64,000 nt of DNA from a candidate division WOR-3 bacterium (lineage in GTDB: Bacteria; Hydrothermota; Hydrothermia; LBFQ01), in assembly GCA_015492295.1 (NCBI GenBank), contig WGFI01000121.1, positions 2,787 to 66,786 of the forward strand, given 5' to 3'. This document shows, one piece after another, positions 1-64,000 of this stretch (positions are counted from its first letter, which is position 1; each line of letters opens with the position of its first letter). A program made the translations under genes and the position numbers. A model generated the notes under the pieces. That model was given only the letters and a program-made list of their open reading frames with translations. It was not told where the DNA came from and did no database searches.

Positions 1-641
1 TCCACCCTCAAGATTATCTTTCCCAAGTTAAAACCCACATAGCCCGAATTGATTATCTTAATTTTTTCATCTTCTGTAAAATCTCCTTCGGGTCCTATAA
101 GTAATATAGCCCTTGATGATAGAGGGACATCATTTATGTTCATCTTTGATCCTATTATTCCGGCGAGTTTGGTTTCGTAGCTCTTATATTCTTCCAAAAC
201 CTCATCAATACTCATAGGTTCTCTTATGATAGGTATATCCGTTCTCCCACATTGCTTTACTGCTGACAGGATTATCCTTTCCCATCTATCCTTCTTTTCT
301 TTCGGTCTTCTAACCGTTCTTTTGCATATCATAGGTACCATCTCACTCACACCTATCTCAACGAGCTTCTCAATCAGATCGTCAAATCTACCCCCCTTGG
401 GAGGTGAGAAGGCGACGACGATATGACCAGGTGGTAGAAGTTTTGGGAGTTCCTCCAAGAGTTTTACCGTGGCACTATCCTTATGAACCTCCACTAAGAT
501 TCCCATATATTCCTTATATCCGTCAAAAACCCTGACCTTATCCCCTTTCCTAAGTCTAAGAACTCTATACATGTGATGAAATTCCTCCCCCGAAATTTCG
601 GCGAACTCATCACGAATCCTACCAAAAAACCTAGGAACCAT
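1..641 (-). CDS. rsmE: 16S rRNA (uracil1498-N3)-methyltransferase RsmE, 3' end beyond window start
   Basis: Manual reverse-strand translation from ATG at 641-639 gives MVPRFFGRIRDEF...LLIGPEGDFTEDE...GFNLGKIILRV. This matches the RsmE family signature (LLIGPEGGFS / LGxRILR). It is not in the ORF track because it has no stop within the window. Confidence 0.7.
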   Translation of the reverse strand, partial: MVPRFFGRIRDEFAEISGEEFHHMYRVLRLRKGDKVRVFDGYKEYMGILVEVHKDSATVKLLEELPKLLPPGHIVVAFSPPKGGRFDDLIEKLVEIGVSEMVPMICKRTVRRPKEKKDRWERIILSAVKQCGRTDIPIIREPMSIDEVLEEYKSYETKLAGIIGSKMNINDVPLSSRAILLIGPEGDFTEDEKIKIINSGYVGFNLGKIILRV

Positions 642-646
642 GCCTC

Positions 647-1057
647 CTACTCCCCCTCTTTATGAGCGAAATATCTATCCTGAATATAGGACATGAGTAT
701 CACGAGTATGAGGGTTAAGATGACCCTTTCAAGGGAAAAGTTTGATTTCCACAGGAAAAACCTCAGGAGTGTATCAATTATATAAAATCCAGAGGTCGTT
801 ATACCTACGAGAATCCAGCTAAAATACACCCTACGAAGGACTATTATACTAAGTGTAAAGAGTAAGGGTGAATACCACGGTAGGGTTGTAAATAAACCAT
901 CTCGCACTATACCTATGACTATAAAGAATGCCAAGGCGAAGGTTCTTCTTATACTTATAGAAAAAGGAAGCACAACAAAAGCGGGATCAAAGTATATCTT
1001 TACGGTCGCACTTAAAAGCGTTAGTATCCCTCCCAAAAAGATAATGAGGTAATTCAC
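647..1057 (-). CDS. small integral membrane protein, 4-5 predicted TM helices, function unknown
   Basis: ORF track. Hydrophobic segments throughout. Tightly packed between rsmE and the reductase gene. Confidence 0.4.
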   Translation of the reverse strand: MNYLIIFLGGILTLLSATVKIYFDPAFVVLPFSISIRRTFALAFFIVIGIVRDGLFTTLPWYSPLLFTLSIIVLRRVYFSWILVGITTSGFYIIDTLLRFFLWKSNFSLERVILTLILVILMSYIQDRYFAHKEGE

Positions 1058-2271
1058 TACCCAAATACAGCCCTTTTAAGATAGCTTACAAATTCCTGCC
1101 CTCCTTTTTTGGCAGCGAAGGTTAAAAGGGCTGGTGCGGACTTAAATATGAACTTCGCTATTTCCGTAGCGTTTATAGTTTCAAGATCCTTACCATGAAA
1201 GAGAGGCTTGAGTTGTTCAAATATATACTGAATATCCTCATCGCTTAGTCTTAGAAACACTTTCCTAACCTCATAAGCCAACTCATACTCCCTTCTATTT
1301 ATCCTCTTCCAGAATGTATCATGATATTCCTTTAACCTGCTCCTTGATAGGTTTCCTTCTTTTAATGCCTTGGCTCCCACCTCACCCGCTATCTTTCCGG
1401 AAAGAAGGGCAGCAGGTATCCCTCCACCCGATATAGGCTCGGCGAGTCTGGCGGCATCACCTACCACCATTATTCCATCACCATAGATCTCCATCTTATG
1501 CCCACCCACGGGAACCACGCTGCTTATCACACCCATTATCTTTGCACCTTTGAAATAGGTATTTACGAGGTTTTCAAGATAAGGCTTTGCGCCCACTTCT
1601 GGTGGAACCAGCGCCACCCCTACTCCCACATTCCCATAATGTCCCCCCTTAGGAAAATTCCAACCGTATCCTTTATAACAATAATCGTCGCCCGTGAAGA
1701 AGTCTATCCTCCCATCCTCAATGGAGGGATGAACCATAAAGTACTCCATAACATAATGGTAATCCTCCGGGTCCATATCCAACTTTAAACCGGCTTGTCT
1801 CCCAACCACCGAACCCGGACCATCAGCACCTATCACCAGCCTGCAATGCACGACCTCTTTCTTTCCTTTGTGAGAGAAATGTATCAGCCAACCATCATCT
1901 TTCCTTTCAAGTTTATTAAATGTGGCATTCGTGAGTATATCCGCCCCTGCCTCAACCGCTTTCTGGGCAACAAACCTGTCAAATATCCTTCTTTCAAGTA
2001 TGTATCCAACACCTTCTTTCTTAACCTCCATATAGTCTCCATTGGGGGCATAAAATCTGGCATAGTTTATGGTGGATGCTATAAATCTGGGATCGGGTTC
2101 AAAGAACTGACTTAGGGATTGATGGGATATACCTTCCGCACACTGAACCACTATTCCTATCTCAGGTTTCCTTTCAAGGAGAAGGACCTTTGCTCCCCCC
2201 TCCGCCAAACTCTTTGCGGCCATTGATCCGGCAGGCCCTGCGCCGACGACTACCGCATCGTATCTTTCCAT
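1057..2271 (-). CDS. geranylgeranyl reductase family FAD-dependent oxidoreductase
   Basis: N-terminal Rossmann FAD motif VVVGAGPAGSMAAKSLAEGGAKVLLLER. Overall similarity pattern to GGR/ChlP-type reductases. Confidence 0.8.
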   Translation of the reverse strand: MERYDAVVVGAGPAGSMAAKSLAEGGAKVLLLERKPEIGIVVQCAEGISHQSLSQFFEPDPRFIASTINYARFYAPNGDYMEVKKEGVGYILERRIFDRFVAQKAVEAGADILTNATFNKLERKDDGWLIHFSHKGKKEVVHCRLVIGADGPGSVVGRQAGLKLDMDPEDYHYVMEYFMVHPSIEDGRIDFFTGDDYCYKGYGWNFPKGGHYGNVGVGVALVPPEVGAKPYLENLVNTYFKGAKIMGVISSVVPVGGHKMEIYGDGIMVVGDAARLAEPISGGGIPAALLSGKIAGEVGAKALKEGNLSRSRLKEYHDTFWKRINRREYELAYEVRKVFLRLSDEDIQYIFEQLKPLFHGKDLETINATEIAKFIFKSAPALLTFAAKKGGQEFVSYLKRAVFG

Positions 2272-2308
2272 AACGGGTATTATATCGTAGAAAAATTTAT
2301 TAAATGAA

Positions 2309-3313
2309 TTATGATGAACATACCGATACTATTTCTTGAACTAGCAGTGAAACTTTCTCATCCATTGAAGGAAAAGTTAAGGAATTAACCAGACAGTTCC
2401 TTGATAATGTTTCCCTGAGAATAGGGTCGCTCACAAGTAAAGATACATGGCGAGAGAACTCCTCAATTGAGAAATTTTCAACAACGAAGCCATTCCAACC
2501 GTTTTTAACGATTTCTTCGGTTTTATGGGCTTTAAAACTGACAGGAGGAATACCGAGCGCCAATGAAGTTATCATATAAGTGGATTTGTTTCCGAAAAAA
2601 TACGGAAAGATCGTTATATCTATGGAACCATAAAAGTCCTCAAGGGACTCGGATATAAACACTTTGCCTTTGAACTTACTTATAAACCTATCAATATCCG
2701 AACTCTTTCCAATAGGATGTATGAGCAGCTTATACATTCCGTTCCCCGAGAGATATATATCCTCCAAGATATGAAAACCGAATTCTTCCGATGGATAACC
2801 CACATATCCGACATATATACCGTTTAGAGGAATACCCAACCTCTTTCTGGAATATATCTTATCGGGTTTTGATGGAAGCTGGGGAACATTGGGTGATATT
2901 ATGTAATTAACTCCATACTTATCCGCCAATGCATTCCCTCCCGAAGCATCATCGGATATTATATACAACTTCGCCCTTTCTTTGAAAACCGCATCTATAT
3001 TCCGAAATAATATCCACCTTTTCCAGAAAGGGAGCCTTCTCAAAGGGAACCTTTCAAGCACGCTTTCAACGAATATAACAAGCGTTTTATTCCTATATCT
3101 TCTGATAAATTTTACGGGTGCTTTGAAATCCACATAGATATTAACCATAATCACATCCGCATCTCTCGGAGATTCTACGATCTTAAAAAAGTTTGAAAGT
3201 TTATTCTTTAAAACCTTAGTTTCAGGTAGATCCCTAAAACCCCAGAAATACACCTTCACCTTGTCATTCCGGCTATAACGGATATGAGTGCCCCCAGAGT
3301 GACAATTCCACAA
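2309..3313 (-). CDS. glycosyltransferase family 1 (GT4-like)
   Basis: C-terminal GT-B motif GIPPVSFKAHKTEEIVKNGWNGFVVE. The true start is probably an internal GTG (VKVYFWGF, about 3259 or 3253), which avoids overlap with the upstream small ORF. Confidence 0.65.
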   Translation of the reverse strand: MWNCHSGGTHIRYSRNDKVKVYFWGFRDLPETKVLKNKLSNFFKIVESPRDADVIMVNIYVDFKAPVKFIRRYRNKTLVIFVESVLERFPLRRLPFWKRWILFRNIDAVFKERAKLYIISDDASGGNALADKYGVNYIISPNVPQLPSKPDKIYSRKRLGIPLNGIYVGYVGYPSEEFGFHILEDIYLSGNGMYKLLIHPIGKSSDIDRFISKFKGKVFISESLEDFYGSIDITIFPYFFGNKSTYMITSLALGIPPVSFKAHKTEEIVKNGWNGFVVENFSIEEFSRHVSLLVSDPILRETLSRNCLVNSLTFPSMDEKVSLLVQEIVSVCSS

Positions 3314-3648
3314 CCAAAACCTATGGATACAAATTCAAGCAGCCTTTCCTTCGTGTATTGCTTTTTTTCAAGGTAGAGTAAGATCAGGTCAGGTAGATTT
3401 TCGGGGGAATTATCGGGAAGCTTTATGGCAACGGGTGTTCTATAAAATATTTTATAACCCGATGGTGTCGTATATATCCATCGTTTGTTAAATATCAGGT
3501 ATTTGCCCGTTGAATCCTTTATGTACTGTAAATCGTAGAGCGCATCCTCCCCTCCCTCTTTGATTATTTTCTGAGCCATGCGTTCGGCAAATCTATTCCA
3601 ATACGCCGTATCGTTTGAAGTTTGAAATAAAAGTAGTATCGTTATCAT
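3256..3648 (-). CDS. small protein with C-terminal TM anchor; ORF-track start 3792 is probably too long
   Basis: ORF track 3256..3792. The N-terminal 48 aa look non-protein-like. An internal Met (MITILLLFQTSNDTA) gives a signal-like start. C-terminal hydrophobic segment GIVTLGALISVIAGM. Confidence 0.3.
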   Translation of the reverse strand: MITILLLFQTSNDTAYWNRFAERMAQKIIKEGGEDALYDLQYIKDSTGKYLIFNKRWIYTTPSGYKIFYRTPVAIKLPDNSPENLPDLILLYLEKKQYTKERLLEFVSIGFGCGIVTLGALISVIAGMTR

Positions 3649-3744
3649 TAAACGAGTATTATACGCTTGAAAATAAACAGGTGGGTGAAGAGCTGCGCGC
3701 TTAGCTTTAACACTTAGGAAATTAAACCGCCGTAGAATTAAAAG

Positions 3745-4041
3745 ATGAATTGGAGAAGAAGGAACAAAGACAATCCCCAGCAGGATCCTCAACGGATAAT
3801 GATAGAGATATTAAAGGAGATGAGAGACAGCCTGAACACGATAAGCAACAAGTTAGACACGATGAACACCAACCTGAGCAATAAGTTGGACACGGTGAGC
3901 AACAAGCTGGACAGGATGGGGGAGAAAATAACGAAGGAGATCAGAGAGATACCTAACAGAATGGTACAGGAGTTATACGGGAACCAAACGGTGAGGTGGG
4001 GGCCATTAGGTTATAAACCAGCCCAAATAAAGAATAGATGA
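3745..4041 (+). CDS. small coiled-coil protein with repeated SNKLDT motif
   Basis: ORF track. The motif NKLDT(M/V) recurs four times with 8-aa spacing (ISNKLDTM / LSNKLDTV / SNKLDRM). Sits in a gap between two minus-strand genes. Confidence 0.3.
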   Translation: MNWRRRNKDNPQQDPQRIMIEILKEMRDSLNTISNKLDTMNTNLSNKLDTVSNKLDRMGEKITKEIREIPNRMVQELYGNQTVRWGPLGYKPAQIKNR

Positions 4042-4088
4042 AGCATACACTAAATCAAGATAATGATATGAAGTTCGGAAAGTGGAAA

Positions 4089-5147
4089 TCAAAGTATATT
4101 CTTGATGAAATCGGATATCTCCTTAGCCGTTCTTTTCCAAGAGAACTTTTTCACCCTATCAAACCCCTTTTTTATATATCTCTCTCTGTCGTTTAAAACC
4201 TTGTTTATCGCTTGAATCCAGCTGTCAATATCATCGGGATCGGCGTACTCTATCGCATCGCCTCCCGATTCTTTAACCGCTTCCGTTCCAACCACTGGAA
4301 CCCCCGTCGCCATCGCCTCAAGTACAGGTATCCCGAAACCTTCGTACTTTGAAGGTACGGCTACCAGCAACGCTCCTGAATAAACCCCCGCCAAATCTTC
4401 TTGGGGTATATATCTGAATATTCTAACCCTATCTCTCAGGTTCAACCTCTCAACTTCGTTCATAATTCTACTCTCATAAGGTTCCCTGGTCCCGGTTATC
4501 ACGAGTTGCAGAGGTTCAAGGAAAGGCAAGGTCTTTATAACTATTTCCACATTCTTATGGATATACTGGGCACCCACAACGAGAATATAATCAAACAAAC
4601 CGTACCTTCGCTTTACCTGGAGGACCTTTTCCTTGGGTATGGGTTTAAATATATCCTCGTTGTATCCCTGATAGAATACCCTAACTTTGCTCTCATCCAA
4701 TTTGAAGAAATTAACTATATCCTCCTTTGACCTTTGAGATACGGTGAAGATATAATCAACCTTATTTATAAAAGGTTTGAGAAAATACCTAAAAAGATAG
4801 TTCTGCTCCTTATACCTCTCGGGAAATAGGATCGGTAAAATGTCATGAATGGTTATGATCTGTTTTCCAGCCCAAAAGAGAGATATGGAATGATATGTTC
4901 TATAAAGCAGACCTTTGCCCCTTAGGGTTTGCAGATAAAACATCCTCAATATCGCGGCCTTTTTGCCGTTTAAAGGGGCTAAAATCTTCGGTGCAAGTTT
5001 AAACTTTAAATCCTTCCTGAACAATTCTGGGGAATGCGTGATAACGGTAAAATCCAAATATTCCGAAAGATGTTTAACGAGATTGACCGTATATATTCCT
5101 ATACCCGTTGATTTTTCATCGGCCATTAAGGTATCTACGATCATCAT
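4089..5147 (-). CDS. glycosyltransferase family 1 (GT4)
   Basis: EGFGIPVLEAMATGVPVV nucleotide-sugar binding motif typical of GT4 retaining glycosyltransferases. Confidence 0.75.
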   Translation of the reverse strand: MMIVDTLMADEKSTGIGIYTVNLVKHLSEYLDFTVITHSPELFRKDLKFKLAPKILAPLNGKKAAILRMFYLQTLRGKGLLYRTYHSISLFWAGKQIITIHDILPILFPERYKEQNYLFRYFLKPFINKVDYIFTVSQRSKEDIVNFFKLDESKVRVFYQGYNEDIFKPIPKEKVLQVKRRYGLFDYILVVGAQYIHKNVEIVIKTLPFLEPLQLVITGTREPYESRIMNEVERLNLRDRVRIFRYIPQEDLAGVYSGALLVAVPSKYEGFGIPVLEAMATGVPVVGTEAVKESGGDAIEYADPDDIDSWIQAINKVLNDRERYIKKGFDRVKKFSWKRTAKEISDFIKNIL

Positions 5148-6235
5148 CCCTTGAAAAACTCTTTTATCTTACTTATAACGAATTCAACTTGCCATTCTTC
5201 CATCTCAGGATATATAGGAATGCTCAAAACCTCCTTACTTATTTTCTCAGCAACCGGAAACTCACCCTCCTTATAACCCAATTCTCTTAAAGGTTTTTGA
5301 AGATGTAAAGGTATGGGATAGTATATGGATACACCTATTCCGTTTTTTCTGAGATGCTCTGCGAGTTTATCCCTGGCATCCGTTCTTATCGTGTATTGAT
5401 GGTATATATGAAAGTTTCCTTCAAGCACATACGGAATCATTACAAAGTCTTTCAGTTCTTCATCGTAAATCTTTGCTATTTCGTTTCTTTTCCTGTTCCA
5501 TTCATCTATGTATCTGAGCTTCACCAATAGAAAAGCCGCTTGAATTTCATCCAATCTGCTGTTGTATCCGATGTTTTCATGCTTGTATTTTTCATTATAA
5601 GAGCCATGTACCCTTAAAGATTTAGCGTTCTTATAAACTTCCGGAATGTTCGTTGTTATCAGTCCCCCATCTCCAAGCGCCGAAAGATTCTTGGTGGGAT
5701 AGAAGCTGAACGCCCCTACATCTCCAAAGGAACCGGCTTTTATACCATTCCTCATAGCCCCGAAAGCTTGCGCCGCATCCTCAATAAGATGCACCCCCTC
5801 AAACTTCAACTTCTCAACCTCAGCCATCTGCCCAAAAAGATGCACGGCTATTATAGCCTTTATACCCTCACTCATTTTGGATTTAACATCCTCAACGGAT
5901 ATATTGAAAGTCCTTTCATCTATATCAACCAAAACAGGTTCAGCACCCACAAGCATTATAGATTCAACCGTTGCAAAGAATGAAAAGGTCGTAGTTATAA
6001 CCTTATCACCCCTGCCGATTCCTACGGATCTCAGACCTATTACAAGGGCATCTGTACCACTATTCACACCTACGCCGTACCTAACATTCAGGTACTCCGC
6101 CGCCTTCCTCTCAAACTCCTCAACATACCTACCCAAGATAAACCTACCGCTTGATAGTATATCCTCAAATACTCTAAAAATTTCGGTTCTTAGGTCTTTA
6201 TGCTGTTTCACTAAATCTATCTGGGGAACTATCAA
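5144..6235 (-). CDS. DegT/DnrJ/EryC1/StrS family PLP-dependent sugar aminotransferase
   Basis: Sequence IVPQIDLVKQHKDLRTEI...GRFILGRYVEEFERKAAEY...GVNSGTDAL matches the DegT family N-terminus. The ORF-track start (6265) overlaps tRNA-Thr. The start is more likely TTG at 6235 (M-IVPQIDL) or GTG at 6211. Confidence 0.8.
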   Translation of the reverse strand: MIVPQIDLVKQHKDLRTEIFRVFEDILSSGRFILGRYVEEFERKAAEYLNVRYGVGVNSGTDALVIGLRSVGIGRGDKVITTTFSFFATVESIMLVGAEPVLVDIDERTFNISVEDVKSKMSEGIKAIIAVHLFGQMAEVEKLKFEGVHLIEDAAQAFGAMRNGIKAGSFGDVGAFSFYPTKNLSALGDGGLITTNIPEVYKNAKSLRVHGSYNEKYKHENIGYNSRLDEIQAAFLLVKLRYIDEWNRKRNEIAKIYDEELKDFVMIPYVLEGNFHIYHQYTIRTDARDKLAEHLRKNGIGVSIYYPIPLHLQKPLRELGYKEGEFPVAEKISKEVLSIPIYPEMEEWQVEFVISKIKEFFKG

Positions 6236-6238
6236 AAA

Positions 6239-6311
6239 AGCCACCCGGGGGACTCGAACCCCCAACCTGCTGATTACAAATCAGCCGCTCTGCCAATTGA
6301 GCTAGGGTGGC
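6239..6311 (-). tRNA. tRNA-Thr (anticodon UGU)
   Basis: Reverse complement folds as a cloverleaf. Acceptor GCCACCC/GGGUGGC. Anticodon stem GCUGA/UCAGC with loop UUUGUAA gives anticodon UGU. T-arm GGUUCGAGUCC. 73 nt, no encoded CCA. Confidence 0.9.
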
Positions 6312-6339
6312 GAAGAAGATATTATAAAGTTGAAAGGTT

Positions 6340-7146
6340 CTAAGTGGCGAGTTTTACGATCGTTCTGAGAAGTTTAAAAGCCGTTATTATATTTTCCTCC
6401 GCAAACCTGACTCTCAGAGCATCTATCCTCTCCACATAAGGGCATATCTCAACCGTATCGGTCATCCTTACATCCTTAAATTCAACCGTAAATTCAAGCT
6501 TCTCAGGTATTTCAATAGGTCTCAATCCCTTTTTAAAGATTGAGTTGATTGAATTTTCGTAGTCTTTGAAAACCTCGTCGGGATGTCTGAGAAGCGCCGA
6601 ATTGAATGTTGTGCCCTTTTTCGTTATTACAAACTCCGTATTTGGAAACCTCGCTTCCTCTTGAATCTTCAATCTATGATCTCCGCTTATAAGAGCAACC
6701 GGAACACCGAAGTGTGATGCTATGAGGGCGTTTATGTATGCCTCCGAGCATAGATTTCCGTTTATCTCTATGCGGTTGATTACCCTTGAGCTATAAGTAT
6801 GCGCCAGATGTCCGTAGGTGGTGGAAGCTGCGGAATGGTATCCTATGAACATGCACATATCAAAGCCCTTATCAATACCCTCCATCATAGACAGGGGTTT
6901 GGGATACCCCGATATTAGATTTACGAAACCCGGAAGGTTCTCTATACGCAAGTTGTTCATATACCAGTGTGAATCGTTTATGACGATCTCTTTAACTCCA
7001 AAATCCTTTAAGATATTACATATGAAAGAGAGCTCCTTCTCCATTAGGGTTCTACTCCTCTCGTATCTGCCCGATGAAGGATCAACATCGTCATAGGAGG
7101 ATATGCCACATATACCTTCCATATCCGCCGAGATATAAACCCTCAT
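6340..7146 (-). CDS. dppA: D-aminopeptidase DppA (peptidase M55 family)
   Basis: N-terminus MRVYISADMEGICGISSYDD matches the M55 D-aminopeptidase signature (MKxYxSxDxEG). Confidence 0.75.
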   Translation of the reverse strand: MRVYISADMEGICGISSYDDVDPSSGRYERSRTLMEKELSFICNILKDFGVKEIVINDSHWYMNNLRIENLPGFVNLISGYPKPLSMMEGIDKGFDMCMFIGYHSAASTTYGHLAHTYSSRVINRIEINGNLCSEAYINALIASHFGVPVALISGDHRLKIQEEARFPNTEFVITKKGTTFNSALLRHPDEVFKDYENSINSIFKKGLRPIEIPEKLEFTVEFKDVRMTDTVEICPYVERIDALRVRFAEENIITAFKLLRTIVKLAT

Positions 7147-8411
7147 GGCTTTATAACATCAACGCCAACATAATCCCTGAGAACCTCTGGAATCACCACG
7201 CTTCCATCCCTCTGCTGGAAATTCTCTAAAATCGCTATGAACACCCTCGGGGTTGCCAAACCCGATCCGTTGAGCATATGGACATACTCTTTTTTACCAT
7301 TCTTCCTTCTGAGCTTTATATTAGCCCTTCTGGCCTGGAAATCCTCAACATTGGATACGGATGAGGCTTCCAACCACCTTCTAAGACCCGGAGCCCAAAC
7401 CTCAATATCGTAGGTCTTAGCGGCGGCAAAACCCATATCACCCGTACATAATAAAACCACCCTGTACGGTATCCCGAGAAGTTGCAGTATATTCTCGGCA
7501 TCCCTGAGCATCTTCTCGTGCTCCTCATAGGATTCCTCGGGTTTAGTGTATTTGAAAAGCTCCACCTTGTTAAACTGATGCACCCTTATTATACCCCTCA
7601 CATCCCTACCATAGGAACCAGCCTCTCTCCTAAAACAGGGGGTATAGGAAACATAATATAACGGAAGATTTTCCTCGGGTATCACCTGATTCCTATGGAG
7701 GTTTGCCAAGGAGGCTTCAGCCGTTGGTATCAGGTACATATCATCCCTTTCGGTGTGATACATCTCCTCCTCAAACTTGGGAAGATGACCTGAGGCGAAC
7801 AACGCTTCTGGCTTTACGAGTATAGGTGGAAAGATCTCGGTATAGCCGTTCTTCCTGTGAGTATCCAAGAAAAAGTTTATCAGTGCCCTTTCAAGCGTGG
7901 CTCCCAAGCCCTTGTAAGTCGCGAATCTTGAACCCGCCATCTTCGCCGCGGACTCAAAATCCAATATACCCAGAAGCTCCCCTATCTCCCAATGAGTTTT
8001 GGGTTCAAAATCAAATTCCCTTATCTCCCCCCATTCCCTAACAACGACATTGTCGTTTGAATCCTTGCCCACGGGCACACTCTCATGGGGTATGTTCGGT
8101 ACATAAGCCCACAGATCCCAAAACTTCTTATCCACTTCCTTCTCTTTGTATTTTATTTCCTCCAACTGCTCATCAATGCTTTTCGCCTCTTTAAGCAAAT
8201 CATCAATATCCTCACCTCGCTTTTTCCTATTTCCGATCTCCTGCGATATATGATTTTTCTTGGATCTCAACTCGTTCGCCTTGGTTATAAGCTCTCTGCG
8301 TTTTTGATCCAGAGCGGTTAGCTCAACGAGTATATCGGTGGAGTATCCCCTCTTTCTCAAAGCATCTTCAAGTATGGCCCTTTTCCCCCTTATATATTCC
8401 AAATCAAGCAT
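7143..8411 (-). CDS. serS: seryl-tRNA synthetase
   Basis: N-terminal coiled-coil tRNA-binding arm (MLDLEYIRGKRAILEDALRKRG). Class II aaRS catalytic core motifs. Length 422 aa. Confidence 0.9.
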   Translation of the reverse strand: MLDLEYIRGKRAILEDALRKRGYSTDILVELTALDQKRRELITKANELRSKKNHISQEIGNRKKRGEDIDDLLKEAKSIDEQLEEIKYKEKEVDKKFWDLWAYVPNIPHESVPVGKDSNDNVVVREWGEIREFDFEPKTHWEIGELLGILDFESAAKMAGSRFATYKGLGATLERALINFFLDTHRKNGYTEIFPPILVKPEALFASGHLPKFEEEMYHTERDDMYLIPTAEASLANLHRNQVIPEENLPLYYVSYTPCFRREAGSYGRDVRGIIRVHQFNKVELFKYTKPEESYEEHEKMLRDAENILQLLGIPYRVVLLCTGDMGFAAAKTYDIEVWAPGLRRWLEASSVSNVEDFQARRANIKLRRKNGKKEYVHMLNGSGLATPRVFIAILENFQQRDGSVVIPEVLRDYVGVDVIKP

Positions 8412-8422
8412 AGCCCGTAATT

Positions 8423-9454
8423 CTACACCTGAATTATTTGGAACCTGATAAGCAGCTCTCTGAACCTCATAAATACCTTCTCAGTTGAAAAATCTTTAAT
8501 CTTCTCCCTAAGATCCCAAGATTTACCCATCTTTATCGCCACTCTTATCTTCTCAATCATATCATCATAACCTTTGTAAAATAGAACCTCCGGAAATCTC
8601 TTCTGAAAATTCTCCCAAAATACGCTCACCACAGGCAAACCCATGGCGAAGTATTCCAGAACTTTATTGGGATAATCCATATTTGTTATAAGGGGTGAGA
8701 GTTTGAAAGGTATTATACCCACATCGCTGTGGTAAAGGTACCTGTGAATATGTTTATGCGGTCTCTTTCCTAAGATATAAACATTTTTTGGGATATTCGT
8801 GGGTATGTTCGTATATGGGCCTATGATGACGAAGGAACAACCTTTTAAGTTCTTAGCGGCAAATACGATTCCCTCCCAATCAAACCACCCATATACCGCT
8901 CCAACATATACGATCCTCGGTCTTGGTATATCTCTAATATCCTCAGGCTCAATGACATTCCGTACGGGAAAGAGTTTCAAGTCTATCGGATTGGGTAATA
9001 CAAAGAATTTGCTTTTATCTTTAACCTTACTCCCCAGAGTTGTATGCGCCGCTAGTATTATATCGCTTTTATCAATGAACTCCCTCTCCTCCTCCTGGAA
9101 GAACTCCGGAAGTCCGAAACCTTCAAGTAAATCGTTCATACGATATATTTTGAAACGGCTCTCCGTTCTATTCGCGAAGAAAAGCATATGACTTGAATCG
9201 CAGAGTAGGAGATCCCAGTGATGAAACAGCTTCCAATGATTTATAATATATGTTATATTCCAACAACTCCATTTATTCAGAAAAATCCTTTTTGGAAAGA
9301 TCCACGCGATATCTTTGGTAAATATATAATGCAAACCTTCCATAGTTTTATAACTAACATCAAATCCCAGCAACCTAATGAATCTACCAAATTTAAATAT
9401 ACCCACATCAAGAATACCATCATAACGATTTGGAGAATAGACGAGGGCCTTCAC
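8423..9454 (-). CDS. putative glycosyltransferase (GT-B fold, divergent)
   Basis: C-terminal NKVLEYFAMGLPVVS resembles the GT4 C-terminal motif. Embedded in the glycosyltransferase cluster. Confidence 0.45.
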   Translation of the reverse strand: MKALVYSPNRYDGILDVGIFKFGRFIRLLGFDVSYKTMEGLHYIFTKDIAWIFPKRIFLNKWSCWNITYIINHWKLFHHWDLLLCDSSHMLFFANRTESRFKIYRMNDLLEGFGLPEFFQEEEREFIDKSDIILAAHTTLGSKVKDKSKFFVLPNPIDLKLFPVRNVIEPEDIRDIPRPRIVYVGAVYGWFDWEGIVFAAKNLKGCSFVIIGPYTNIPTNIPKNVYILGKRPHKHIHRYLYHSDVGIIPFKLSPLITNMDYPNKVLEYFAMGLPVVSVFWENFQKRFPEVLFYKGYDDMIEKIRVAIKMGKSWDLREKIKDFSTEKVFMRFRELLIRFQIIQV

Positions 9455-10584
9455 AAAAATCCCCAGCTATATAGATAATTAAAAAATGTTTTCGCGGATG
9501 ATTTCCATGAGAACCTTTTAAAAAGTGAAGGGTATTTGGTAATTAAATTTCTTCTAAAATCATCATCCTCCAACCTGTTTAGTTTCTCTATGAGATCGTC
9601 GGTATCGTGTGGATCAACAAAGATAAAATATCCTTTATACAACTCCTTAAAAACTTCAATATCGGATACTATAACGGGTGCTCCGCATGCGGCGGCTTCC
9701 AATGGGGGTAAGCCAAAACCTTCCATAAGCGAAGGATAAACGAAGGCAAAACAATTGCTGTATAAAACCCTTAATGTTTTGTCATCAACATATCCAAGGA
9801 ATTTTACTCTATCCAGAACTTTCAATTCATTTGCTAAGGTTAAAAGCTCATTTTTGACCTTTGCAAAAGCGGTTCCCGCTGCTATGAAAACCTTATCTTT
9901 AACCTTCGTCAGGGCCTTGATTATAAGTCCTATATTTTTTCTCTTTATTATATCTCCAACATAAAGAATATATTCCCCCCTTGCTAGTCCTAGCTTATGA
10001 AGAACGCTCTCGTCATATATAGGTTTGTATATGTTGGTATCAATACCGAGATATACAACACCTATCCTATCTTCGGATAATTCATAGAATTCCATCATAT
10101 CCTTTTTAACAGCATTGGAATCCACAAAAACTTTGGCCCCTTTACCCAATATTATAGGCATTTGAAACCGATAGTAGTATCTTACTAGCAAGGGTGTTTT
10201 GAAGTCCTTAAACTTAAGATTTATTAAATCATAAACAAAAATCACTTGCTTTTCTCCGTATAACAGAGAACTCTCATAGGATGTTGAACATATATAGGTA
10301 TAACCTTTTAGGAGAAAGTTTTGCCAAAAAAATCTTCTTATATTAGCGCGGGTACCTAAGGAAGGAGCCAGGTTCAACGATATTTTCTTAAATTTTTCTT
10401 TATTTGCACCTTCTGGTATAACGGGTGATAGTATTTCATAATCTCCATCAAACAACGAAAACTCTCTTAACAAAAAATACGAAACCCTACCTATACCTCG
10501 TGGCCTGTTATCGAGAAATGGAGCCACTATACCCAATTTCAAGTTGCATATTCTAAGGTTGAAAGAAGTAAGACTATAATTCAT
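9451..10584 (-). CDS. glycosyltransferase family 1 (GT4)
   Basis: EGFGLPPLEAAACGAPVIVSD motif. Translationally coupled to the upstream GT. Confidence 0.75.
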   Translation of the reverse strand: MNYSLTSFNLRICNLKLGIVAPFLDNRPRGIGRVSYFLLREFSLFDGDYEILSPVIPEGANKEKFKKISLNLAPSLGTRANIRRFFWQNFLLKGYTYICSTSYESSLLYGEKQVIFVYDLINLKFKDFKTPLLVRYYYRFQMPIILGKGAKVFVDSNAVKKDMMEFYELSEDRIGVVYLGIDTNIYKPIYDESVLHKLGLARGEYILYVGDIIKRKNIGLIIKALTKVKDKVFIAAGTAFAKVKNELLTLANELKVLDRVKFLGYVDDKTLRVLYSNCFAFVYPSLMEGFGLPPLEAAACGAPVIVSDIEVFKELYKGYFIFVDPHDTDDLIEKLNRLEDDDFRRNLITKYPSLFKRFSWKSSAKTFFNYLYSWGFL

Positions 10585-10639
10585 AGTACTATCCTTTTAA
10601 GTATTTCTTGATAAATTGACAACCTTATAATATTTTACT

Positions 10640-12322
10640 ATGGTATGGTTTATTGTTGGCGATACCTTATTGCCCGCGTTTGAGGTTGAACCGATAGAGG
10701 TTATAGAGTACTATTCCAAGGATGATCCAATAAACGGTTTGAAAGTCTTAGGGGGAGACTTCATAAGGAGAGGACCAAAATTCGCATCCGATGTGTATTT
10801 TCACGGATTCAAATCCTCGCAGATGAGCATAGTTATTGATGGTGAAAGGTTTCCGCCTGCATGTCCAAATCGTATGGATGTTTCGTTGGTGAGGATAAAT
10901 CCCCTTGAAACCGATGAGATTATGGTAAATTCCACCCCAAATATTCAATCGGGTCTCGGAGGCGGTATATATGTTAAGAGGAGAACACCTTCACTCCGAA
11001 CCCTCATCTTAACCTACATAAAATTATCCGCCCTTTCGGAGAGATCCCTTGAATTCGCCGGAGCGTTTGAGAGGTCAAATTATGGTGTATATATCAGACA
11101 TTCTGTATCCAGTACATATCTCAACGGTGCAGGTAAGGATTTCCCAGAGCTCTACGGTTATAAGGATGATGTTAAGGAGCAGTACAAGACTTATGAATTC
11201 TCCTTTACGGGAAAGTATGGGGGTATCAAGTATCATACAGGCGTATGGTACTATAAGGATGTTCTTTTCCCTTATCTACGAATGGATGAAAGGGAGAATC
11301 TGGCGTTTTCCCTTTCAGCATCTATCAGCGGAAATAAAGTATATTTCAACTATACCAAACACAAAATGGATAACGCTCTCAGAAAATATTCAAGTTATAT
11401 GATGACGGATGCTGAGGGTATGAATTTGGGGCTTAGCGGGAGATTCTACGAGATATATTACCATAAATGGGATGCTTACAACTACATGGGATATATAAAA
11501 AGTCATATGATACCCGATATATCGCTACTCAGAGGCGTTTTGAGTTTTAAAAGAGAACTCATTAACCTGAACTTTAACATGCATTTCGGGGTGGAAACCT
11601 CCAAAAGAGGAAGTGAAAGTTGGTTCTCGGACGGTCTTAGGTTTTTCGTTCCATTCGGCGCAAGCGTATCCTACAAGAATGTAAGTATCTATACGCTATC
11701 CGAACCGCCCGATTTGAAGGAGTTATACATAGACCTCCCGAAATGGAAAGGGAATTATAGACTCAAACAACCTATGAATGCGGGTATATCCATTGATTTT
11801 ACAGGTTATCTCTTATCCCTGAACATCTTCGCCAACTATGTTTTAAACTATGTCAGAATGATCAGATATGATAATATCACCACCTACGATAATACAAATG
11901 CTTTCATAACGGGTTTATCGTTGAAGCTCACAGAAAGGTACTTTGACATAGTTGTAAATTACGATTACGCTCAGGATATTAAACATGATATTCCGCTTGC
12001 GGAAATACTGCCTTTGCGCATAACAGCGACTTTATACACGCCTTCCGTCCTCAACTTTCAGGGCTTTTTGAGGTTGAACTATGAGGATGCTCAGGTTAGG
12101 GTTGATACATCCTTAAATGAAATCCCTTCCGGATCCTGGAAGACGGTAGATTTAGGCTTAAAATTACCTTTGAAAAATATAACATTTGAAATAACGACCT
12201 TCAATCTTTTCAACACCGTATATTACCGTCATTTATCGTACATAAGGAATCCGTTTTCAAGGGGTGTTAAGGTTTATGAGCCCGGGAGAAGGGTGGAACT
12301 AACAGTTAAGGGTGGTTTCTGA
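10640..12322 (+). CDS. TonB-dependent-receptor-like outer-membrane beta-barrel protein, no recognisable signal peptide
   Basis: Plug-domain-like N-terminus (LKVLGGDFIRRGPKFASDVYFHGF...SIVIDGERF...NIQSGLGGGIYVKRR). C-terminus ends GGF (aromatic terminal residue typical of OMPs). No N-terminal hydrophobic leader. Confidence 0.5.
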   Translation: MVWFIVGDTLLPAFEVEPIEVIEYYSKDDPINGLKVLGGDFIRRGPKFASDVYFHGFKSSQMSIVIDGERFPPACPNRMDVSLVRINPLETDEIMVNSTPNIQSGLGGGIYVKRRTPSLRTLILTYIKLSALSERSLEFAGAFERSNYGVYIRHSVSSTYLNGAGKDFPELYGYKDDVKEQYKTYEFSFTGKYGGIKYHTGVWYYKDVLFPYLRMDERENLAFSLSASISGNKVYFNYTKHKMDNALRKYSSYMMTDAEGMNLGLSGRFYEIYYHKWDAYNYMGYIKSHMIPDISLLRGVLSFKRELINLNFNMHFGVETSKRGSESWFSDGLRFFVPFGASVSYKNVSIYTLSEPPDLKELYIDLPKWKGNYRLKQPMNAGISIDFTGYLLSLNIFANYVLNYVRMIRYDNITTYDNTNAFITGLSLKLTERYFDIVVNYDYAQDIKHDIPLAEILPLRITATLYTPSVLNFQGFLRLNYEDAQVRVDTSLNEIPSGSWKTVDLGLKLPLKNITFEITTFNLFNTVYYRHLSYIRNPFSRGVKVYEPGRRVELTVKGGF

Positions 12323-12438
12323 TGTAAGTATTGTGGGTTAAGTGGGCTAATTTAAACACTTAACTGTATAGCCTTTGATACAACCAGATATCCTAGGGTC
12401 ATCCCATTATAAACATCGCCCTGATAATACCTTCCGCG

Positions 12439-13569
12439 TTGGAAGAGAGCAAGCTGGTATTATCTCCTCTAATGGAAATATGCGACGATTATGAGTTAAA
12501 AGGTAATACGATTGTTTTCAATGTTAAAAATGAACTTCTAGTCCATATGATAAAGGACAGGTTCAGGAACGATATAACCAGACTTGAAAACAAAGGGATC
12601 AAGGTTGAGTTTAGATATCCAGCGAAGGAAATATATTATGAGAGTTTCAACAATTTCTTTTATGGTAAGGAAAACGAATTTACGGTTTTAGCTTTGAAGA
12701 GCCTTATAACCAACAGCGTATATTATAGGGTTGCCGTGCTATTTGGGGATTCCGGATTGGGTAAAACCCATCTTTTGAAGGCGTTGGCAAATGAATCGCT
12801 GAAGCTCAGTAAAAAACCTGTATATTTCTCGGCCCACAAGGTCTTTACGACACTTTTGGATTCTTACAGGCAGAGAAAAAAACCCGATTTTGATTTTCTC
12901 AAAGGTGCCGAGGTTATACTCATAGATGATTTGCATCTGGTATCCAATAGGTCCTTCGTATTGGATTTCATATCACGACTTATGGATAAGGTTGAAACCA
13001 CAAAGAAAGTTCTGATAATGGCTTCGCAGGGAAATATAAATTCCTTCTCCGGAAACAGATCCTTTAAAACCCGTCTTATGTCATCTTTACGGGTCTCCCT
13101 AAGTATTCCATCGGTAGGCGTTAGAAAGAGGATATTTATAAGCGCTTGCGACAGATTCGGCGTTAGTCCGAACATAAGCATAACGAACTATGTGTCGGAG
13201 AATATAACGAACCCTAGGGCCATAATCGGTGCCGCCACCCGATTTAAAGCTTACTACGATGTTTATGGTAAATATCCCGAAACCGACGAGTTTATGGAAA
13301 TTATTGAGGATCTGTGCGATGAGGAGAGTTTGGACATTTTTAAGGTCTTCGGTAAGGGGAAACCCGGCATATATGTCGCGGCGCTGTTTTTAAAGAAAAT
13401 GGGAAAATCTTCTAAGGAAATATCCGAGATGCTGGGTTGTTCAAGATCAAGCGTATATAATTACATAGAACGGGCAAAGGAGGTATTAAAGAAGGATAAA
13501 AATTTGGAAAGGAAGTTCAACGAGCTCGTTAAGGAATTTCAGTTTAGACGCTTCCCACCTTTACATTGA
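12439..13569 (+). CDS. divergent DnaA-like AAA+ ATPase with DnaA domain-IV-like HTH
   Basis: Walker A GDSGLGKTHLLKALANE. Walker B VILIDDLHLV. ASQ sensor. C-terminal EISEMLGCSRSSVYNYIERAKEV parallels DnaA domain IV (EIGxxFGGRDHTTVxHAxxKI). TTG start at 12439; an ATG alternative at 12472. Confidence 0.6.
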   Translation: MEESKLVLSPLMEICDDYELKGNTIVFNVKNELLVHMIKDRFRNDITRLENKGIKVEFRYPAKEIYYESFNNFFYGKENEFTVLALKSLITNSVYYRVAVLFGDSGLGKTHLLKALANESLKLSKKPVYFSAHKVFTTLLDSYRQRKKPDFDFLKGAEVILIDDLHLVSNRSFVLDFISRLMDKVETTKKVLIMASQGNINSFSGNRSFKTRLMSSLRVSLSIPSVGVRKRIFISACDRFGVSPNISITNYVSENITNPRAIIGAATRFKAYYDVYGKYPETDEFMEIIEDLCDEESLDIFKVFGKGKPGIYVAALFLKKMGKSSKEISEMLGCSRSSVYNYIERAKEVLKKDKNLERKFNELVKEFQFRRFPPLH

Positions 13570-14980
13570 CGAATACCGCTGGTGAGCTTCCATGTCCAGT
13601 GTGCATAGTTTGACCGGGCTCCCCCTTTCCACAATTAAGCAAACCCCAGAGCTTCCATTCCTCTTTTCCACCGACCGCAACCATGGAATTCCAAAACTCC
13701 GGAGTTATACCGTAATAAACGACATTCCGTAAGGGCTCAGCCAACTTCCCATTTCTTATTCTGTACGCCACTTCCGTGGCGAACTGGAAGTTCAACCTTC
13801 TTTGATCTATGGACCAAGATTTATTCCCATCAACGAAAACTCCATCCTTGATCTCTGAGATCAGATCATCCAAACTACCCTCTCCCGGTAAGAGATTTAT
13901 ATTGGTCATTCTTACCATAGGCATTCTGTTATAAGATGAGGCTCTCGCGGTTCCACCGCTCCTTTTCAAACCTATAGCCCAAGCGCTATCCCTTGAAGAT
14001 AGGTATCCGACCAATGTTCCCTCCTGTATCAGGGGTATCGTTTGCGCCTCAACGCCTTCATCATCCCAACCGAAGGTCCCAAGACCTCTCGGCGTTTTAG
14101 CATCGGCGACTATATTCATGAGTTTTGACCCGTATTTAAACTTACCGAGTTTGTCCAATGTGGCGAAACTCGTTCCAGCGTACGAAGCCTCATAACCTAT
14201 AACCCTATCCAGTTCCAAGGGATGACCTACGCTTTCGTGAATCTGCAAAGCCATCTGATGACTGCCGACCACCAAAGTCGTTTCCATTTCAGGTAATTTA
14301 TCGGCCTTCGCGAACATAATGGCTTCCTCCCTTATTCTCTCGGCGTTTCCAACGAAATCCATCTCATTTATTATCTCATAACCCCCTTGTAAGCTGTTTC
14401 CACCGTGCGGAGCCGGATAGGATCTCGTTTGTAGATTTCCATCGACGAAAGCCCAAGCGGTATAACCCCCTCCTACCTCGTATATGGTCTGTCTTATTCG
14501 CGTTCCCTCCGTATTTATGAATATCTTTTCCGTCTTGAAGAATATTAAATGTCCCTCCCTGAGTATTATACGAGAATCTTTTGAAAGGATCTCATCAACT
14601 TTCATAAGTAGGTTTATCTTCTCCTCAATGGGTATCTTGAAAGGATCCATTTCCATAGGCGTCTCATATACACCTTCATGCACGGGTTCCGAAAGGAAAT
14701 CCGCTGGTTTATTTATAACCCGATAAGAGCTTTCGGCGTATTTCTTGGCCTTTTCGGCGGTTCTAACAACATCGTCAATGAAGGTTGAGCTCGTGGATGC
14801 GAAACCTATGGCACCTTTCACAACGGCCCTTATGCCTATACCTTCAAGGGTATCCTCACCCAATCTTTCAACCTTTCCATTCTCAACATTCACACGCTGG
14901 ATCGTGGTTCTTACATATCTCGCTTCCCCATAATCTACTCCCTTTAATCTTTCAAGTGCAATATCAAGTATATTCTCCAT
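13544..14980 (-). CDS. tldD: TldD/PmbA family metalloprotease
   Basis: HESVGHPLE HExxxH motif. N-terminus MENILDIALERLKGVDYGEARYV typical of TldD. Confidence 0.8.
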   Translation of the reverse strand: MENILDIALERLKGVDYGEARYVRTTIQRVNVENGKVERLGEDTLEGIGIRAVVKGAIGFASTSSTFIDDVVRTAEKAKKYAESSYRVINKPADFLSEPVHEGVYETPMEMDPFKIPIEEKINLLMKVDEILSKDSRIILREGHLIFFKTEKIFINTEGTRIRQTIYEVGGGYTAWAFVDGNLQTRSYPAPHGGNSLQGGYEIINEMDFVGNAERIREEAIMFAKADKLPEMETTLVVGSHQMALQIHESVGHPLELDRVIGYEASYAGTSFATLDKLGKFKYGSKLMNIVADAKTPRGLGTFGWDDEGVEAQTIPLIQEGTLVGYLSSRDSAWAIGLKRSGGTARASSYNRMPMVRMTNINLLPGEGSLDDLISEIKDGVFVDGNKSWSIDQRRLNFQFATEVAYRIRNGKLAEPLRNVVYYGITPEFWNSMVAVGGKEEWKLWGLLNCGKGEPGQTMHTGHGSSPAVFVNVKVGSV

Positions 14981-15043
14981 GGTGCGGATATTTTAAAGAG
15001 GTTCAACTTGAAGCTTCTCTTTCATCCATAAAATACCTTCCCT

Positions 15044-17200
15044 ATGCTTTATCCCTTCTTTGAACTCTCATCCGTTGCGTTGGCATATAAGGGGAACTTT
15101 CTTTCAAATCCCGCATCCTTAGGGTATTCCAGCAAGGAACTCTCATTCATATACAACGATACATCGTACATTGGGGCCTTATCCCTTTGGAATCTGGGTT
15201 TCTACGGTGGAAAATTCGGCAAAGAGACATTTTACGGGATAGCGAGTGGAATAAATGTAAGCGATCTATTCCTTGGCTCAATATATGATGTAAGGAGTAG
15301 GAGTTATGGAATAGGGATGCTGTGGAGAGGGTACAGATTCTTGTCCGTAGGCCTTACGGTTAATCTATCAAAGGATAGCACCAAATATTCCGCGGGTATA
15401 GGTGTAAGACCGTTAAAGGAGTACATAACTCTGTATGCCGACGCTTTGGATATAACCAAGGAGAACTTTAAATGGAAGGCGGGCGCCTATATTCAACCGT
15501 TTCCTTATCTCGGAATAAGGGGAGAAATAAACAGCGATAAAACCATCTATGCGGGTTTGGAAATGGCTTACTCCAAGTTAAAGTTTGGTGCCTCTGCTGA
15601 CATAAACAAGCCCGAAAAACCCTCGTTCGGTATTATGATAACGGATAGAAGTATCACCCCAAAACTATCCATTCATGAATACTATTACTCTAAGAAGGTG
15701 TCCTCTTACACCGAGGATGGGAGGGTTGGACTTTTCGGGAAAGGAAAGAAGTTTTATGACTTTATAAGGGCATTGAAGGAGGCTTCCGAGAATCCCAGAG
15801 TGAAAACCATATTCCTGGACCTAACCAATTACGCCTTATCTTCCGCACAAGCGGATGAGGTTTTGGAAGTCCTTAAAGAAGCCAAGAAGAAGGGGAAGAA
15901 ACTGATATTCTATTCCGAGGGGTACAGCTTGGGATCCTATTACTTGGCATCCATAGGCGAGATATATATGGCTCCCGAAGGGGATTTGGCCCTTCTCGGT
16001 CCTTACGCCGAGGTGGAATTCTTTAAAGGTACATTGGATAAGCTTGGGATAAAGGTTCAGGTTTTCAGGGTGGGGAAGTACAAGTCCGCCGTTGAACCCC
16101 TGATCCAAGATACGCTTTCCGAAGCGAACAGGGAGCAGATAAGGAGGTTATTGACAACCACATGGGATGTATGGTTAAAGGAGGTTTCCAAGAATAGAAA
16201 TATACCCGTAGATTCCCTTGAGAAGATAATAAGGGAGTACGGTTATCTTTCAGGCGAGGAGGCGTTAAAGTTCGGACTGATTGATAGTTTATTGTACTAC
16301 GATCAGGTTAAGGATATGCTCAAAGGTAGAAAATACAAGGGTTCAGTTAAAGTTGATACCAGAGCCTGGAAGGATGACAAACCGAAGATAGCTTTGGTGA
16401 TAGCCGAGGGAGGGATAGTTGATGGCGAGAGTTCATTCAGCCCTATACCCATACTTGGAGGAAAGACGGTTGGAAGCGCGACGATAAGGAAGATATTTGA
16501 GGAGATACGAAAAGATAAGTCCATAAAAGGTGTGGTTTTAAGGGTAAATTCTCCCGGAGGTAGCGGCTTAGCGTCCGACATTATGGCCAGAGAGATAAAA
16601 CTGACGGATAGAAAGAAGCCCGTGGTGGTTTCAATGGGATCCGTTGCCGCATCGGGGGGTTATTACATTTCAGCTCCTGCGAGGAAGATCTTCGTTGATA
16701 AGAGGACAATAACGGGATCCATAGGGGTATTCGGATTGAAACCCGTTCTTGGAGGATTTTACTCAAAGATAGGCATAAGCAGGGAGGTGGTTAAGCTGTA
16801 TCCTCACTCTGACGCGTACTCACTTTGGAGGGAGATGGATTCAACCGAACTGAGAAGGGCTCAGGAGTTGGTTGATTATTTCTATTGGAGATTCGTGAAT
16901 CATGTCGCCAAGGGGAGGAAGTTGCCGAAGGATTCCGTGCATGCCATAGCGCAGGGTAGGGTATGGAGCGGAGTTGATGCGGTTAATATAGGATTGGCCG
17001 ATGAGTTCGGGGGTATTCTTGACGCGATTGAATATGTTAAGAAGGAGGCTAAGATCAAAGGGGATTACGAGATAGTGGTTTATCCGAAATCTAAGGGTAT
17101 CCTTGATAAGATAAAGGACATGATGAAACTGAGCAGATTTGAATTCTCGGGTGTAAAGGTTATGTACAGGTTGGAGTACGATATAAAAACCAACTTTTAG
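15044..17200 (+). CDS. sppA: signal peptide peptidase SppA (protease IV, 67K type) with ~230-aa N-terminal extension
   Basis: Two S49/ClpP-like domains (KTIFLDLTNYALSSAQ...; VLRVNSPGGSGLASD...SMGSVAASGGYYISAPA with catalytic Ser). Confidence 0.8.
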   Translation: MLYPFFELSSVALAYKGNFLSNPASLGYSSKELSFIYNDTSYIGALSLWNLGFYGGKFGKETFYGIASGINVSDLFLGSIYDVRSRSYGIGMLWRGYRFLSVGLTVNLSKDSTKYSAGIGVRPLKEYITLYADALDITKENFKWKAGAYIQPFPYLGIRGEINSDKTIYAGLEMAYSKLKFGASADINKPEKPSFGIMITDRSITPKLSIHEYYYSKKVSSYTEDGRVGLFGKGKKFYDFIRALKEASENPRVKTIFLDLTNYALSSAQADEVLEVLKEAKKKGKKLIFYSEGYSLGSYYLASIGEIYMAPEGDLALLGPYAEVEFFKGTLDKLGIKVQVFRVGKYKSAVEPLIQDTLSEANREQIRRLLTTTWDVWLKEVSKNRNIPVDSLEKIIREYGYLSGEEALKFGLIDSLLYYDQVKDMLKGRKYKGSVKVDTRAWKDDKPKIALVIAEGGIVDGESSFSPIPILGGKTVGSATIRKIFEEIRKDKSIKGVVLRVNSPGGSGLASDIMAREIKLTDRKKPVVVSMGSVAASGGYYISAPARKIFVDKRTITGSIGVFGLKPVLGGFYSKIGISREVVKLYPHSDAYSLWREMDSTELRRAQELVDYFYWRFVNHVAKGRKLPKDSVHAIAQGRVWSGVDAVNIGLADEFGGILDAIEYVKKEAKIKGDYEIVVYPKSKGILDKIKDMMKLSRFEFSGVKVMYRLEYDIKTNF

Positions 17201-17201
17201 T

Positions 17202-18062
17202 ATGAGAGATCTCAGATTTTCGGAGGAAAGGGTGGGTGATATTCGTATCTTAGGGGGACCTTACGCCTATGTTTATATAGTTGAAGATGTCTTGATAGAT
17301 ACGGGGACGGCCTATTGGGGACGCAAAATATCGGATTATATAAAAAAGGAGAATGTCCAGTTGAACCTGATTTTCCTAACGCACTCTCATTATGATCATG
17401 TCGGAGGTATCCCGTACCTGCTGAATATCGCAAACCCGGAAATATACGCTCATCCTAGGATGAGGAAGGTCCTATCAAGTGAAAGGGCTATCAAACTGAT
17501 AAACGAATTGAATTTAAAGGAGATGGAGCTTGTGGGCTTCAAAGATAGGTACGAATTTAGACCTTTTGATCTTAACGATGTTGAAGATGGATTAACCGTT
17601 GAATTGAAATCCCACAGAATAACCGCATATTACACGCCAGGACATACTAAGGATTCTATAACATATCTCATTGAACCTGAGATGATACTCATTCCAGGTG
17701 AGGCTACCGGTGTTCCCAATTATAAAAATACCTTCATACTACCTCAGTTTTTGAGCAGTTTGGATGATTATATAAAGAGTTTGCTTTTCATATCATCCTT
17801 GGAGTTTGAGGTCTTAGGGCTACCCCATGAGATGATAATAAGAGGTAGGGAAAACATAAAGGAGTATTTGAAGAATTCTTATGAAACCACGCTGTGGTAT
17901 GTTGAACTACTCAAAGAAACCATAAAGAAGTTTGAAGGAGATGTTGAAAGAGTTAAAGAAGAGATGATTGATAAGGTCTATAAGAAGTTTGAACTGAAAC
18001 AGCCCCTACACGCTTTCTTCGCGAATCTCCTCGCGCAAATAAACCTCCTCCAAAGGGAATGA
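17202..18062 (+). CDS. MBL-fold metallo-hydrolase
   Basis: LTHSHYDHVGG metallo-beta-lactamase motif. Confidence 0.75.
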   Translation: MRDLRFSEERVGDIRILGGPYAYVYIVEDVLIDTGTAYWGRKISDYIKKENVQLNLIFLTHSHYDHVGGIPYLLNIANPEIYAHPRMRKVLSSERAIKLINELNLKEMELVGFKDRYEFRPFDLNDVEDGLTVELKSHRITAYYTPGHTKDSITYLIEPEMILIPGEATGVPNYKNTFILPQFLSSLDDYIKSLLFISSLEFEVLGLPHEMIIRGRENIKEYLKNSYETTLWYVELLKETIKKFEGDVERVKEEMIDKVYKKFELKQPLHAFFANLLAQINLLQRE

Positions 18063-19027
18063 AGAAGGTTCTCATAACCGGCGCGAGTGGATTCATAGGT
18101 TCTCACACGGTTGAGAGTTGTTTGGAAGAAGGCTACGATGTTAGGGTATTTTTGAGGTATAACTCAACGGGATACATAGGGAACCTGAGGTTCCTTGATA
18201 AGGAGAAGCTCAAAAGCATAGAGATCTTTTGGGGTGATATCAGGGATTATACATCGGTTTTAAGAGCGACTAAGGGGGTTGATTATGTCATTCATTTGGC
18301 AGCCCAAATATCCGTCCCTTATTCCTTTCAGAATCCCATAGATTTCGCGATGAACAATGTTGTGGGTACGGCGAATATACTCAGAGCATCGTTGGAATGC
18401 GGAGTTTTAAAGTTCATACATGCCTCAACGAGCGAAATATTCGGAGGTTCAGATAAAAAGCTGGATGAGAGTTTTCCGAGATTGCCGAAATCCCCTTATG
18501 CCGCATCAAAGGTGGGTGCGGATGCGATGGTTAAAAGTTTTTATTTTACCTATGGCTTGAACACTTTGATAATAAGACCGTTTAACACCTTCGGTCCAAG
18601 ACAATCAATAAGGGCCCTAATACCCTGGATAATATATCAGGCCACGAACTCGGATACCATAAGACTTGGAAATATAACCCCCAAGAGGGATTTTACCTAT
18701 GTTAAAGATACGGTTAAGGCCTTCATTCTAGCTTTAAACAAGGATACGAGTGGGGGAGATGAGATAAACATAGGGAACGGTGTGAGTTTTTCGGTTGGTG
18801 AAATAGTTGAAATCGTCGGTAAGGTGCTTTCTAAGAAGCTGAGAATCGTTCAAGATCCCACGCTTTTAAGAAATGAGAGGGTTGAGGTGTATAACCTTAT
18901 AGCGGATAACAGCAAAGCCAAGCGTATCTTAGGATGGAAACCTACTTGGAGACTTGAAGATGGGATAATGAAAACCTACGAATATGTTAAGAACCTTCGC
19001 TATACTTTCCCAGGGGGTTGGGTGTGA
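18059..19027 (+). CDS. NAD-dependent epimerase/dehydratase (SDR, nucleotide-sugar modifying)
   Basis: MKKVLITGASGFIGSH Rossmann motif. YAASK catalytic motif. Confidence 0.8.
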   Translation: MKKVLITGASGFIGSHTVESCLEEGYDVRVFLRYNSTGYIGNLRFLDKEKLKSIEIFWGDIRDYTSVLRATKGVDYVIHLAAQISVPYSFQNPIDFAMNNVVGTANILRASLECGVLKFIHASTSEIFGGSDKKLDESFPRLPKSPYAASKVGADAMVKSFYFTYGLNTLIIRPFNTFGPRQSIRALIPWIIYQATNSDTIRLGNITPKRDFTYVKDTVKAFILALNKDTSGGDEINIGNGVSFSVGEIVEIVGKVLSKKLRIVQDPTLLRNERVEVYNLIADNSKAKRILGWKPTWRLEDGIMKTYEYVKNLRYTFPGGWV

Positions 19028-19033
19028 GGAATT

Positions 19034-20407
19034 CTACCTGAGTATGCGCTTGTATATTCTATTTCCCGACCTTATGAAGTACACCCCCGTAGGGAGATTC
19101 CTAAAATCACCCTTAACGAGAGATCCATCAACACGATATATTTTAATATCGGTGCGTCTGTCCTCTAAGGATAAGCTCTCGTCCGCAGAAGTGCTTATGG
19201 TTCTCGCGTAATAAACGGCTCCAGCATCATCCCCATAGTAGTCGTTAGCCCATATTGCGTATAGATTTCCCCCATCATATATAAACCCATTATAATCGTG
19301 CCCAGCCGGACTTTCATTGAAATAATAATCGTGATCGGAAACCCTTCCGGGCGGTGAGAATGTCGTCCCCCAGTTGGTTGAGTACGCCCACTTTGTTGTC
19401 CAAAAAGTCCCAACTTTTTCCTGCCACATAACATATATTGTTGAGGGTGAGGAGCTGGTTATCATAGGTAGCACTTGATCAGATGAAGTCTGGGCCACAT
19501 ACCTGTTATTCCAAGTTAAGCCCCCATCCGTTGAATACGCTACCCCAACATTACAATAGGAACCGTTGGGCTTTATAAATGCTACTGCTATATTGTTCCC
19601 TTGGGCGGTTATGTTATTATGTATTTTCGCTGGTCGGTTAAAGTTCGGGCAATAGGTTGATGATCCAGGTGAAAACGATACCACATCACCCAAGGATGTC
19701 CAAGTGGCCCCATTGTCCGTTGATTTTCTAACCCTTATCTTTATATAAGTTGGCCAACTGTTAAAGTTATTCTGGGAAAGATAGACCGTTGAGCCATCCT
19801 TCCAGAAGTACGCCACAGTTGAAACCACATCGGATAACCTTACGGTATTCCAAGTGGCACCTTCATCCGTACTTCTCGCTATGTTTATCTCATAGTTTCC
19901 ATACTTATCGGTCGTATATGCAACGAGTAAGTTTCCACCACCTAAGGCGATTATCCATGGTTTATCCTTGAAGTACATCCAACTATCATTAGGGGGAAGT
20001 ATGCTACATGTCCAATCGGTTACGGTATCAGGCCTTGATCCAATGTTCTTACAAAAGTAAACCTCTCCCGTGGGTGTATAAGGATTACAGTATATCATTC
20101 CAACAGCGTAAAACCTGTTCGGATTCGTTGGATCCGCGGCCACAGAAGGATCACCTATCCAGCAATTTATAGTGTCCGAAGGTGGTAGGTACCACACAAA
20201 TTTCCAAGTTGCCCCACCGTCTGAACTTATAGCAAAATCATTGGCTGAGAAAAAACTACTCCAATCCGTATCTATCCAATGAGCCGCTATCCACGACGAA
20301 GATTTTGCCAATGAAGCTTCCAGTTGATCCATGTTCGTTGTTATGTCCCAGTTTGATACCTTAATGTTGGTCCCAAAAGGTGGATCAACAATCAAAAATA
20401 TCAACAT
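19034..20407 (-). CDS. BNR/Asp-box repeat (sialidase-like) protein with T9SS C-terminal sorting domain
   Basis: Four Asp-box repeats (SSDGGATW, STDEGATW, STDNGATW, STDGGLTW). C-terminus GVYFIRSGNRIYKRILR resembles the T9SS CTD. No N-terminal signal peptide in this ORF. Confidence 0.65.
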   Translation of the reverse strand: MLIFLIVDPPFGTNIKVSNWDITTNMDQLEASLAKSSSWIAAHWIDTDWSSFFSANDFAISSDGGATWKFVWYLPPSDTINCWIGDPSVAADPTNPNRFYAVGMIYCNPYTPTGEVYFCKNIGSRPDTVTDWTCSILPPNDSWMYFKDKPWIIALGGGNLLVAYTTDKYGNYEINIARSTDEGATWNTVRLSDVVSTVAYFWKDGSTVYLSQNNFNSWPTYIKIRVRKSTDNGATWTSLGDVVSFSPGSSTYCPNFNRPAKIHNNITAQGNNIAVAFIKPNGSYCNVGVAYSTDGGLTWNNRYVAQTSSDQVLPMITSSSPSTIYVMWQEKVGTFWTTKWAYSTNWGTTFSPPGRVSDHDYYFNESPAGHDYNGFIYDGGNLYAIWANDYYGDDAGAVYYARTISTSADESLSLEDRRTDIKIYRVDGSLVKGDFRNLPTGVYFIRSGNRIYKRILR

Positions 20408-20419
20408 GGTAATACCTCC

Positions 20420-20941
20420 CTATTCTATATATGCGCCTGAAAAATCCATTTTCGCGCTCTCAGAAGAAGATATTACCAGTTTCATAGGCATTATAACATC
20501 GGGACGTGAAGGCATACCAAGACCAAATTCTAAGCCTTTGGAAAGGTCAAATTTCACTAATATCCAATCGTTATCCAGATTCACTTCCTTTGAAAGCATA
20601 CGGTATGCACCGTTATAAGTATAGTAAAGATTGATTCTTATTCTGCCGCTACCTCTTACCATAAGCCTCACCGTTTTTGAATCCTTGAAATCCCTACTCT
20701 CACCGAATAAGGTTGCGGATGCGGGATCGGATTGGGAACCGGAGAAATCTATCGCCGCAGGTTCTCCCCATCTCTTTCCTTTGAGAACGGGAGCCTTCGT
20801 TATGGTATTGAGAGTTGAATTGTATAATCTCCATTCCCCCGCCTTTTTGGAAGGTGCGGGGGTAATTGGAATACCTATCGCGGCACCTTTACCTATGGTG
20901 ATTAACCATAACATGATGCGAATATTATAAAGAGGATTCAT
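20420..20941 (-). CDS. secreted protein (signal peptide), in-frame with the downstream BNR gene across a single TAG
   Basis: An internal Met gives MNPLYNIRIMLWLITIGKGAAIGIP, which is signal-peptide-like. The TAG stop at 20422-20420 is followed in the same frame by GGIT then the Met of the BNR ORF. Confidence 0.4.
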   Translation of the reverse strand: MNPLYNIRIMLWLITIGKGAAIGIPITPAPSKKAGEWRLYNSTLNTITKAPVLKGKRWGEPAAIDFSGSQSDPASATLFGESRDFKDSKTVRLMVRGSGRIRINLYYTYNGAYRMLSKEVNLDNDWILVKFDLSKGLEFGLGMPSRPDVIMPMKLVISSSESAKMDFSGAYIE

Positions 20942-20978
20942 CACTGAAAACTTTTCAACTTTAAAATTCTCACCTGAG

Positions 20979-21866
20979 GTGGAAACTATGGAGATACGCA
21001 TAATGATACCTGAGGAAAAGGCTATGGAGTTTTTTGGTGTTTATGATGAGCATTTGAAGGAGCTTAAAAGGATGTATCCTTCGGTAAAGATCTCCGCCAG
21101 GGGTTCCGAGGTTAGGTTGAGGGGTTCGGAGAGCGATGTGAATATGGTTAAGGAGAGGATTCTGAGGATGCTGGAAGGCGAGGATACCGTTCCCGACATT
21201 GATGAGGATACCGACACCATAATAACATTCAAGAAAAAGATAAAACCCATAAGCGCGCATCAAAGGGAATATATAAGATCCATAGAGGAGAACGATGTTA
21301 TCTTTGCCATAGGACCCGCCGGTACGGGAAAAACCTTCTTAGCCGTCGCCATGGCTGTAAAGTATCTGCGAGAAGGTAAAGTTGAAAAGATAATCCTAAC
21401 CAGGCCCGCGGTTGAGGCGGGTGAGAGTCTCGGATACCTACCCGGAACATATGAAGAAAAGGTGTATCCATACCTTATACCCCTTTATGATGCCCTGTTT
21501 TCAATGGTACCTTATGATAAGGTTAGGAGGATGATGGATGCAAGGATAGTTGAGATCGCCCCCTTGGCATACATGAGAGGAAGAACCCTATCCGATGCGT
21601 TCATAATCCTTGACGAGGCGCAAAACACGAAGACCGTACAAATGAAGATGTTCCTGACGAGGATAGGACCGAGGTCAAAAGTGGTGATCACGGGAGATAT
21701 AACCCAAATAGACTTACCAAAGAACGAGAAATCCGGTTTAATTGAGGCTGTAAATATACTCAAAGATGTGAAGGGTATAGGCTTTGTATATTTTACTAAG
21801 GAAGATGTATCAAGGCACAGGATAGTCAAAAGGATCATAGAAGCATACGAAAAGCATGGATTGTGA
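20979..21866 (+). CDS. phoH: PhoH family ATPase (KH domain + PhoH)
   Basis: Walker A AIGPAGTGKTFLAVAMA. PhoH-like C-terminal domain. Confidence 0.85.
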   Translation: METMEIRIMIPEEKAMEFFGVYDEHLKELKRMYPSVKISARGSEVRLRGSESDVNMVKERILRMLEGEDTVPDIDEDTDTIITFKKKIKPISAHQREYIRSIEENDVIFAIGPAGTGKTFLAVAMAVKYLREGKVEKIILTRPAVEAGESLGYLPGTYEEKVYPYLIPLYDALFSMVPYDKVRRMMDARIVEIAPLAYMRGRTLSDAFIILDEAQNTKTVQMKMFLTRIGPRSKVVITGDITQIDLPKNEKSGLIEAVNILKDVKGIGFVYFTKEDVSRHRIVKRIIEAYEKHGL

Positions 21867-23746
21867 ATAAGATTCTAAGCGCCATAATCATTTCATTGGT
21901 GGTTGCACTATCCCCCATCTTTTATAAGGATTATCTCAATTACAAACCCGGCGATGTCATAAAAAAGACCATAATAGCCACACGAAGGATCGTAGTTGAA
22001 AAATCCCCCGAGAGGTTGAGGCAGGATTCTATGGACATAATCAACAACTCGCCCCCCGTATATATAAAGAGAGCCTTCATAGATTCGTTAAACCTCCTGA
22101 TAGATAGCCTATCGGAAAGGATACCCACTTTGGATATAACATCCCTTAGAAAAAGGGCTTTGGAACTCCTTCAAAGGGGGATAGTTGATGTTAAATATCC
22201 TGGACCCATACTCATATATCAAGATGGGAATTATGTACCGGCGTTTGGAGGGAGCTTTCCGTCAATAGGGGAAATATGCAAGAAGGATGATACTCTATGC
22301 CTGGTTCTTTTCCCAACCTTGATATACGATTCCACCTTAACCTACGAATATATAAACTCACGCTTGAAGTCTATAAGCAAGGTTGATTTCATAATAAATC
22401 CCGGTGAGGTGGTTGTATCAAAGGGAGAGATCGTCAATGATACCACACTCAGGATACTTGAAGCGTACAGAAAAACCAACTTAATGCCTAGGAGATGGGC
22501 GTTCTTGGGGCTCTGTATATTGATCTCCATATTCATCTTCATAGGATTCTATGTGAGGAGATGGGATGTACCTTCTTCCGCCTCCGTCTTCATATTTTCT
22601 GTGGTGTATTTATCCGAACTTGCAATGCATAAATTCTCCCCAGCCCCCATATATTTCACATTATCCCCCCTAATATCCTTAGCCGTATCATCCCTTGACA
22701 CGCCAACCATGGGCATAAGTTTGGCTTTACTCCTTGCCATAATCAGGGGGGCGAATTACGATTTTGGACTAACAATACCCCTTTACTTCGCATCCATGGC
22801 CATAACATCGTCAATGGGCATAAAGATCTTCAAAAGGAGGGTCCATACCCTGTATATCATCGTTATGACATTCATAAGCGGAATGGTTTCACTCCTCATC
22901 TCAATTCCCTTTATGCAAACGGAGGGTTATTCCCTAAGTAATCTGTTGGATATGGGTGTATGGTGCGGTGCATCCTCGTTTATATCAACGAGCTTGTATT
23001 TTATCGTCCTACCTTTGATAGAAAGAATATTCCATAGAACCACAGAATTTTCTCTGATTGAACTAACTTCCTTGGATCATCCTTTGCTTAAAGAGCTTTC
23101 AAATAAGGCCCCAGGAACCTTTGCCCATTCAATATCCGTGGGACACCTTGCAGAGGCAGCGGCGAGGGTTGTGGGTGCAAACCACATACTCGCGAAGGTC
23201 GGTGGATACTATCATGATATTGGTAAGATCTTCAACCCGGAATATTTCATAGAAAACCAGATTGACGAAAATCCCCACGATAACCTTGATCCCATAACGA
23301 GCGCAAAGATAATAATATCCCATGTAAAGAAAGGTGTTGAACTTGCGAGGAAGCACAATTTGCCCGAGGAGGTTGTAAATATAATAGCATCCCATCATGG
23401 AACCACCTTGCTGAAACCTTTCTACCTCCGCGCCAAATCCTCAAAATTACCCTATTCGGAGGAACAGTTTAGATATCCAGGACCGAAACCCAAAACACCC
23501 GAAGAGGGCATAGTTATGCTGGCGGATTCCGTTGAGGCGGCATCCAGAGGAGCATATACGGAAGAAGAGATAAGGGAGATGATTGATAGGGTGTTTAATG
23601 AGAAGATAAACGATGGACAACTTGATTGGGTACCATTATCGCGAGGGGATTTGCAGAAGGTGAAGGATGCGTTTATCCCTATCTTGCTCGCTTACAGACA
23701 TACTAGGCCAAAATATCCAAAGAAAATGGGAAAGGATGAAGGGTAA
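21863..23746 (+). CDS. 7TM receptor with intracellular HD hydrolase (HDIG, YqfF-like)
   Basis: Multiple TM helices followed by an HD domain (HSISVGHLAE...YYHDIGK). The phoH-yqfF gene order is classic. Confidence 0.8.
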   Translation: MNKILSAIIISLVVALSPIFYKDYLNYKPGDVIKKTIIATRRIVVEKSPERLRQDSMDIINNSPPVYIKRAFIDSLNLLIDSLSERIPTLDITSLRKRALELLQRGIVDVKYPGPILIYQDGNYVPAFGGSFPSIGEICKKDDTLCLVLFPTLIYDSTLTYEYINSRLKSISKVDFIINPGEVVVSKGEIVNDTTLRILEAYRKTNLMPRRWAFLGLCILISIFIFIGFYVRRWDVPSSASVFIFSVVYLSELAMHKFSPAPIYFTLSPLISLAVSSLDTPTMGISLALLLAIIRGANYDFGLTIPLYFASMAITSSMGIKIFKRRVHTLYIIVMTFISGMVSLLISIPFMQTEGYSLSNLLDMGVWCGASSFISTSLYFIVLPLIERIFHRTTEFSLIELTSLDHPLLKELSNKAPGTFAHSISVGHLAEAAARVVGANHILAKVGGYYHDIGKIFNPEYFIENQIDENPHDNLDPITSAKIIISHVKKGVELARKHNLPEEVVNIIASHHGTTLLKPFYLRAKSSKLPYSEEQFRYPGPKPKTPEEGIVMLADSVEAASRGAYTEEEIREMIDRVFNEKINDGQLDWVPLSRGDLQKVKDAFIPILLAYRHTRPKYPKKMGKDEG

Positions 23747-24791
23747 GGTCGTAGTTGGTCTCTCCGGAGGTGTTGATAGCTCCGTAGCGGCTTATATGCT
23801 CAAAGAGGAAGGGTATGAGGTTATAGGCGCGAGTGTGGTTTTATACAAGGAGAGTAAGAATCCTTATGCCTGTTGCAGCATAGGTTCCTTGCAGATGGCC
23901 AAGAGAGTTGCGATGTACTTGGGTATAGAGTTTTACGAGTTGGATTATTCGGATGGATTTAAGAGGGATGTGATCGGATATTTTATGAACGAATACGCGA
24001 GATGCCGAACACCCAACCCATGTCTCATATGTAACAGGGATTATAAGATTAAAGCGTTGTTTGATCTCGCCGATGAGATAGGCGCTGATTATGTCGCAAC
24101 TGGGCATTATATAAGGAAAGGCTTTTATAAGGGTGTGGAACTAATGATGAGGGGAAAGGATAGGAATAAGGATCAATCTTACTTTATGTTCAGGATACCT
24201 TCCGAGTGGATAAGAAGACTACTCTTTCCCGTTGGTAATATGAGCAAAGCGGAAGTTAGGAGTATAGCATTAAAGGTGAAATTGCCCACGGCCAAAAAAC
24301 CGGAGTCTCAGGATCTATGTTTCGTTGATGGGAATTACAGGGATTTCCTTCTTAGAATGGGTCTGAGGCCCAAGGAGGGAAGGTTTTTGTATAAGGGAAA
24401 GATCGTCGGAACGCATAAAGGGGCGTTCTTCTATACCATAGGTCAAAGGAAAGGTTTGAATGTTTCACTTGGTAAGAGGGTTTATGTCAAAGGGTTTAGA
24501 AACGGGGATATACTACTCGGTGATTTGGAGGAGATCATGTTGAAAGAGATTCTGGTTTCCAACATCAACTGGCATTACAGACCCGAAGGTGAAATTGATG
24601 CGTACGTTCAAATAAGGGCGGGATCAAAGGCGGAGAAGGCGAAAATAATGGAGTTTGAAGATAAAGTCTTAGTTAAATTCCATAAACCCGTATTCGCACC
24701 CACGCCGGGGCAAGGGGCCGCCTTTTACATAGACGATTTTCTCATAGGTGGAGGTACGATAGAATCCTCTCCTTATGATCATAAGGGATAA
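23736..24791 (+). CDS. mnmA: tRNA-specific 2-thiouridylase MnmA
   Basis: PP-loop VVVGLSGGVDSSVAAYML. The ATG at 23736 (MKGKVV) is preferred over the ORF-track start 23667. Confidence 0.85.
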   Translation: MKGKVVVGLSGGVDSSVAAYMLKEEGYEVIGASVVLYKESKNPYACCSIGSLQMAKRVAMYLGIEFYELDYSDGFKRDVIGYFMNEYARCRTPNPCLICNRDYKIKALFDLADEIGADYVATGHYIRKGFYKGVELMMRGKDRNKDQSYFMFRIPSEWIRRLLFPVGNMSKAEVRSIALKVKLPTAKKPESQDLCFVDGNYRDFLLRMGLRPKEGRFLYKGKIVGTHKGAFFYTIGQRKGLNVSLGKRVYVKGFRNGDILLGDLEEIMLKEILVSNINWHYRPEGEIDAYVQIRAGSKAEKAKIMEFEDKVLVKFHKPVFAPTPGQGAAFYIDDFLIGGGTIESSPYDHKG

Positions 24792-25623
24792 CCATACGGG
24801 GTTCCAGAGTTTTCATAAACCTGATCTGCCTCCTCGCCAAAATCTTGTCCGCCTTGTACTTTTTTCTTATGGCGGTTTCATAATCGTATTTTCCTTCAAG
24901 GAATTCCAAGGACTGCCTATACGCAACCACCTTCTTCCCCCATTCCTTAAAACACGGATAAATCTTTAAGATTTCCTTCGTTTCCTCTATCAAACCCTCC
25001 TCAAACATTACCCTCGCCCTATGTTCAAGTTTTCTATAAAGAACATCTCTCGGAATATCTATGAAAAGGTAGATAGGCTTAAACTTCGGCTTTCGCTTGA
25101 ATCTCCTCCAAAAGGATATGGGTTTTCCCGTCGCGAGGAGTATCTCCAAAGCCCTGCTTATTCTGTACTTATCGTTAGGGTGGATTTTCCTCGCGGTTTC
25201 AGGATCCTTCTCCTTCAATATATCATAACCCTTACCCTCATAAGATAAGACTTTGGCTTTCTCCTTAATATCTGGGGGTATCTCGGGTTGCTCAAAGAAC
25301 CCCTCAAACAGCGCTTTCAGATATAAAACGCTCGCCCCTTCAATGATGACCCTTTTCCCATCATTAACGAGATTCTCTATCTCTTTCTCCGCCATCTCCA
25401 TCCATTGATATGCCGAAAAACTCTCGCAAGGTTCAATTATATCCAGCAGTTTATAAAATTTCCTATCCTTTTTCGGGGGCTTGGCCGTACCTATGTCAAG
25501 GTATCTGTATATCTTACGACTGTCTGCGTTTATTATCACGAATCCGTACCCTTTCGCCAAAGATAACGCCAATTCCGTCTTACCGCTTCCCGTAGGTCCG
25601 ATTATTACGGGTATCTCAATCAA
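24742..25623 (-). CDS. miaA: tRNA dimethylallyltransferase MiaA
   Basis: P-loop IIGPTGSGKTELALSLA. IPT family. Confidence 0.85.
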   Translation of the reverse strand: MIEIPVIIGPTGSGKTELALSLAKGYGFVIINADSRKIYRYLDIGTAKPPKKDRKFYKLLDIIEPCESFSAYQWMEMAEKEIENLVNDGKRVIIEGASVLYLKALFEGFFEQPEIPPDIKEKAKVLSYEGKGYDILKEKDPETARKIHPNDKYRISRALEILLATGKPISFWRRFKRKPKFKPIYLFIDIPRDVLYRKLEHRARVMFEEGLIEETKEILKIYPCFKEWGKKVVAYRQSLEFLEGKYDYETAIRKKYKADKILARRQIRFMKTLEPRMVIPYDHKERILSYLHL

Positions 25624-26726
25624 AGCAGGGTTCTTGATATTACCATCCTCTGAATCTCACTTGTACCCTCGCCTATCTCCAACACCTTGGTATCCCTGAA
25701 CAACCTCTCCGCCTCACCCCACACTACGCCATCCGGTCCCAGTATATCCATCATTATATTCACCGATTTCATAGCATATTCCGAGGCAACTAGCTTGGCT
25801 ATGGAAGCCTCCTTTGTGAAGTTTTCCCCTTTATCTTTTTTCTCAGCCGCCTTAAATGTATATTCCTTAGAGACCTCGTACATCCACGCTAAATCGGCGA
25901 GGCGATATGTGAAATTCTCGTTATCAGTCAGTCCATTTTCCTTCACATACTCCGTGGATATTTCAAGCGCCCTCGCTATCGTCCCCATTCCCATGGCGGC
26001 TATGCCTATCCTTCCAGCATCCAATGAAGCGAGAGCATACTTAAAACCTTCCCCCCTTTTCCCTATGACCTTATCCTTAGGAACGAAGACATCATCAAAA
26101 ACTATCGTAGATGTAACGGATCCCCTCCACCCCAGCTTATACTCGTTTTTGAGCACGAGGAAACCTTTTGAATCGGTATCAACCAGAAAAGCCGTTATTC
26201 CTTTTTTCCCCTTTTCAGGATCCGTACTGGCCATGGTTATAACGAAGTTTGCAACGGAGGCGTTCGTTATAAAGACCTTCTGACCGTTGAGTTTGAATCC
26301 TCCATCCGTCTCCTCCGCTCTGGTTCTTAGATTTCCGGCATCCGATCCGCAACAGGGCTCCGTAAGGGCGAATGCCCCTATGTATTCTCCGCTTGACACC
26401 TTAGGAAGGTACTCCCTTTTTATATCCTCGGAGGCGAAGTTTATGAGAAATCCCGCTGAAAGTCCAGAAGTCACGGCAAAGGTCACGGCGGTTGATGGGC
26501 AAACCTTGGTGAGTTCCTCTATGAATATAACATAATGCTTGGTGGTCAAACCCAATCCTCCATACTTCTCTGGTATTATAACTCCCGCGAGTCCGGATTC
26601 AAATACTTTGCTGACGCTTTCCTTGGCGAATCTGTCCTCCCTATCAACGATCATGGAAAACTGCTTTATACTCTCCGCAACTTCCCTTACATACTCCCTA
26701 AATTCGTCAAGTTGAGCAGGTACCAT
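25620..26726 (-). CDS. acyl-CoA dehydrogenase
   Basis: AFALTEPCCGSDAGNLRTRAEE and GxGxxxLASLD-like ACAD motifs. The ATG at 26726 is preferred; the GTG at 26771 would leave only 3 bp to the divergent gene. Confidence 0.8.
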   Translation of the reverse strand: MVPAQLDEFREYVREVAESIKQFSMIVDREDRFAKESVSKVFESGLAGVIIPEKYGGLGLTTKHYVIFIEELTKVCPSTAVTFAVTSGLSAGFLINFASEDIKREYLPKVSSGEYIGAFALTEPCCGSDAGNLRTRAEETDGGFKLNGQKVFITNASVANFVITMASTDPEKGKKGITAFLVDTDSKGFLVLKNEYKLGWRGSVTSTIVFDDVFVPKDKVIGKRGEGFKYALASLDAGRIGIAAMGMGTIARALEISTEYVKENGLTDNENFTYRLADLAWMYEVSKEYTFKAAEKKDKGENFTKEASIAKLVASEYAMKSVNIMMDILGPDGVVWGEAERLFRDTKVLEIGEGTSEIQRMVISRTLL

Positions 26727-26774
26727 ACGGAGTATTTTACGGATGAAATATTTCCCCAGTAAAATATCCACCTT

Positions 26775-27953
26775 ATGGATTTACATCAGAATGTGGTTCC
26801 TACGCTGCCTCTGTTGGTTAAGAGGACGGTTGAGGAGATAGAGGAGGAGATTCTCTCCACCAATTTGAATGTGGGGGTTTTGATACCCGCCTTGTACAGC
26901 GACTTTTCCCAACCCGAAATGTTTAAAATTATGCAGTCTTTATCTGAAACCAAGGGGATAAGCAGGGTTTTTATAGTGTTGGATAGGGCGAGTTTGGAAG
27001 AGTTTAGGGAGGCTTTTAATAAGGTTGAAGAGATCTTGGGGGAGAAGGGCATAGTGATATGGAATGACAATCCAGCGTTAAAGGAGATAAGGCAGAATAT
27101 AGCGAGGGAATTCGTTTTGGGTCAGAGGGGTAAGGGTATGGCTGTCTGGATGGGCTTGGGTTATATAATAGGAAGAATGGATACACCCATACTTGTGATG
27201 CACGATGCGGATATAAAGACATATACGCCCTATATTCCTCTTCTCCTGGCCTACCCCATCGCTAAGTTGCAATACGCTTTTACGAAAGGATACTACGCGA
27301 GATTTGGAAACAGGTTGTTCGGTAGGGTTGTAAGATTGTTCTACTTCCCTATAATAAGGACACTTAAAATGGTCTTTGGTTCAAGCGAATTCCTTGAATT
27401 CTTGGGGGATTTCCGTTATCCTCTATCAGGGGAAATGGGAGGATATGTTAGCATATTCCGTAATATGAGGATACCCTCCGATTGGGGTATGGAGGTCAGC
27501 ATACTCTCGGAGACTTATAGGGTTTTAAAGGTTGAAAGTATAGCCCAAGTGCAGATAGCTGGTAGGTACGATCACAAACACAGAAGTAGGGATGATCTGA
27601 GGAAAATGGTAATTGATATATTCAAAACATTCTTGGTGGAACTGACTTCAAGGGGCGTAGTTTTCCCAAGCGGTATATACAAAACCTTGAAACATACATA
27701 CATAAATGTGGCAAAGGAATATGTGGAAACATATATGGCCGTAAGCATGATGAACGGTTTAAAGACGAACATACACAGGGAGTATAGATACATAGAGGTT
27801 TTTTCCGATTGTATAGAGCAGGCGATAATGGAGTTTGAGAATGAGAGCGCCCCTTCACCGAAGCTTCCCATATGGGATAGGGTTGAGGCCGCCCTTCCCG
27901 GCACCTTACTTCAAATAGTTGATGCAGTTGAGGAGAGTAAGAGGCTCATTTAA
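26775..27953 (+). CDS. GT81-family glucosyl-/mannosyl-3-phosphoglycerate synthase-like glycosyltransferase
   Basis: Collinear motif matches to GpgS as remembered: VLIPAL, GKGMAVW (cf. PGKGEALW), HDADI (cf. IDSDL), FTKGYYARF...GRV (cf. VKSFYRRPL...GRV), AQVQIAGRYDHKH (cf. AQVNLGxRxH). Not searched. Confidence 0.55.
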   Translation: MDLHQNVVPTLPLLVKRTVEEIEEEILSTNLNVGVLIPALYSDFSQPEMFKIMQSLSETKGISRVFIVLDRASLEEFREAFNKVEEILGEKGIVIWNDNPALKEIRQNIAREFVLGQRGKGMAVWMGLGYIIGRMDTPILVMHDADIKTYTPYIPLLLAYPIAKLQYAFTKGYYARFGNRLFGRVVRLFYFPIIRTLKMVFGSSEFLEFLGDFRYPLSGEMGGYVSIFRNMRIPSDWGMEVSILSETYRVLKVESIAQVQIAGRYDHKHRSRDDLRKMVIDIFKTFLVELTSRGVVFPSGIYKTLKHTYINVAKEYVETYMAVSMMNGLKTNIHREYRYIEVFSDCIEQAIMEFENESAPSPKLPIWDRVEAALPGTLLQIVDAVEESKRLI

Positions 27954-28048
27954 TTATAGCGTCAGGCAAGCTTTTCATAATCCCCTCTCAAAGGCAGAAA
28001 CGCCATCCACCCTCAACTATCACTGGATCACTTATAATCATTATATCA

Positions 28049-28474
28049 TCACCTCACCAAATACAACGGGCTTATCTCTATCTCGTATTCATAAGTCCCA
28101 AAAGTGTCAGCAAGGGGACCTATATTCAATATCAAGGGAACAAAACTTCTTCTCCAACAGGGTGGAGAGCCCCAATACTCCCATATCCATTTCGGAGGAT
28201 TAAAAACATCAAACTCTTTCCTTAAAGTGTCAAGGTTTATTCTTATCTCTAACCACGATGAGTTAAGAGTTTGGATAACAAAGAAACCCCTACAATACTT
28301 CTGATATACAACCAAACCACCTATATCATACCTCCCTTTTCCTCTGATATAAAACACGAGATACTTTCCCCAGTCAAGCAGATCAAGAGGATAGCCTTTA
28401 AGAGTTGAACCGAGAAGAGGCTTAAACTCCCTCGTCTTCCAGTCTCTCTTGTAATACTCCCACCTTCTTTGCAT
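28049..28474 (-). CDS. uncharacterised protein; possibly the 3' part of a frameshifted gene with ORF 28321..28635
   Basis: ORF track. An overlapping upstream ORF in another frame on the same strand. Confidence 0.3.
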   Translation of the reverse strand: MQRRWEYYKRDWKTREFKPLLGSTLKGYPLDLLDWGKYLVFYIRGKGRYDIGGLVVYQKYCRGFFVIQTLNSSWLEIRINLDTLRKEFDVFNPPKWIWEYWGSPPCWRRSFVPLILNIGPLADTFGTYEYEIEISPLYLVR

Positions 28475-28728
28475 TCACCCTTCGGTTTCGGTATATCCTC
28501 GCTTACAGGTAAGGTATCAAAGTTCTTTATGAACCAAGCACCATAATAGAACTCCACGACACCCCAAGACTTCACTATACTATCCGCCTGCCTACTCTCA
28601 TCAAGTTGAGAAAGAAAATACATAAGCATCAGCATAAAGATACATTATAAGGCTGAAACACCATCTTTGGAAACGAATTTATCGCTTACAATGAAAAGAA
28701 ATCGTTCATCCATATAATTCCAATAGGT

Positions 28729-29727
28729 ATGAACGTCATAATAGCATATTTTGGCATAAGCGATATGGTTTCGGGTAAGGATGATATAGGTATATTGACC
28801 GCCCCCTACGAGTATTATAGGGAGGTTCTTACGGGTGATTTCGTCTCATCGGCTGTGAGTTTCTGGACGGGAACGACACAAAACTTCACCGTATCGGGCA
28901 TACCCGGAGGTGCAAATGTTATTAAGGCGCTTCTATTCTGGGGATGCGAGTGTAATAATCCTTCCGATCTCGCAAATATAACTTTCAATGGAAGTCCTAT
29001 AACTGGTACCGTTATAGCAAACACATCAACCTTATGTTGGGGTACCAGCAGCTACTATGTTTATGCGGCCGATGTGACATCCTTCGTATCTGGCAACGGA
29101 ACATACACCATAAGCGTTCCTCAGGCCTTACCAACCACACCGGGTGCGGATGGAGCCACATTGTATGTGGTATATTGCGATGGGACTCTACCCAAGCGAA
29201 CGATAAGCGTATATGCTATGGCACAGTACCTCAATACTTCTTCATTCTCTTGGAATCAAACGGGTTTCACCGCTACGACCACCCCATCCGCGAAGGCATC
29301 TTTAACGGTGGGCGACCCTCAGGATGGGATTCCCAACGATGGATATTTCAATGGCAACTTTATAGGATACTTTGACGGAACCGTTCCGGGAAACCATTAT
29401 GGATTCTGGGAGGGCGATGTATCAACCTGGGTACCTCCATCCGCCACATCCATAAGTTGGACGCTTTATGCGCAGTGTTCAGGTCCATGCGATTGTATAT
29501 CTCCGAATGTCAGCGTCTTTTCCGTAACTTCTGTGGATTCATCTACGATCATAACCTGCTCCTTAGGTTATGATGATGGTCTGAATGTCAGCGAGAACGG
29601 AAGAATCGGAGATTTCGGCGAAGTCATATACGATATAAACGGCAGGAAAGTTGAATGGAACCAGATAACTCGTGGAGTGTATTTCATAATCTCAAATGGT
29701 AGGGCTAGGAAGCTCATAGTCAAGTAG
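28729..29727 (+). CDS. T9SS C-terminal-domain cargo protein, function unknown
   Basis: C-terminus GVYFIISNGRARKLIVK (T9SS CTD-like). Cys-rich, Ser/Thr/Gly-rich body. Confidence 0.5.
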   Translation: MNVIIAYFGISDMVSGKDDIGILTAPYEYYREVLTGDFVSSAVSFWTGTTQNFTVSGIPGGANVIKALLFWGCECNNPSDLANITFNGSPITGTVIANTSTLCWGTSSYYVYAADVTSFVSGNGTYTISVPQALPTTPGADGATLYVVYCDGTLPKRTISVYAMAQYLNTSSFSWNQTGFTATTTPSAKASLTVGDPQDGIPNDGYFNGNFIGYFDGTVPGNHYGFWEGDVSTWVPPSATSISWTLYAQCSGPCDCISPNVSVFSVTSVDSSTIITCSLGYDDGLNVSENGRIGDFGEVIYDINGRKVEWNQITRGVYFIISNGRARKLIVK

Positions 29728-29729
29728 AA

Positions 29730-30137
29730 CTATCTCATACGGTGTCTGTGCGGTTTTCTAGGTTTTAAGGATTTTAAGAGTTCGGCGAACTTTTCGGGAC
29801 CCAGGATATCGCGAATACGCAGTTGATAGTTGAAGATTGTGGATTTGAGTTCGGTTTCTAAGGACATGAGATTTTGGAAAGTTTTCTTTATATCTTTATC
29901 GCTCGCCCCTGATAGTATCATATCGTGAAGATTCAATCTTGTGGTTTTTATCTTCGCCTCCAAGTTGAATATTTCTTCGGCCGCTTTTAGCTTTAATTTC
30001 TTTATCTCCGTAGCCTTGTCCTTCTCTACCATGCCCTGAGCCTTATTGAAAAGCATAAGTAAATGTTTTGAGGGTGAAGCGCTGACAAACCCAGGAATGA
30101 ATGCAAGCAAGGATATAGTCATTAATGCCCTTTTCAT
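29730..30137 (-). CDS. periplasmic alpha-helical protein, Spy/CpxP-like (putative)
   Basis: Canonical signal peptide MKRALMTISLLAFIPGFVSA. ~110 aa helical, basic C-terminus. Confidence 0.4.
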   Translation of the reverse strand: MKRALMTISLLAFIPGFVSASPSKHLLMLFNKAQGMVEKDKATEIKKLKLKAAEEIFNLEAKIKTTRLNLHDMILSGASDKDIKKTFQNLMSLETELKSTIFNYQLRIRDILGPEKFAELLKSLKPRKPHRHRMR

Positions 30138-30195
30138 TTTTCACCTCCTTTCAATGTAATTAGATTCCCATCTGTTCCATCTTTATAATGAAAAG

Positions 30196-31026
30196 TTGAA
30201 AATCGTTGGTGTTGATATAGGTGGTAGCAGAAGTAGGTTCGTCTTATGGGACGGTAGCAAGGTTTTAAAAAAGGGTCATTTGAAATGGAAATATGGTGAT
30301 GGTTGGATAAAGTTGAGAGAATTGACGGAGGATTTAAGGGACAAATTGGATGCCGATAAAGTGTGCTATGCTATAAGGGGGGTTTGGAATGAGAAGGAAA
30401 AACGAAAAATGGAGAGGATTTTAAAAGGTAAGGTGATAAGTGATGTTGAAGGCGTGCTCTACGATGCCTTCGGGGAAAAGGATGGTATGGTTTTAATAGC
30501 GGGTACGGGATCAATATGCGTGGCGAGGAAGGGGGGCGAAATTTACAGATTTGGGGGATACGGATATCTATTTTCGGATTGGGGAAGCGCCTTTTGGATA
30601 GGAAGGATGGCGGTTGAATTGCTGTTGAGGAAGGAGAGTTTTTTAAGAATAGCGATATTCAATTCCGAAGATTTGGAGGATGTGCGAAATAAAATCAAGA
30701 GAATATTGACATTGAAGGATGAGGATAAAATCAGGAGGATTGCAAAGTTTTCAAGGGTTGTGATAAAATGCGCGGAACTTGGGGATCAGGATAGCATATA
30801 CATAGTTCTCTCGGCGATCAAGGAGCTTTTAAGTATGTGTATAAAAGTCAGGGAGGAGAGTGGTATAAGAGACTTGGCCGTACATGGAGGGCTTTTCAGG
30901 AATAATTACTTTAAAGAGAACTTTTCCAAGTATGCGAAGAGATACGGTTTCAACATTGTGGGTTATGGGTTTGACGGTGCTCGTGGTGTCGCCAAATTTA
31001 CTATGGCATCGGGTGGCCTTAGGTAG
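30196..31026 (+). CDS. BadF/BadG/BcrA/BcrD-type ATPase (N-acetylglucosamine kinase-like)
   Basis: ASKHA phosphate-1 motif MKIVGVDIGGSRSR. LIAGTGS motif. Confidence 0.55.
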   Translation: MKIVGVDIGGSRSRFVLWDGSKVLKKGHLKWKYGDGWIKLRELTEDLRDKLDADKVCYAIRGVWNEKEKRKMERILKGKVISDVEGVLYDAFGEKDGMVLIAGTGSICVARKGGEIYRFGGYGYLFSDWGSAFWIGRMAVELLLRKESFLRIAIFNSEDLEDVRNKIKRILTLKDEDKIRRIAKFSRVVIKCAELGDQDSIYIVLSAIKELLSMCIKVREESGIRDLAVHGGLFRNNYFKENFSKYAKRYGFNIVGYGFDGARGVAKFTMASGGLR

Positions 31027-31580
31027 AGAGGTACAAAACTCTCATCCAATTCCTCACCAAACCCTTTAAAGAATAAACTTATCAGATTTATAGCCCTTAT
31101 ATATCCGCTGAATTTAGCATAACCCTTTAAAGATACATCTTCCGGTTTGTATATTCCGAGAGGTAAATCATCCGTAGGGTAAGGTATCCCATCCTTCACT
31201 AAGAAACTCTGGGCGTATATTTCTCCTTTTCTCGCGTCAAGGAAGGATATGTATTTACCCGGAGGTAATCCAACCAACATGCTTTGCAAGGTGTTGAACC
31301 CGAATACGGGTATCCTCCTGTATAAGAGTATCGCTTTAACAAAGGATGCCGAGACTCTCAAAGATGTAAAAAATCCAGGTCCGATGTTTATCAAAATCGC
31401 ATCGGGTAATTTTTCCGGTATTTCCGAAACTTTTAACACACAGGTGTTTAGCATCTCAAGATGATTGAAAGGCCTGAGATGAAAGCAGGAGAATATCTTA
31501 CCTTCATTATAGTACGAGGATGATACCCACAGGTAGGATGTATCAATGCTCAAAACGGATTTAAACCGACTTCTATCCAT
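30963..31580 (-). CDS. tsaB: tRNA threonylcarbamoyladenosine biosynthesis protein TsaB (YeaZ)
   Basis: VLSIDTSYLWVSSS N-terminus. C-terminal LYLRPPDA typical of TsaB. Confidence 0.6.
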   Translation of the reverse strand: MDRSRFKSVLSIDTSYLWVSSSYYNEGKIFSCFHLRPFNHLEMLNTCVLKVSEIPEKLPDAILINIGPGFFTSLRVSASFVKAILLYRRIPVFGFNTLQSMLVGLPPGKYISFLDARKGEIYAQSFLVKDGIPYPTDDLPLGIYKPEDVSLKGYAKFSGYIRAINLISLFFKGFGEELDESFVPLYLRPPDAIVNLATPRAPSNP

Positions 31581-31912
31581 AACGGATTCCCCGATAGATC
31601 ATAGAACCCCCTGAGACCCACGAATATCCTCCTATATCTCATCCTTACACCATAATCCAAACCTGCGGAGTATTTATTGGTGCTTATAACCCTGTATCTA
31701 CCGGCGGAGATACCTACGAAGGTTTTCAATCTAAAACTCCTAATATCAGCACTGTACCTTAAACCCAGACTTCCAAAGGATAGATCATAATCCCCGAATC
31801 CTTGATAGAACCTAACATCCGTATAAAACACTTTGAACTCATAACCAAAACCTATCCCCGGGTAAAACTTTCCAAACAACCCTCCCAAACCCACGCTCAG
31901 ATATACGCTCAC
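31550..31912 (-). CDS. small beta-strand-rich protein ending in Phe (OMP-like), no signal peptide
   Basis: Alternating aromatic/Gly pattern. C-terminal F. Confidence 0.3.
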   Translation of the reverse strand: MSVYLSVGLGGLFGKFYPGIGFGYEFKVFYTDVRFYQGFGDYDLSFGSLGLRYSADIRSFRLKTFVGISAGRYRVISTNKYSAGLDYGVRMRYRRIFVGLRGFYDLSGNPLWIEVGLNPF

Positions 31913-32000
31913 TTCTTGCTCTTATGACGCATCTTCTTGCGACGTTTCTTGAGTTTATGCTTCTTTATTTTTTTCAGCTTCCTTTTCCTTCCGCACGGCA

Positions 32001-32267
32001 TTATCTCTTCCTCCTTTTTTCTTCCTCTATCATCCTTTGCCTTATAACATTTGACATCTTAAATTTTACACGGGGTATCTTCTCATTGGAGTTCCTTCTT
32101 TTTCTCTTCACAGGAACAAACACCCCGAAACCCCTAAATTCAACTCTCTCCTGTCTTATGAAGGCCTCTGCCAGTTCCTCCAAAATCACATCCACTATAA
32201 CGCTCAATTCCTGCTTGGTTAAACCCGTACGCTCCTTTACTCTATCAATCAATTCTGCCTTCGTCAT
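32001..32267 (-). CDS. hup: DNA-binding protein HU with basic C-terminal tail
   Basis: MTKAELIDRVKERTGLTKQE...RGFGVF; the HU/IHF fold signature. Confidence 0.85.
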   Translation of the reverse strand: MTKAELIDRVKERTGLTKQELSVIVDVILEELAEAFIRQERVEFRGFGVFVPVKRKRRNSNEKIPRVKFKMSNVIRQRMIEEEKRRKR

Positions 32268-32297
32268 TGCAATGGGAATTATAAGGTTGAAAAATTT

Positions 32298-33143
32298 CTA
32301 CCATACGCTTTCTACGAATATGGTAATATCCGATATGGTTATAGCATCAGGTTTCACTTTGGGATATACCAGTATGGCCCTGTTGGATTCTAAGACCTTA
32401 GCGTATGTAAATGCTTGATATATGTCTCCCCTTCTAACCTCAGGCTTGTACTTTGCATCAAGTGGAACATTCCCTTCAACTATGAAATCGGGTTTAATCA
32501 TACCATATCCCTTAAATCTCTCACCGTTATAAATCTTCCCAACGAACTCCTCAAACAGCAAGGGAGTATTAACCACAAACCCTTGATTCCCGTATCCGAA
32601 TATGCCTGATATTATCAGATAGGCGAGTTGCCATATCTTTCGGTTTTCCGTATCATAAAACATCTTTCTGCGAAGAAAACCTTCGTTCGGAATCTTGTAA
32701 ATCGGAACATCAAATCCTAAGATCCGAAGAACATAGTTGAGATACAGTATATCCTCGGATTTTTCTAAGACATTTTTCTTCGCCGGAATCTCAAACATCT
32801 TGTGGATTTTGTACTTGTGAAGCAGGATCTTCCCTATTCCCCTCTTGTTCAGAATTTGTATATATCCTTTCTCCTTTGAGGAGAATCTCTCATAAAGCGA
32901 GAGAAATTCCTTCTTTATACTTTCAAACACCCCTATCGCTCCACCTTTCCCAGGCACTTTATAAAGCCTATCTATCATCTCGTATATCACTTCCCATCCC
33001 CACCTGGGTCTAACATCGTAGTCGTATATCTTCCCCGCCCCCCGTATAATGTAGTATTTTCCGAAACGAACAAATGCCCATTTTAAATGCTCGGGAGGTT
33101 TTGAGTGTAGCTTTACCGGTGAGAACTCTCTTACGATTTTCAA
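32298..33143 (-). CDS. McrC-like PD-(D/E)xK nuclease family protein (orphan)
   Basis: IKPDFIVEGNVPLDAKYK (D...D-A-K-Y-K) followed by DIYQAFTYAKVL, parallel to the McrC C-terminal catalytic region. No McrB-like GTPase adjacent. Confidence 0.4.
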   Translation of the reverse strand: MKIVREFSPVKLHSKPPEHLKWAFVRFGKYYIIRGAGKIYDYDVRPRWGWEVIYEMIDRLYKVPGKGGAIGVFESIKKEFLSLYERFSSKEKGYIQILNKRGIGKILLHKYKIHKMFEIPAKKNVLEKSEDILYLNYVLRILGFDVPIYKIPNEGFLRRKMFYDTENRKIWQLAYLIISGIFGYGNQGFVVNTPLLFEEFVGKIYNGERFKGYGMIKPDFIVEGNVPLDAKYKPEVRRGDIYQAFTYAKVLESNRAILVYPKVKPDAITISDITIFVESVW

Positions 33144-33226
33144 TCTATCTGACTATAACGCTTGTGGAATATCCACGGATTCCTTGGGATTGAGCCGTGA
33201 AGTATAATACACTCACTGTTCATATC

Positions 33227-36200
33227 TCACCTCCTTATAAATTTATAAACCTTTTTTCCAAGTTTGAGCATATAAACCCCCCTCGGAATACCTTTCAAAT
33301 CCACCTTTACATATCCTTCACCCTTTACACTCATAACTTTCCTTCCCGTTGGGGAATATATGCTCCCAGCTATGCGTCCTTCTTTGAAAATTTCAATGTA
33401 GTTCCTCCCGAAAACCACCTTACTCATCTCCACTTTACGATTCTCCATCACGGATACGAGTATAGGTTCATCGGGTAAGGAATCTACGGGGGAATTCGTG
33501 GCCCACCTGTTATAAAATGGCATCCCCCATTTCACGCTACCTCCGAAATTCCTCCAAGAGTAAAGTTTATTCGCCTCCGTAGGTGCGAATATGTATATGT
33601 ATCCATCATAATTGACGAGGCTCGGCGTTGAATATACGGTGTTGATTCTGAATCTGTTGTGGTCCGAGAGATCAATTGGGAATCCGTAAAGGTCCTTTCT
33701 AAGGTAAGAGTAAGCGTGCAGATAGCTTCTCGCATCCGATATTACAACTTCATCCTTGCCATCCCCGTTTATATCTCCCGTAGTCGCCATCCTACCCCTT
33801 AAAGTGGCATCTTCGGAGAATGTGTCTATAAGAACAAACTGGGAATCAATTCTATAAACCTTCACATAGGGGAATGTTTGATGATAAAAGGCTATGTCAT
33901 CGTTTCCATCGCCATCAAAGTCCAAAGGTAGGCATACACTTAGAGGATTATAAGCCGAGGAATCCACCATAATTATCGTTCCCGATGGGGATATTATGGA
34001 ATTCCTATGCCCGCATGTTATGATTTCAGGGGTACTATCACCGATAAAATCCCATACGAATAACCACCTTGAAGTCCTAACATATATAGGGAATCCCGAC
34101 AATTCGTTCAGGTTTTGATCAAAGATATGGAGGGAATCTCCGAGTTTTACAACTATCTCCCAATTCCCATCACCATCAAAGTCGTAGGTCGCGGGAGGCG
34201 AGATGAAACTCGTATCCGAGAAATCGGCCAACCTGTACTTAACCAGCATTCCGGATGGATTGTAAAGGAATATGCTGCCTTTACGACTTATCACCAGAAT
34301 GTTTAAATTTGATGATGACTTAGTTATGGCGAGGTACAAAGGATAAGGGGTTGAATCGGCATAAGAGGGGAAGTAAGGGTAGGGGACACTCCAAAGTACG
34401 GCACCATCTGAGCTTCGCAGGGCGTGGAGGTAGAATGTGGTTGCGACTATCACTTCAAGTTTTCCATCGGAATTTATATCTGCGACGACAGGATGCGTTT
34501 CAATCCAACTTCCGAGATCCGTCCTCCATATTTCCGAACCGTCAAGCTTTAATGCGTATATCCTATTAAAAGCCGAAGCCGTTATCATCTCAGGTTCCGC
34601 CGTGTTGGTTAGAAGTTGGGCGAATATCGGCCCTGAGGTCTTGGGATATTTGGGAACACTGCTGAAACGGATATATTCAATATCCTTAACGAACCACAAA
34701 CTTGGATTTGGAGATTCAACCGTTGAGAAAACCGTATCACCTTCTATTCCATCCTGAACAACGACCACGGAAAAGTTCTTGGGTGAAAAATCATCGGTTA
34801 GGTATGTGTAATTGGATCCCGTCAATGTATCGTAATTCACGGGTTGCCCATTCACAAAGACCCTCCACGAATACTTTCTACCCGTGATACCCGTATATCC
34901 CCATCTTAGGGTTATACCTCCGTTCAGGGGCTCAGAAGAGTACCAGTCTATTGAGACGGTGGGGGTATCTATCCTTATTCTATATGTACCGAAGAACTTC
35001 GGACCCGCGTACAGGTTAAACCTTATCCACCCACCGTAAGGGAAACTCCCTCGCAGATAATAAACCAAGGTATGATTCGTGAATTCGCCTGGGGCGAGCT
35101 TTGTTATGGTATTACCATACAATGGGGTCAATCCGCTGCTATCAATCACGATCCTCACATCAAATGCCGTATCGCTTCCCGAGTTTGAAACCTCAAACAT
35201 GAGCAAAAGCGTATCGGAATAGTACCTCCATTTTGCCGAATGAAACACGAGTCTCGGACCACCGATCCATACATACGCCGAATCCGTATAACCACCGGCG
35301 TATATCCTTATCTTGGTGAATTTATTCCCATCCGAGAACGGTGATCTTACCACGGTCCAATCAAATCTTACGGAACTTCCAGGTGGTATATTCGCTCCGC
35401 TGGGTAGGGTTATGGGCATCAGATCGGGGGATGTTAGTATGGGAGATACGAAGATGCCTGCTGATCCTATGTTCTTTATCCAGACATGCAAGGTCGCGGT
35501 GTCGTTCGTTGATGTTAAGGTCGCCGAATCTATCTTCAAGGCGTAGTTTGAAAATCCAGCTTTTAAGCTTCCGGTATATATTAGAGAATTTGGATGCCAA
35601 GCGGTCCAATACAGCGTATCGGATCTCTTCACCCTCAAAGTCAGTGTTCCGCTTAGATTGGTGAAACCATATCCTACGACTTCCCTGTCATCCCTCAAAG
35701 AGATCTTAACGAAGGGTTTGGGTGAGAGTGTGGTTGAATCAAGGACGGTAAAGGTTATAAGGGAATCATTTACGGTATAGGATACCATAAGCTTCTGACG
35801 AGCATCGTTATATACCCTAAGCAGGGGATCCCCTACGATATGGTAAGATAGGAGAAGATACCTATAAAGTGTTGAGTATTGCGATACATAGGAATAGGCG
35901 AATTTTCCATAATTCACTATCAATCCTATGTATGGGAAACCGTTGAAACTATTTAAGGAATCGTATATCACCGACCATATACTTGATACGGAGAGTCCAA
36001 AATCCGCCTTGGTTACCCCTACGGATGCCACAGCCTTACCCCTCTTTACGAATTCAAGCCCCAAGGAGTTGGAAAAAGGATCGTTTATAAAGCAACCAAC
36101 CCAACCTACTATGAATTTCGTATTTCCTGTGTTGAGTTCTTCCGTTCTTCTGTAATCAAACGCATCGTATGCGCTCAAAGAATTCCTCGTCATTATTATC

Positions 36201-37471
36201 TTATGGTTTGAATGTCCTATCGCGAATGTCATTATGGGTCTGAAGGAGTTTAAAGTATCCCTAACCGCCGCCGATGGATGCTCACAGATTATCCTTTTCT
36301 GAGACGAGGGTATCCGCGTTAGTTTGTTCATTAAATCCATAGCGAGAAGACAACCATCCGCGCTATCGGGATCCGTGCTATCCCCCCAAAGATTTGAGCC
36401 TATGAAAGCGAATTTGGGCACTGAGAAATCGTTGGAAGTCTCATAGTTTATAACCATCTGTATGTAATTCTGAACCTCTGACGGGCTGTTAAACGGTAAT
36501 CTTCCCACCATTATATCCGGAACCAGATCCGCATAGATGTCTTCCTCGCTACCATCCCATTCATCGTCATTTAGGTTCCAATCCCCATCAAGGGCAGAAT
36601 AATAGTAGTCCGTTAAGAGAAAGTTCCTGAACCAATTTCCATAAATATCGCTTATCGTATCGGTGAAAAGCATCACATTGGTCCTCAAAGGTGGTATGTA
36701 TTGGGCATCCGCGCCTATCAGTAGAGCGGATATTCCCCAATTCTCGTAAGCATACCTCAGAAAGTTCCTAATCTTTTCGGGTATTGAGTTCCCATTGAAG
36801 TTTGAGATCACCCATTCAACCGTGAATATCTCCGTTTTTATTCCCATTGAATTCCTGAAATCGGCCAAAGGTTTCCAGGCATCTTTTAAAGCATCCGTCG
36901 TAAGTATTATATAATCCACCCTATCTTGGGGAACGAAGCTCATAGTCTGATATTCGCGGATTCCGAGAAAGTCAAATGTACCTCTCCATATATCCGGATT
37001 TGAGTACGAGGGTTTTGAAAATCGGTAGGAAAAAGGTTTCTTTATAACATCAAATTCCACCCTCTTGTTGAGAAACACCCTTCCATTCTTGATCTGCAAG
37101 GCGCTTATGATCACAAACGCCACATTATGACCCCTGAAAAACCCCTGATTGCCCACAAATACTATATTCTCCGGATACACATCGGGCAGATGGGTTTTAA
37201 CCTTTCTATCAACGGGCATAGCATAGGTTATATTGTAGTTTATAGGCTCCTGTTCTACGAGCCTCACCCTAATACCTTCAACCCTTTCAGTGGAACTCAG
37301 GTTTATAACGAAAACTTTAAAAGGTATCTCCGGATACCCAGGATAGGTTGAAAATCTCGGCAAATTATCTATGTCTTTAAAACTAACGGAATAACCTATA
37401 AGCCACAACATAATACTGAAATTATAAGGCTGTATCACAAGCACAATAGCAAATTTTAGAGTAATACCCAT
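33227..37471 (-). CDS. gingipain-like (peptidase C25 family) protein with FG-GAP repeats and T9SS C-terminal domain
   Basis: ISALLIGADAQYIPP resembles the C25 core motif (YLLLVGD..IP). At least four FG-GAP/integrin-alpha-like Ca-binding repeats (DINSDGKLEVIV, DFDGDGNWEIVV, DFDGDGNDDIAFY, DINGDGKDEVVISD). C-terminus GVYMLKLGKKVYKFIRR is T9SS CTD-like. Confidence 0.6.
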   Translation of the reverse strand: MGITLKFAIVLVIQPYNFSIMLWLIGYSVSFKDIDNLPRFSTYPGYPEIPFKVFVINLSSTERVEGIRVRLVEQEPINYNITYAMPVDRKVKTHLPDVYPENIVFVGNQGFFRGHNVAFVIISALQIKNGRVFLNKRVEFDVIKKPFSYRFSKPSYSNPDIWRGTFDFLGIREYQTMSFVPQDRVDYIILTTDALKDAWKPLADFRNSMGIKTEIFTVEWVISNFNGNSIPEKIRNFLRYAYENWGISALLIGADAQYIPPLRTNVMLFTDTISDIYGNWFRNFLLTDYYYSALDGDWNLNDDEWDGSEEDIYADLVPDIMVGRLPFNSPSEVQNYIQMVINYETSNDFSVPKFAFIGSNLWGDSTDPDSADGCLLAMDLMNKLTRIPSSQKRIICEHPSAAVRDTLNSFRPIMTFAIGHSNHKIIMTRNSLSAYDAFDYRRTEELNTGNTKFIVGWVGCFINDPFSNSLGLEFVKRGKAVASVGVTKADFGLSVSSIWSVIYDSLNSFNGFPYIGLIVNYGKFAYSYVSQYSTLYRYLLLSYHIVGDPLLRVYNDARQKLMVSYTVNDSLITFTVLDSTTLSPKPFVKISLRDDREVVGYGFTNLSGTLTLRVKRSDTLYWTAWHPNSLIYTGSLKAGFSNYALKIDSATLTSTNDTATLHVWIKNIGSAGIFVSPILTSPDLMPITLPSGANIPPGSSVRFDWTVVRSPFSDGNKFTKIRIYAGGYTDSAYVWIGGPRLVFHSAKWRYYSDTLLLMFEVSNSGSDTAFDVRIVIDSSGLTPLYGNTITKLAPGEFTNHTLVYYLRGSFPYGGWIRFNLYAGPKFFGTYRIRIDTPTVSIDWYSSEPLNGGITLRWGYTGITGRKYSWRVFVNGQPVNYDTLTGSNYTYLTDDFSPKNFSVVVVQDGIEGDTVFSTVESPNPSLWFVKDIEYIRFSSVPKYPKTSGPIFAQLLTNTAEPEMITASAFNRIYALKLDGSEIWRTDLGSWIETHPVVADINSDGKLEVIVATTFYLHALRSSDGAVLWSVPYPYFPSYADSTPYPLYLAITKSSSNLNILVISRKGSIFLYNPSGMLVKYRLADFSDTSFISPPATYDFDGDGNWEIVVKLGDSLHIFDQNLNELSGFPIYVRTSRWLFVWDFIGDSTPEIITCGHRNSIISPSGTIIMVDSSAYNPLSVCLPLDFDGDGNDDIAFYHQTFPYVKVYRIDSQFVLIDTFSEDATLRGRMATTGDINGDGKDEVVISDARSYLHAYSYLRKDLYGFPIDLSDHNRFRINTVYSTPSLVNYDGYIYIFAPTEANKLYSWRNFGGSVKWGMPFYNRWATNSPVDSLPDEPILVSVMENRKVEMSKVVFGRNYIEIFKEGRIAGSIYSPTGRKVMSVKGEGYVKVDLKGIPRGVYMLKLGKKVYKFIRR

Positions 37472-37494
37472 TCAACTGTAAAATAACCGGAATA

Positions 37495-38502
37495 GTGGTG
37501 AATCGTCAAAAGTTCAGTGGTGCGGTTGTATACAGAAGGAAGATCTTTGGGGATCCTGTGATAACCGTATATTACTTGCGGGGGGAGCCGATATATGCGG
37601 AGAGTTTTTTAGTAAAAAGACGGTGGTGGGAAGGTTTGCTATCAGAGGAGGAGGCTGAGAACCAATTGTTCGGTGATATATTTGGGTATGCTTCTAAGGT
37701 ATATAGGGATTCGTATGCTGAGCATCTTAGGAAATATGCCAAAGAAATAATTTCTATCGCCGAGGAGATTATAAAAGATTTTGGTTGGGAACTTGATATT
37801 GAAAAGATTGAGTATTCGGCGGAGGATATATCCTCTATGTTTCATATAAGCCTCGCGGAAAAGCAGGTTATAAACGAGAATGAATCCAAGGAGCGGAAAA
37901 TCGTATCCAACCTCAATGCCCTTGGTTTTTTAACTCTGTACATATCCAGCGAAGATGGTAGATGGAACGATTATGGTTTTTCTAAAACCCTTGGATTTAT
38001 GAAGAGAACGGTGGATGAGATTATGCAGAAAATGAGAGAAACAAACGGTTCCTTTGCTCTTGTATTGCCTTTGTACATAATAGCACATCTGGATACGGAG
38101 GAAAGAAAGGTATGGATCGCGACCAAGGACATTTATAAATTGGCTTTCGCTTTAAACTATCTGAAACCTGCCGAAAATATCTCAGAAAATTTGTTAAAAC
38201 AAATAACATTTCACTGTTGCAAATTTGTTATTTGGAAAACACATGGAGATACCTTTTCTTTATTTGATGGGACAAAGACCCAAATGCTTAACCTCACGGA
38301 TATTATGGAAAAAGTGGATAAATATCTGAAAGACTACGATCGCATTTTAAGAGAAGCCCAATCCCGTATGCCTTCCAATGTGCCTCCGAAGATGAAAGAG
38401 ATGTTACTTCATAAAATGGTAATAAAAAATCCTGATATACGGGATTTCGCGGAGGAATTTGCCTCCCATTTCAGCATAACACTTGACTATGAAAAAAGTT
38501 AA
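37495..38502 (+). CDS. uncharacterised protein, first gene of three-gene operon
   Basis: ORF track. No recognisable motifs. Overlaps the next gene by 20 nt, suggesting translational coupling. Confidence 0.4.
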   Translation: MVNRQKFSGAVVYRRKIFGDPVITVYYLRGEPIYAESFLVKRRWWEGLLSEEEAENQLFGDIFGYASKVYRDSYAEHLRKYAKEIISIAEEIIKDFGWELDIEKIEYSAEDISSMFHISLAEKQVINENESKERKIVSNLNALGFLTLYISSEDGRWNDYGFSKTLGFMKRTVDEIMQKMRETNGSFALVLPLYIIAHLDTEERKVWIATKDIYKLAFALNYLKPAENISENLLKQITFHCCKFVIWKTHGDTFSLFDGTKTQMLNLTDIMEKVDKYLKDYDRILREAQSRMPSNVPPKMKEMLLHKMVIKNPDIRDFAEEFASHFSITLDYEKS

Positions 38503-39748
38503 TTTTAATAGCAGCTTGGATTTTGTGGTTTATGACCCCCTTACGGGTAGAATGTTGGTTGAAGGGATTCCCGTCACTTACCATTGCAATGTGTTTAACC
38601 ACTTTTTTGCGGAAGGTATAAAACTTGCACTTGGTGAGGGGAAAGGTAAGGAAATCATATATCGTTCCTCGGAAATAGCCCATTACCGCCTGTTTCGTAG
38701 AATAAAGGAAAGATACGGATTGAGCGATAAGGAAATCTATACCTTTGGTATGAATTACTTCAAAAGTAGAGGACTGGGCGTTCTTAATGTGGAGGGACGT
38801 GATAAGATATACCTTCTCGCATCCACACATGCCCATACATATTTGAAAGTTTTGAGGTCGTTTTCCAGCGTTCCTATATGTGATGTTGAAAGGGGTTTTG
38901 TGGCCGGTCTTCTTGAGGCTGCACTTGATGTTGAACCGGGAACCATACATGTTGAGGAAACATCGTGCATAGGAAGTGGGGATCCGATATGCAAGATGGA
39001 GGTGCGTATAACCCATGATCGTATAGATACTCCCAATCCCGATTACAGTAAGGTGGTATTTTATCCCGTTGATGGAGCCGAGAAGAGGAAAAATACTATG
39101 GAGAAAATAATGCCTCTGATTCCTGAGCCCGATGACTCCGGTATAATAGCGATAGATTCCGCATTCACAGATATAAAGAAGGTATGGATATCGCAACTTC
39201 CCGGAGAGTACTACGCCTACGCAAACATGAAGGTTGCCGATATATCCGATCCCGAAACGGCGCGCTATACATTAACCTTGGCCGGATTCAACTGCGTTCT
39301 CTTTACATATGTATCAATAGCCCGTAGTCCCATAGGGAACATATTACTTGAGGACGCTGAATCCCAGAAAGATTATTTTGTAAAGCTGGCTGAAATAGGG
39401 AATTATCTGGGTTTTGGCATTTTCAAAGTTGAGGATGTTCATGAGAATGAAGGATGTGAATGCGATATAAGATTGTATAACTTCTATGAAAACAGCTATC
39501 TTGTAGCCCTGAATAGGGAAACGGTATCCTATTTCCTTTTGGGAGCCACACTCGCCCAATCTCTTGCCACTTATTTCTATCGGTATTACGAAAGGGATTC
39601 TCTGGGTCCTGTTAAAAAGATCTTTGAGGAGTTTGATAAAGCGTACGAGAGTATGGATGTAGATATGTCCTTTGATTCTTTGAAGAATGAGCAAAGGGTG
39701 ATTCTAAGTCTCCCCGTTCAAAAGGAAAGACCCCCATCATCCTTATAA
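38483..39748 (+). CDS. uncharacterised protein with V4R-like segment
   Basis: HAHTYLKVL...VERGFVAGLLEAALDV...ETSCIGSGDPICKMEV resembles the V4R/Bet3-like domain signature (GxLEG...ExxCxxxGDxxCxF). Confidence 0.4.
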   Translation: MTMKKVNFNSSLDFVVYDPLTGRMLVEGIPVTYHCNVFNHFFAEGIKLALGEGKGKEIIYRSSEIAHYRLFRRIKERYGLSDKEIYTFGMNYFKSRGLGVLNVEGRDKIYLLASTHAHTYLKVLRSFSSVPICDVERGFVAGLLEAALDVEPGTIHVEETSCIGSGDPICKMEVRITHDRIDTPNPDYSKVVFYPVDGAEKRKNTMEKIMPLIPEPDDSGIIAIDSAFTDIKKVWISQLPGEYYAYANMKVADISDPETARYTLTLAGFNCVLFTYVSIARSPIGNILLEDAESQKDYFVKLAEIGNYLGFGIFKVEDVHENEGCECDIRLYNFYENSYLVALNRETVSYFLLGATLAQSLATYFYRYYERDSLGPVKKIFEEFDKAYESMDVDMSFDSLKNEQRVILSLPVQKERPPSSL

Positions 39749-39755
39749 TACCCTA

Positions 39756-41378
39756 ATGCTCTTCATAGACAGTTTGATGTATCTTGCGGGATTTACAAAT
39801 AGAGATCTCGGTTTTAAGAAAGATCTGTCCTATGAAACCGAATTAAAACCATCGGTGATTATAAATCTTTTAAATAACCCTCTGCGTGCGTTTCACTTCG
39901 TTGATTCTCTATCCAAGGAGTACAGAGAGTTTTCCTATGTGAAAGTCCTGAATCTCGTTTGGTGGGAAAAGTTTAGAAAGATAAAAGTATCAAACCGTAT
40001 GACCTACAAGGATAGCGTAATAGGGCATTTTATTGATGTCCTGCACTGCTACAATTACTTTAAAGATAGGGCATTCTCAAGGTTAAAACCTGAATTCATC
40101 AGTAAAGTTAAAACACCACTTAAAAAGTTATGGGATACGGTTGAAACTTCCGATACGCTTACGAAGGATGAGTATATGAAGTTGGCGAGAACCGTCTTAT
40201 GGAACCATCTTATGAATTCCCTTCTATGCCTCTTGAATGTTGATACATCAAAGGTTCCGAGATTAGAGGATACCGCAACTTACATATACAAAACTTTATA
40301 CGGTGATATAGCAATAGGTGGCGTAGGGAACGATATATATAAAGGGAATTTCGTTGCTATCTTGGATTTTGGTGGCGATGATGTTTATTATGTTGATAGC
40401 GAGGTTCTGATAGTTGATCTTTCCGGAGATGATGTTTATTATGGGAATGTTGGTTCGGGTTTCTTTGGCTCTTCCGCACTTTTTGACTTCAAAGGTGATG
40501 ATAAGTATATGTGCGGCGATATGTCATGCGCAAGCGGTATAATGGGATTCGGTTTCATATACGATGGTGAAGGGAACGACATCTATTACGGTGGTTATCA
40601 TTCCATCGGTGCAGGAACCTTCGGGGGAGGATTCTTGATAGACATGTCAGGCGATGATATATACAAGAGTGTTATTTACGGTCAGGGATTTGCTGGAACC
40701 TATGGCGTGGGTCTTCTTTTGGACGGATCCGGGAATGATGTATATACCATAGGATACGGACCTATACATGAGCCTCTGTATAAAACTCAACGGGAGGGTC
40801 TTGGTCAAGGGTTCAGCATAGGAATGAGGGAGGATTTTGGAGGAGGAATAGGAATACTTATGGATTTTAAAGGGAACGATGTCTATAACGCTGGAACCTA
40901 TGCCCAGGGTGTATCTTACTGGTATTCTTTGGGTATTCTGTACGATGGTGAAGGGGACGATAGATATATATGTACTCAATATTGTCAGGGCGCCGGAATC
41001 CATATATCCGTTGGGTTGCTTATGGATATATCGGGGGATGATATGTATTTTGCATTGAACGGCCCTTCCATAGGTGCGGCGCATGATCTCTCCGTGGGTT
41101 TCCTATACGATTCTCTTGGAAATGATTTCCATTACACCTATGGGGGATTAGGTATGGGATTAACGAATTCAACGGGTATTTTCGTGGATGTTTATGGAGA
41201 TGATAAGTACTATGTTATGCAATGTGATATATCCTTGGGTGGTGCCAATATTAAAAGGGAAATGGGTGGTATAGGTATGTTTGTTGATGCCCATGGGAAG
41301 GATGTTTATGGGTGTGATGTTAAAAATGGTGAAAGGTGGGTGAGGAGGATGTGGGGTATTGGATGGGATGGTGAGTAA
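39756..41378 (+). CDS. tandem-repeat protein with 12 copies of a ~26-aa G(D/N)DxY repeat; predicted beta-solenoid, possibly Ca-binding
   Basis: Repeats FGGDDVYY, LSGDDVYY, FKGDDKYM, GEGNDIYY, MSGDDIYK, GSGNDVYT, FKGNDVYN, GEGDDRYI, ISGDDMYF, SLGNDFHY, VYGDDKYY, AHGKDVYG at regular spacing. ~190-aa helical N-terminal domain. No signal peptide. Confidence 0.5.
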   Translation: MLFIDSLMYLAGFTNRDLGFKKDLSYETELKPSVIINLLNNPLRAFHFVDSLSKEYREFSYVKVLNLVWWEKFRKIKVSNRMTYKDSVIGHFIDVLHCYNYFKDRAFSRLKPEFISKVKTPLKKLWDTVETSDTLTKDEYMKLARTVLWNHLMNSLLCLLNVDTSKVPRLEDTATYIYKTLYGDIAIGGVGNDIYKGNFVAILDFGGDDVYYVDSEVLIVDLSGDDVYYGNVGSGFFGSSALFDFKGDDKYMCGDMSCASGIMGFGFIYDGEGNDIYYGGYHSIGAGTFGGGFLIDMSGDDIYKSVIYGQGFAGTYGVGLLLDGSGNDVYTIGYGPIHEPLYKTQREGLGQGFSIGMREDFGGGIGILMDFKGNDVYNAGTYAQGVSYWYSLGILYDGEGDDRYICTQYCQGAGIHISVGLLMDISGDDMYFALNGPSIGAAHDLSVGFLYDSLGNDFHYTYGGLGMGLTNSTGIFVDVYGDDKYYVMQCDISLGGANIKREMGGIGMFVDAHGKDVYGCDVKNGERWVRRMWGIGWDGE

Positions 41379-41446
41379 TTAAATCTTTTATTTCTGATAG
41401 ATGGGAGCTTTACAAGAAGTTTTTCGGCTTTATGATATTAAGATAA

Positions 41447-41544
41447 GGCGCTGGCAGGCCGTCTAATGTCTGCCCTACCCGTGGGTCGCGGGGAAGTTAA
41501 GCCCGTGGAGTGGGCTTTGCCCACGATGAAGCGGGAAGCCCCTC
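41447..41544. repeat. copy A of conserved noncoding element, with 25-nt GC-rich insertion relative to copy B
   Basis: TCTGCCCTACC at 41469-79. Hairpin GTGGGC-TTT-GCCCAC at 41511-25. GATGAAGC, 12 nt, then ATG of ORF 41545. Confidence 0.4.
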
Positions 41545-41841
41545 ATGAGGAGAAGGCCACAAGGCAGGGAATATATACCTCTTGATCCTTCGCAGCAGGA
41601 TAAGTCGTTAAATCAAATAGCTGAAATAACGATCAAAAAAATCTCATCACTCCAAGATTCGGAAGATTTGAGAAAATCCACTTTTGATGAGGAGAAAAAT
41701 ATTGATGAATCTTTAAACGAGATAGCTGAAACTTTAAAAGATTTGAACTCAAAAGAGGAAGAATTAAGAAAATGTGTGATGATTGGATTTATAATCCTCC
41801 TGCTGGTGTTGTTGCTGTTGTTTATACTATACCATCGTTGA
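41545..41841 (+). CDS. small tail-anchored coiled-coil membrane protein
   Basis: Start ATGAGGAGAAGG lies immediately after conserved element A. C-terminal TM IGFIILLLVLLLLFILY. Confidence 0.35.
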   Translation: MRRRPQGREYIPLDPSQQDKSLNQIAEITIKKISSLQDSEDLRKSTFDEEKNIDESLNEIAETLKDLNSKEEELRKCVMIGFIILLLVLLLLFILYHR

Positions 41842-41873
41842 AAGTGTGCAGTATTATCAATCCCATAACAAGG

Positions 41874-42065
41874 ATGAAAGCGTTGAATGGCCTTAATATC
41901 TTTGCAGTTCCAAAAAGGCATAAAGAACTGATTGACAAAATTCAAAACCCAGACCTAAAAATCATAGCTTATATCCTCCTTTATCAAAACGAAAAACTTG
42001 ACGATATAAGCAAAGATATTGCGGAGATAAAGGATTTAATGGAGAGCGAGGTATGGAATAGGTGA
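41874..42065 (+). CDS. small uncharacterised ORF; the same frame continues protein-like past two stops to 42233
   Basis: ORF track 41772..42065 with an internal Met at 41874. See findings. Confidence 0.2.
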   Translation: MKALNGLNIFAVPKRHKELIDKIQNPDLKIIAYILLYQNEKLDDISKDIAEIKDLMESEVWNR

Positions 42066-42258
42066 GGCCGAAGAACATAAAGAAAATACGCCGATGCAGT
42101 TTATATTTATGAGGATAAAGGCGAGTTAGTCGCCCGTATATCTATAAAAGAGGCGGGTTATGATGTTAATAGGTTTGAGTGGATTTTATCCGTTCCTGGA
42201 GATAAAGGCGGTATTGTTGAGGAAAGGGGTTAATGTAATCCTGCCTTATTGGATTATT

Positions 42259-45200
42259 TTATTCTGACAGTCTTAGATTTATGAGTTTATGCGTAGGATC
42301 AAGCATCACCTTTTCAGGTTTGAAAGTCAAAGGAATTATGAGTTTTCCGAAGCTCTCTCTTATCCTTATTCTCCTCAACTCCTTAACCTTTCCGTCCTTA
42401 TAGAAACCGATCTCAACAACATCGTTGGGTTTCAATTCGTACCTATTACCTACGCTATCATACCGAAACTTCCTAAACTCATACTCTATAAAGGCTTTCC
42501 CGTTTTCCCACCGAAACTTTTTCACACCAAAATCGTAAATGATTATGTCCTCGTACCAACCTTTTATCTGTTCCAAAAGGGTATCAGGGACTATTTCGTA
42601 GAGCATGCTGAGGAAATCCTTTGATGATGGGTAAGGTGAATGTTTATAAGAGTACTTATTCACAAACTCCCTTAGAAGACTATCAAACCTTTCCTTTCCA
42701 ATATAATCGGCGGTTGAATAATTTATCAATCCACCCTTGTTGTAGTGTATATAGGCCTGACCCTCGCTGAGATACAGTGGGGTTTCCTTGTATGTTTCCA
42801 TCTTTCTCCCTTTTAAATACCTGTCTATCTCATGTTTGAGGAACTTTGATGCATCACCGTATATATTTTCCATGACCCTTATACCCGTATATTCGGCGAA
42901 GGATTCGGAGAGGAAATGTATTCCCTTTGAGAATCTTGATATTACCTGATGAGCCCACCATTGATGCCCGACCTCATGGGATGTTACGAAAGTGGCGTAA
43001 TCTATATCCCCTTCTTTTACCTTCGCGAGGAAGCCTATATCCTCCGAAAAGGGTATAAGGGTTGCGAGGGATTGTGCAAATCTTCCAAATCTCGGAAATT
43101 CAACTATACGGAGGGTCTTGTGAGGATACGGTGAAAATCTTTCGGAAAATTTCAAACTCTCCTTCATACCTTTCAGTATTCTCTTTACATTGAAATCATG
43201 GGAAGGAAGGTAATAAATGTACAATTTCACATCGCCATAATTATCGGATACTACGGAGTATTTGCCACTTACAAAGGCGTATATGTGGAGTATCGGTTTC
43301 AAGCTCTTGTATTTAAAGAACCTCCTATTCCCCTCCTCCCAACTTCCGACCAACTCGCCTGGTGCCAAAGCAACCTGATTCGCGGATGTGGATACTACGG
43401 CCTCAAAATTCACCCAATCGGCATCGTTGATCATGGTTATATTTGAGATTCTCGGATCGTCAATATCGGGATATGCATCCTTTGGAGGTAGGCCATACTT
43501 TTTTCTCAAATTCCTGTTTTTAATCTCCCTATCCCGCATATACCCAAAAATGGGATAATTCCCCGACAGAAATGTGCCGTTTTCAAAAACCCCACACCTC
43601 GTATCAAAACCGTCAATTATACCCTTGGGTTCGCACGATATTTTAAACTCCACATAGAATCTATCCCCCGGTTTCAAAGGCTTCACAAATTCGTATATTA
43701 CAACACCCAACTCCTTATCCTTATGAATCTCTTTAACAGGTACGCTAAACCTTATAAATTCAAGTTTTTTATGAGTTTCGCTTTTGGCAGGTATATTCAC
43801 GAACAATCTACTTATGGCACGCGAGATTTTATTTTCTACCCAGAACTTTCCATAGGTATATACGCTTCTCCTCTTGGGATATATATCAACTCTCAGAAAG
43901 ACATCCGTTATCTTTGGCAGGGGCATATATTCGTACTTTGAGTAAAGCTTCTCATATTTTACCCTCATTCTTCTACTTTCCTCCCTTGATAGGAAACGAT
44001 TGAACACATAATGGTTATACCAAAGATATATCCCACTTACTACGAACACTACGAACGAAAGGGCCAAAACGGCCCCGTTTTTAATATTGATGGAGGAAAG
44101 CATCTTTTTGAGTCTCCCTTTAAAACCCGTAAAGTTTTCGGTGTATAAAAGGAAAGCCAAAGTTATGAATATCAAAGATAATCCTCCCCAATATACTCTG
44201 TACGCCAATAAAGTCTTTATGAAATGCCCATAACCGAAAAAGTCCGAATACTCTATGAGGGGATAAAAAGGGAATCGTATTATACTGTATTGGAATATCT
44301 TCGTTTCCAAGTTTGAAATGAACAGAATTCCTAAGAGGTATCCCATAAATAGCATATGCCCTACGAATTTATTCCTTACTATGGAATGAATCAGCAGGGA
44401 TAATGTTGAGAGATACACGATGGTTAAATAAGGTTCCAGCATAAGCCTTTTGATGTACAGGAATATCTCAAACCTGTAATATCCATTTATCGCTTGATAT
44501 ACGACTCCGCATATAATATACACAAAAATCAGAATACCTAAGAAAATCAGCATTCCTATGAACCTACCTAAGAGCAGGTATGGGAACATGGGTGAGGTGC
44601 CCAACATCTCAGAGGTTAGATTATCTTTATCCCTGTTTATGATCTCTCCCGCAATCAGGGTGGTCAGAATCATATAGAACAGAAGAACATTTCCTTGAAT
44701 AACACTTGTAAGTAAAGAGGTCGTGGGATATACGGGTGTATCATAAATGATATTTACACCGTAGAGGTTAGGTATGAGAACGATTATGGAAACAAGGATT
44801 ATACCGAGTATCGCGTAGGATCTCCTCAAATATTTTATCTCAAATAGGGCGGTGTGGATGATGAATTTTAAGATGTTAAAGGAGGGGACATACTTTGGTT
44901 TTTCAAGATAAACCTTAATTTCCTCTTGTACGAGTTTCCTGCCTTTCTCCTCCTTCTCTTTTAAGTTAAAAAACCTATAAGATACGAACAGGATGACAAT
45001 ACCAACGAGAAGCCATAGGATTCTATTGAATGTTATAGACATAGACCAAGGAATACTTTGCGTGTTCAGCTGGGCAGATGTCCAGTATTTTATAGTTTCG
45101 CTGAATGCGGAAAATCCGAAAGGATCAAGATATATTGATAGTTTCTCAAGTTTTAATATACCCATAAGCGTTGATGAAACTATCCATAAGGCGAAGAATA

Positions 45201-45747
45201 ATACACCTCCGAGGTAGGCTATGAACTCCTTTCTGGTTGCGGCGGTGATGCCGAAGAACAAGGATGAGAACAGAAATGTGTTTGGTATTCCGAACTGTAA
45301 TATTGGATTCAGATAGTGATAAAGGTTCATAGGACCGAGTTTTTCCTTATCCACCCAAGGAGCAAAATTGCCAAGAATCTGGCCAATAAGTATGAAAATG
45401 AGTATGGCTAATGAGATTACAAAGCTTCCTACGAGTCTCCCGAAGAAGTATTCGCTTTTCCTTATAGGAGATGTGAATATAAACTCGTAGGTCTTGTCCC
45501 TTATATCCCTATAAGCGGAGTTGGATGCAACATACGAGATTATGAATATGCCGAACATATAGGATACGAGGAAGGAGAAGGTTATCATATAGGGAGAGTT
45601 TTTTAAGATGTTAGTTTCCGAAGCTCCAAGTCTTATAAAGTCGGAAGTTATGAGTAAGAAACCCATAAGAGACAGTATAAAACTTAGAAAATAAAACGCC
45701 CTCGTTTTCAGCCAAAATTTTACCTCAAACAGTATGATACCCAACAT
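42259..45747 (-). CDS. fused ABC-2 family permease / M1 family aminopeptidase
   Basis: ~12 TM helices in the N-terminal 650 aa. C-terminal gluzincin motif VTSHEVGHQWWAH plus downstream E (LSESFAEY), giving HExxH-x18-E of the M1 family. Confidence 0.7.
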   Translation of the reverse strand: MLGIILFEVKFWLKTRAFYFLSFILSLMGFLLITSDFIRLGASETNILKNSPYMITFSFLVSYMFGIFIISYVASNSAYRDIRDKTYEFIFTSPIRKSEYFFGRLVGSFVISLAILIFILIGQILGNFAPWVDKEKLGPMNLYHYLNPILQFGIPNTFLFSSLFFGITAATRKEFIAYLGGVLFFALWIVSSTLMGILKLEKLSIYLDPFGFSAFSETIKYWTSAQLNTQSIPWSMSITFNRILWLLVGIVILFVSYRFFNLKEKEEKGRKLVQEEIKVYLEKPKYVPSFNILKFIIHTALFEIKYLRRSYAILGIILVSIIVLIPNLYGVNIIYDTPVYPTTSLLTSVIQGNVLLFYMILTTLIAGEIINRDKDNLTSEMLGTSPMFPYLLLGRFIGMLIFLGILIFVYIICGVVYQAINGYYRFEIFLYIKRLMLEPYLTIVYLSTLSLLIHSIVRNKFVGHMLFMGYLLGILFISNLETKIFQYSIIRFPFYPLIEYSDFFGYGHFIKTLLAYRVYWGGLSLIFITLAFLLYTENFTGFKGRLKKMLSSINIKNGAVLALSFVVFVVSGIYLWYNHYVFNRFLSREESRRMRVKYEKLYSKYEYMPLPKITDVFLRVDIYPKRRSVYTYGKFWVENKISRAISRLFVNIPAKSETHKKLEFIRFSVPVKEIHKDKELGVVIYEFVKPLKPGDRFYVEFKISCEPKGIIDGFDTRCGVFENGTFLSGNYPIFGYMRDREIKNRNLRKKYGLPPKDAYPDIDDPRISNITMINDADWVNFEAVVSTSANQVALAPGELVGSWEEGNRRFFKYKSLKPILHIYAFVSGKYSVVSDNYGDVKLYIYYLPSHDFNVKRILKGMKESLKFSERFSPYPHKTLRIVEFPRFGRFAQSLATLIPFSEDIGFLAKVKEGDIDYATFVTSHEVGHQWWAHQVISRFSKGIHFLSESFAEYTGIRVMENIYGDASKFLKHEIDRYLKGRKMETYKETPLYLSEGQAYIHYNKGGLINYSTADYIGKERFDSLLREFVNKYSYKHSPYPSSKDFLSMLYEIVPDTLLEQIKGWYEDIIIYDFGVKKFRWENGKAFIEYEFRKFRYDSVGNRYELKPNDVVEIGFYKDGKVKELRRIRIRESFGKLIIPLTFKPEKVMLDPTHKLINLRLSE

Positions 45748-46597
45748 GGTAAAAGTACGCCTCTTCTAAGGAGGGGGCAACTGGCTCCCAGGAATCGCGT
45801 AAAGGTTTATCGCTATACACCGATACGAACATCCTACCTCCTTTTAAATGAACATTAAGGATCCGATAATTCTCTTTTATAGTTTCAATCTCCTCCTTTG
45901 ATATTTCTCTGCGAAATACCTTCCCTTTAAGCGAGGATATTATTTCATCCGGTTTTCCCCTAACTATGATTCTCCCATCTTTTATTATCGCCATATCATC
46001 GCACAGCTCTTCAACATCACCCACTATATGGGTTGATAGTATAACCAACCTATTCTCACCCAGTTCGGATAGAAGATTTAAGAATCTCCTCCTTTCCGCC
46101 GGATCCAATCCTGCCGTTGGTTCATCCACTATTAAAACCTCCGGATTCCCAAGAAGCGCAACCGCTATTCCAAACCTCTGCTTCATCCCTCCCGAAAATT
46201 CCCCGAGTTTCCTTTTTCTATCCTTATAAAGATTTACCCTATCCAAGAGATAATCAACCAATCTTTTTCTCTCTTTTGATGAGGTGAAACCTTTCAAGTA
46301 AGCGAAATGTTCAAGCATTTCATAGGCCGATACATTCTTATAAACCCCAAACTCCTGAGGCAAATATCCGAGAACCCTCTTAAACCTTTCAGGTTCTTTA
46401 AGAATATTTATATCCTTCCATATAACCTCTCCCTTATCAGGTTCAAGTAAGGTCGCTATTATCCGCATTAATGTTGTTTTTCCTGCACCGTTTGGCCCTA
46501 AGAGGCCGAACATACCATAGGAGATTTCAAGGTTTATATTCTCCAAAGCTCTGATACCTCCCGGATATGTCTTTGAAAGACCTTTTACGATCAGCAT
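45725..46597 (-). CDS. ABC transporter ATP-binding protein
   Basis: Walker A GLLGPNGAGKTT. Signature LSGGMKQR. Walker B LIVDEPT. Overlaps the permease start (translational coupling). Confidence 0.85.
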   Translation of the reverse strand: MLIVKGLSKTYPGGIRALENINLEISYGMFGLLGPNGAGKTTLMRIIATLLEPDKGEVIWKDINILKEPERFKRVLGYLPQEFGVYKNVSAYEMLEHFAYLKGFTSSKERKRLVDYLLDRVNLYKDRKRKLGEFSGGMKQRFGIAVALLGNPEVLIVDEPTAGLDPAERRRFLNLLSELGENRLVILSTHIVGDVEELCDDMAIIKDGRIIVRGKPDEIISSLKGKVFRREISKEEIETIKENYRILNVHLKGGRMFVSVYSDKPLRDSWEPVAPSLEEAYFYHVGYHTV

Positions 46598-46669
46598 AAT
46601 GGGATATTCTAAGGGGGAGGTTTTTCAGCTTCCTACAAAGATTTCACCCTTATAATACCTTCTTCATCT

Positions 46670-46742
46670 GGGGCGGTAGCTCAGTTGGGAGAGCGCCTGA
46701 ATGGCATTCAGGAGGTCGGGGGTTCGAATCCCCTCCGCTCCA
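46670..46742 (+). tRNA. tRNA-Ala (anticodon GGC)
   Basis: GGGGCGG acceptor with G3-U70 wobble pair (Ala identity element). Anticodon stem CCUGA/UCAGG, loop AUGGCAU gives GGC. T-arm GGUUCGAAUCC. 73 nt, no encoded CCA. Confidence 0.9.
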
Positions 46743-47019
46743 TTTACAGAAAGCCCTGCATAATAGACTTTGAGCGAAACTGGGTAAAAATTCAAGAGAT
46801 TGGAGAGTGGTTTAGGGTTTTAAGACTTAAACAAATAGATACTATCTGCCATCAATGGAAGCAGGAGAGCTGTTATCAGCCAACTTTAACGACGGTAGGG
46901 AAGTTTGACCAAAAAGACTTCAAAAATTTTGGCAAGGAAATACATTAAGCGGGGTTATTTGGGAAAAAGTGTGGATTTAGGCGAAGTATTGAGCTTGGTC
47001 AAAGAGTTTTTGAGTGTCC

Positions 47020-47092
47020 GATTGAAGTCTGCCCTACCGTAAAGTGGGCTCTGCCCAAGATGAAGCCCTTTATCAAAGATGAGGGGAGGAGG
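47020..47092. repeat. copy B of conserved noncoding element (TCTGCCCTACC ... AGTGGGCTYTGCCCAMGATGAAGC - N12 - ATGAGGRGARGG)
   Basis: Direct comparison with copy A at 41447..41544. Identical 11-mer, 24-mer (2 mismatches) and 12-nt spacing to an ATGAGG start. Confidence 0.4.
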
Positions 47093-48472
47093 TCACCTAC
47101 GAATCCCTTTTATCACCTTTCCATCACCAATTTTGAGATATATACCTCTCAAAGATTCTTTCCTCCTTCTTCCTGAAATATCATATATACCTTTACCATT
47201 TGGAGTGGAGGTGTAAAGTGTTTCTGAAAAAGAAAGGGCATGGATGGGTATGATGGAGAGATATATGTCAAGATGGGAGGTTGTATCACGCAGATCACCC
47301 CAAACGACATATATAGAAGTGTCTCCTATGGCGCAGGAAAGGAAATCGTTTCCGGATAGTGTCAAGAGGGTGTCGTACTCGGATGGAGAACCGGAAACGA
47401 GAAAATTTTCACTGAAAGTGTATCCACCATCATAAGATATACTTCCATATATCTCAAAAGGCACCTCTCCACCCATCCCTCCATTTCTCCTATCCCTCCA
47501 AAAAAATGCGACTATGGAATCCTTGGAGCAACCCCACAGCATATCCTGATAAACCCCATTTCCCACAGGATCATCGTTAAGTCTAAACGGAAGACTCCAT
47601 GTCGTTCCCCCATCCGTACTCCTTTGAGCTACGGCATCCGGATCCCCAAAACTGGCATCTATACGCGTGATAAGTAGAATACCCGAGTTTGGTACATACA
47701 CAAGGGGACTTCCCTTTTTTAGGTTAGAATCCGATACGCTTGCCGAGCTTAAATCTATAACCGTACGATAGGAAAAAGTGGCTCCCCCATCATTACTGAC
47801 GGCCAGCATGTGCCTTGGCAGTGGATAAAAGGAAGGATTATAAGAGAAATACCCTACGAAGACGGTGGAATCTCCGGATAATGCTATCTGTCCCATAGAA
47901 CGCACATAAGCGGGGTAATTGGTTGTATCTCCGATTTCCTGTAAAGGGCTCCACGACGATCCCCCATCATGGGAGTACTTGATATAGAGATGATAAGGGG
48001 GTGTCGCTCCCATAACTTTGGTTTCTAAGGTGGTGATGTATATGCTTGATCCTGATACTACTATCCACGGGCGATCTATCGGGTAATCCGGTGCTTCATC
48101 GTATCTGATTATGATTCGGGGTGAAGACCAAGTCATTCCACCGTCATTTGATACCGATAGAACGACAAAGCCAGAATCATTAGAAAAATCAATATAAACA
48201 AGGTAAAGCGTGCCATCCTCGGAAAACGCCAAAGCTGGATCGGCGGATTTAAATCCGCTAACTATATGGGGCATGGGATATATGGGGGACCATGTTCTAC
48301 CTCCATCTAAGGAGTACCTCACAGCTATGACCGATGTACCGAAGGCTGCCCGTATCCACGCCACAACTACATTGTTTGGATTCGTAGGATTCACTGCCAC
48401 CACCGGCTCACCATCAAAAGCCGGCGAATTGGATAGGTTGATCTCATAAAAAGAAAAAAGTATTCCGATCAT
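47093..48472 (-). CDS. BNR/Asp-box repeat (sialidase-like) protein with T9SS C-terminal sorting domain
   Basis: Asp-boxes SLDGGRTW, SNDGGMTW, SHDGGSSW, SNDGGATF, STDGGTTW. C-terminus GIYLKIGDGKVIKGIRR. Paralog of 19034..20407. Confidence 0.65.
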   Translation of the reverse strand: MIGILFSFYEINLSNSPAFDGEPVVAVNPTNPNNVVVAWIRAAFGTSVIAVRYSLDGGRTWSPIYPMPHIVSGFKSADPALAFSEDGTLYLVYIDFSNDSGFVVLSVSNDGGMTWSSPRIIIRYDEAPDYPIDRPWIVVSGSSIYITTLETKVMGATPPYHLYIKYSHDGGSSWSPLQEIGDTTNYPAYVRSMGQIALSGDSTVFVGYFSYNPSFYPLPRHMLAVSNDGGATFSYRTVIDLSSASVSDSNLKKGSPLVYVPNSGILLITRIDASFGDPDAVAQRSTDGGTTWSLPFRLNDDPVGNGVYQDMLWGCSKDSIVAFFWRDRRNGGMGGEVPFEIYGSISYDGGYTFSENFLVSGSPSEYDTLLTLSGNDFLSCAIGDTSIYVVWGDLRDTTSHLDIYLSIIPIHALSFSETLYTSTPNGKGIYDISGRRRKESLRGIYLKIGDGKVIKGIRR

Positions 48473-48538
48473 ATACTATTAGATTTGGAAAGGTTCCCCC
48501 TTGCTTCACATCCTTTTCCGCTTTAAAATATTCATATC

Positions 48539-48991
48539 ATGTTGATTCTACTTTTAACTCAGGTAAAAGTTGATATTGTGGATGTTATCGGAAATTTTCT
48601 CATACTCGGTAAGAAGGAAACTTCCTCCTATGTCATTATGAGCATAGGTGAGAGTGAGGCATTCTCAATAAGGATAGCCTTGGACAATGTAAAGTTTGAG
48701 AGGCCATTGTCCCATGATCTTATGAAAAACATCCTGGATATATCGGGTTTCAGACCTATAAAGGTGGTAATATACGATGTAAAAAACGGTGCATATTTGG
48801 CGAAGATACATCTTGAAAAGGGTTTTTGGATATTCAAGCAGAAGGTTGTACTTGATAGCAGGCCATCGGATGCGGTTGCGATAGCCCTGAGATACAATAT
48901 ACCGATATATGTTATGCCCCACCTGTTTATAAATCCCCTTGAAATACAACCCGATACCATAAAAATACCGAAAGGAGGGATAGAAGGTTGA
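48539..48991 (+). CDS. bifunctional nuclease family protein (DUF151)
   Basis: PLSHDLMKNIL and DSRPSDAVAIALRYNIPIYV match DUF151 conserved blocks. Confidence 0.6.
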   Translation: MLILLLTQVKVDIVDVIGNFLILGKKETSSYVIMSIGESEAFSIRIALDNVKFERPLSHDLMKNILDISGFRPIKVVIYDVKNGAYLAKIHLEKGFWIFKQKVVLDSRPSDAVAIALRYNIPIYVMPHLFINPLEIQPDTIKIPKGGIEG

Positions 48992-49821
48992 TGAATTTTG
49001 AAAGGGAATTCATAAATCATCTCGTATCTTCGGGAAAAAGTGATAACACGGTAAAATCTTATATGTACGATTTGGATTATCTTAAAAGATTCGCCGAGTA
49101 TATGGGCAAATCTCCATTGAGTCTCTCAAAGGAAGATATGAGATATTTTATACCTTTCTTGCAGAACAATTCCCTAAGTCCAAAAAGCATTGAAAGGATA
49201 ACCTCCGCTATTAGGAAGTATTACGGTTTTCTTGTAAAGAGGGGTTATGTACATTCCGACCCAACCAAAGGGATTCAGAGGATCAAAAAACCCAAAAGGG
49301 TTCCGAGAGTGGTTGAGAAGGAAAAGATATTTAAGATCCTTAAAGAATGGAAACCCAACAACGATGAGGAAACTCTGGCAAAAGATTTGATATTGGTTAT
49401 TTATTCTACGGGTATGAGGATAAGCGAGATTCTGAATTTAAAGGGTGAGGATATAAACTTTGAGGAAAGGAGTATATATATAAAGGGCAAAGGTGGTAAG
49501 CACAGGAAAGTACCTTTCAACGATATAACCTATACTATACTGAAAAGGAGATTTAAGGATGAGAGAACCAGAATATTTAACATCAGCAGATTTAAAGCTT
49601 ACAGGCTGATAAAAGAGGCATTTGAAAAATATGCGGGTTTAAGCGGCGTCCATCCGCATATACTCAGACATTCGTTTGCCACACATTTACTTGAAAACGG
49701 TGCCGATATAAAAACCGTTCAGCAGCTTTTAGGGCATTCCTCCCTATCATCAACGGAGATTTATACGCGGGTATCTTTGAGGCATATAAGGAAGATATAC
49801 GATGAGGTATGGGAAGGATAA
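48988..49821 (+). CDS. xerD: tyrosine site-specific recombinase, XerC/XerD family
   Basis: C-terminal HPHILRHSFATHLLENGADIKTVQQLLGHSSLSSTEIYTRV (R..H..R..Y catalytic box II). SAM-like N-terminal domain. Confidence 0.8.
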   Translation: MMNFEREFINHLVSSGKSDNTVKSYMYDLDYLKRFAEYMGKSPLSLSKEDMRYFIPFLQNNSLSPKSIERITSAIRKYYGFLVKRGYVHSDPTKGIQRIKKPKRVPRVVEKEKIFKILKEWKPNNDEETLAKDLILVIYSTGMRISEILNLKGEDINFEERSIYIKGKGGKHRKVPFNDITYTILKRRFKDERTRIFNISRFKAYRLIKEAFEKYAGLSGVHPHILRHSFATHLLENGADIKTVQQLLGHSSLSSTEIYTRVSLRHIRKIYDEVWEG

Positions 49822-49862
49822 AATCAACAGACAAAAATTTTCACCCTTATAATATCCGCACG

Positions 49863-50462
49863 ATGGCAAAGGCTAAGAGAAAGATGTCGGCATCCACCAT
49901 AAGATTGCAAGAGTTTAGTGTGGTAGGTGGCCTTGGAAAGAAAGGCTACGATATAGATGAAGTCAGGGATTTCTTAAATCAAGTGGCGAGATATGTGGAT
50001 GAACTTGAAAAGAAGTTAGAATCCTCCGCTGGACAGACCTCTCAGGATACGACATTACTTGAAGCCCAGATAGAGCAGCTTACCGAGGAGAATGAGAATT
50101 TGAAGAAGGAGATTGAAAGGTTGAAGAAGGAAAACGCCGAACTTAAAAGTAAGGGAGGGAGTGGTCCCAAGTGGGAGGATATTCCTAAGGAGCTTCTGGC
50201 AAATGAGGTTATAATGGCAGCCAAGAGAGCGGGAGATAGTTTAATAGAGGAAAAGAAACGGGAAGCGGAAAAGATTCTTGAAAATGCTAAGAAAGAGCTT
50301 CAGGAGATAAATTTCCAGTTGGCAAAGGCTAAGGAGGAGCTGAAAAGCGTTGAGAATCAGAAGAGTCAGATACTTTCAAAACTCGATGAGGTGAAGAGAC
50401 AGGTTAAAAATGAAATCCTTACGCTTGCTAAAAAGGTGGAGGATTTCGCCAATAAGTTATAA
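49863..50462 (+). CDS. DivIVA domain protein
   Basis: GYDIDEVRDFLNQVARYVDELE matches the DivIVA N-terminal domain. Long coiled coil. The start is uncertain (ORF track 49809; Met codons at 49863 and 49884). Confidence 0.6.
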   Translation: MAKAKRKMSASTIRLQEFSVVGGLGKKGYDIDEVRDFLNQVARYVDELEKKLESSAGQTSQDTTLLEAQIEQLTEENENLKKEIERLKKENAELKSKGGSGPKWEDIPKELLANEVIMAAKRAGDSLIEEKKREAEKILENAKKELQEINFQLAKAKEELKSVENQKSQILSKLDEVKRQVKNEILTLAKKVEDFANKL

Positions 50463-50464
50463 GA

Positions 50465-52195
50465 ATGCTAAGAATAAAGGTTTTTATAGGTGAGAGGGAG
50501 AAGATTATAACGATAAACAAGTTTCCTTTCGTAATAGGGGGTTCCGTAAAGAGCGATTTATTCGTTATAGGCCTTCCTCCTGAATATGCCGTCATAGATA
50601 AGAAAGGGGATGCTTTCGTATTAAAGGCATCGGGTCATGGTATTTCCACCCAAAATTACAAGGATATAAAGGAGATAGAACTCGCTCCTGGGATGGAATT
50701 GAATATCGCGGGAAAAATGAGAATAGAGATCTTAGAGGCTCCTCAACCCACGACCACAAGCCAACCTACCCAATTTCTTGAAGCGGAGGAACCACCATAC
50801 TTCAAAATCATAAGCGGACCGGGTGCGGGAGGAGTTATAGAGATATTCTCCTCGGGGATTCTTGGACGAGAGGAAGGTGTAGAATACAAGGTTGAGGATC
50901 CCCACACTTCCAGGAAACATCTCGTGATACATTTCTTGGGGGACATAGTAGAGGTTGAAAATCTGAGTCAAACCAATCCCACATTGTTGAATGGAAAGGT
51001 TATAAAGGAGCGCGTTAGACTGAAATCGGGGGATATACTCAAAGTCGGTAGGATGACTTTACTCTTCGTGAATCCTGCCGAGAAACCGGAAACCGAACTT
51101 ATGGCTAAGCAGGCGCCCACAAAGTGGATATTCGCAGCCGTCGGTATTATATTCCTCGTTATATTAGGAACATCCGCATTTTTATACATAAATCAACGCA
51201 AGGGGGAGGCCAGGAGTTCGTTGAGTTTGGCAATATCAACCTTTACAGCTGCCGAAAACGAATCCGATCCGACGAAGGTTTATAAAAATTATATGTTAGC
51301 CGTGCAGTACGCGCAAAAGGCTTTGAGTCTTGACGGATCATTAACCCAAGCGAAGGATTATATTAGAAAGGCTGACAGCTTATCAAAGGCTTGGAAGGAG
51401 GTATCTGAGGCCCAGAATCTCGCCAAAGAAGGAAAGATTGAAGAGGCTATGGAAAAACTTGATAAAGTAAGACCGATACTCGGGGATAGATTGCTCTTCA
51501 ACGAGATATACGCACCTTTGGCGAACAGATTGTCCGCTATTCAAAATGTTGAAATGGCCAAGGCGCTCATTCAGAAAGGGGATTATAAACGGGCTCTGGT
51601 ATTCATAGAGTCCGCCCTTGAAAGTGATCCCGAGAACGAAGAATTATTGGCCTTAAAGGCCACCGTGGAGAAGTTTTCAAAGTTAAAAAGACCCGTAAAG
51701 GTTGAGGTTATAAAGAAGGCTTTTGCCAAGAGCGTTAAACAAATAAAGGAAAGCAAACCTAAGAAAACTAAGAAAACCGCACAAAAAACCAAAGGGGGCG
51801 GTATGCCTAAAACCACATCAATAAAGCTCTCGAAGGGACCCTCACTCTCAACGGAAACCAATATAAAACTTCCCAAGATAGACATCTCACTTGATCAACC
51901 CAAGGCGACCATAAGCTTGAATACGGGAACCATAGATAAGAGAACGCGTATGATACAGGCGTATAAGAATGGTGATCTGACAACAACATTGAGACTTGCG
52001 ACCGAAATATTGTCCGAGAATCCAAAGGATTACACCGCCAAGAGGTACCAACAGCTCGCCCAACTTGAAAGGAAAGCTAAGGCTTATGAAAGGGCGGGAG
52101 ATAAGCAGAGCGCCTTAAAGGTTTGGCAAATGGTTTTAAGATACGATAAGAATAATCCGAGGGCTTTGAAGGCCATATCAAGGTTAAAAATGTAA
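50465..52195 (+). CDS. FHA domain membrane protein with C-terminal TPR-like repeats
   Basis: FHA core GREEGVEYKVEDPHTSRKHLVI...NLSQTNPTLLNGKVI. Single TM WIFAAVGIIFLVILGTSAFLYI. TPR-like helical repeats. Lys-rich linker. Confidence 0.6.
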   Translation: MLRIKVFIGEREKIITINKFPFVIGGSVKSDLFVIGLPPEYAVIDKKGDAFVLKASGHGISTQNYKDIKEIELAPGMELNIAGKMRIEILEAPQPTTTSQPTQFLEAEEPPYFKIISGPGAGGVIEIFSSGILGREEGVEYKVEDPHTSRKHLVIHFLGDIVEVENLSQTNPTLLNGKVIKERVRLKSGDILKVGRMTLLFVNPAEKPETELMAKQAPTKWIFAAVGIIFLVILGTSAFLYINQRKGEARSSLSLAISTFTAAENESDPTKVYKNYMLAVQYAQKALSLDGSLTQAKDYIRKADSLSKAWKEVSEAQNLAKEGKIEEAMEKLDKVRPILGDRLLFNEIYAPLANRLSAIQNVEMAKALIQKGDYKRALVFIESALESDPENEELLALKATVEKFSKLKRPVKVEVIKKAFAKSVKQIKESKPKKTKKTAQKTKGGGMPKTTSIKLSKGPSLSTETNIKLPKIDISLDQPKATISLNTGTIDKRTRMIQAYKNGDLTTTLRLATEILSENPKDYTAKRYQQLAQLERKAKAYERAGDKQSALKVWQMVLRYDKNNPRALKAISRLKM

Positions 52196-52209
52196 AAAGG
52201 AGGTTAGGT

Positions 52210-52497
52210 ATGGATGCAGTGATCAAGATCAAGGGTTTTCAAATACCTGTAAAGAAGGGTCAAAAAGTCGTTATACCTTATACGAGTATGAAGGAAGGGG
52301 AATACATTGAAGCCGATGTTATAATGTCGGTGAAGGAAGGAAAGGTTTCGTTTGAGGGAGGAAAGGCCAAGTTAAAGGTTGTAGGGGAAAAGGAGGAAAA
52401 GGTCCTCGTCTTCAAGATGAAAAGGAAAAAGAATTACAGGCGTTTGTATAACCATATACAAAAATATACGGTGGCATTGGTAGAGGAAATTGGTTGA
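52210..52497 (+). CDS. rplU: 50S ribosomal protein L21
   Basis: MDAVIKIKGFQIPVKKGQ...VLVFKMKRKKNYRRLYNHIQKYTVALVEEI parallels bL21 (MYAVIKTGGKQ...FKYKRRKHYRRKQGHRQ.YT.L.I..I). No L27 gene follows. Confidence 0.7.
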   Translation: MDAVIKIKGFQIPVKKGQKVVIPYTSMKEGEYIEADVIMSVKEGKVSFEGGKAKLKVVGEKEEKVLVFKMKRKKNYRRLYNHIQKYTVALVEEIG

Positions 52498-53032
52498 GCA
52501 CTTAAAGGGCCTGCCACCTGAAATAGCCGTATTCATTATATCCGCTTTGCCAGTATTTGAGCTTAGGGGCGCAATACCCATAGGAGTTATATACTACAAT
52601 CTACCTTTGTGGAAAGTTTTCCTCATATCCTTGACAGGCAATCTTCTACCCGTACCTTTTCTTTTGTTGCTTCTCAGGCCCATATCAACCTTAACATCCC
52701 GCTGGTGGCTAACCAAAAAATTCTTTGATTTTCTGTATAATAGGGCTCGTAGGAAGGGGGTTTCTATAAAGAGATTGAAGATCCTGGGTCTGTACCTTTT
52801 CGTTGCGATACCGATACCTGGTACGGGAGCTTGGATGGGTTCGGTTATAGCGGAGGTTTTAAATATGGATTTCAAAAGCTCCTTTCTCGCCATATCCCTT
52901 GGGGTTATAACGGCGGGTATAGTCCTAACTTTCGTTTCATCCTTCGGAATAATGGCAGTTATCGTATTTTTCGGCATAATTTTATTCTTCTCTTATATAA
53001 TATCCAGAAATGAGGGAACTTCTAACCAATAA
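52490..53032 (+). CDS. small membrane protein, putative small multidrug export family (PF06695-like)
   Basis: ELRGAIPIG motif and 4 TM helices. Confidence 0.4.
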   Translation: MVEHLKGLPPEIAVFIISALPVFELRGAIPIGVIYYNLPLWKVFLISLTGNLLPVPFLLLLLRPISTLTSRWWLTKKFFDFLYNRARRKGVSIKRLKILGLYLFVAIPIPGTGAWMGSVIAEVLNMDFKSSFLAISLGVITAGIVLTFVSSFGIMAVIVFFGIILFFSYIISRNEGTSNQ

Positions 53033-53450
53033 ATACCTTTGGGGTCCCCTGCTTATCGCGGTTCTAACGCAATTTATAAAATTCTTGGTTTTCCTTATCA
53101 AAAACAGGGAGATAAATGTTAAAAAGTTGATAGATATGGGGGGATTTCCCTCCTCTCATTCCGCATCCGTTTCCGCTTTGAGTATAATGGTGGGACTTTC
53201 GGAAGGTTTCAACAGCGTTCTGTTTGGCGTCGTTGCCTTTTTCAGCTTGATAGTCATGTACGATGCGGCGGGAGTTAGAAAGGCGGCGGGCGAACAAGCG
53301 AAAATCCTCAATATAATACTTGATGAGATGTTTCATGGACATCCCATATCGGAGGTCAGATTGAAGGAGCTTCTCGGTCATACACCGTTGGAAGTTCTGA
53401 GCGGAGCGATCTTAGGTGGTCTTTTAGGTTGGCTTCTTTGGAAAATATGA
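53010..53450 (+). CDS. divergent PAP2 family membrane protein (DUF212)
   Basis: GGFPSSHSA ... YDAAGVRKAAGEQAKILN matches the PF02681 signature. Confidence 0.65.
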   Translation: MRELLTNKYLWGPLLIAVLTQFIKFLVFLIKNREINVKKLIDMGGFPSSHSASVSALSIMVGLSEGFNSVLFGVVAFFSLIVMYDAAGVRKAAGEQAKILNIILDEMFHGHPISEVRLKELLGHTPLEVLSGAILGGLLGWLLWKI

Positions 53451-54748
53451 TAAGAAGAGCTTTGTTCTTCCTAGGGCCCATTGCATTCACTTTATCCTTA
53501 TTTTTGCCTATGGATAAAGGGGCATCGGTTGTGGTAGGGACGATATTATGGATGGGTATATGGTGGATAGGTGAGGTGGTTCCCTTGGCAATAACCGCCC
53601 TTTTACCCCTAGTAATAGCGCCTGTGTTCGGCATATCACCGGCAAAGGAAATTTCATTGAATTATGCTAAATCTCCCGTATTTCTATTTCTCGGTGGATT
53701 TATTCTGGCCAAATCATTGGAAAAGTATAACATTCATAAGTTCTTAGCGTATCACATAATAAAGGTCTTCGGAAAATCAAGCTTAGGGGTTTTTCTGGGA
53801 ATATCTTTGGCATCCTATCTCTTATCAATGTGGATAAGCAACACATCAACTACGCTAATTATGATTCCTTTGATATTGTCCCTTCAAGCGGGAGGACTTT
53901 TAAAAGCCTTGGCATTCGCTTCGGCATATTCGGCGAGCATAGGTGGCATGGCGACGCTCGTTGGAACACCACCCAACATAATATATGCCGGTATAACCAA
54001 TGTAAATTTTACACAGTGGATAAAATTCGGACTACCTTACTCCTTAACCCTTGAAATTTTGTTCGTAATTCTTTCTATTATGTTCTTTAAACTCGGATTC
54101 TCAAAGGTTGATATAAAGGTGGAAGAGGTGAAAATGAGTTCGGACGGTATCAAGGTTTTGGTCATCTTCCTTTTAACCGCATTAGCTTGGATAACCCTTC
54201 CATTTATACTGAAATCTTTTGGCATAAAAGGTATAAACGATTCAACGGTGGCCATAATCTCAGCCATTACCCTTTTCGTATTCGGTTTGATCAACTGGAA
54301 CGACATAGCCAACATTCCTTGGGATGCTTTACTTCTCTTCGGAGGAGGATTTGCCCTTAGCGATATGATAGTCAAAGGTAATCTCTCAGAAATTTTGATG
54401 AGTCACCTAAAAGTCTTCTCGGGTTATCCGGTGATATTTTTCGTCGCAATGTGGAGTTTGTTCGTATTGATATTAACGGAGTTCGCATCCAACACCTCCA
54501 TATCCGCGATGACATTACCTCTCGCTTACAGTTTCGCCCAAGGAATAGGAATGGATGCATTGGCATTAGCAGCAGTCGTTGCAATATCCGCATCCGGAGC
54601 CTTTATGCTTCCAGTGGCAACACCGCCTAACATGCTGGTTTATTCTTTCAAACTCATAACTTTAAAGGATATGCTTAAAATCGGTGTAATTATGAACATA
54701 ATAGCCTTAATCCTTAATATCCTGATAACCTATAACTTCGCACCTTAG
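53429..54748 (+). CDS. DASS/SLC13 family anion (di/tricarboxylate or sulfate) transporter
   Basis: ~12 TM. SNTSTTLIMIPL and ASNTSISAM hairpin motifs typical of DASS permeases. Confidence 0.6.
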   Translation: MASLENMIRRALFFLGPIAFTLSLFLPMDKGASVVVGTILWMGIWWIGEVVPLAITALLPLVIAPVFGISPAKEISLNYAKSPVFLFLGGFILAKSLEKYNIHKFLAYHIIKVFGKSSLGVFLGISLASYLLSMWISNTSTTLIMIPLILSLQAGGLLKALAFASAYSASIGGMATLVGTPPNIIYAGITNVNFTQWIKFGLPYSLTLEILFVILSIMFFKLGFSKVDIKVEEVKMSSDGIKVLVIFLLTALAWITLPFILKSFGIKGINDSTVAIISAITLFVFGLINWNDIANIPWDALLLFGGGFALSDMIVKGNLSEILMSHLKVFSGYPVIFFVAMWSLFVLILTEFASNTSISAMTLPLAYSFAQGIGMDALALAAVVAISASGAFMLPVATPPNMLVYSFKLITLKDMLKIGVIMNIIALILNILITYNFAP

Positions 54749-54878
54749 TTGTAAAAGCAACAAAAAGATAATAGTTTGTAGGTGGAGGCAAACCTAAGCA
54801 AAGGAGGTATCATATCACTCTATCAGCATAATACCGATTTTGCCCATCTTACATTGAGAATATGAAGTCTTTAAGAAA

Positions 54879-54895
54879 TTGCAAATCATTTGCAA
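54879..54895. promoter_or_regulatory. perfect 8-1-8 AT-rich palindrome TTGCAAAT-C-ATTTGCAA; candidate Fur-family metalloregulator operator upstream of the iron permease
   Basis: Read directly from the sequence. The architecture resembles 7-1-7 Fur/Zur/PerR boxes. 58 bp upstream of ATG 54953. Confidence 0.35.
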
Positions 54896-54952
54896 AAACA
54901 TCTTTTCATTGGAAATTTTGCATCTAAAAAATTGACTGAACAGGTCAGGATT

Positions 54953-56905
54953 ATGGTATGGATAATAACACAAATAACCGTTGAGCGTGCAGTTAGCGTT
55001 TTGGATTATATATTACAGGATTACGGTGATATAGTTGTGGGCGGTGAAATCAAGGATGAATATGAGTGGAAGGAGATCAACGACTTCGCCTTGCAGCTGA
55101 AAAAGTCAGGTTATACATTCGCTGATACGCTCATTCAACTTATGAACGCGAAGGTGCCCCCTGATTCACTGAAAAAGTATGTGGAAAGGGTCAAGAGCAG
55201 ATTGTTAAAGAATGTATCGGCCAAACCTCCCGTTCCTGATCTATTAAAGGGTAAGGTGCTTTATGAAAGATACTGCGCCTCCTGTCATGGAAAGGATGGC
55301 AAGTCCGATACGGAAATAGCGGCGACGCTTGATCCAAAACCGAGAGTTCTTTGGAGGAACGATGAACTGAGTATCCTTAGGGTGTTCAATGCTATAACCT
55401 ATGGGATTGAAGGCACATCCATGCCTCCGTTCCCGAACATTCCAGAAGACGAAAGATGGCATATAGCATTCTATGTATTATCCTTGGGAAGGGAAGCATC
55501 CAAGGACAAGGATATATTCCCTCTGAGCATAAACGATATAACGACTTTAACCGATAAAGACTTGGCGAGAAAACTTAAAGATATGGGTATAGATGATCCT
55601 AAGAAATACATAAACGCTTTGAGAACATCGCCTCAGGATTACTTCTCCCAAAAACCCAAGGATAGGCTTATAAAACTTTTAAATTTAACATCGCTTCTGA
55701 TTAAGAAAGGAAGGTTTGAGGATGCGAGCAAAACCCTCTTTGACGCTTACTTTGAAGGATTTGAACCTCTGGAAGGAGTTTTACCTCGTAATAAAGTCGT
55801 AGAGATAGAAAGGAAATTTTCCGAGGCTCGTAAGTATTTGGAAATCAGATCCCAAAAGGCGTACGATGAGGTCCTATCTTTGAAAAATAGCATATTATCA
55901 ATTGATGAATTCAATCCGATGTTTGCCCTAATAGGAGCGATCGGTATAATATTTCGGGAGGGTCTGGAAGTGGTTCTTATAATAGCGGCCATATTGGCGG
56001 TTATGACATCCTTGGGTTATCGTAAGGAAAGGATATACGTCCATTTGGGTTGGATTTCTGCTCTGATTTCAGGAGTAGCATTATGGATACTGGCGCAAAC
56101 CGCAATAAGGATTTCGGGCATAAGTAGGGAGTTAATAGAAGGTTTCTCCGCCTTCCTTGCGGCCGTTGTACTTTTCCATGTGGGGCACTGGATGTTAGCG
56201 TATTCCGATGCTCAAAAGTGGAAGGAATACATTAAAAAATCCGTAAGTAAAAGTTTAAGTAAAGCCAGCATGTTGGGGCTGTTTGGATTGTCCTTCATAG
56301 CGGCATTTCGCGAGGTCCTTGAAACTATACTGTTTTATCAAGCCTTATACTTCCAAATCTCCAACGCTACTCTACTCTTAGCGGGAGTGCTGATTGGTAT
56401 AGTATCACTTTTGGCGATAGTGTGGTTAATATTCTTTTTGAGAAAGAGGTTGCCTATATCCTCATTTTTTACGATAAGCGGGGGATTGCTTCTGGGTCTA
56501 TGTTTTACCTTAACAGGCAAGGGTATAAGGGCTTTCCAAGAAGCGGGTATATTACCTTCAACGAATATACCTTGGATGTTTTCGGTTGATATACTGGGTA
56601 TATATCCGTACGCCGAAACTCTTATGGCGCAATTCTTAATATTTGCAGGCACACTGGCCGTATTCGTTGTTAAGTTATATCAGGAAAATGTCAGACGAAA
56701 GGAGATCCTCCTCAAAATCTTTGAGCTTGAAAAAGATATAAAGGATATAACCTCATCCGTTGAAAATGTTAGATGTACGATAGGAAATTGCATACTTGAA
56801 ACCCAGATAGACAAGGTGAAGGAGAATTTAAAAGATATGGAAAGGGTTTTAAAATATGTTGAGAGCAAACTTATGAACTTTGAGGAGGTTTTCCAGAAAA
56901 AATAA
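54953..56905 (+). CDS. cytochrome c - FTR1 family iron permease fusion
   Basis: Class I c-type haem motif YERYCASCHGKDGKSD...MPPF. Two RExxE motifs in TM helices (REGLEVV, REVLETILFY) diagnostic of FTR1. C-terminal coiled coil. The ORF track starts at TTG 54890; ATG 54953 is preferred. Confidence 0.6.
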   Translation: MVWIITQITVERAVSVLDYILQDYGDIVVGGEIKDEYEWKEINDFALQLKKSGYTFADTLIQLMNAKVPPDSLKKYVERVKSRLLKNVSAKPPVPDLLKGKVLYERYCASCHGKDGKSDTEIAATLDPKPRVLWRNDELSILRVFNAITYGIEGTSMPPFPNIPEDERWHIAFYVLSLGREASKDKDIFPLSINDITTLTDKDLARKLKDMGIDDPKKYINALRTSPQDYFSQKPKDRLIKLLNLTSLLIKKGRFEDASKTLFDAYFEGFEPLEGVLPRNKVVEIERKFSEARKYLEIRSQKAYDEVLSLKNSILSIDEFNPMFALIGAIGIIFREGLEVVLIIAAILAVMTSLGYRKERIYVHLGWISALISGVALWILAQTAIRISGISRELIEGFSAFLAAVVLFHVGHWMLAYSDAQKWKEYIKKSVSKSLSKASMLGLFGLSFIAAFREVLETILFYQALYFQISNATLLLAGVLIGIVSLLAIVWLIFFLRKRLPISSFFTISGGLLLGLCFTLTGKGIRAFQEAGILPSTNIPWMFSVDILGIYPYAETLMAQFLIFAGTLAVFVVKLYQENVRRKEILLKIFELEKDIKDITSSVENVRCTIGNCILETQIDKVKENLKDMERVLKYVESKLMNFEEVFQKK

Positions 56906-56907
56906 CA

Positions 56908-58158
56908 TCACCTTGCGAACTTCCTTAAAATCCAGAATAGGATTATGAATATTCCCGAGGTTATGAGGTTTATATTCAAGGCTACCTCAAACCCCACCTT
57001 CTTAGCGAGTATATCGTTCCATATTCCCATAAGTATAACGGTTAATGTGAATACCAAGGCATTCACCATATCCTTTAATATGACAACTCTACCTATGTAT
57101 TCCGATGTTGAAAATTTCTGAAATATGCTTTCTATGGAGATAAAACCCATGGATGTAAAGATTCCCCCGATCGCGAACAATGGAGATAGTAATAATATGT
57201 TCGTTGTTAGCGCGATCGCGAACAATGTGGATCCTAATACCAACACAGAATTCCACAGAATTTCATATTCTCTTCCCTTTAATACCCTACCGGAGATGTA
57301 AGCCCCAATGAACAAACCCAAACCGTATATTCCTCCGACTATACCGAGCTGTGCGGTTCCCGAATGCCCGATCTTCTGCAATTTCACTATGCCCAATATG
57401 TAGGTTATCGCGCCTACGAAGGAGATCAAAGCAGCGGCCACTAAGGAATAAAACAGGATTCTCCTCTTATTGACGAAGTCTATGGCCTCGCGCAAAGAAT
57501 GAAAATAGCTTATCTTAGGTTTTACCTCTGAGGAAGGCTTAATGTACTCACCTTCACCGGATATAAATATAATCAACACAGCCGATGCTAAAAATGTAAA
57601 ACTATCAAGAATCAAACCTATCTCCCAACCTTCAAGTCCATATCCTTTCCACAAGGCCCTTTCCGATACCAAACCACCGAGAAGTATACCCGATCCCGTC
57701 GCTATCCTTCCCCAGAAATTCAGCATACTGTTTATTATCGGTATGCGCTCCCGTGTTCTGGCTATATGCACCACAACACCGTTTTTCGCCGAATTGAAAA
57801 GTACCGTGAAGGTGAAGATCATAAAAACCAGAAGATATACGGCTTTGAAATCCTGAAAGATTTTAAATGTGGGTATGAGTATAAGGACCAGTAAGGCTCT
57901 CATAACATCCGCAACTATCATGACGAACTTACGGTTGAATCTATCGGTTATCGCTCCCGCTATGGGGCCAAATAGGACCACAGGTATCACAGTCCAAAAA
58001 GCCAAAAACGAATATTCCGAGGAGCCCATGGCGTGTATTCCCAATAAACCCAAAACCGCCATATTGTTTATTCTATCTCCGAGCTGCGATATCGCCTGGG
58101 AAAATGTCAAAAAGAAAACATTCCTATCCTTTAAAAGTTTAACTTCCTGAATGGGCAA
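56908..58158 (-). CDS. MFS transporter
   Basis: 12 TM. GPIAGAITDRFNRK motif (MFS loop 2-3 signature G-x-x-x-D-R-x-G-R-K). Confidence 0.65.
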   Translation of the reverse strand: MPIQEVKLLKDRNVFFLTFSQAISQLGDRINNMAVLGLLGIHAMGSSEYSFLAFWTVIPVVLFGPIAGAITDRFNRKFVMIVADVMRALLVLILIPTFKIFQDFKAVYLLVFMIFTFTVLFNSAKNGVVVHIARTRERIPIINSMLNFWGRIATGSGILLGGLVSERALWKGYGLEGWEIGLILDSFTFLASAVLIIFISGEGEYIKPSSEVKPKISYFHSLREAIDFVNKRRILFYSLVAAALISFVGAITYILGIVKLQKIGHSGTAQLGIVGGIYGLGLFIGAYISGRVLKGREYEILWNSVLVLGSTLFAIALTTNILLLSPLFAIGGIFTSMGFISIESIFQKFSTSEYIGRVVILKDMVNALVFTLTVILMGIWNDILAKKVGFEVALNINLITSGIFIILFWILRKFAR

Positions 58159-58159
58159 C

Positions 58160-59005
58160 TTACAGTTTTACGGTTTTCATATTTAGGGTCAGAACTGGAA
58201 CACGCGAAGTGGAGATCACGCCTTCGGCAACGCTGCCAAATATGGCTTTACTTATACCGCTCCTTCCATGACTCGCTATGAGTATCAAATCATAGTTGTG
58301 CTCGGCAAAATCGGCGATGACCCCCACATAGTCCAAACTGGGGGAATAAACTATATCCACCTTGGATCTGGCACCCGGATACTTCGGCATTTCCTTCTCA
58401 ATCATCTTGATATACTCCTCCTTCTCCTTTGGATCAAGGAAGAAATCCACGAGGATAACATGGTACAGCGTTATATCTCCCCAAGAGGAGATCTTCGGTA
58501 GATATTTCAGCAGATACTCCGTTGCCGGCGATAGATCAACGGGAACGAGAATTCTTTTGAGCCTTATATGGGGAAAACGTACGGTCATAACCGGTATCGG
58601 GCTTGAATGCAGTAGGGATTTAGCGAAGGAACCCATGAGAAAACCTTTGAATCCAGAGATGCCTCTTGTACCGACCACTATGAAATCCGCTTTAAAGTTA
58701 TTCGCTTCCTTTATGGTTTCCGAAACGGGATCACCTACGCTCAACTTGGATGAGACTTTCAGCCCCTCGGATTTTATCATATCTTCCCATTTTTCAAGCA
58801 TCTCCTCGGCCTTTGATTTTGATTTCTCCCAAGCGGATACCATACCGGCGAATTGGGAAACCAACGGACCATATACACCCGTTATGTCCGGGAAAACATG
58901 CAAAAGCAATATATCAAGTTCCTCCTTGCGGTTTATGGCTTTAAGGAAATGCATGGCGCACTTGCTGTTATCCGAAAAATCAGTCGCATATACGACCCTT
59001 TTCAT
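58160..59005 (-). CDS. universal stress protein (tandem UspA domains)
   Basis: Two USP domains (MKRVVYATDFSDNSKCAM...; RILVPVDLS...), each with a C-terminal GxxG..S ATP-binding-like motif. Confidence 0.7.
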   Translation of the reverse strand: MKRVVYATDFSDNSKCAMHFLKAINRKEELDILLLHVFPDITGVYGPLVSQFAGMVSAWEKSKSKAEEMLEKWEDMIKSEGLKVSSKLSVGDPVSETIKEANNFKADFIVVGTRGISGFKGFLMGSFAKSLLHSSPIPVMTVRFPHIRLKRILVPVDLSPATEYLLKYLPKISSWGDITLYHVILVDFFLDPKEKEEYIKMIEKEMPKYPGARSKVDIVYSPSLDYVGVIADFAEHNYDLILIASHGRSGISKAIFGSVAEGVISTSRVPVLTLNMKTVKL

Positions 59006-59583
59006 TTCTCCTCCTTCAATTCAATTAGCTTCTGCTTCACACTGTCAAGTTCGGATATGAGCCTATCTATTTCGCTGAATGCCTGCTGTTTTATTCTATC
59101 CGCCGTAGCCTTGGCTATCTTTAAAACCTCCGATGGCGATTCCTGAGATGGTCTCTTTTTGAGCTCTTCGTTCTCTCTGAGAACCTCGTTGAACTTGTTG
59201 TTCAGCTCTATATACTCGTTTTTCAAAGCGTTGTACTCGCGTGTGAGTTTTTCCAAGGCTTCCTTGTAATTTTTAATCTCATCCGATGATGATTTCTGTT
59301 TCTCGCATTCTTCAAGTTTCTTACGAAGGAGTTCGTTTTCCTGTTTAAGAAGCTCTATTTCGTCCTGTTTCTTTTCAAGTTCCCCCTTGAGTTCATCAAC
59401 TTCAAGTAAATCAAGTTTAAGCTGGGCGAGTTGAGCCTCTAACTCATTTTTTTCCTTTATAAGCTCCTCCATTTCCCGCGCAACCTCATCAAGGAATTCC
59501 AGAACCTGATTCTTATTAAACCCACCAAAGAGAACCCCTTTGAATTCGGGGTTTCTTATTTCATTAGGTTTTATCTTAGGCAT
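59002..59583 (-). CDS. DivIVA-domain coiled-coil protein (second copy in window)
   Basis: IRNPEFKGVLFGGFNKNQVLEFLDEVAREMEEL matches the DivIVA N-terminal domain. Remainder is coiled coil. Confidence 0.6.
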   Translation of the reverse strand: MPKIKPNEIRNPEFKGVLFGGFNKNQVLEFLDEVAREMEELIKEKNELEAQLAQLKLDLLEVDELKGELEKKQDEIELLKQENELLRKKLEECEKQKSSSDEIKNYKEALEKLTREYNALKNEYIELNNKFNEVLRENEELKKRPSQESPSEVLKIAKATADRIKQQAFSEIDRLISELDSVKQKLIELKEEK

Positions 59584-59586
59584 GCT

Positions 59587-61137
<1,551 letters not shown>

Positions 61138-61141
<4 letters not shown>

Positions 61142-61530
61142 AACACCTCCGGAGCCAACGAAACTATCCTCGTAAAACCTTTATCCCTTAACTCCCTCGC
61201 TACTGGACCAAAGACCCTCGTACCCTTGGGCTCCCCAAGTTGGTTTATAAGGACCACGGCGTTGTCCCCGAATCGTATATATGAACCATCTCTCCTTCTT
61301 ATCTCTTTTTTCGTCCTGACTATCACGGCCCTATGCACCTCACCCTTCTTCACGGGAGAGTTGGGTATAGCCTTCTTTATACTCACGACCACAACATCCC
61401 CAACCGTAGCTGCGACCCTTCCACCCTTCTTCCCACTTCCCTTTAAAACTTTTATTATCAAAGCCTCCTTTGCGCCGGTGTTATCCGCAACATTGACATA
61501 GGAAAGTTCAGGAAGATTCTTCATGGCCAA
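61138..61530 (-). CDS. rplN: 50S ribosomal protein L14
   Basis: VADNTGAKE...[11 protein letters not shown]...[11 protein letters not shown] is the classic uL14 sequence. Confidence 0.9.
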
Positions 61531-61807
61531 TGACCTCCCTTTCTATTTCCTCCAATACGGGCGCCTTCTTAATAATTCTAACCAATCTCCATCTCTTCAA
61601 CTTTGAAAGTGGTCTGGTCTCCATAACTTCAACGAAATCCCCAACCTTGCTCTCGTTGTTTTCGTCATGGACATATATCTTTTTACGCTTTTTTATGTAT
61701 TTATGGTATTTTGGATGCTCAACTATGCGATACACCATAACAACCCGCGTTTTGTTCATCTTATCGCTCACGACCACGCCTCTTAAAACCTTCCTCCTAC
61801 CCCTCAT
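61508..61807 (-). CDS. rpsQ: 30S ribosomal protein S17
   Basis: [16 protein letters not shown]...[17 protein letters not shown] matches uS17. Confidence 0.85.
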
Positions 61808-62010
61808 AGTTTCACTCCCTTTTCCCTTAACACCGTAAGGACACGGGCGATTTCTCTGCGGTAGTATCTGACCAGATTTTTATCCTCAAGCTGTCCCAAT
61901 CTTCTTCTGAATCTCGCATCCCTAAGTTGCGCCCTTAGAACCTTTAATCTCGCCATAAGATCTTCAACACTCATACTCCTTAACTCACGGGCCTTCGTAG
62001 GTTTCATCAT
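61804..62010 (-). CDS. rpmC: 50S ribosomal protein L29
   Basis: [21 protein letters not shown] matches uL29. Gene order. Confidence 0.85.
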
Positions 62011-62423
62011 GTAACCTCCCCGAGTTTTACTATCTTTGTCCTAACGGGAAGCTTTGATGCTGCTATTCTCAGAGCCTCAACGGCATCCTCCTCGCTGACC
62101 CCTGTTACCTCAAAGAGCATCGTTCCCGGTTTAACGAAAGCGTACCATCCTTCAACATCGCCCTTACCACCTCCCATTCTAACCTCCGCCGGTTTTTTAG
62201 TGTAAGGCCTATGAGGAAATATTCTGATCCAGAATTTGGCCTTTTTCCCTATCTCCCTAACTATGGCTACACGCGCAGCTTCAAGTTGATTTGAGAAGAT
62301 TCTTCCATATTCCAAACTCTTTAATCCGTACTCCCCGAATTCAAGCTTGTTCCCACGGGTCGCTATACCTTTAAGTTTTGGCCTATGTTGTTTCCTCCAT
62401 TTAACCTTCCTAGGTTGCATCAT
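62007..62423 (-). CDS. rplP: 50S ribosomal protein L16
   Basis: [21 protein letters not shown]...RMGGGKG matches uL16. Confidence 0.9.
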
Positions 62424-63085
62424 AGCATCTCCTCCTGCTTTCCTCTTAATATATCACCCTTGTATATCCAAACCTTTACCCCTATGGTACCCCATTTGGT
62501 AAAAGCCGTACTATAACCGTAATCTATGTTGGCCCGTAGGGTTTGCAGGGGTACCCTGCCCTTGATATACCATTCCTTTCGCGCTATTTCAGCCCCACCT
62601 ATCCTCCCTTTAACCTGCACCCTTATACCTTTCGCTCCGAGTCTCATTGCTGCGAAAACCGCCCTTTTCATCAACCTCCTGTGATAAACCCTCTGCTCTA
62701 TTCTCCTCGCTATGTTATAAGCGACGAGTTGGGCATCAAGCTCGGGTTGCTGGATTTCCCTATACTCAACTGCTATATCTTTACCGAACTCCTCCTTTAG
62801 GGATCTTTTTAGGGATTCTATATTCTGACCACCCCTTCCTATTATGACTCCTGGACGAGCGGTATATATTATGGCGGTTATGGTATCACCTATCCTCTGG
62901 ATAACTATGCGGGATATCTGCGGATCGTTGGGGGAGTTTTTATAAAAATTGACTATGAAGTTTCTGATACGATAATCTTCAAGGAGGTTTCTGACATACT
63001 CCTTCTTAGTTTCAGCGTACCATATAGACTGCCAGGGCTTGAAATACCCGGTTCTAAGACCAATAGGATGCGCCTTCTGACCCAT
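62420..63085 (-). CDS. rpsC: 30S ribosomal protein S3
   Basis: MGQKAHPIGLRTG...KH domain matches uS3. Confidence 0.9.
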   Translation of the reverse strand: MGQKAHPIGLRTGYFKPWQSIWYAETKKEYVRNLLEDYRIRNFIVNFYKNSPNDPQISRIVIQRIGDTITAIIYTARPGVIIGRGGQNIESLKRSLKEEFGKDIAVEYREIQQPELDAQLVAYNIARRIEQRVYHRRLMKRAVFAAMRLGAKGIRVQVKGRIGGAEIARKEWYIKGRVPLQTLRANIDYGYSTAFTKWGTIGVKVWIYKGDILRGKQEEML

Positions 63086-63086
63086 C

Positions 63087-63497
63087 TTACTTTACCTCCT
63101 TCATTACAAATACCGTTATATGCGATGTTCTCCTGCGGAATATCCCGTTTCCACCGAATCGTGCGGGTTTAACGGCTGGCTTAGGTATCTTCCACATCGG
63201 GCCTCTATCCACCTTAACTATTCCTATCTTTAAGCTGGGGTAGAGTTCATCAACGCTCTTTTCAGGTTCAAATTTGTCCCTGTAAGATGCGACGGCCGCC
63301 CTCAGCACCTTCCTCATTATGCGCGCGCCTTTCTTGTTGGTGAATCTTAGGATATAATCCGCCTCCTGAACATTCATACCCCTTATGAGATCCGCTATAA
63401 GTTTCATTTTCTTAGGGGATATCCTGGCCCTTCTCAAAACCGCAAAACCACCGAGTTTTTTGAGATCCTTTATTGGCATTCTACCCAAGTCCTTCAT
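63087..63497 (-). CDS. rplV: 50S ribosomal protein L22
   Basis: [23 protein letters not shown] matches uL22. Confidence 0.85.
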
Positions 63498-63778
63498 CTC
63501 TTACCCACCTTCTTCCCCTCTTTATCCTTATGCCCTCCAAACCTGCGCGTCGGTGCGAATTCCCCGAGTCTGTGTCCCACCATATCCTGGGTTATATAGA
63601 CAGGTATGAATTTCTTTCCATTATGCACCATGAAGGTTAAACCTATCATCTCCGGAGTTATCATGGAAGCACGGGACCATGTCTTTATCGGTGTTTTATC
63701 ACCCGTTTCAAGAGCCTTTTTGACCTTTTTCATCAGCTTCGGATCCACATAAGGCCCTTTCTTCAAACTCCTTCCCAT
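63494..63778 (-). CDS. rpsS: 30S ribosomal protein S19
   Basis: [12 protein letters not shown]...[30 protein letters not shown] matches uS19. Confidence 0.9.
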
Positions 63779-63782
63779 AACC

Positions 63783-64000
63783 TCACTCCTTTGATCCGTA
63801 CCCTATCCTTCTCCTTTTAACTATGAACGCGGATGAAGGTTTCCTGGGATTCCTCGTTTTCTTACCCTTTGCTATCTTACCCCACGGCGTCTTAGGTATC
63901 TTACCTTTCGTCCTTCCCTCACCACCACCATGAGGATGATCAACGGGATTCATGGCGGTTCCCCTGACGGAAGGCCTCCATCCCAACCATCTCTTCCTTC
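63783..64000 (-). CDS. rplB: 50S ribosomal protein L2, C-terminal part (5' end beyond window)
   Basis: [14 protein letters not shown]...GKKTR is the uL2 C-terminal signature. The minus-strand ORF runs to the window edge; the ORF track shows only the Met-initiated tail from 63986. Confidence 0.85.

What the first reader, a model, noticed from the sequence alone, without database searches (positions are those of the whole stretch)
12439..13569. Divergent DnaA paralog outside an origin-like context
The protein has DnaA-type AAA+ motifs (GLGKTHLL, LIDDL, ASQ) and a C-terminal HTH that parallels DnaA domain IV. The DnaA signature RDHTTV is replaced by SRSSVY, and the protein is only 376 aa with a short non-DnaA N-terminus. 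The flanks are an outer-membrane receptor gene and tldD. No dnaN/recF/gyrB is present, and only weak DnaA-box-like 9-mers (TGTGGGTTA, AGTGGGCTA at 12334-12350) were seen. It may be a regulatory DnaA homolog (Hda-like plus DNA-binding domain) or a replication initiator of an integrated or extrachromosomal element.
Basis: partly seen in the sequence, partly recalled or inferred. Interest (0 to 1): 0.55.

Follow-up and report, generated by a model that had tools for sequence, protein, structure and literature searches.

The report
Re-specified DnaA of a WOR-3 family
This gene encodes a strongly remodelled version of the bacterial replication initiator DnaA whose DNA-reading residues have been replaced; it occurs only in one family of hot-spring and hydrothermal-vent bacteria, where no ordinary DnaA was found, so it is probably their own initiator reading a new DNA signal.

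Summary
The ORF at 12439-13569 (+) is real and 376 aa long. It starts at a conserved TTG, 11 nt after a TGATAAT -10-like box.

It is collinear with DnaA. It has a truncated domain I, no linker, an AAA+ domain III and a domain IV-like HTH. It fails every DnaA membership threshold except the AAA+ Pfam domain. The DnaA signature RDHTTV is CSR[AS][ST]V, invariant across the family.

The family is tiny and discrete: two 50%-identity clusters among 1.84 billion representatives. The members with a published GTDB placement all fall in family LBFQ01 (Caldipriscus and JAADCS01; class Hydrothermia, phylum WOR-3).

The gene is chromosomal, syntenic and under purifying selection (dN/dS 0.05-0.14). It has no plasmid or phage relatives.

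Residue states shared only with the canonical DnaAs of the sister family DSFT01 show that it descends from the WOR-3 DnaA.

Canonical DnaA was found only in assemblies that lack this protein. No assembly was seen with both, but the absence test is not exhaustive.

A palindrome (GTTAAGTG-N12-CACTTAAC, 12337-12364) sits at a fixed distance upstream in both clades.

No oriC-like array lies nearby.

Best reading: the lineage's own DnaA with re-specified recognition (about 0.5). The main rival is an accessory regulatory paralog (about 0.3).

The parts
12439..13569 (+). Gene for the derived DnaA-family protein (376 aa, TTG start; the stop codon is included)
   Evidence: ORF list. Bac_DnaA Pfam hit. 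End-to-end hhalign to canonical DnaA, E 3e-38. AF2 model with pLDDT 93, whose best PDB matches are DnaA domains III-IV: 8btg, 2hcb, 3r8f, 1l8q. dN/dS 0.05-0.14 in relatives.
12487..12615 (+). Truncated domain I-like module (aa ~17-59; beta-beta-alpha-alpha-beta)
   Evidence: Domain-wise hhalign against canonical domain I gives P 2e-5 over 34 columns, while cross-domain controls give >=0.097. Secondary structure comes from the model. The module is absent from the Caldipriscus copies.
12634..13317 (+). AAA+ domain III. Walker A GDSGLGKTH is at 12745-12771. Walker B ILIDD is within 12913-12936. The Arg finger lies in FKTRLMSS at 13063-13086. Sensor II lies in NPRAIIGAA at 13210-13236.
   Evidence: Pfam PF00308. 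hhalign domain III E 4e-35. Conservation map. Coordinates.
13318..13551 (+). Domain IV-like HTH domain. The recognition helix CSRSSVYNYIERAKEVL is at 13438-13488. It replaces the DnaA signature RDHTTV..H.
   Evidence: hhalign against canonical domain IV: P 2e-6, 57 columns. Highest whole-domain TM-score is to E. coli DnaA domain IV, 1j1v (0.55/0.58 over 90 columns). Derived states are shared only with WOR-3-type DnaAs. There is no Bac_DnaA_C hit in 7 of 7 members; the sequence-level hits are to Sigma70_r4_2, HTH_23, YlxM and resolvase HTH families.
12422..12428 (+). -10-like box TGATAAT, 10 nt upstream of the TTG start (suggests a leaderless or near-leaderless transcript)
   Evidence: An ATAAT box at a fixed 11-12 nt from the start codon in all lineages of both clades. 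A similar arrangement occurs upstream of canonical dnaA in the sister family. Promoter function is inferred, not shown.
12337..12364 (.). Conserved palindrome GTTAAGTG-N12-CACTTAAC with an AAATTT centre, about 75-100 nt upstream of the start. It is a candidate operator, read here as two inverted CCACTT 'boxes'.
Evidence: AAGTG-N8-16-CACTT is unique in the 64-kb window, where 0.31 matches are expected. The exact pattern is at the same distance upstream of the gene in L019/L009 and L010. Degenerate copies occur in the other lineages. Which protein binds it is inferred.
10640..12322 (+). Upstream 560-aa ORF with no Pfam family; conserved syntenic partner in the hot-spring clade
   Evidence: The outer-membrane assignment was not tested.
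13544..14980 (-). tldD (PmbA_TldD), convergent with the gene; the two 3' ends overlap by 26 nt; conserved partner in the hot-spring clade

Best explanation
This is a vertically inherited, strongly derived DnaA. It arose from the WOR-3-type DnaA on the stem of GTDB family LBFQ01 (Caldipriscus, JAADCS01 and relatives; class Hydrothermia). It is most likely that lineage's own replication-initiator gene, not an extra copy.

Shown:
- The protein keeps the DnaA layout: a domain I remnant, AAA+ domain III and domain IV.
- It keeps the ATP-binding and oligomerisation residues: Walker A, Walker B DD, the Arg finger and sensor II.
- The base-reading residues of domain IV are replaced by an invariant CSR[AS][ST]VYNY helix.
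- It has lost several residues that are universal in canonical DnaA.

Inferred:
- ATP-bound protein oligomerises on DNA as DnaA does.
- It reads a new sequence. The best candidate is the inverted CCACTT pair kept about 87 bp upstream of its own start codon, where it would autoregulate as DnaA does at its own promoter.
- It initiates replication at an origin that lies outside this window and carries the new boxes.
For: Architecture and fold:
- hhalign is collinear with canonical DnaA, E 3e-38.
- Each domain matches only its counterpart.
- The AF2 model has pLDDT 93, and its best PDB matches are DnaA III-IV chains aligned over 323-332 columns.

Descent from WOR-3 DnaA:
- Q408->Y and H439->N are present in 7/7 family members and 9/9 WOR-3-type canonical DnaAs, and in 0/44 other DnaAs.
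- Loss of R281 shows the same 7/7, 9/9 and 0/44 split.
- A one-residue deletion before the signature is shared by all 16 but also occurs in 6 of the 44 others. GKEN is in 4/7 family members (the others have DKEN or EREN) and 5/9 WOR-3-type DnaAs, but also in 4 of the 44 others. These two are supporting features only.
- Family plus WOR-3 canonical DnaAs form an exclusive clade in 161 of 200 NJ bootstraps.

Distribution:
- Only two 50%-identity clusters exist among 1.84 billion representatives, then a drop from 533 to 159 bits.
- Nine GTDB species representatives carry it.
- The five carrier assemblies listed in PMC12542636 all belong to f__LBFQ01.
- Canonical DnaA is found in the sister family f__DSFT01: Thermoproauctor-like genomes of 27-30% GC, and S143-66.
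- All canonical-bearing assemblies (JBDRXJ, XL, XN, XO, XP, XQ, XR, XS, WGAQ, JBPMKV, JBPLLP) are disjoint from the family-bearing ones (JALUSD, JBDRWW, WO, WU, XE, XH, XF, LBFQ, JBMSAP, JAADCS, JAADDJ, WFXS, JALUCS, JALWYV, CAYRSH).
- Contigs carrying canonical dnaA have a different tetranucleotide signature from family-bearing contigs.
- A scan of JGI metagenomes with a WOR-3 DnaA profile found no Caldipriscus-like contig. Caldipriscus is a dominant population in Yellowstone streamer communities of that kind (PMC11696919).

Functional constraint: dN/dS is 0.05-0.14.

Context and regulation:
- A conserved TTG start follows a -10-like box, as at the sister family's dnaA.
- In one lineage the gene lies two genes after parA-parB.
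- The conserved upstream palindrome is unique in the window.
Against: - Absence of a canonical DnaA in the carrier genomes was not tested exhaustively. The word-indexed searches missed most relatives at about 40% identity (compare). Whole genomes could not be scanned.
- The Caldipriscus copies lack domain I altogether, which is unexpected for a sole initiator.
- One member lacks the sensor II arginine.
- Many residues universal in canonical DnaA are replaced, including the counterpart of E. coli E204, the YNP motif, QEE, and the glycine after the Arg finger.
- The protein diverges faster than its neighbour: 53% identity against 78% for TldD.
- No oriC-like array of canonical boxes or of the new half-site lies in the 64-kb window.
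- Only one palindromic site is seen per locus, which looks more like a transcription-factor operator.
- No AT-rich unwinding element lies consistently next to the gene.
- There is no positional orthology with the sister family's dnaA.
Confidence: 0.5

Rival explanations
1. Accessory paralog. A duplicate of the WOR-3 DnaA was neofunctionalised on the stem of family LBFQ01 into an ATP-dependent transcription or replication regulator. It binds a palindromic operator as a dimer or oligomer. An ordinary DnaA, not yet seen, still fires the origin.
For: - Only a single palindromic site is seen, upstream of its own gene, and there is no box array.
- Domain I is lost in Caldipriscus.
- Many DnaA-universal residues are lost, including the E204 counterpart.
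- It evolves faster than its neighbours.
- The HTH matches the sigma-r4, YlxM and resolvase families better than Bac_DnaA_C at the sequence level.
- It is not in an origin context in this window.
- The searches for canonical DnaA had poor recall at 40% identity.
Against: - No canonical DnaA was recovered from any of the 15 or more carrier assemblies. This includes several that are 90-92% complete and a species represented by at least six MAGs.
- The three WOR-3-type canonical clusters all rank in the top 150 of the exhaustive search. None belongs to a carrier lineage.
- Distribution against the sister family is complementary.
- The full DnaA layout and oligomerisation residues are retained.
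Confidence: 0.3
2. Sole DnaA homolog, but no longer the initiator. Canonical DnaA function was lost in family LBFQ01, replication starts by another route, and this protein survives only as a transcription factor.
For: The same observations that count against the initiator role also fit here: loss of domain I and of universal residues, and a single operator. The lack of any canonical DnaA in carriers fits too. From general knowledge, DnaA-independent replication is reported in some cyanobacteria and endosymbionts.
Against: - No alternative initiator was identified.
- The ATP-binding and Arg-finger residues stay invariant, which a plain HTH regulator would not need.
- This reading needs two rare events.
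Confidence: 0.1
3. Replication initiator of an integrated or extrachromosomal element.
For: DnaA-like initiators do occur on plasmids and phages (general knowledge). In one relative (L016) a tRNA gene and a repeat-bearing non-coding stretch lie 1-2 kb upstream.
Against: - The OMP-like ORF, the gene and tldD form a synteny conserved at 54% identity.
- The gene is found in every sampled species of a GTDB family.
- No integrase or other mobile-element gene lies within 30 kb. The XerC/D-like gene at 48988 sits among housekeeping genes.
- GC content is not anomalous.
- Plasmid and phage collections return only canonical DnaA at 20-26% identity.
- Derived residues are shared with the host phylum's own DnaA.
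Confidence: 0.03

Closest known systems
Canonical DnaA of the sister family DSFT01 (WOR-3-type; e.g. P0144/P0305 from Thermoproauctor-like genomes, P0421 from S143-66)
   Same: - Same domain order and same AAA+ fold.
- Shared lineage-specific states: Q408->Y, H439->N, loss of R281, a one-residue deletion before the signature, a G[KQR]E[NH] motif (GKEN in most) where most DnaAs have G.SN, and a helix tail RA+.L..KD.
- A non-ATG start close behind a -10-like box.
- No dnaN next to the gene in either group.
   Different: - The sister proteins pass Pfam DnaA_N and Bac_DnaA_C and keep [RK][DN]H[ST] in the signature.
- The family has CSR[AS][ST], a shortened domain I and no linker.
- It has lost the E204 counterpart and other universal residues.
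- It keeps Walker B DD where the sister proteins have D[N/G/A].
- Identity between the two groups is only about 20-23%.
Hda / HdaA (DnaA-related inactivator, TIGR03420)
   Same: A DnaA-type AAA+ module. Structures 3bos and 3sc3 are the next-best fold matches after DnaA. The TIGR03420 hit has E 3e-15.
   Different: From general knowledge, Hda has neither domain I nor domain IV. This protein has both counterparts. It scores 56 bits against a cutoff of 195. A clamp-binding motif was not tested.
Sigma-70 region 4 / YlxM (UPF0122) / resolvase-type HTH domains
   Same: At the sequence level the C-terminal 100 aa score best against these: 1xsv at E 7e-5, and Sigma70_r4_2 at 28-30 bits against a cutoff of 25.7. 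The recognition helix SR.sVYnyi.RA resembles their 'SRqaVYd.i.R' motif.
   Different: The whole six-helix domain superposes best on DnaA domain IV. It also carries WOR-3 DnaA-specific residues. The resemblance is therefore convergence or generic HTH similarity within a true domain IV, not a domain swap.
Second DnaA copies and DnaA-like plasmid or phage initiators (recalled from the literature, not tested here)
   Same: Divergent DnaA-family proteins found outside the dnaA-dnaN context.
   Different: Those coexist with a canonical DnaA or sit on mobile DNA. Here no canonical copy was found, and the gene is chromosomal and lineage-wide.

Membership tests
Chromosomal replication initiator DnaA (TIGR00362 / Pfam DnaA_N + Bac_DnaA + Bac_DnaA_C) | AAA+ domain III of the DnaA type (PF00308) | tested here: met
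   62 bits against a cutoff of 23, E 1e-16. hhalign for domain III gives E 4e-35. Best fold matches are 2z4r and 8bv3, with TMt 0.82-0.84.
Chromosomal replication initiator DnaA (TIGR00362 / Pfam DnaA_N + Bac_DnaA + Bac_DnaA_C) | Full-length equivalog score above the curated cutoff | tested here: not met
   TIGR00362 scores 106.4 bits against a cutoff of 343.9. NF001154 scores 92.9 against 410.
Chromosomal replication initiator DnaA (TIGR00362 / Pfam DnaA_N + Bac_DnaA + Bac_DnaA_C) | Domain IV recognised as Bac_DnaA_C (PF08299) | tested here: not met
   No PF08299 hit at E<=1 for the full protein or for any of the 7 C-terminal fragments. No DnaA chain appears at E<=10 in the PDB profile search. 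Homology is visible only by hhalign (P 2e-6), by TM-score 0.55/0.58 to 1j1v and by the shared derived residues.
Chromosomal replication initiator DnaA (TIGR00362 / Pfam DnaA_N + Bac_DnaA + Bac_DnaA_C) | DnaA signature and base-contacting residues (E. coli D433, H434, T435, H439; R407-Q408) | tested here: not met
   RDHTTV..H is replaced by CSR[AS][ST]VYN, invariant in 7 of 7 members. H434 becomes R, D433 becomes S, H439 becomes N and Q408 becomes Y.
Chromosomal replication initiator DnaA (TIGR00362 / Pfam DnaA_N + Bac_DnaA + Bac_DnaA_C) | Domain I (DnaA_N, PF11638) | tested here: inconclusive
   There is no Pfam hit. hhalign gives P 2e-5 over 34 columns, against controls of >=0.097. The model shows beta-beta-alpha-alpha-beta without the first two helices. 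The domain is absent from the Caldipriscus copies.
Chromosomal replication initiator DnaA (TIGR00362 / Pfam DnaA_N + Bac_DnaA + Bac_DnaA_C) | ATP binding and oligomerisation residues (Walker A, Walker B, Arg finger, sensor II) | tested here: met
   GxGK[TS], DD and the Arg finger are invariant. The sensor II arginine is present in 6 of 7 members. The E204 counterpart is lost.
Chromosomal replication initiator DnaA (TIGR00362 / Pfam DnaA_N + Bac_DnaA + Bac_DnaA_C) | Association with oriC (box array plus an AT-rich unwinding element, often next to dnaA/dnaN) | tested here: not met
   The window contains no dnaN, gyrB or recF. There is no cluster of TTATCCACA-like boxes; the maximum is 3 per 600 bp, inside a coding region. 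There is no cluster of the new half-site. No consistent AT-rich element lies beside the gene. The GC-skew minimum at 10-15 kb tracks the switch in gene orientation. The sister family's canonical dnaA also lacks dnaN adjacency, so this feature is weak in this order.
Chromosomal replication initiator DnaA (TIGR00362 / Pfam DnaA_N + Bac_DnaA + Bac_DnaA_C) | Being the genome's (only) DnaA | tested here: inconclusive
   No second DnaA homolog is present in the window or in any 10-20-kb family locus. No carrier assembly shares a canonical DnaA cluster. Whole genomes could not be scanned.
Hda (TIGR03420) | AAA+ module only, with no domain I or IV, and a score above cutoff | tested here: not met
   It scores 56.3 bits against a cutoff of 194.8. 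Counterparts of domains I and IV are present.
Hda (TIGR03420) | N-terminal beta-clamp-binding motif | not tested
   The N-terminus (MEESKLVLSPL...) was not analysed for clamp binding.
Sigma-70 region 4-like HTH (PF08281) | Score above the Pfam gathering threshold | tested here: met
   It scores 27.9-30.2 bits against a cutoff of 25.7 over about 27 residues of the HTH. The match covers only the HTH core. The residues shared with WOR-3 DnaA domain IV argue against a sigma-factor origin.
Plasmid or phage DnaA-like initiators | Location on or within a mobile element; relatives on plasmids or phages | tested here: not met
   The closest plasmid and phage matches are canonical dnaA genes at 20-26% identity. 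Chromosomal synteny is conserved.

The most novel reading that the evidence does not exclude
A whole family of free-living (hyper)thermophilic bacteria (GTDB f__LBFQ01: Caldipriscus, JAADCS01 and relatives) has no canonical DnaA. It initiates replication with this re-specified DnaA, whose domain IV reads a new box (core CCACTT). In Caldipriscus the protein works without domain I. That would be a natural re-wiring of origin recognition, and possibly of helicase recruitment, within Bacteria.
Probability: 0.45. Interest if true: 0.75.

Novelty: new variant of a known kind. Interest (0 to 1): 0.6.

Why it matters
DnaA and its 9-mer box are among the most conserved protein-DNA recognition pairs in Bacteria. 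The DnaA signature residues are close to invariant: H434 was present in 53 of 53 canonical sequences aligned here.

A lineage in which the only detectable DnaA has exchanged those residues would show how an essential initiator and its origin can co-evolve to a new code. The same protein has lost the E204 counterpart and, in one genus, domain I, yet stays under purifying selection.

Such a lineage would also supply a natural domain-I-less initiator for testing helicase-loading models. A pure culture from the phylum now exists (strain sy37, PMC12285271), although it was not checked here whether that strain carries this protein, so the question may become experimentally tractable.

If a canonical DnaA does coexist, the protein would instead be a new class of DnaA-derived, ATP-dependent DNA-binding regulator.

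There is also a practical point. Marker-gene sets that include the DnaA model TIGR00362 (from memory, GTDB's bac120 is one) will score these genomes as lacking it, and annotation pipelines label the protein only 'DnaA/Hda family' or 'ATP-binding protein'.

Tried and rejected
1. oriC next to the gene. The cumulative GC-skew minimum at 10.5-15 kb coincides with a switch in gene orientation. The AT-rich spot at 10585-10639 is a 55-bp divergent promoter region. There is no box cluster. Rejected as evidence for an origin.

2. AT-rich element upstream in L016 (25% GC in a 58% GC locus). It is not conserved in the other lineages and lies next to a tRNA and repeat region. Not pursued.

3. parA-parB next to the gene. 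This is seen only in L010, so it is weak.

4. Direct co-occurrence test. Whole genomes could not be scanned, so I used cluster look-ups and contig look-ups (all 12 used). These gave disjoint assembly sets but no proof of absence.

5. Limits of the word-indexed homolog searches. They missed most relatives at about 40% identity. One search missed the P0156 group and one search missed the P0144 group. Their silence is therefore weak evidence.

6. Literature. No paper pairs WOR-3 with DnaA. The Caldipriscus, sy37 and WOR-3 papers do not mention dnaA. Supplements held no K02313 or dnaA tables.

7. P0128 and P0309. These are the canonical DnaAs scoring highest against the family. P0309 has ordinary R/Q/H states and is not of the WOR-3 type. 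The origin of P0128 could not be looked up.

8. C-terminal domain as a swapped-in sigma-r4, YlxM or resolvase HTH. Searches suggested this. I rejected it because of the WOR-3 DnaA-specific residues and the whole-domain TM-score to 1j1v.

10. T. maritima-type 12-mer boxes. No cluster was found.
Full report
**Observation.** The ORF at 12439-13569 (+) exists and encodes 376 aa from a TTG start. All the quoted motifs are present: GDSGLGKTH (aa 103-111), ILIDDLH (aa 159-166), IMASQG and CSRSSVY (aa 334-340).

Pfam finds the DnaA AAA+ domain (PF00308: 62 bits against a cutoff of 23). It finds no Bac_DnaA_C. The C-terminus instead hits generic HTH families: Sigma70_r4_2, HTH_11 and HTH_23. NCBIfam's DnaA equivalog scores 106 bits against a cutoff of 344, and Hda scores 56 against 195. 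The nearest solved structures by sequence are DnaA from T. maritima, Aquifex and B. subtilis.

tldD downstream is confirmed. The upstream 560-aa ORF has no Pfam family. The window holds ordinary housekeeping genes and no dnaN, gyrB, recF or parAB.

**Anatomy.** A profile of the seven family members aligns end to end and collinearly with a profile of canonical DnaAs (E 3e-38). Cut into domains, each part matches only its own counterpart:
- domain I: P 2e-5
- domain III: E 4e-35
- domain IV: P 2e-6
- all six cross-domain controls: >=0.047

The N-terminus is therefore a shortened domain I, not a 'non-DnaA' segment, and the linker (domain II) is missing.

An AlphaFold model built on 60 sequences is confident (pLDDT 93.2). 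Its best PDB matches are DnaA domain III-IV chains aligned over 323-332 columns (8btg, 2hcb, 3r8f, 1l8q). Hda follows.

Walker A, Walker B (DD) and the Arg finger are invariant in the family. The sensor II arginine is present in 6 of 7 members. Many residues that are universal in canonical DnaA are replaced:
- YNP becomes YR[IV].
- The counterpart of E. coli E204 becomes Q, G, H, N or L.
- QEE becomes LEF.
- The glycine after the Arg finger becomes S or N.
- The E of the R.LEG motif becomes I.

**Is the C-terminal domain a real domain IV?** By sequence alone it looks more like a sigma-region-4, YlxM or resolvase HTH. A profile of the last 100 residues finds YlxM (1xsv, E 7e-5) and gamma-delta resolvase in the PDB, and no DnaA chain at E<=10. 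None of the 7 members hits PF08299.

Modelled alone, the domain has no significant Foldseek match. Its highest whole-domain TM-score is to E. coli DnaA domain IV bound to a DnaA box (1j1v: 0.55/0.58 over 90 columns).

The decisive evidence is a set of derived residue states. Two states are present in all 7 family members and all 9 WOR-3-type canonical DnaAs, and in none of 44 other DnaAs:
- Q408->Y
- H439->N

Loss of R281 shows the same split. Three further shared features are less exclusive: I->A in the helix tail (1 of the 44 others), a one-residue deletion before the signature (6 of the 44 others), and the RA+.L..KD tail.

The G[KQR]E[NH] motif upstream of Walker A is similar. Most of these proteins have GKEN, most other DnaAs have G.SN, and 4 of the 44 others also carry GKEN.

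So the domain is a genuine domain IV inherited from the WOR-3 DnaA. Within it, the signature R-D-H-[ST]-T became C-S-R-[AS]-[ST], and that helix is invariant across the family.

A neighbour-joining bootstrap on domain III groups the family exclusively with the WOR-3-type canonical DnaAs in 161 of 200 replicates. Both groups have long branches, so this is supportive only.

**Distribution.** The family is very small. The word-indexed search of 5.8 billion proteins found seven 90%-identity clusters and then a gap from E 7e-75 to 1.5e-16. The exhaustive HMMER search of 1.84 billion representatives found two 50%-identity clusters (649 and 533 bits) and then 159 bits.

Nine GTDB species representatives carry it. 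There are two clades:
- Hot-spring clade: the window, JBDRWW, CAYRSH and Caldipriscus LBFQ/JBMSAP. Its conserved block is [560-aa ORF][gene][tldD, convergent].
- Marine-vent clade: JAADCS, JAADDJ, WFXS (S141_60), JALUCS and JALWYV. Its conserved pair is [gene][HAD hydrolase].

The taxonomy table of PMC12542636 places JAADCS, JAADDJ, WFXS and Caldipriscus in o__LBFQ01; f__LBFQ01 (class Hydrothermia, phylum WOR-3).

Plasmid and phage collections contain only canonical DnaA, at 20-26% identity. Together with the synteny, this rules out a mobile-element origin.

The gene is under purifying selection. dN/dS is 0.05-0.14 in four close pairs, including the Caldipriscus copies that lack domain I. The neighbouring tldD gives 0.05-0.07. 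Over longer distances the gene diverges faster than its neighbour: 53% identity against 78%.

**Paralog or the lineage's own DnaA?** Canonical DnaAs that pass DnaA_N, Bac_DnaA and Bac_DnaA_C do exist in this order. I reached them through the exhaustive search and a cluster look-up, then through two further searches. They fall into three groups:
- Thermoproauctor-like group (P0144/P0305; loci of 27-30% GC)
- S143-66 group (P0156/P0421)
- P0129

Their assemblies are JBDRXJ, XL, XN, XO, XP, XQ, XR and XS; WGAQ; JBPMKV; and JBPLLP. S143-66 belongs to the sister family f__DSFT01, as does a 27.7% GC genus that matches the Thermoproauctor-like loci in base composition. None of these assemblies is a carrier of the derived protein, and no carrier assembly appears among them.

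This holds even within one study's MAG series. There, six MAGs carry the derived protein P0003 and eight other MAGs carry the canonical P0305.

Composition points the same way. Contigs with canonical dnaA correlate at 0.55-0.67 in tetranucleotide usage with most marine-clade family contigs, and those family contigs correlate at 0.83-0.96 among themselves. The lower-GC member L018 correlates poorly with both groups.

A JGI metagenome scan with a profile of the WOR-3 canonical DnaAs returned 23 loci. The close relatives were Thermoproauctor-like or S143-66-like, the rest were distant DnaAs of other composition, and none was Caldipriscus-like. Caldipriscus is one of the three dominant populations in Yellowstone streamer communities of that kind (PMC11696919).

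This is a complementary phyletic pattern. It favours the view that the protein is the descendant of dnaA in f__LBFQ01.

It is not proof, for three reasons:
- Whole genomes could not be scanned.
- The word-indexed searches demonstrably miss most relatives at 40% identity.
- The canonical DnaAs of this order are themselves only 36-44% identical to one another.

**Cis elements.** Upstream regions were anchored on the start codon. All lineages then show an ATAAT box 11-12 nt before a conserved TTG start, or ATG in one sub-lineage. In the window this is TGATAAT at 12422-12428. The arrangement suggests a leaderless or near-leaderless mRNA.

The sister family's canonical dnaA has a similar arrangement: TAGAAT or TAACAT 8-9 nt before a TTG, GTG or ATG start.

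About 75-100 nt upstream lies a palindrome with an AAATTT centre. In the window it is GTTAAGTG-N12-CACTTAAC at 12337-12364. The pattern AAGTG-N8-16-CACTT is unique in the 64-kb window, where 0.31 matches are expected. The exact pattern recurs at the same distance in L019 and L010, which are only about 40% identical in protein. Degenerate forms occur in the remaining lineages.

By my own estimate, the chance of three such placements in eight lineages is about 1e-9.

The arms contain CCAC, which is also the core of the canonical box. This is the best candidate for the protein's own site, and binding there would give autoregulation as DnaA shows at its own promoter. Binding is inferred, not shown.

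There is only one such site per locus. The window has no cluster of half-sites, of canonical boxes or of T. maritima-type boxes. No AT-rich element is consistently adjacent to the gene. The GC-skew minimum near 10-15 kb follows the switch in gene orientation. No origin is visible here.

The protein is a new, lineage-specific variant of DnaA with re-specified DNA recognition. It is chromosomal and vertically inherited. It is not a mobile-element initiator and not an Hda-like protein.

Whether it is the sole initiator or an accessory regulator beside an undetected canonical DnaA is the open point. I put the sole-initiator reading at about 0.5 and the accessory-paralog reading at about 0.3.

Counting against the initiator reading:
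- loss of domain I in Caldipriscus
- loss of the E204 counterpart and other universal residues
- the faster evolutionary rate
- the single palindromic site

Counting for it:
- the complementary distribution
- the retained ATP-binding and oligomerisation residues
- the conserved full layout

A profile search of a complete LBFQ01 genome would settle the matter in minutes. The sy37 genome would serve if it carries this protein.

Noticed in passing
L092-L104, L105-L114, L138 (canonical dnaA loci of the sister lineages); alignment A4 columns 332, 377, 526 and 558: All nine WOR-3-type canonical DnaAs lack the second Walker B aspartate: they have D-N, D-G or D-A instead of D-D. They also have E in place of the otherwise invariant R281, Y for Q408 and N for H439. 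The derived family keeps D-D. The canonical initiator of this order is itself unusual and may hydrolyse ATP poorly.
   Followed up: partly
L014 3794-4852, L015 9863-10891, L011 9983-11011: The Caldipriscus copies of the protein have no domain I. About 190 bp of non-coding DNA, with a terminator-like hairpin, separates the upstream ORF from the start of the AAA+ domain. tblastn finds no domain I elsewhere in these loci. The gene is still under purifying selection (dN/dS 0.13).
   Followed up: yes
L016 7700-9630: In one marine relative, a tRNA gene is followed by about 1.1 kb of non-coding DNA. That stretch holds three copies of a ~25-nt repeat (TTTCAG[CT]TTTTGAAGGTGCG-like) and a 244-aa ORF without a Pfam family. 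An 80-bp stretch of 25% GC (9701-9780) then lies about 170 bp upstream of the DnaA-like gene. This may be an insertion at the tRNA. It is not conserved in other lineages.
   Followed up: no
L013 9895-9970, L012 5055-5130: There are two -10-like boxes upstream of the gene. The first (TGATAATATCCACC) runs into a near-consensus canonical DnaA box, ATATCCAC. L010 and L016 have the same feature. A G7-TTATTAT-GC7 hairpin lies between the two boxes. Which start codon is used in this sub-lineage is unclear.
   Followed up: partly
window 13544-13569: The 3' ends of the DnaA-like gene and the convergent tldD overlap by 26 nt. A similar overlap (20 nt) is kept in the 54%-identical relative (L003 11103-11122).
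   Followed up: no
window 10640-12322: A 560-aa ORF has no Pfam family and ends in ...TVKGGF, a C-terminal aromatic residue typical of outer-membrane barrels. It is a conserved neighbour of the gene throughout the hot-spring clade. Its function is unknown.
   Followed up: partly
window 19034-20407 (-) and 47093-48472 (-): Two paralogous proteins of about 458 aa carry BNR/Asp-box repeats and lie 27 kb apart.
   Followed up: no
window 33227-37471 (-): A 1414-aa protein combines a C25 (gingipain-like) peptidase domain with FG-GAP and beta-propeller repeats. An 1162-aa fusion of an ABC-2 membrane domain and a peptidase M1 domain lies at 42259-45747.
   Followed up: no
window 48539-52195 (+): A run of genes: bifunctional nuclease domain, XerC/D-like tyrosine recombinase (48988-49821), DivIVA-like protein, FHA-TPR protein. 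A second DivIVA gene lies at 59002-59583. This may be a chromosome-segregation or cell-division cluster. It has no mobile-element context.
   Followed up: no
window 27953-28729 and 41378-42259: Two stretches of about 0.8 kb have no ORF of 150 aa or more and no Rfam or tRNA hit at gathering thresholds. GC is 39-40%. They were not examined further. No canonical DnaA-box cluster lies in them.
   Followed up: partly

What the first reader, a model, noticed from the sequence alone, without database searches (positions are those of the whole stretch)
37495..41378. Three-gene operon of uncharacterised proteins, divergent from the giant gingipain-like gene
Genes 37495-38502, 38483-39748 and 39756-41378 are co-oriented, overlapping or separated by 8 bp, and none has a clear known function. 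The second carries a V4R/Bet3-like Cys-containing segment (ETSCIGSGDPICKMEV); V4R domains bind small hydrophobic ligands or mediate regulatory interactions. The third is a 540-aa cytoplasmic protein dominated by 12 tandem ~26-aa repeats. Copy A of the conserved element follows the operon immediately. This is the best candidate in the window for an undescribed functional module, possibly a cytoskeletal/scaffold or sensing system.
Basis: partly seen in the sequence, partly recalled or inferred. Interest (0 to 1): 0.7.

Follow-up and report, generated by a model that had tools for sequence, protein, structure and literature searches.

The report
Conserved V4R gene pair plus unrelated beta-helix gene
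The three genes are real and uncharacterised, but only the first two (an orphan protein with a roadblock-like fold and a zinc-site V4R ligand-binding protein) form a conserved, co-evolving pair, found so far only in WOR-3 bacteria; the third, a calcium-type beta-helix repeat protein, sits beside them in this one species only.

Summary
The three ORFs exist as described and have real homologs. They are not a conserved three-gene module.

- **g1 and g2 are an obligate pair.** g1 (335 aa) lies directly upstream of g2 (421 aa), overlapping or nearly so, in 13 of 13 non-redundant loci. All are candidate-division WOR-3 MAGs. The pair is duplicated as a unit in at least 4 MAGs and co-diversifies (Mantel r = 0.95).
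- **g3 is not part of it.** g3 (540 aa) is absent within ±10 kb of the other 12 pairs. Its orthologs, including one 87% identical, sit elsewhere. The adjacency is real but specific to this species.
- **g2** carries a DUF5943+V4R (Bet3-superfamily) domain with the V4R Cys3+Glu zinc motif, then a conserved 220-aa domain of unknown fold.

Most likely g1–g2 form a non-enzymatic cytoplasmic complex that binds a ligand or senses redox state. A TRAPP-like reading is possible but weakly supported, and no GTPase lies nearby.

The parts
37495..38502 (+). g1: 335-aa orphan protein (public gene call starts at 37498). It is the obligate upstream partner of g2. The predicted fold is multi-domain alpha/beta, with a roadblock-type a-b-b-a-b-b-b-a unit at aa 128-222.
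38483..39748 (+). g2: 421-aa V4R-domain protein (public gene call starts at ATG 38489, 419 aa), highly conserved across relatives.
   Evidence: ORF. Thirteen homolog clusters at 44-74% identity with 66% mean column identity. One homolog is named 'V4R domain-containing protein' by NCBI.
38534..39007 (+). g2 N-terminal DUF5943 + V4R (Bet3-superfamily) ligand-binding domain, aa 18-175.
   Evidence: Pfam V4R at aa 131-175 (E 1.3e-6) and DUF5943 at aa 18-103 (E 2e-4). V4R matches 13 of 13 family members, DUF5943 matches 8 of 13. NCBIfam aligns aa 90-174 to the MsvR V4R region.
38879..38992 (+). Putative V4R zinc/redox motif: invariant C133, E158/E159, C162 and C170 (C-x25-E-x2-C-x7-C).
   Evidence: These residues are invariant columns. 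The Cys spacings of 29 and 8 compare with 26 and 8 for MaMsvR C206/C232/C240 (PMC3729527). Three Cys plus one Glu coordinate zinc in MopR, CapR and PoxR (PMC10715001). Metal binding itself is inferred.
39080..39718 (+). g2 C-terminal conserved domain of unknown fold, about aa 200-412.
   Evidence: Many invariant residues. No Pfam hit. No similarity to the N-terminal half by hhalign, probability below 2%.
39756..41378 (+). g3: 540-aa protein with an N-terminal helical domain and an RTX-like beta-solenoid. It is adjacent to g2 (7-nt gap) in this species but is not a conserved part of the g1-g2 module.
   Evidence: ORF. More than 2000 homologs, none with a Pfam model covering this domain. Absent from all other g1-g2 loci. 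The adjacency is reproduced in 3 other assemblies of the same species.
39756..40235 (+). g3 N-terminal all-helical domain, aa 1-160.
   Evidence: AF2 secondary structure shows helices H2-11 through H149-160 with pLDDT mostly above 90.
40278..41375 (+). g3 parallel beta-helix of 13 repeats (hhhD-x-x-G-(N/D)-D-x-Y), aa 175-540.

Best explanation
The region holds two separate things.

**1. A conserved two-gene module, g1-g2, found so far only in candidate-division WOR-3 bacteria.**
- The two genes are translationally coupled and probably form a stoichiometric cytoplasmic complex.
- g2 supplies a V4R (Bet3-superfamily) pocket domain, held together by a Cys3-Glu zinc site. This is the domain type that binds small hydrophobic ligands in MopR, PoxR, DmpR and Bet3, and that responds to redox state through the same cysteines in MsvR.
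- g2 also carries a second conserved domain of unknown fold.
- g1 is a sequence orphan whose predicted fold contains a roadblock-like alpha/beta platform domain. It most likely acts as the dimerising or adaptor partner.
- Neither protein has a DNA-binding or catalytic signature. The complex would therefore sense or carry a small ligand or redox signal and pass it on through protein-protein contacts with an unidentified target.

**2. g3, an independent gene placed 7 nt downstream of g2 in this species only.**
- It encodes a helical N-domain plus a 13-turn RTX-like, probably Ca2+-stabilised, beta-solenoid that acts as a binding or scaffold surface.

**Shown:** gene reality, g1-g2 synteny and co-diversification, V4R assignment at family level, motif conservation, and the g3 fold.
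**Inferred:** complex formation, zinc and ligand binding, sensor/adaptor role, and Ca2+ binding.
For: - **g1-g2 pairing:** g1 lies directly upstream of g2 in 13 of 13 non-redundant loci, with overlaps of 4-26 nt or a gap of 11 nt.
- **Duplication as a unit:** two pairs occur in each of 4 MAGs.
- **Co-diversification:** Mantel r = 0.95, 0 of 5000 permutations as high.
- **g3 not linked:** no g3 in any other g1-g2 locus, and g3 orthologs at 55-87% identity sit in other contexts.
- **V4R assignment:** V4R matches 13 of 13 and DUF5943 matches 8 of 13 family members.
- **Motif:** invariant C133/E159/C162/C170 match the published V4R cysteine spacing and the Cys3-Glu zinc site.
- **g1 fold:** two independent methods rank roadblock/longin proteins top, and the topology of aa 128-222 matches.
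- **No enzymatic or defence signature:** none by sequence for g1 or g2.
Against: - g2 could not be modelled, so half of it has no fold assignment.
- The window's own V4R score (28.8-30.5 bits) is just under Pfam's cutoff of 31.
- No output partner, GTPase or regulator is conserved nearby.
- g2's very high conservation (58% mean pairwise identity and many invariant polar residues) would also suit an enzyme.
- Distant g1 relatives occur without g2.
- g3's tight 7-nt spacing means it may still be co-transcribed and functionally recruited in this species.
Confidence: 0.45

Rival explanations
1. This is a true three-component functional system. g3 is the scaffold or cytoskeletal component, and it works with the g1-g2 sensor.
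For: The three genes are co-oriented with a 7-nt g2-g3 gap and no predicted terminator between them. The arrangement is reproduced in 4 assemblies of this species.
Confidence: 0.08
2. g1-g2 is a bacterial TRAPP/Ragulator-like platform. A Bet3-fold subunit (g2) and a multi-roadblock/longin subunit (g1) together regulate a small Ras-like GTPase encoded elsewhere in the genome.
Against: The structural scores are below the usual significance levels, and PAS and GAF folds score similarly. No roadblock or longin sequence signal appears in 29 family members. No Ras/MglA-like GTPase lies in the window or in any g1-g2 flank. No internal domain repeat is detectable.
Confidence: 0.1
3. g1-g2 is a ligand carrier or chaperone, or an unrecognised enzyme, acting in a lineage-specific metabolic step such as handling a lipid, tetrapyrrole or cofactor intermediate. 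This would resemble the carrier role proposed for BchJ, rather than a signalling device.
For: g2 is unusually conserved, with many invariant His, Cys, Asn, Arg, Glu and Tyr residues in both halves. V4R/Bet3 domains hold hydrophobic ligands. Some loci are flanked by metabolic genes: a succinyl-CoA-ligase-like ATP-grasp, aminotransferases and glycosyltransferases. BchJ as a V4R carrier is from my own knowledge and was not tested here.
Against: No metabolic neighbour is conserved beyond a subclade. No catalytic family signature is present. V4R domains characterised so far are non-catalytic.
Confidence: 0.2

Closest known systems
V4R sensory domains of sigma54 activators (MopR, PoxR, DmpR/CapR)
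   Same: g2 aa 18-175 has the same two-part layout: an N-terminal sub-domain followed by the Pfam V4R core. It also carries three Cys and one Glu in the positions and spacing of the structural zinc site.
   Different: g2 has no AAA+ or HTH output domain. The phenol-anchoring His/Trp pair could not be checked. g2 has an extra 220-aa conserved C-terminal domain and an obligate partner gene, g1. No PDB V4R entry is detectable by sequence.
MsvR (methanogen redox-sensing V4R regulator)
   Same: NCBIfam aligns g2 aa 90-174 to the MsvR V4R region. The three conserved V4R cysteines have near-identical spacing, so a thiol or redox switch is plausible.
   Different: g2 has no DNA-binding domain. The score of 20 bits against a cutoff of 220 means it is not an MsvR family member. 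The host is bacterial (WOR-3), not a methanogen.
TRAPP core (Bet3-family plus longin subunits) and Asgard Thor-TRAPPC3
   Same: The composition runs parallel: a Bet3-superfamily protein encoded with a protein whose predicted fold best matches longin/roadblock platform proteins.
   Different: g1's similarity is fold-level only and weak. No GTPase partner is evident. g2 has an additional domain. There is no evidence of membrane association or GEF activity.
MglB, LAMTOR and LC7 roadblock domain proteins
   Different: There is no Robl_LC7 sequence signal. g1 is three times larger, with additional domains. No adjacent MglA-like GTPase is present.
MpAFP region IV (PDB 3p4g), the Ca2+-bound RTX-like beta-helix of the Marinomonas ice adhesin
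   Different: The g3 repeat is about 26-27 aa rather than 19 aa. No Thr occupies the ice-binding position. No HemolysinCabind Pfam hit is found. g3 has an N-terminal helical domain, no giant adhesin context, no signal peptide and no evident type I secretion signal.

Membership tests
V4R domain (Pfam PF02830, Bet3 superfamily): g2 | Match to the V4R profile at or above the curated cutoff (31 bits) | tested here: inconclusive
   The window protein scores 28.8 bits as a whole and 30.5 bits as the N-terminal half alone, just under the cutoff. All 13 family members match at E < 0.1, best 1.4e-8. Ten of 13 carry a precomputed PF02830 hit and one is named a V4R protein by NCBI.
V4R domain (Pfam PF02830, Bet3 superfamily): g2 | Three conserved cysteines (plus Glu) in the C-terminal part of the domain, forming the zinc or redox site | tested here: met
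   C133, E159, C162 and C170 are invariant in 13 of 13 members. Cys spacings of 29 and 8 compare with 26 and 8 in MaMsvR. A Cys3+Glu zinc site is described for MopR, CapR and PoxR.
V4R domain (Pfam PF02830, Bet3 superfamily): g2 | Two-layer alpha/beta Bet3-like fold with an internal ligand cavity | not tested
Roadblock/LC7 or longin domain: g1 | Sequence match to Robl_LC7 or longin profiles | tested here: not met
   No such Pfam hit in any of 29 family members even at E <= 10. No PDB sequence match.
Roadblock/LC7 or longin domain: g1 | a-b-b-a-b-b-b-a topology and significant structural similarity | tested here: inconclusive
Roadblock/LC7 or longin domain: g1 | Genomic or physical association with a small Ras-like GTPase | tested here: not met
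   No ORF with an N-terminal P-loop plus NKxD lies in the window or in any g1-g2 flank. Whole genomes could not be searched.
TRAPP-like complex: g1+g2 | Bet3-fold subunit(s) plus a longin-fold dimer acting as a GEF on a Rab-type GTPase | tested here: inconclusive
   The Bet3-superfamily component is supported (g2). The longin/roadblock component is only weakly supported (g1). The GTPase was not found nearby.
RTX / MpAFP-RIV-type Ca2+-bound beta-helix: g3 | Parallel beta-helix fold with one Gly/Asp-rich turn per coil | tested here: met
RTX / MpAFP-RIV-type Ca2+-bound beta-helix: g3 | Canonical nonapeptide GGxGxDxUx detectable as HemolysinCabind (PF00353) | tested here: not met
   No Pfam hit in g3 or in 24 relatives. 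Only the partial motif x-x-x-G-[ND]-D-x-[YF] is present, once per repeat of about 26 aa.
RTX / MpAFP-RIV-type Ca2+-bound beta-helix: g3 | Ice-binding Thr/Asx ladder (antifreeze function) | tested here: not met
   The residue before the G of G-(N/D)-D is G, S, K, E, L, Y or H across the repeats, never Thr. The MpAFP requirement is taken from PMC3492233.
RTX / MpAFP-RIV-type Ca2+-bound beta-helix: g3 | Ca2+ binding and export | not testable with these tools
   g3 has no signal peptide or TM segment. 83 of 120 relatives have a signal-like N-terminus.
Conserved three-gene operon | Gene order g1-g2-g3 conserved in relatives | tested here: not met
   g1-g2 are adjacent in 13 of 13 loci. g3 lies beside the pair only in this species.

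The most novel reading that the evidence does not exclude
g1-g2 is a bacterial counterpart of the TRAPP/Ragulator design: a Bet3-fold (V4R) subunit obligately partnered with a multi-roadblock/longin-like subunit. It would serve as a platform for a small GTPase or other switch in WOR-3 bacteria. This would put the Bet3 + longin/roadblock partnership outside Archaea and Eukarya and give a simple two-protein system in which to study its ancestral function.
Probability: 0.1. Interest if true: 0.8.

Novelty: new variant of a known kind. Interest (0 to 1): 0.42.

Why it matters
- **A tractable V4R system.** V4R/Bet3-superfamily domains are widespread, but stand-alone prokaryotic members have almost no assigned function. 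Here one comes with a strictly co-inherited, co-diversifying partner. That makes it a defined two-protein system that could be expressed and tested for complex formation, zinc content and bound ligand.
- **A link to TRAPP origins.** If the partner's roadblock/longin-like fold is confirmed, the pair becomes relevant to how the Bet3 + longin platform of eukaryotic TRAPP arose.
- **An unmodelled large family.** g3 belongs to a family of more than 2000 members spread across several phyla, with a very confident RTX-like beta-helix fold, frequent HEAT-repeat fusions and no Pfam model. This is a gap in domain databases that could be filled easily.

Tried and rejected
- **Internal duplication in g2** (C-terminal half as a second V4R). 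An eyeball resemblance was not supported by hhalign: probability 1.8% and below 1%.
- **Internal repeats among g1's three predicted sub-domains.** None found; hhalign probability below 1%.
- **Sequence links of g1, g2 or g3 to solved structures.** Nothing credible came from whole-family or domain-only profiles.
- **Anti-phage defence role.** No PADLOC hit. McrBC genes nearby in L002 and in the window are not conserved neighbours.
- **Small GTPase partner in the neighbourhood.** None found.
- **A third conserved partner gene.** All other neighbours are shared only within a subclade.
- **Enrichment of T9SS-tailed cargo genes near g1-g2.** Their overall density, about 1 per 15 kb, matches that in g3 loci and the rest of the window. 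Immediate adjacency in 6 of 13 loci is suggestive but phylogenetically non-independent.
- **Distant g1-like proteins as a test of the pairing.** Two distant branches lack g2, so the strict pairing holds only for the core family.
- **RAGATH-18-like element as a TnpB guide RNA.** No TnpB gene lies next to either copy.
- **The weak in-window g1-profile hit at 49809-50462.** It is a DivIVA-like coiled-coil protein and the match is spurious.
- **Not possible.** A g2 structure prediction was blocked by the cap.
Full report
**Observation.** Three co-oriented ORFs lie at 37495-38502 (g1, 335 aa), 38483-39748 (g2, 421 aa) and 39756-41378 (g3, 540 aa). Public gene calls for identical proteins start g1 at 37498 and g2 at ATG 38489. 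This gives a g1/g2 overlap of 14 nt and a g2/g3 gap of 7 nt. The scan finds no terminator-like site in either junction; the two it reports lie inside g1 and g3. All three have homologs with E-values down to below 1e-200. The same g1-g2-g3 arrangement appears in three further independent assemblies of the same species, so the genes and their adjacency are real. None receives a functional assignment from Pfam, NCBIfam or PADLOC, apart from a near-threshold V4R match in g2.

**Synteny splits the "operon" in two.** Homologs of g2 (13 clusters) and g1 (10 clusters) are rare and share contigs.
- Context look-ups and a scan of 185,579 species-representative genomes gave 13 non-redundant loci. All are from candidate-division WOR-3 MAGs, one of them labelled Thermotogota.
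- In 13 of 13 loci a g1 homolog lies immediately upstream of g2, with a 4-26 nt overlap or an 11-nt gap.
- Four MAGs carry two paralogous pairs, and two loci have an extra g1 paralog upstream.
- Pairwise identities of g1 and g2 across loci are tightly correlated (Mantel r = 0.95, 0 of 5000 permutations as high). The pair is therefore inherited and duplicated as a unit.
- No other neighbour is shared beyond a subclade.
- g3 is absent within ±10 kb of every other g1-g2 locus.
- g3 orthologs at 55-87% identity sit next to gltX, a PLD-like gene, a 343-aa unknown, or an amino-acid kinase. Three of the four have a 550-aa g3 paralog about 5 kb away, and none has g1-g2.
- The g2-g3 junction is thus a species-level juxtaposition.

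**g2.** All 13 family members match Pfam V4R and 8 match DUF5943.
- The window protein scores 28.8-30.5 bits against a cutoff of 31.
- The family is very conserved, with 66% mean column identity. Invariant residues include C133, E158/E159, C162 and C170.
- The Cys spacings of 29 and 8 mirror the three conserved V4R cysteines of MaMsvR (C206, C232, C240), which mediate redox-dependent conformational change (PMC3729527).
- Three Cys plus one Glu form the structural zinc site of MopR, CapR and PoxR (PMC10715001). Zinc sites are also described in Thor-TRAPPC3 and PoxR, where they tether the sheet to a helix to create ligand cavities (PMC10933270).
- The C-terminal 220 aa are equally conserved. They have no Pfam match and no detectable similarity to the N-terminal half.

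**g1.** An exhaustive profile search of 1.84 billion representative proteins found only 27 clusters.
- No Pfam or PDB sequence signal appears in 29 members.
- The AlphaFold model is usable (pLDDT 82.6, pTM 0.58).
- Foldseek finds nothing at E <= 1e-3. It does rank Rag C-terminal, MP1/p14 and axonemal LC7 roadblock domains first.
- Residues 128-222 have the a-b-b-a-b-b-b-a roadblock topology described by Levine et al. (PMC3747258).
- I conclude that g1 contains at least one roadblock/longin-class alpha/beta platform domain, at fold level and with modest confidence.
- No small Ras/MglA-like GTPase is encoded in the window or in any flank.
- Two distant g1-like branches lack g2. One is a tandem g1-like pair; the other has a weakly methyltransferase-like partner.

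**g3.** The model is very confident (pLDDT 95.3, pTM 0.95). It shows a helical N-domain (aa 1-160) and a beta-solenoid (aa 175-540).
- The solenoid has 13 repeats of hhhD-x-x-G-(N/D)-D-x-Y, mostly 26-28 aa apart.
- g3 lacks the ice-binding Thr ladder and is not recognised by the RTX Pfam model.
- The family has more than 2000 members in WOR-3, Cloacimonadota, Calditrichota and Coatesbacteria, and no Pfam model.
- Of 120 relatives sampled, 83 have a signal-like N-terminus and 82 a C-terminal HEAT-repeat extension. The 14-cluster clade that contains g3 has neither.

**Interpretation.** The best-supported reading is that g1-g2 form a stoichiometric, non-enzymatic cytoplasmic complex. In it a zinc-stabilised V4R pocket binds a small hydrophobic ligand or senses thiol redox state, and a roadblock-like partner provides the interaction platform. 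g3 is an unrelated, probably Ca2+-stabilised beta-helix binding protein that was recently placed downstream. The compositional parallel with TRAPP (Bet3-fold plus longin/roadblock-fold subunits) is the most novel reading the data allow. It rests on weak fold scores and lacks a GTPase, so I give it about 10%.

**Limits.**
- g2's fold and the g1:g2 interface were not modelled.
- Whole genomes could not be searched for GTPases.
- No expression data were available.

Noticed in passing
window 41441-41570 (hairpin 41502-41537, +) and window ~47017-47080 (+): A GC-rich island (63% GC against 41% background) lies 60-190 nt after g3. It contains a hairpin CCCGUGGAGUGGGC-UUU-GCCCACGAUGAAGCGGGAA that matches Rfam RAGATH-18 below threshold (33 bits, cutoff 44.9, E 3e-4 for an 880-nt search), with the model's 39-nt insert reduced to 4 nt. 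A degenerate second copy lies about 300 nt after tRNA-Ala. RAGATH-18 is a k-turn RNA and the guide-RNA scaffold of IS607 TnpB nucleases, but no TnpB gene is near either copy.
   Followed up: partly
L006:7018-8670, L007:13356-15008, L008:11331-12983(-): Three of the four g3-ortholog loci examined (L006-L008) have a 550-aa g3 paralog (30-40% identity, ending in a conserved C-K-G-K-[ST]-C-P tail) about 2-5 kb away. No such paralog is present in the 64-kb window.
   Followed up: partly
window 33227-37471(-); L012:4530-6989; L017:4091-6418; L019:6659-8998; L014:7213-8853(-); L021:7334-8827; L007:6253-8004; L008:6913-8001: Genes with T9SS-type C-terminal sorting tails directly flank g1-g2 in 6 of 13 loci. 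They also directly precede g3 orthologs, overlapping their start, in 2 of 4 loci. Overall density of such genes is high everywhere (about 1 per 13-21 kb), so the adjacency may be chance.
   Followed up: partly
window 37472-37494: Only 23 nt separate the annotated ATG of the divergent 1414-aa C25/FG-GAP/T9SS protease gene from the g1 start. Either both promoters lie inside the neighbouring coding regions, or one start codon is mis-set.
   Followed up: no
window 42259-45747(-) and 45725-46597(-): A 1162-aa fusion of ABC-2-type permease domains with a C-terminal M1 aminopeptidase domain overlaps an upstream ABC ATPase gene. This is an unusual transporter-peptidase architecture.
   Followed up: no
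window 41545-41841(+) and 41772-42065(+): Two small overlapping ORFs lie between g3 and the M1 gene. One is 98 aa with a C-terminal hydrophobic helix. The other, 97 aa with no Pfam match, is the one called by public annotations.
   Followed up: no
L025:1179-3271; L023:6001-7721: Distant g1-family members (15-20% identity) occur as a tandem pair without any V4R gene (L025), or are followed by an overlapping 222-aa weakly methyltransferase-like gene (L023). The g1 fold is therefore used with other partners outside the core family.
   Followed up: partly
window 48988-52195: A tyrosine recombinase (XerC/D-like, 277 aa), a DivIVA-like coiled-coil protein (217 aa) and an FHA+TPR protein (576 aa) lie in a row about 2 kb beyond the second RAGATH-18-like copy and tRNA-Ala.
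   Followed up: no
window 32298-33143(-): A 281-aa ORF matches only the C-terminal end of McrBC (McrC-like), immediately downstream of the C25 protease gene. It is possibly a remnant or a divergent restriction component.
   Followed up: no

Follow-up and report, generated by a model that had tools for sequence, protein, structure and literature searches.

What is the protein behind a gene whose product returns again and again to the same acidic turn, and which of its residues may do the work? The gene in question lies at 39756..41378 on the forward strand of the window, the whole analysed stretch of 64,000 nucleotides from one contig (WGFI01000121.1) of a candidate division WOR-3 bacterium. 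It is an open reading frame of 540 amino acids plus stop that begins with ATG. An N-terminal extension was ruled out by an in-frame stop at 39705-39707 and by the lack of any start codon between this stop and position 39756. The protein is identical to the ORF product (P0001) on 3-4 MAG contigs, and tblastn revealed no paralog of the gene elsewhere in the window. The repeats are ancient; no DNA tandem repeat was detected in the gene, and the 13-residue repeat cores have mean identities of 44 % on the protein and 55 % on the DNA level.

Repeat motif and spacing

Thirteen occurrences of the motif G[DNK]D.[YFH] were counted in the protein, against a mean of 0.2 and a maximum of 3 in 5,000 shuffles; a previous reading made from the sequence only had counted twelve. 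The motif glycines are located at aa 191, 207, 224, 247, 273, 299, 326, 373, 400, 427, 455, 481 and 514, corresponding to intervals of 16, 17, 23, 26, 26, 27, 47, 27, 27, 28, 26 and 33 residues, most of them 26-28. A period of about 26 residues, as initially proposed, therefore describes the middle of the array, but not its short first rungs and not rung 7 with an insertion of 20 residues. The supposedly invariant core G-(D/N)-D-x-Y was found in most copies, but one copy reads GKD and another ends in H. The core belongs to a longer unit, G-h-L-h-D-x-x-G-[ND]-D-x-Y, in which the successive positions D, G, N/D, D and Y reached frequencies of 0.88, 0.96, 0.79 (N 0.48, D 0.31), 0.94 and 0.96 over the 13 rungs of 58 relatives. 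Glycine-rich segments had been noted behind each repeat; in rungs 3-11 such segments, of the type (Q/S)G-x-G, form the third side. Glycine makes up about 20 % of the solenoid, which contains 49 D/E versus 17 K/R, a net charge of about -32. A literature search on the repeat motif yielded nothing relevant.

Predicted structure

The whole chain was modelled by AlphaFold2 with a pLDDT of 94.3 and a pTM of 0.94, presenting regular strand triplets over aa 175-540 with the rungs aligned in register (register and DSSP). The model strongly supports a helical N-terminal domain followed by a three-sided β-solenoid of 13 rungs. The expectation of a periodic β-solenoid with one acidic turn per rung was thus borne out in the prediction; of the disorder considered as the other outcome there was no sign, since no segment had a pLDDT below 50 and hence nothing is predicted to be disordered.

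The N-terminal domain (aa 1-172, 39756..40271; this and the following features all on the forward strand) is all-helical, with DSSP helices from aa 2 to 160. Its helical nature had been recognized from the sequence, but the boundary is at about aa 172 rather than at about 190. Modelled alone, the domain had a pLDDT of 82 and a pTM of 0.70. It opens at the family-conserved motif L..LGL...DL.F.KD and contains an invariant P42 (alignment A3). Its probable role is to cap the solenoid at the N-terminal side. Rungs 1-3 (aa 184-239, 40305..40472) are short, with coil lengths of 16, 17 and 23 residues according to register and DSSP; rung 1 reads IGGVGNDIY, literally the RTX nonapeptide GGxGxDxUx. Regular coils of 26-27 residues form rungs 4-6 (aa 240-318, 40473..40709), each with the sequence G-h-h-h-D-x-x-G-(N/D)-D-x-Y ahead of a glycine-rich third side. 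Rung 7 (aa 319-365, 40710..40850) extends over 47 residues and includes a conserved insertion; its conserved positions are H-x-P340-L341, Q351-G352-F, G356 and R358. In the 58 relatives, conservation reaches 90 % or more at eight non-motif positions of this rung. The conservation hot-spot in alignments A1, A2 and A3 is on rungs 8-11 (aa 366-473, 40851..41174). Rungs 12-13 and an irregular C-terminal cap (aa 474-540, 41175..41375) retain R501, W528 and a G-x-G-x-D538 ending; this end of the solenoid is an irregular, conserved W/G-rich hairpin.

A β-helical rod in a clade without signal peptide, thus compatible with a cytoplasmic location, recalls polymerising or cytoskeletal β-helices such as bactofilin, and a polymerising scaffold had been among the early suggestions. 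We consider such a role very improbable, since both solenoid ends look capped and leave no free end-to-end repeat surface: the helical N-domain is packed confidently on the rod (pTM 0.94), and the C-terminus is irregular and conserved. In addition, bactofilin (DUF583) gave no match, and most relatives appear to be exported.

Searches against known families and structures

The protein matched no Pfam or NCBIfam family at E<=1 and no family of PADLOC (anti-phage defence) or PHROGs (phage) at E<=0.01. A Pfam search with the solenoid domains of the 58 relatives at E<=10 gave no significant match; the hits were scattered and at chance level, among them DUF6329, hit by 12 domains with E values of 0.054 or more, and the SBBP repeat, hit by 9 domains with E values of 0.043 or more. 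A known Pfam repeat family, named in the sequence-only reading as a finding that would refute it, was thus detected neither for the protein nor for its relatives. A single-sequence search of the PDB returned nothing. The profile of the full family matched in the PDB only through the HEAT region of long relatives (alphaRep and PBS-lyase chains), and a solenoid-only profile had zero matches at E<=10. Foldseek with the whole model revealed no significant PDB match; the best one was the ice-binding adhesin MpAFP (3p4g) with E=0.6, a sequence identity of 16 % and TM values of 0.27 normalised to the query and 0.44 normalised to the target. The weak, non-significant neighbours are Ca2+-loaded solenoids: MpAFP 3p4g, CyaA RTX block V and RsaA. 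Against BFVD, again no match was significant, the best being a phage 'Haemolysin-type calcium-binding repeat' protein (E=0.12). The N-domain alone had no Foldseek match in the PDB (best E 2.3).

A classical RTX protein, exported by type I secretion and folded as a Ca2+ β-roll, was weighed as an alternative. The latter half of an RTX nonapeptide is similar to the turn G-(N/D)-D-x-(aromatic), rung 1 matches the nonapeptide GGxGxDxUx perfectly, rungs 1-2 with 16-17 residues come near the 18-residue β-roll turn, and the absence of an N-terminal signal peptide from the window protein is shared with RTX proteins (PMC6891781). Nevertheless, membership in the RTX family is effectively refuted. PF00353 matched neither the protein (E<=1) nor any of the 58 solenoid domains (E<=10), the profile search of the PDB found no RTX chain, and the protein has one motif per three-sided coil of 26-28 residues instead of two per 18 residues. 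RTX repeats are tandem nonapeptides XUXGGXGXD in which position 4 disfavours any side chain, positions 5 and 7 have to be Gly and position 9 has to be Asp (PMC6891781). Only rung 1 follows this rule. Family-wide, the equivalents of Gly-7 and Asp-9 have frequencies of 0.96 and 0.94, but only 15 % of the rungs have Gly at the equivalent of Gly-5, and 88 % have Asp at position 4. Moreover, most relatives appear to carry N-terminal Sec signal peptides. The annotated surrounding genes include no MFP or TolC of the T1SS type; the neighbouring ABC genes encode an ABC-2 permease with a fused M1 peptidase. The initial judgement that the protein fits neither classical RTX nor Rhs proteins was supported.

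Family distribution, architecture and export

By a family profile search, members were collected in 4,430 clusters of 50 % identity. Species-representative genomes contain no fewer than 585 loci. The family occurs in WOR-3, Cloacimonadota, Calditrichota and allied lineages, phyla that are poorly understood and mostly uncultured. It is unnamed, uncharacterised and without a solved structure. The window protein is a clear member: the family profile aligned with E=1e-215 over profile positions 20-583, and all family invariants are present, namely P42, R358, Y388/W389, H416, H443-D444 and N471 (alignments A1-A3).

The common layout is a helical N-domain, the β-solenoid and an optional HEAT array. 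These C-terminal HEAT arrays, the sole fused domain seen, are present in most relatives and confined to the longer forms; the window protein has no HEAT repeats and stops at the solenoid cap. A strongly hydrophobic N-terminus was observed in 188 of 258 representatives, and some signal peptides are canonical. From these N-termini, most relatives appear to be exported via a signal peptide. The ORF product of 39756-41378 has none, as had been stated before, which is true for the protein itself and not for most of its relatives; the missing signal peptide is a clade-specific and not a family trait. The WOR-3/Caldipriscus-like clade of the window protein has lost both the signal peptide and the HEAT arm. 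This speaks against a fold that depends on Ca2+, which one would hardly expect in the cytoplasm: the window protein is without signal peptide and has no room for an upstream extension.

The conserved arc on rungs 7-11

Among the 58 relatives, 34 non-motif positions are at least 90 % conserved, 26 of them on rungs 7-11. Q384, Y388, W389, Y409, Q411, H416, H443, D444, N471 and S472 on rungs 8-11 are invariant or nearly so (A1, A2, A3), and the arc residues remain invariant in paralogs at 37-41 % identity. An exact ladder W389/H416/H443/N471 with fixed offset was abandoned, because an indel of one residue in rung 10 shifts the register; what is retained is a cluster on the same arc. We infer from this conservation that the invariants of rungs 7-11 mark a candidate ligand-binding or catalytic site. 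The working surface would then be the arc with R358, Y388, W389, Y409, Q411, H416, H443, D444 and N471 and not the repeat itself. It may form a groove that binds, and possibly converts, an extended ligand, and a polymer of the cell envelope or the extracellular space would be the most plausible candidate.

In right-handed β-helix enzymes acting on carbohydrates, the active site is made of residues from successive rungs on a single face. Invariant residues of the present family (His, His-Asp, Asn, Arg, Trp and Tyr) likewise lie on successive rungs and, together with the apparent export of most family members, would suit an enzyme built on a β-helix: either a polysaccharide lyase, epimerase or hydrolase of the pectate-lyase, AlgG or PL6 type, or a mononuclear metalloenzyme with H416, H443 and D444 plus N471 and Q411 as centre and W389, Y388 and R358 holding the substrate. 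However, neither sequence nor fold matched any β-helix enzyme family; the PL6 lyase 6qps among the very weak Foldseek matches (E=9.7) carries no evidential weight. Conserved glycan-metabolism genes were not found nearby either. We regard this assignment as unlikely.

The neighbourhood was assessed by clustering 903 ORFs from 86 loci. A conserved operon was rejected, as no partner was conserved among the neighbours of the 86 loci. The sole widely recurring neighbour cluster (17 loci) comprises large secreted proteins of the C25/FG-GAP/Por-tail type, whose position is not fixed. Close neighbours on the same strand were heterogeneous by Pfam, with M6 peptidase in 5 of 42, TPK in 4 of 42 and M42 peptidase in 4 of 39. 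In close relatives, the genes between the paralogs are housekeeping genes (GluRS, RuvB, aminotransferase). A link to the upstream V4R-like gene was rejected as well, because this arrangement is restricted to the same species. Overall, no conserved clue to the ligand came from neighbours, fused enzymatic domains or annotated relatives.

A proposed metal-stabilised solenoid

The best explanation, to which we assign a probability of about 0.5, is a cation-stabilised solenoid, RTX-like yet outside the RTX family, with a functional arc on rungs 7-11. Each rung would contribute a turn D-x-x-G-(N/D)-D followed by Tyr, and the 13 stacked turns would create two Asp ladders and one Asn/Asp ladder with a spacing of about 4.8 Å. 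In RTX proteins, the G-x-D turns are half-sites for Ca2+, and carboxylates 4.8 Å apart destabilise the fold without Ca2+ (PMC6891781). Region IV of MpAFP is a Ca2+-bound right-handed β-helix of thirteen RTX-like repeats of 19 amino acids (PMC3492233). By analogy to these two structures, the stack should require for its stability one row of about 12 divalent cations, of which Ca2+ is the most likely; the bound metal would stiffen the rod or control its folding. The protein of most lineages is probably exported and would offer its C-terminal HEAT arm to partner proteins.

The same turns can be pictured without metal. The Asp and Asn residues of D-x-x-G-(N/D)-D would do no more than cap backbone amides, as in Asx turns or Asn ladders, and the protein would be a rigid scaffold, either an inert spacer or a platform for protein interactions via N-domain and HEAT arm, with the rung 7-11 residues as a structural or docking patch. 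The RTX geometry is indeed not simply transferable to this turn, because the equivalent of Gly-5 is mostly not Gly and position 4 is Asp. AlphaFold2 is confident on the fold without ions, the clade without signal peptide suggests a cytoplasmic setting low in Ca2+, and the only fusion partner ever seen, HEAT, is a protein-interaction module. On the other hand, 12-13 stacked pairs of invariant carboxylates in a domain with this negative net charge would be hard to stabilise without counter-ions, and the nearest structural neighbours, although non-significant, are all Ca2+-loaded. A metal-free scaffold deserves consideration, but is in our opinion not probable.

In its boldest form, the reading as a metal-stabilised solenoid would define a new structural class: a three-sided solenoid with coils of 26-28 residues, zipped by about 12 Ca2+ through a non-RTX turn D-x-x-G-(N/D)-D, and equipped with an unprecedented His/His-Asp/Asn/Arg/Trp active centre that in WOR-3, Cloacimonadota, Calditrichota and related uncultured phyla would serve one conserved reaction, either the processing of envelope polymers or a metal-dependent one. 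The pair of paralogs without signal peptide and HEAT arm in Caldipriscus-like thermophiles would then be a cytoplasmic re-use of the scaffold. This extended proposal is speculative, and we consider it distinctly unlikely as a whole.

Significance

Proteins with the shared core number thousands and are listed in databases as 'hypothetical' or, after their accessory tail, as 'HEAT repeat protein'. With the domain defined, a family model of its own, as a Pfam or DUF entry, could be built and the annotation corrected. The catalogue of β-solenoids would gain a new coil geometry and turn chemistry, of use in repeat-protein design and for Ca2+-switchable scaffolds. For experiments, the target is one small conserved site on rungs 7-11 of a protein that is presumably an envelope component of WOR-3 and Cloacimonadota. 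The family alone resolves no long-standing question, and its function is proposed by inference.

Comparison with known systems

For most relatives, 'HEAT repeat domain-containing protein' is the sole annotation, since their C-terminal 250-350 amino acids match models of HEAT and PBS-lyase HEAT-like proteins (PF13646, PF03130, PF02985). The core shared by the family is, however, the N-domain plus the solenoid, which this annotation does not touch, and the window protein lacks the HEAT part.

Pectate-lyase-like β-helix enzymes, e.g., the AlgG/AlgE epimerases and PL6, have a three-sided coil of about 22-27 residues. The coil size and the invariants of rungs 7-11 would fit the logic of these enzymes. 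Their families are not known for an acidic turn that recurs along the coils. Matches to Beta_helix, NosD, Pectate_lyase or CASH models were absent, the profile matched none of them in the PDB, and Foldseek gave nothing below E=0.6.

With the RTX β-roll (PF00353; CyaA block V, PDB 5cvw; alkaline protease), the protein shares an acidic, Gly/Asp-rich solenoid with predicted Asp stacks about 4.8 Å apart, and its G-(N/D)-D-x-Y is equivalent to positions 7-9 plus 1-2 of the RTX repeat. The β-roll is a two-sided coil of 18 residues with Ca2+ at both edges, whereas the coil described here has three strand segments and a single motif. Further differences are the extra invariant Asp at position 4 and the apparent use of N-terminal signal peptides by most relatives instead of a C-terminal T1SS signal.

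Region IV of MpAFP from Marinomonas primoryensis differs by its shorter coil, 19 against 26-28 residues, and by a Thr/Asx ice-binding face that has no counterpart here. It is embedded in a 1.5-MDa T1SS adhesin of a psychrophile, in contrast to the thermophilic or anaerobic lineage of the present protein. Both, however, are built of thirteen coils with one RTX-like turn per coil, and the G-x-G-N-D turn of MpAFP holds one row of cations on a single side of the helix, the arrangement that we propose by analogy for the D-x-x-G-(N/D)-D solenoid.

The gene and its repeats

The gene at 39756-41378 on the + strand encodes, as the sequence-only reading had placed it, a protein of 540 aa that belongs to a large unnamed family. 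A longer N-terminus is ruled out by an in-frame stop codon at 39705-39707 and the lack of a start codon between this stop and the ATG at 39756. The motif G[DNK]D.[YFH] occurred 13 times from aa 191 to 514, while in 5,000 shuffles of the protein it appeared 0.2 times on average and at most 3 times. Thus the proposed tandem array was upheld, but not its description as twelve repeats of about 26 residues: thirteen were present, and the intervals were, in order, 16, 17, 23, 26, 26, 27, 47, 27, 27, 28, 26 and 33 residues. Tandem Repeats Finder detected no repeat in the solenoid region on the DNA level, and the 13-residue repeat cores shared on average 44 % identity as protein and 55 % as DNA; judged by these sequences, the repeats are old. 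The solenoid consists of ~20 % Gly, 11 % Asp and 9 % Tyr, with 49 acidic versus 17 basic residues. Two cysteine pairs were observed, C253/C258 in rung (solenoid coil) 4 (C-x4-C, 40512-40529) and C406/C410 in rung 9 (C-x3-C, 40971-40985). Both are kept within the signal-peptide-less clade and missing in exported relatives. Being five rungs apart, they cannot make up one site; each may be a disulfide within its rung or a small metal site that is peculiar to the thermophilic clade.

Predicted structure

AlphaFold2, supplied with a 76-sequence family alignment (A1), predicted the solenoid fold with high confidence (mean pLDDT 94.3, pTM 0.94). No segment fell below a pLDDT of 50, hence the protein is not predicted to be disordered. 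The model bears out the earlier structural interpretation: aa 2-160 form the helical domain expected ahead of the repeats, and from aa 175 to the C-terminus a regular run of short strands forms a beta-solenoid. Its in-register unit is G-h-L-h-D / x-x-G-(N/D)-D / x-Y-x-x, completed by a variable, Gly-rich third side. In each unit a long strand leads into the acidic turn, after which come a second strand and the third side, which contains one short strand. The first three rungs are short (16, 17 and 23 residues), the coils of rungs 4-6 and 8-11 comprise 26-28 residues each, rung 7 carries a conserved insertion of 20 residues, and the irregular rungs 12-13 end in a conserved W/G-rich hairpin. In the model, caps seem to close both ends of the solenoid, which speaks against end-to-end polymerisation and so against the polymerising scaffold considered before.

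A large family without a named counterpart

Pfam and NCBIfam gave no match for the protein at E<=1, and the solenoid domains of 58 relatives, scanned at E<=10, revealed no significant family; HemolysinCabind and Beta_helix families were not among their matches. A known Pfam repeat family was therefore not recovered. PADLOC and PHROGs returned nothing for the protein, and neither the single protein nor a solenoid-only profile found a PDB sequence; the full-family profile matched only HEAT proteins, via the C-terminal tails of long relatives. Foldseek against the PDB gave nothing below E=0.6, the top matches being the Ca2+-bound MpAFP beta-helix (3p4g; TM 0.27 by query, 0.44 by target), CyaA RTX blocks and RsaA. 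The best BFVD match was a phage 'Haemolysin-type calcium-binding repeat' protein (E=0.12). The N-domain modelled alone (pLDDT 82) had no PDB match (best E 2.3). The coil geometry and turn motif of the family match nothing in Pfam or PDB.

A word-indexed search retrieved >2,000 relatives, and an exhaustive search with a profile built from HEAT-less members (alignment A3) yielded 4,430 representative clusters at E<=1e-3 (2,504 at E<=1e-30); at least 585 family loci lie in species-representative genomes. The source genomes, nearly all MAGs, are from WOR-3 (including Caldipriscus, Hydrothermus and Stahlbacteria), Cloacimonadota, Calditrichota, Edwardsbacteria, Coatesbacteria and Sumerlaeota. Public names are solely 'hypothetical protein' or 'HEAT repeat domain-containing protein'. 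Two NCBI MAGs contain a protein identical to that of the window; among named relatives, an ortholog from Candidatus Caldipriscus is the nearest (58 % identity). The usual layout is a signal peptide, the helical N-domain and the solenoid, followed in many members by a HEAT array of 250-350 aa; no other fused domain was seen. In a crude hydrophobicity test 188 of 258 representatives had a signal-peptide-like N-terminus, and some members have canonical signal peptides (e.g., P0106, P0110). In the clade of the window protein (P0002-P0014, 53-88 % identity) the chain begins right with the conserved motif of the N-domain, and there is no HEAT array. Genomes of the closest orthologs encode a second paralog of ~550 aa (37-44 % identity over the solenoid), likewise without signal peptide or HEAT, at a distance of 2-7 kb with housekeeping genes between (GluRS, aminotransferase, RuvB, Sbt). 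It is located on the contigs L001 (9331-10983, -), L007 (11867-13519), L009 (7018-8670), L010 (14671-16323) and L011 (13356-15011), and is absent from the 64-kb window.

Genomic neighbourhood

Upstream on the + strand lie a 335-aa ORF without family match (37495-38502) and a 421-aa ORF (38483-39748) with sub-threshold matches to V4R (PF02830, E=1.3e-6) and DUF5943. The 20-bp overlap of these ORFs, the 7-bp gap to the solenoid gene and a promoter-like site at 37455-37484 suggest that the three genes probably form one transcription unit. This arrangement is limited to contigs of the same species (L004-L006). No neighbour was conserved with the family across 86 loci, and 81 close neighbours on the same strand were heterogeneous in their Pfam content; the context is thus uninformative on function. 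The sole widely recurring cluster comprised large secreted C25/FG-GAP/Por-tail-type proteins, in 17 of the 86 loci at varying positions, which probably reflects the abundance of such cargo in these phyla. The window encodes a similar 1,414-aa protein (33227-37471, -) with a Peptidase_C25 (gingipain-like) domain, FG-GAP and beta-propeller repeats. In a WOR-3 sub-lineage (L012, L015, L022, L025, L034, L038) a ~530-aa protein is repeatedly encoded directly upstream of the family member. Among 42 upstream neighbours scanned, five had Peptidase_M6 (immune inhibitor A-like) and three CBM9 domains; a DUF5689 protein is encoded upstream in two loci, adjoining in L008 and one gene further in L001. The synteny with the ~530-aa, Peptidase_M6 and DUF5689 proteins is lineage-specific, not family-wide.

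Downstream of the solenoid gene are two small overlapping ORFs on the + strand (41545-41841 and 41772-42065). The product of one has 98 aa, charged towards its N-terminus and ending in a hydrophobic tail; the other, of 97 aa, is the ORF called as a gene in same-species contigs. Neither could be assigned to a family. A 1,162-aa fusion (42259-45747, -) combines ABC-2-type permease domains with a C-terminal M1 peptidase domain, and an ABC ATPase gene (45725-46597, -) overlaps it from upstream; such a pairing of transporter and aminopeptidase is unusual.

Conserved arc and acidic turns

Rungs 7-11 (aa 319-473) contain 26 of the 34 non-motif positions with >=90 % conservation, including P340, L341, Q351, R358, Q384, Y388, W389, Y409, Q411, H416, H443, D444, N471 and S472; these rungs' conserved positions are unchanged even in paralogs at 37-41 % identity. 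We read this arc, on its conservation, as a candidate functional site that would serve as a binding groove or perhaps as a catalytic or metal centre. Speculatively, its ligand could be an envelope or extracellular polymer, which would fit the export signals in the family and the precedent of beta-helices.

The family-wide turn is D(0.88)-x-x-G(0.96)-[N 0.48 / D 0.31]-D(0.94)-x-Y(0.96), and 13 stacked turns would create Asp ladders at beta-sheet spacing. In RTX proteins G-x-D turns are Ca2+ half-sites, and without Ca2+ the fold is unstable owing to carboxylates 4.8 A apart (PMC6891781); region IV of MpAFP is a natural example of a one-sided cation row per coil (PMC3492233). By analogy, we infer that a single row of ~12 divalent cations would line the solenoid. 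This inference is weakened by the absence of an export signal from the window protein and by a turn that differs from canonical RTX: in the family, just 15 % of rungs have Gly at the Gly-5 equivalent, and Asp occupies position 4. Although the protein failed the RTX membership tests, in agreement with the earlier view that it is not a classical RTX protein, it resembles the Ca2+-loaded RTX-type solenoids.
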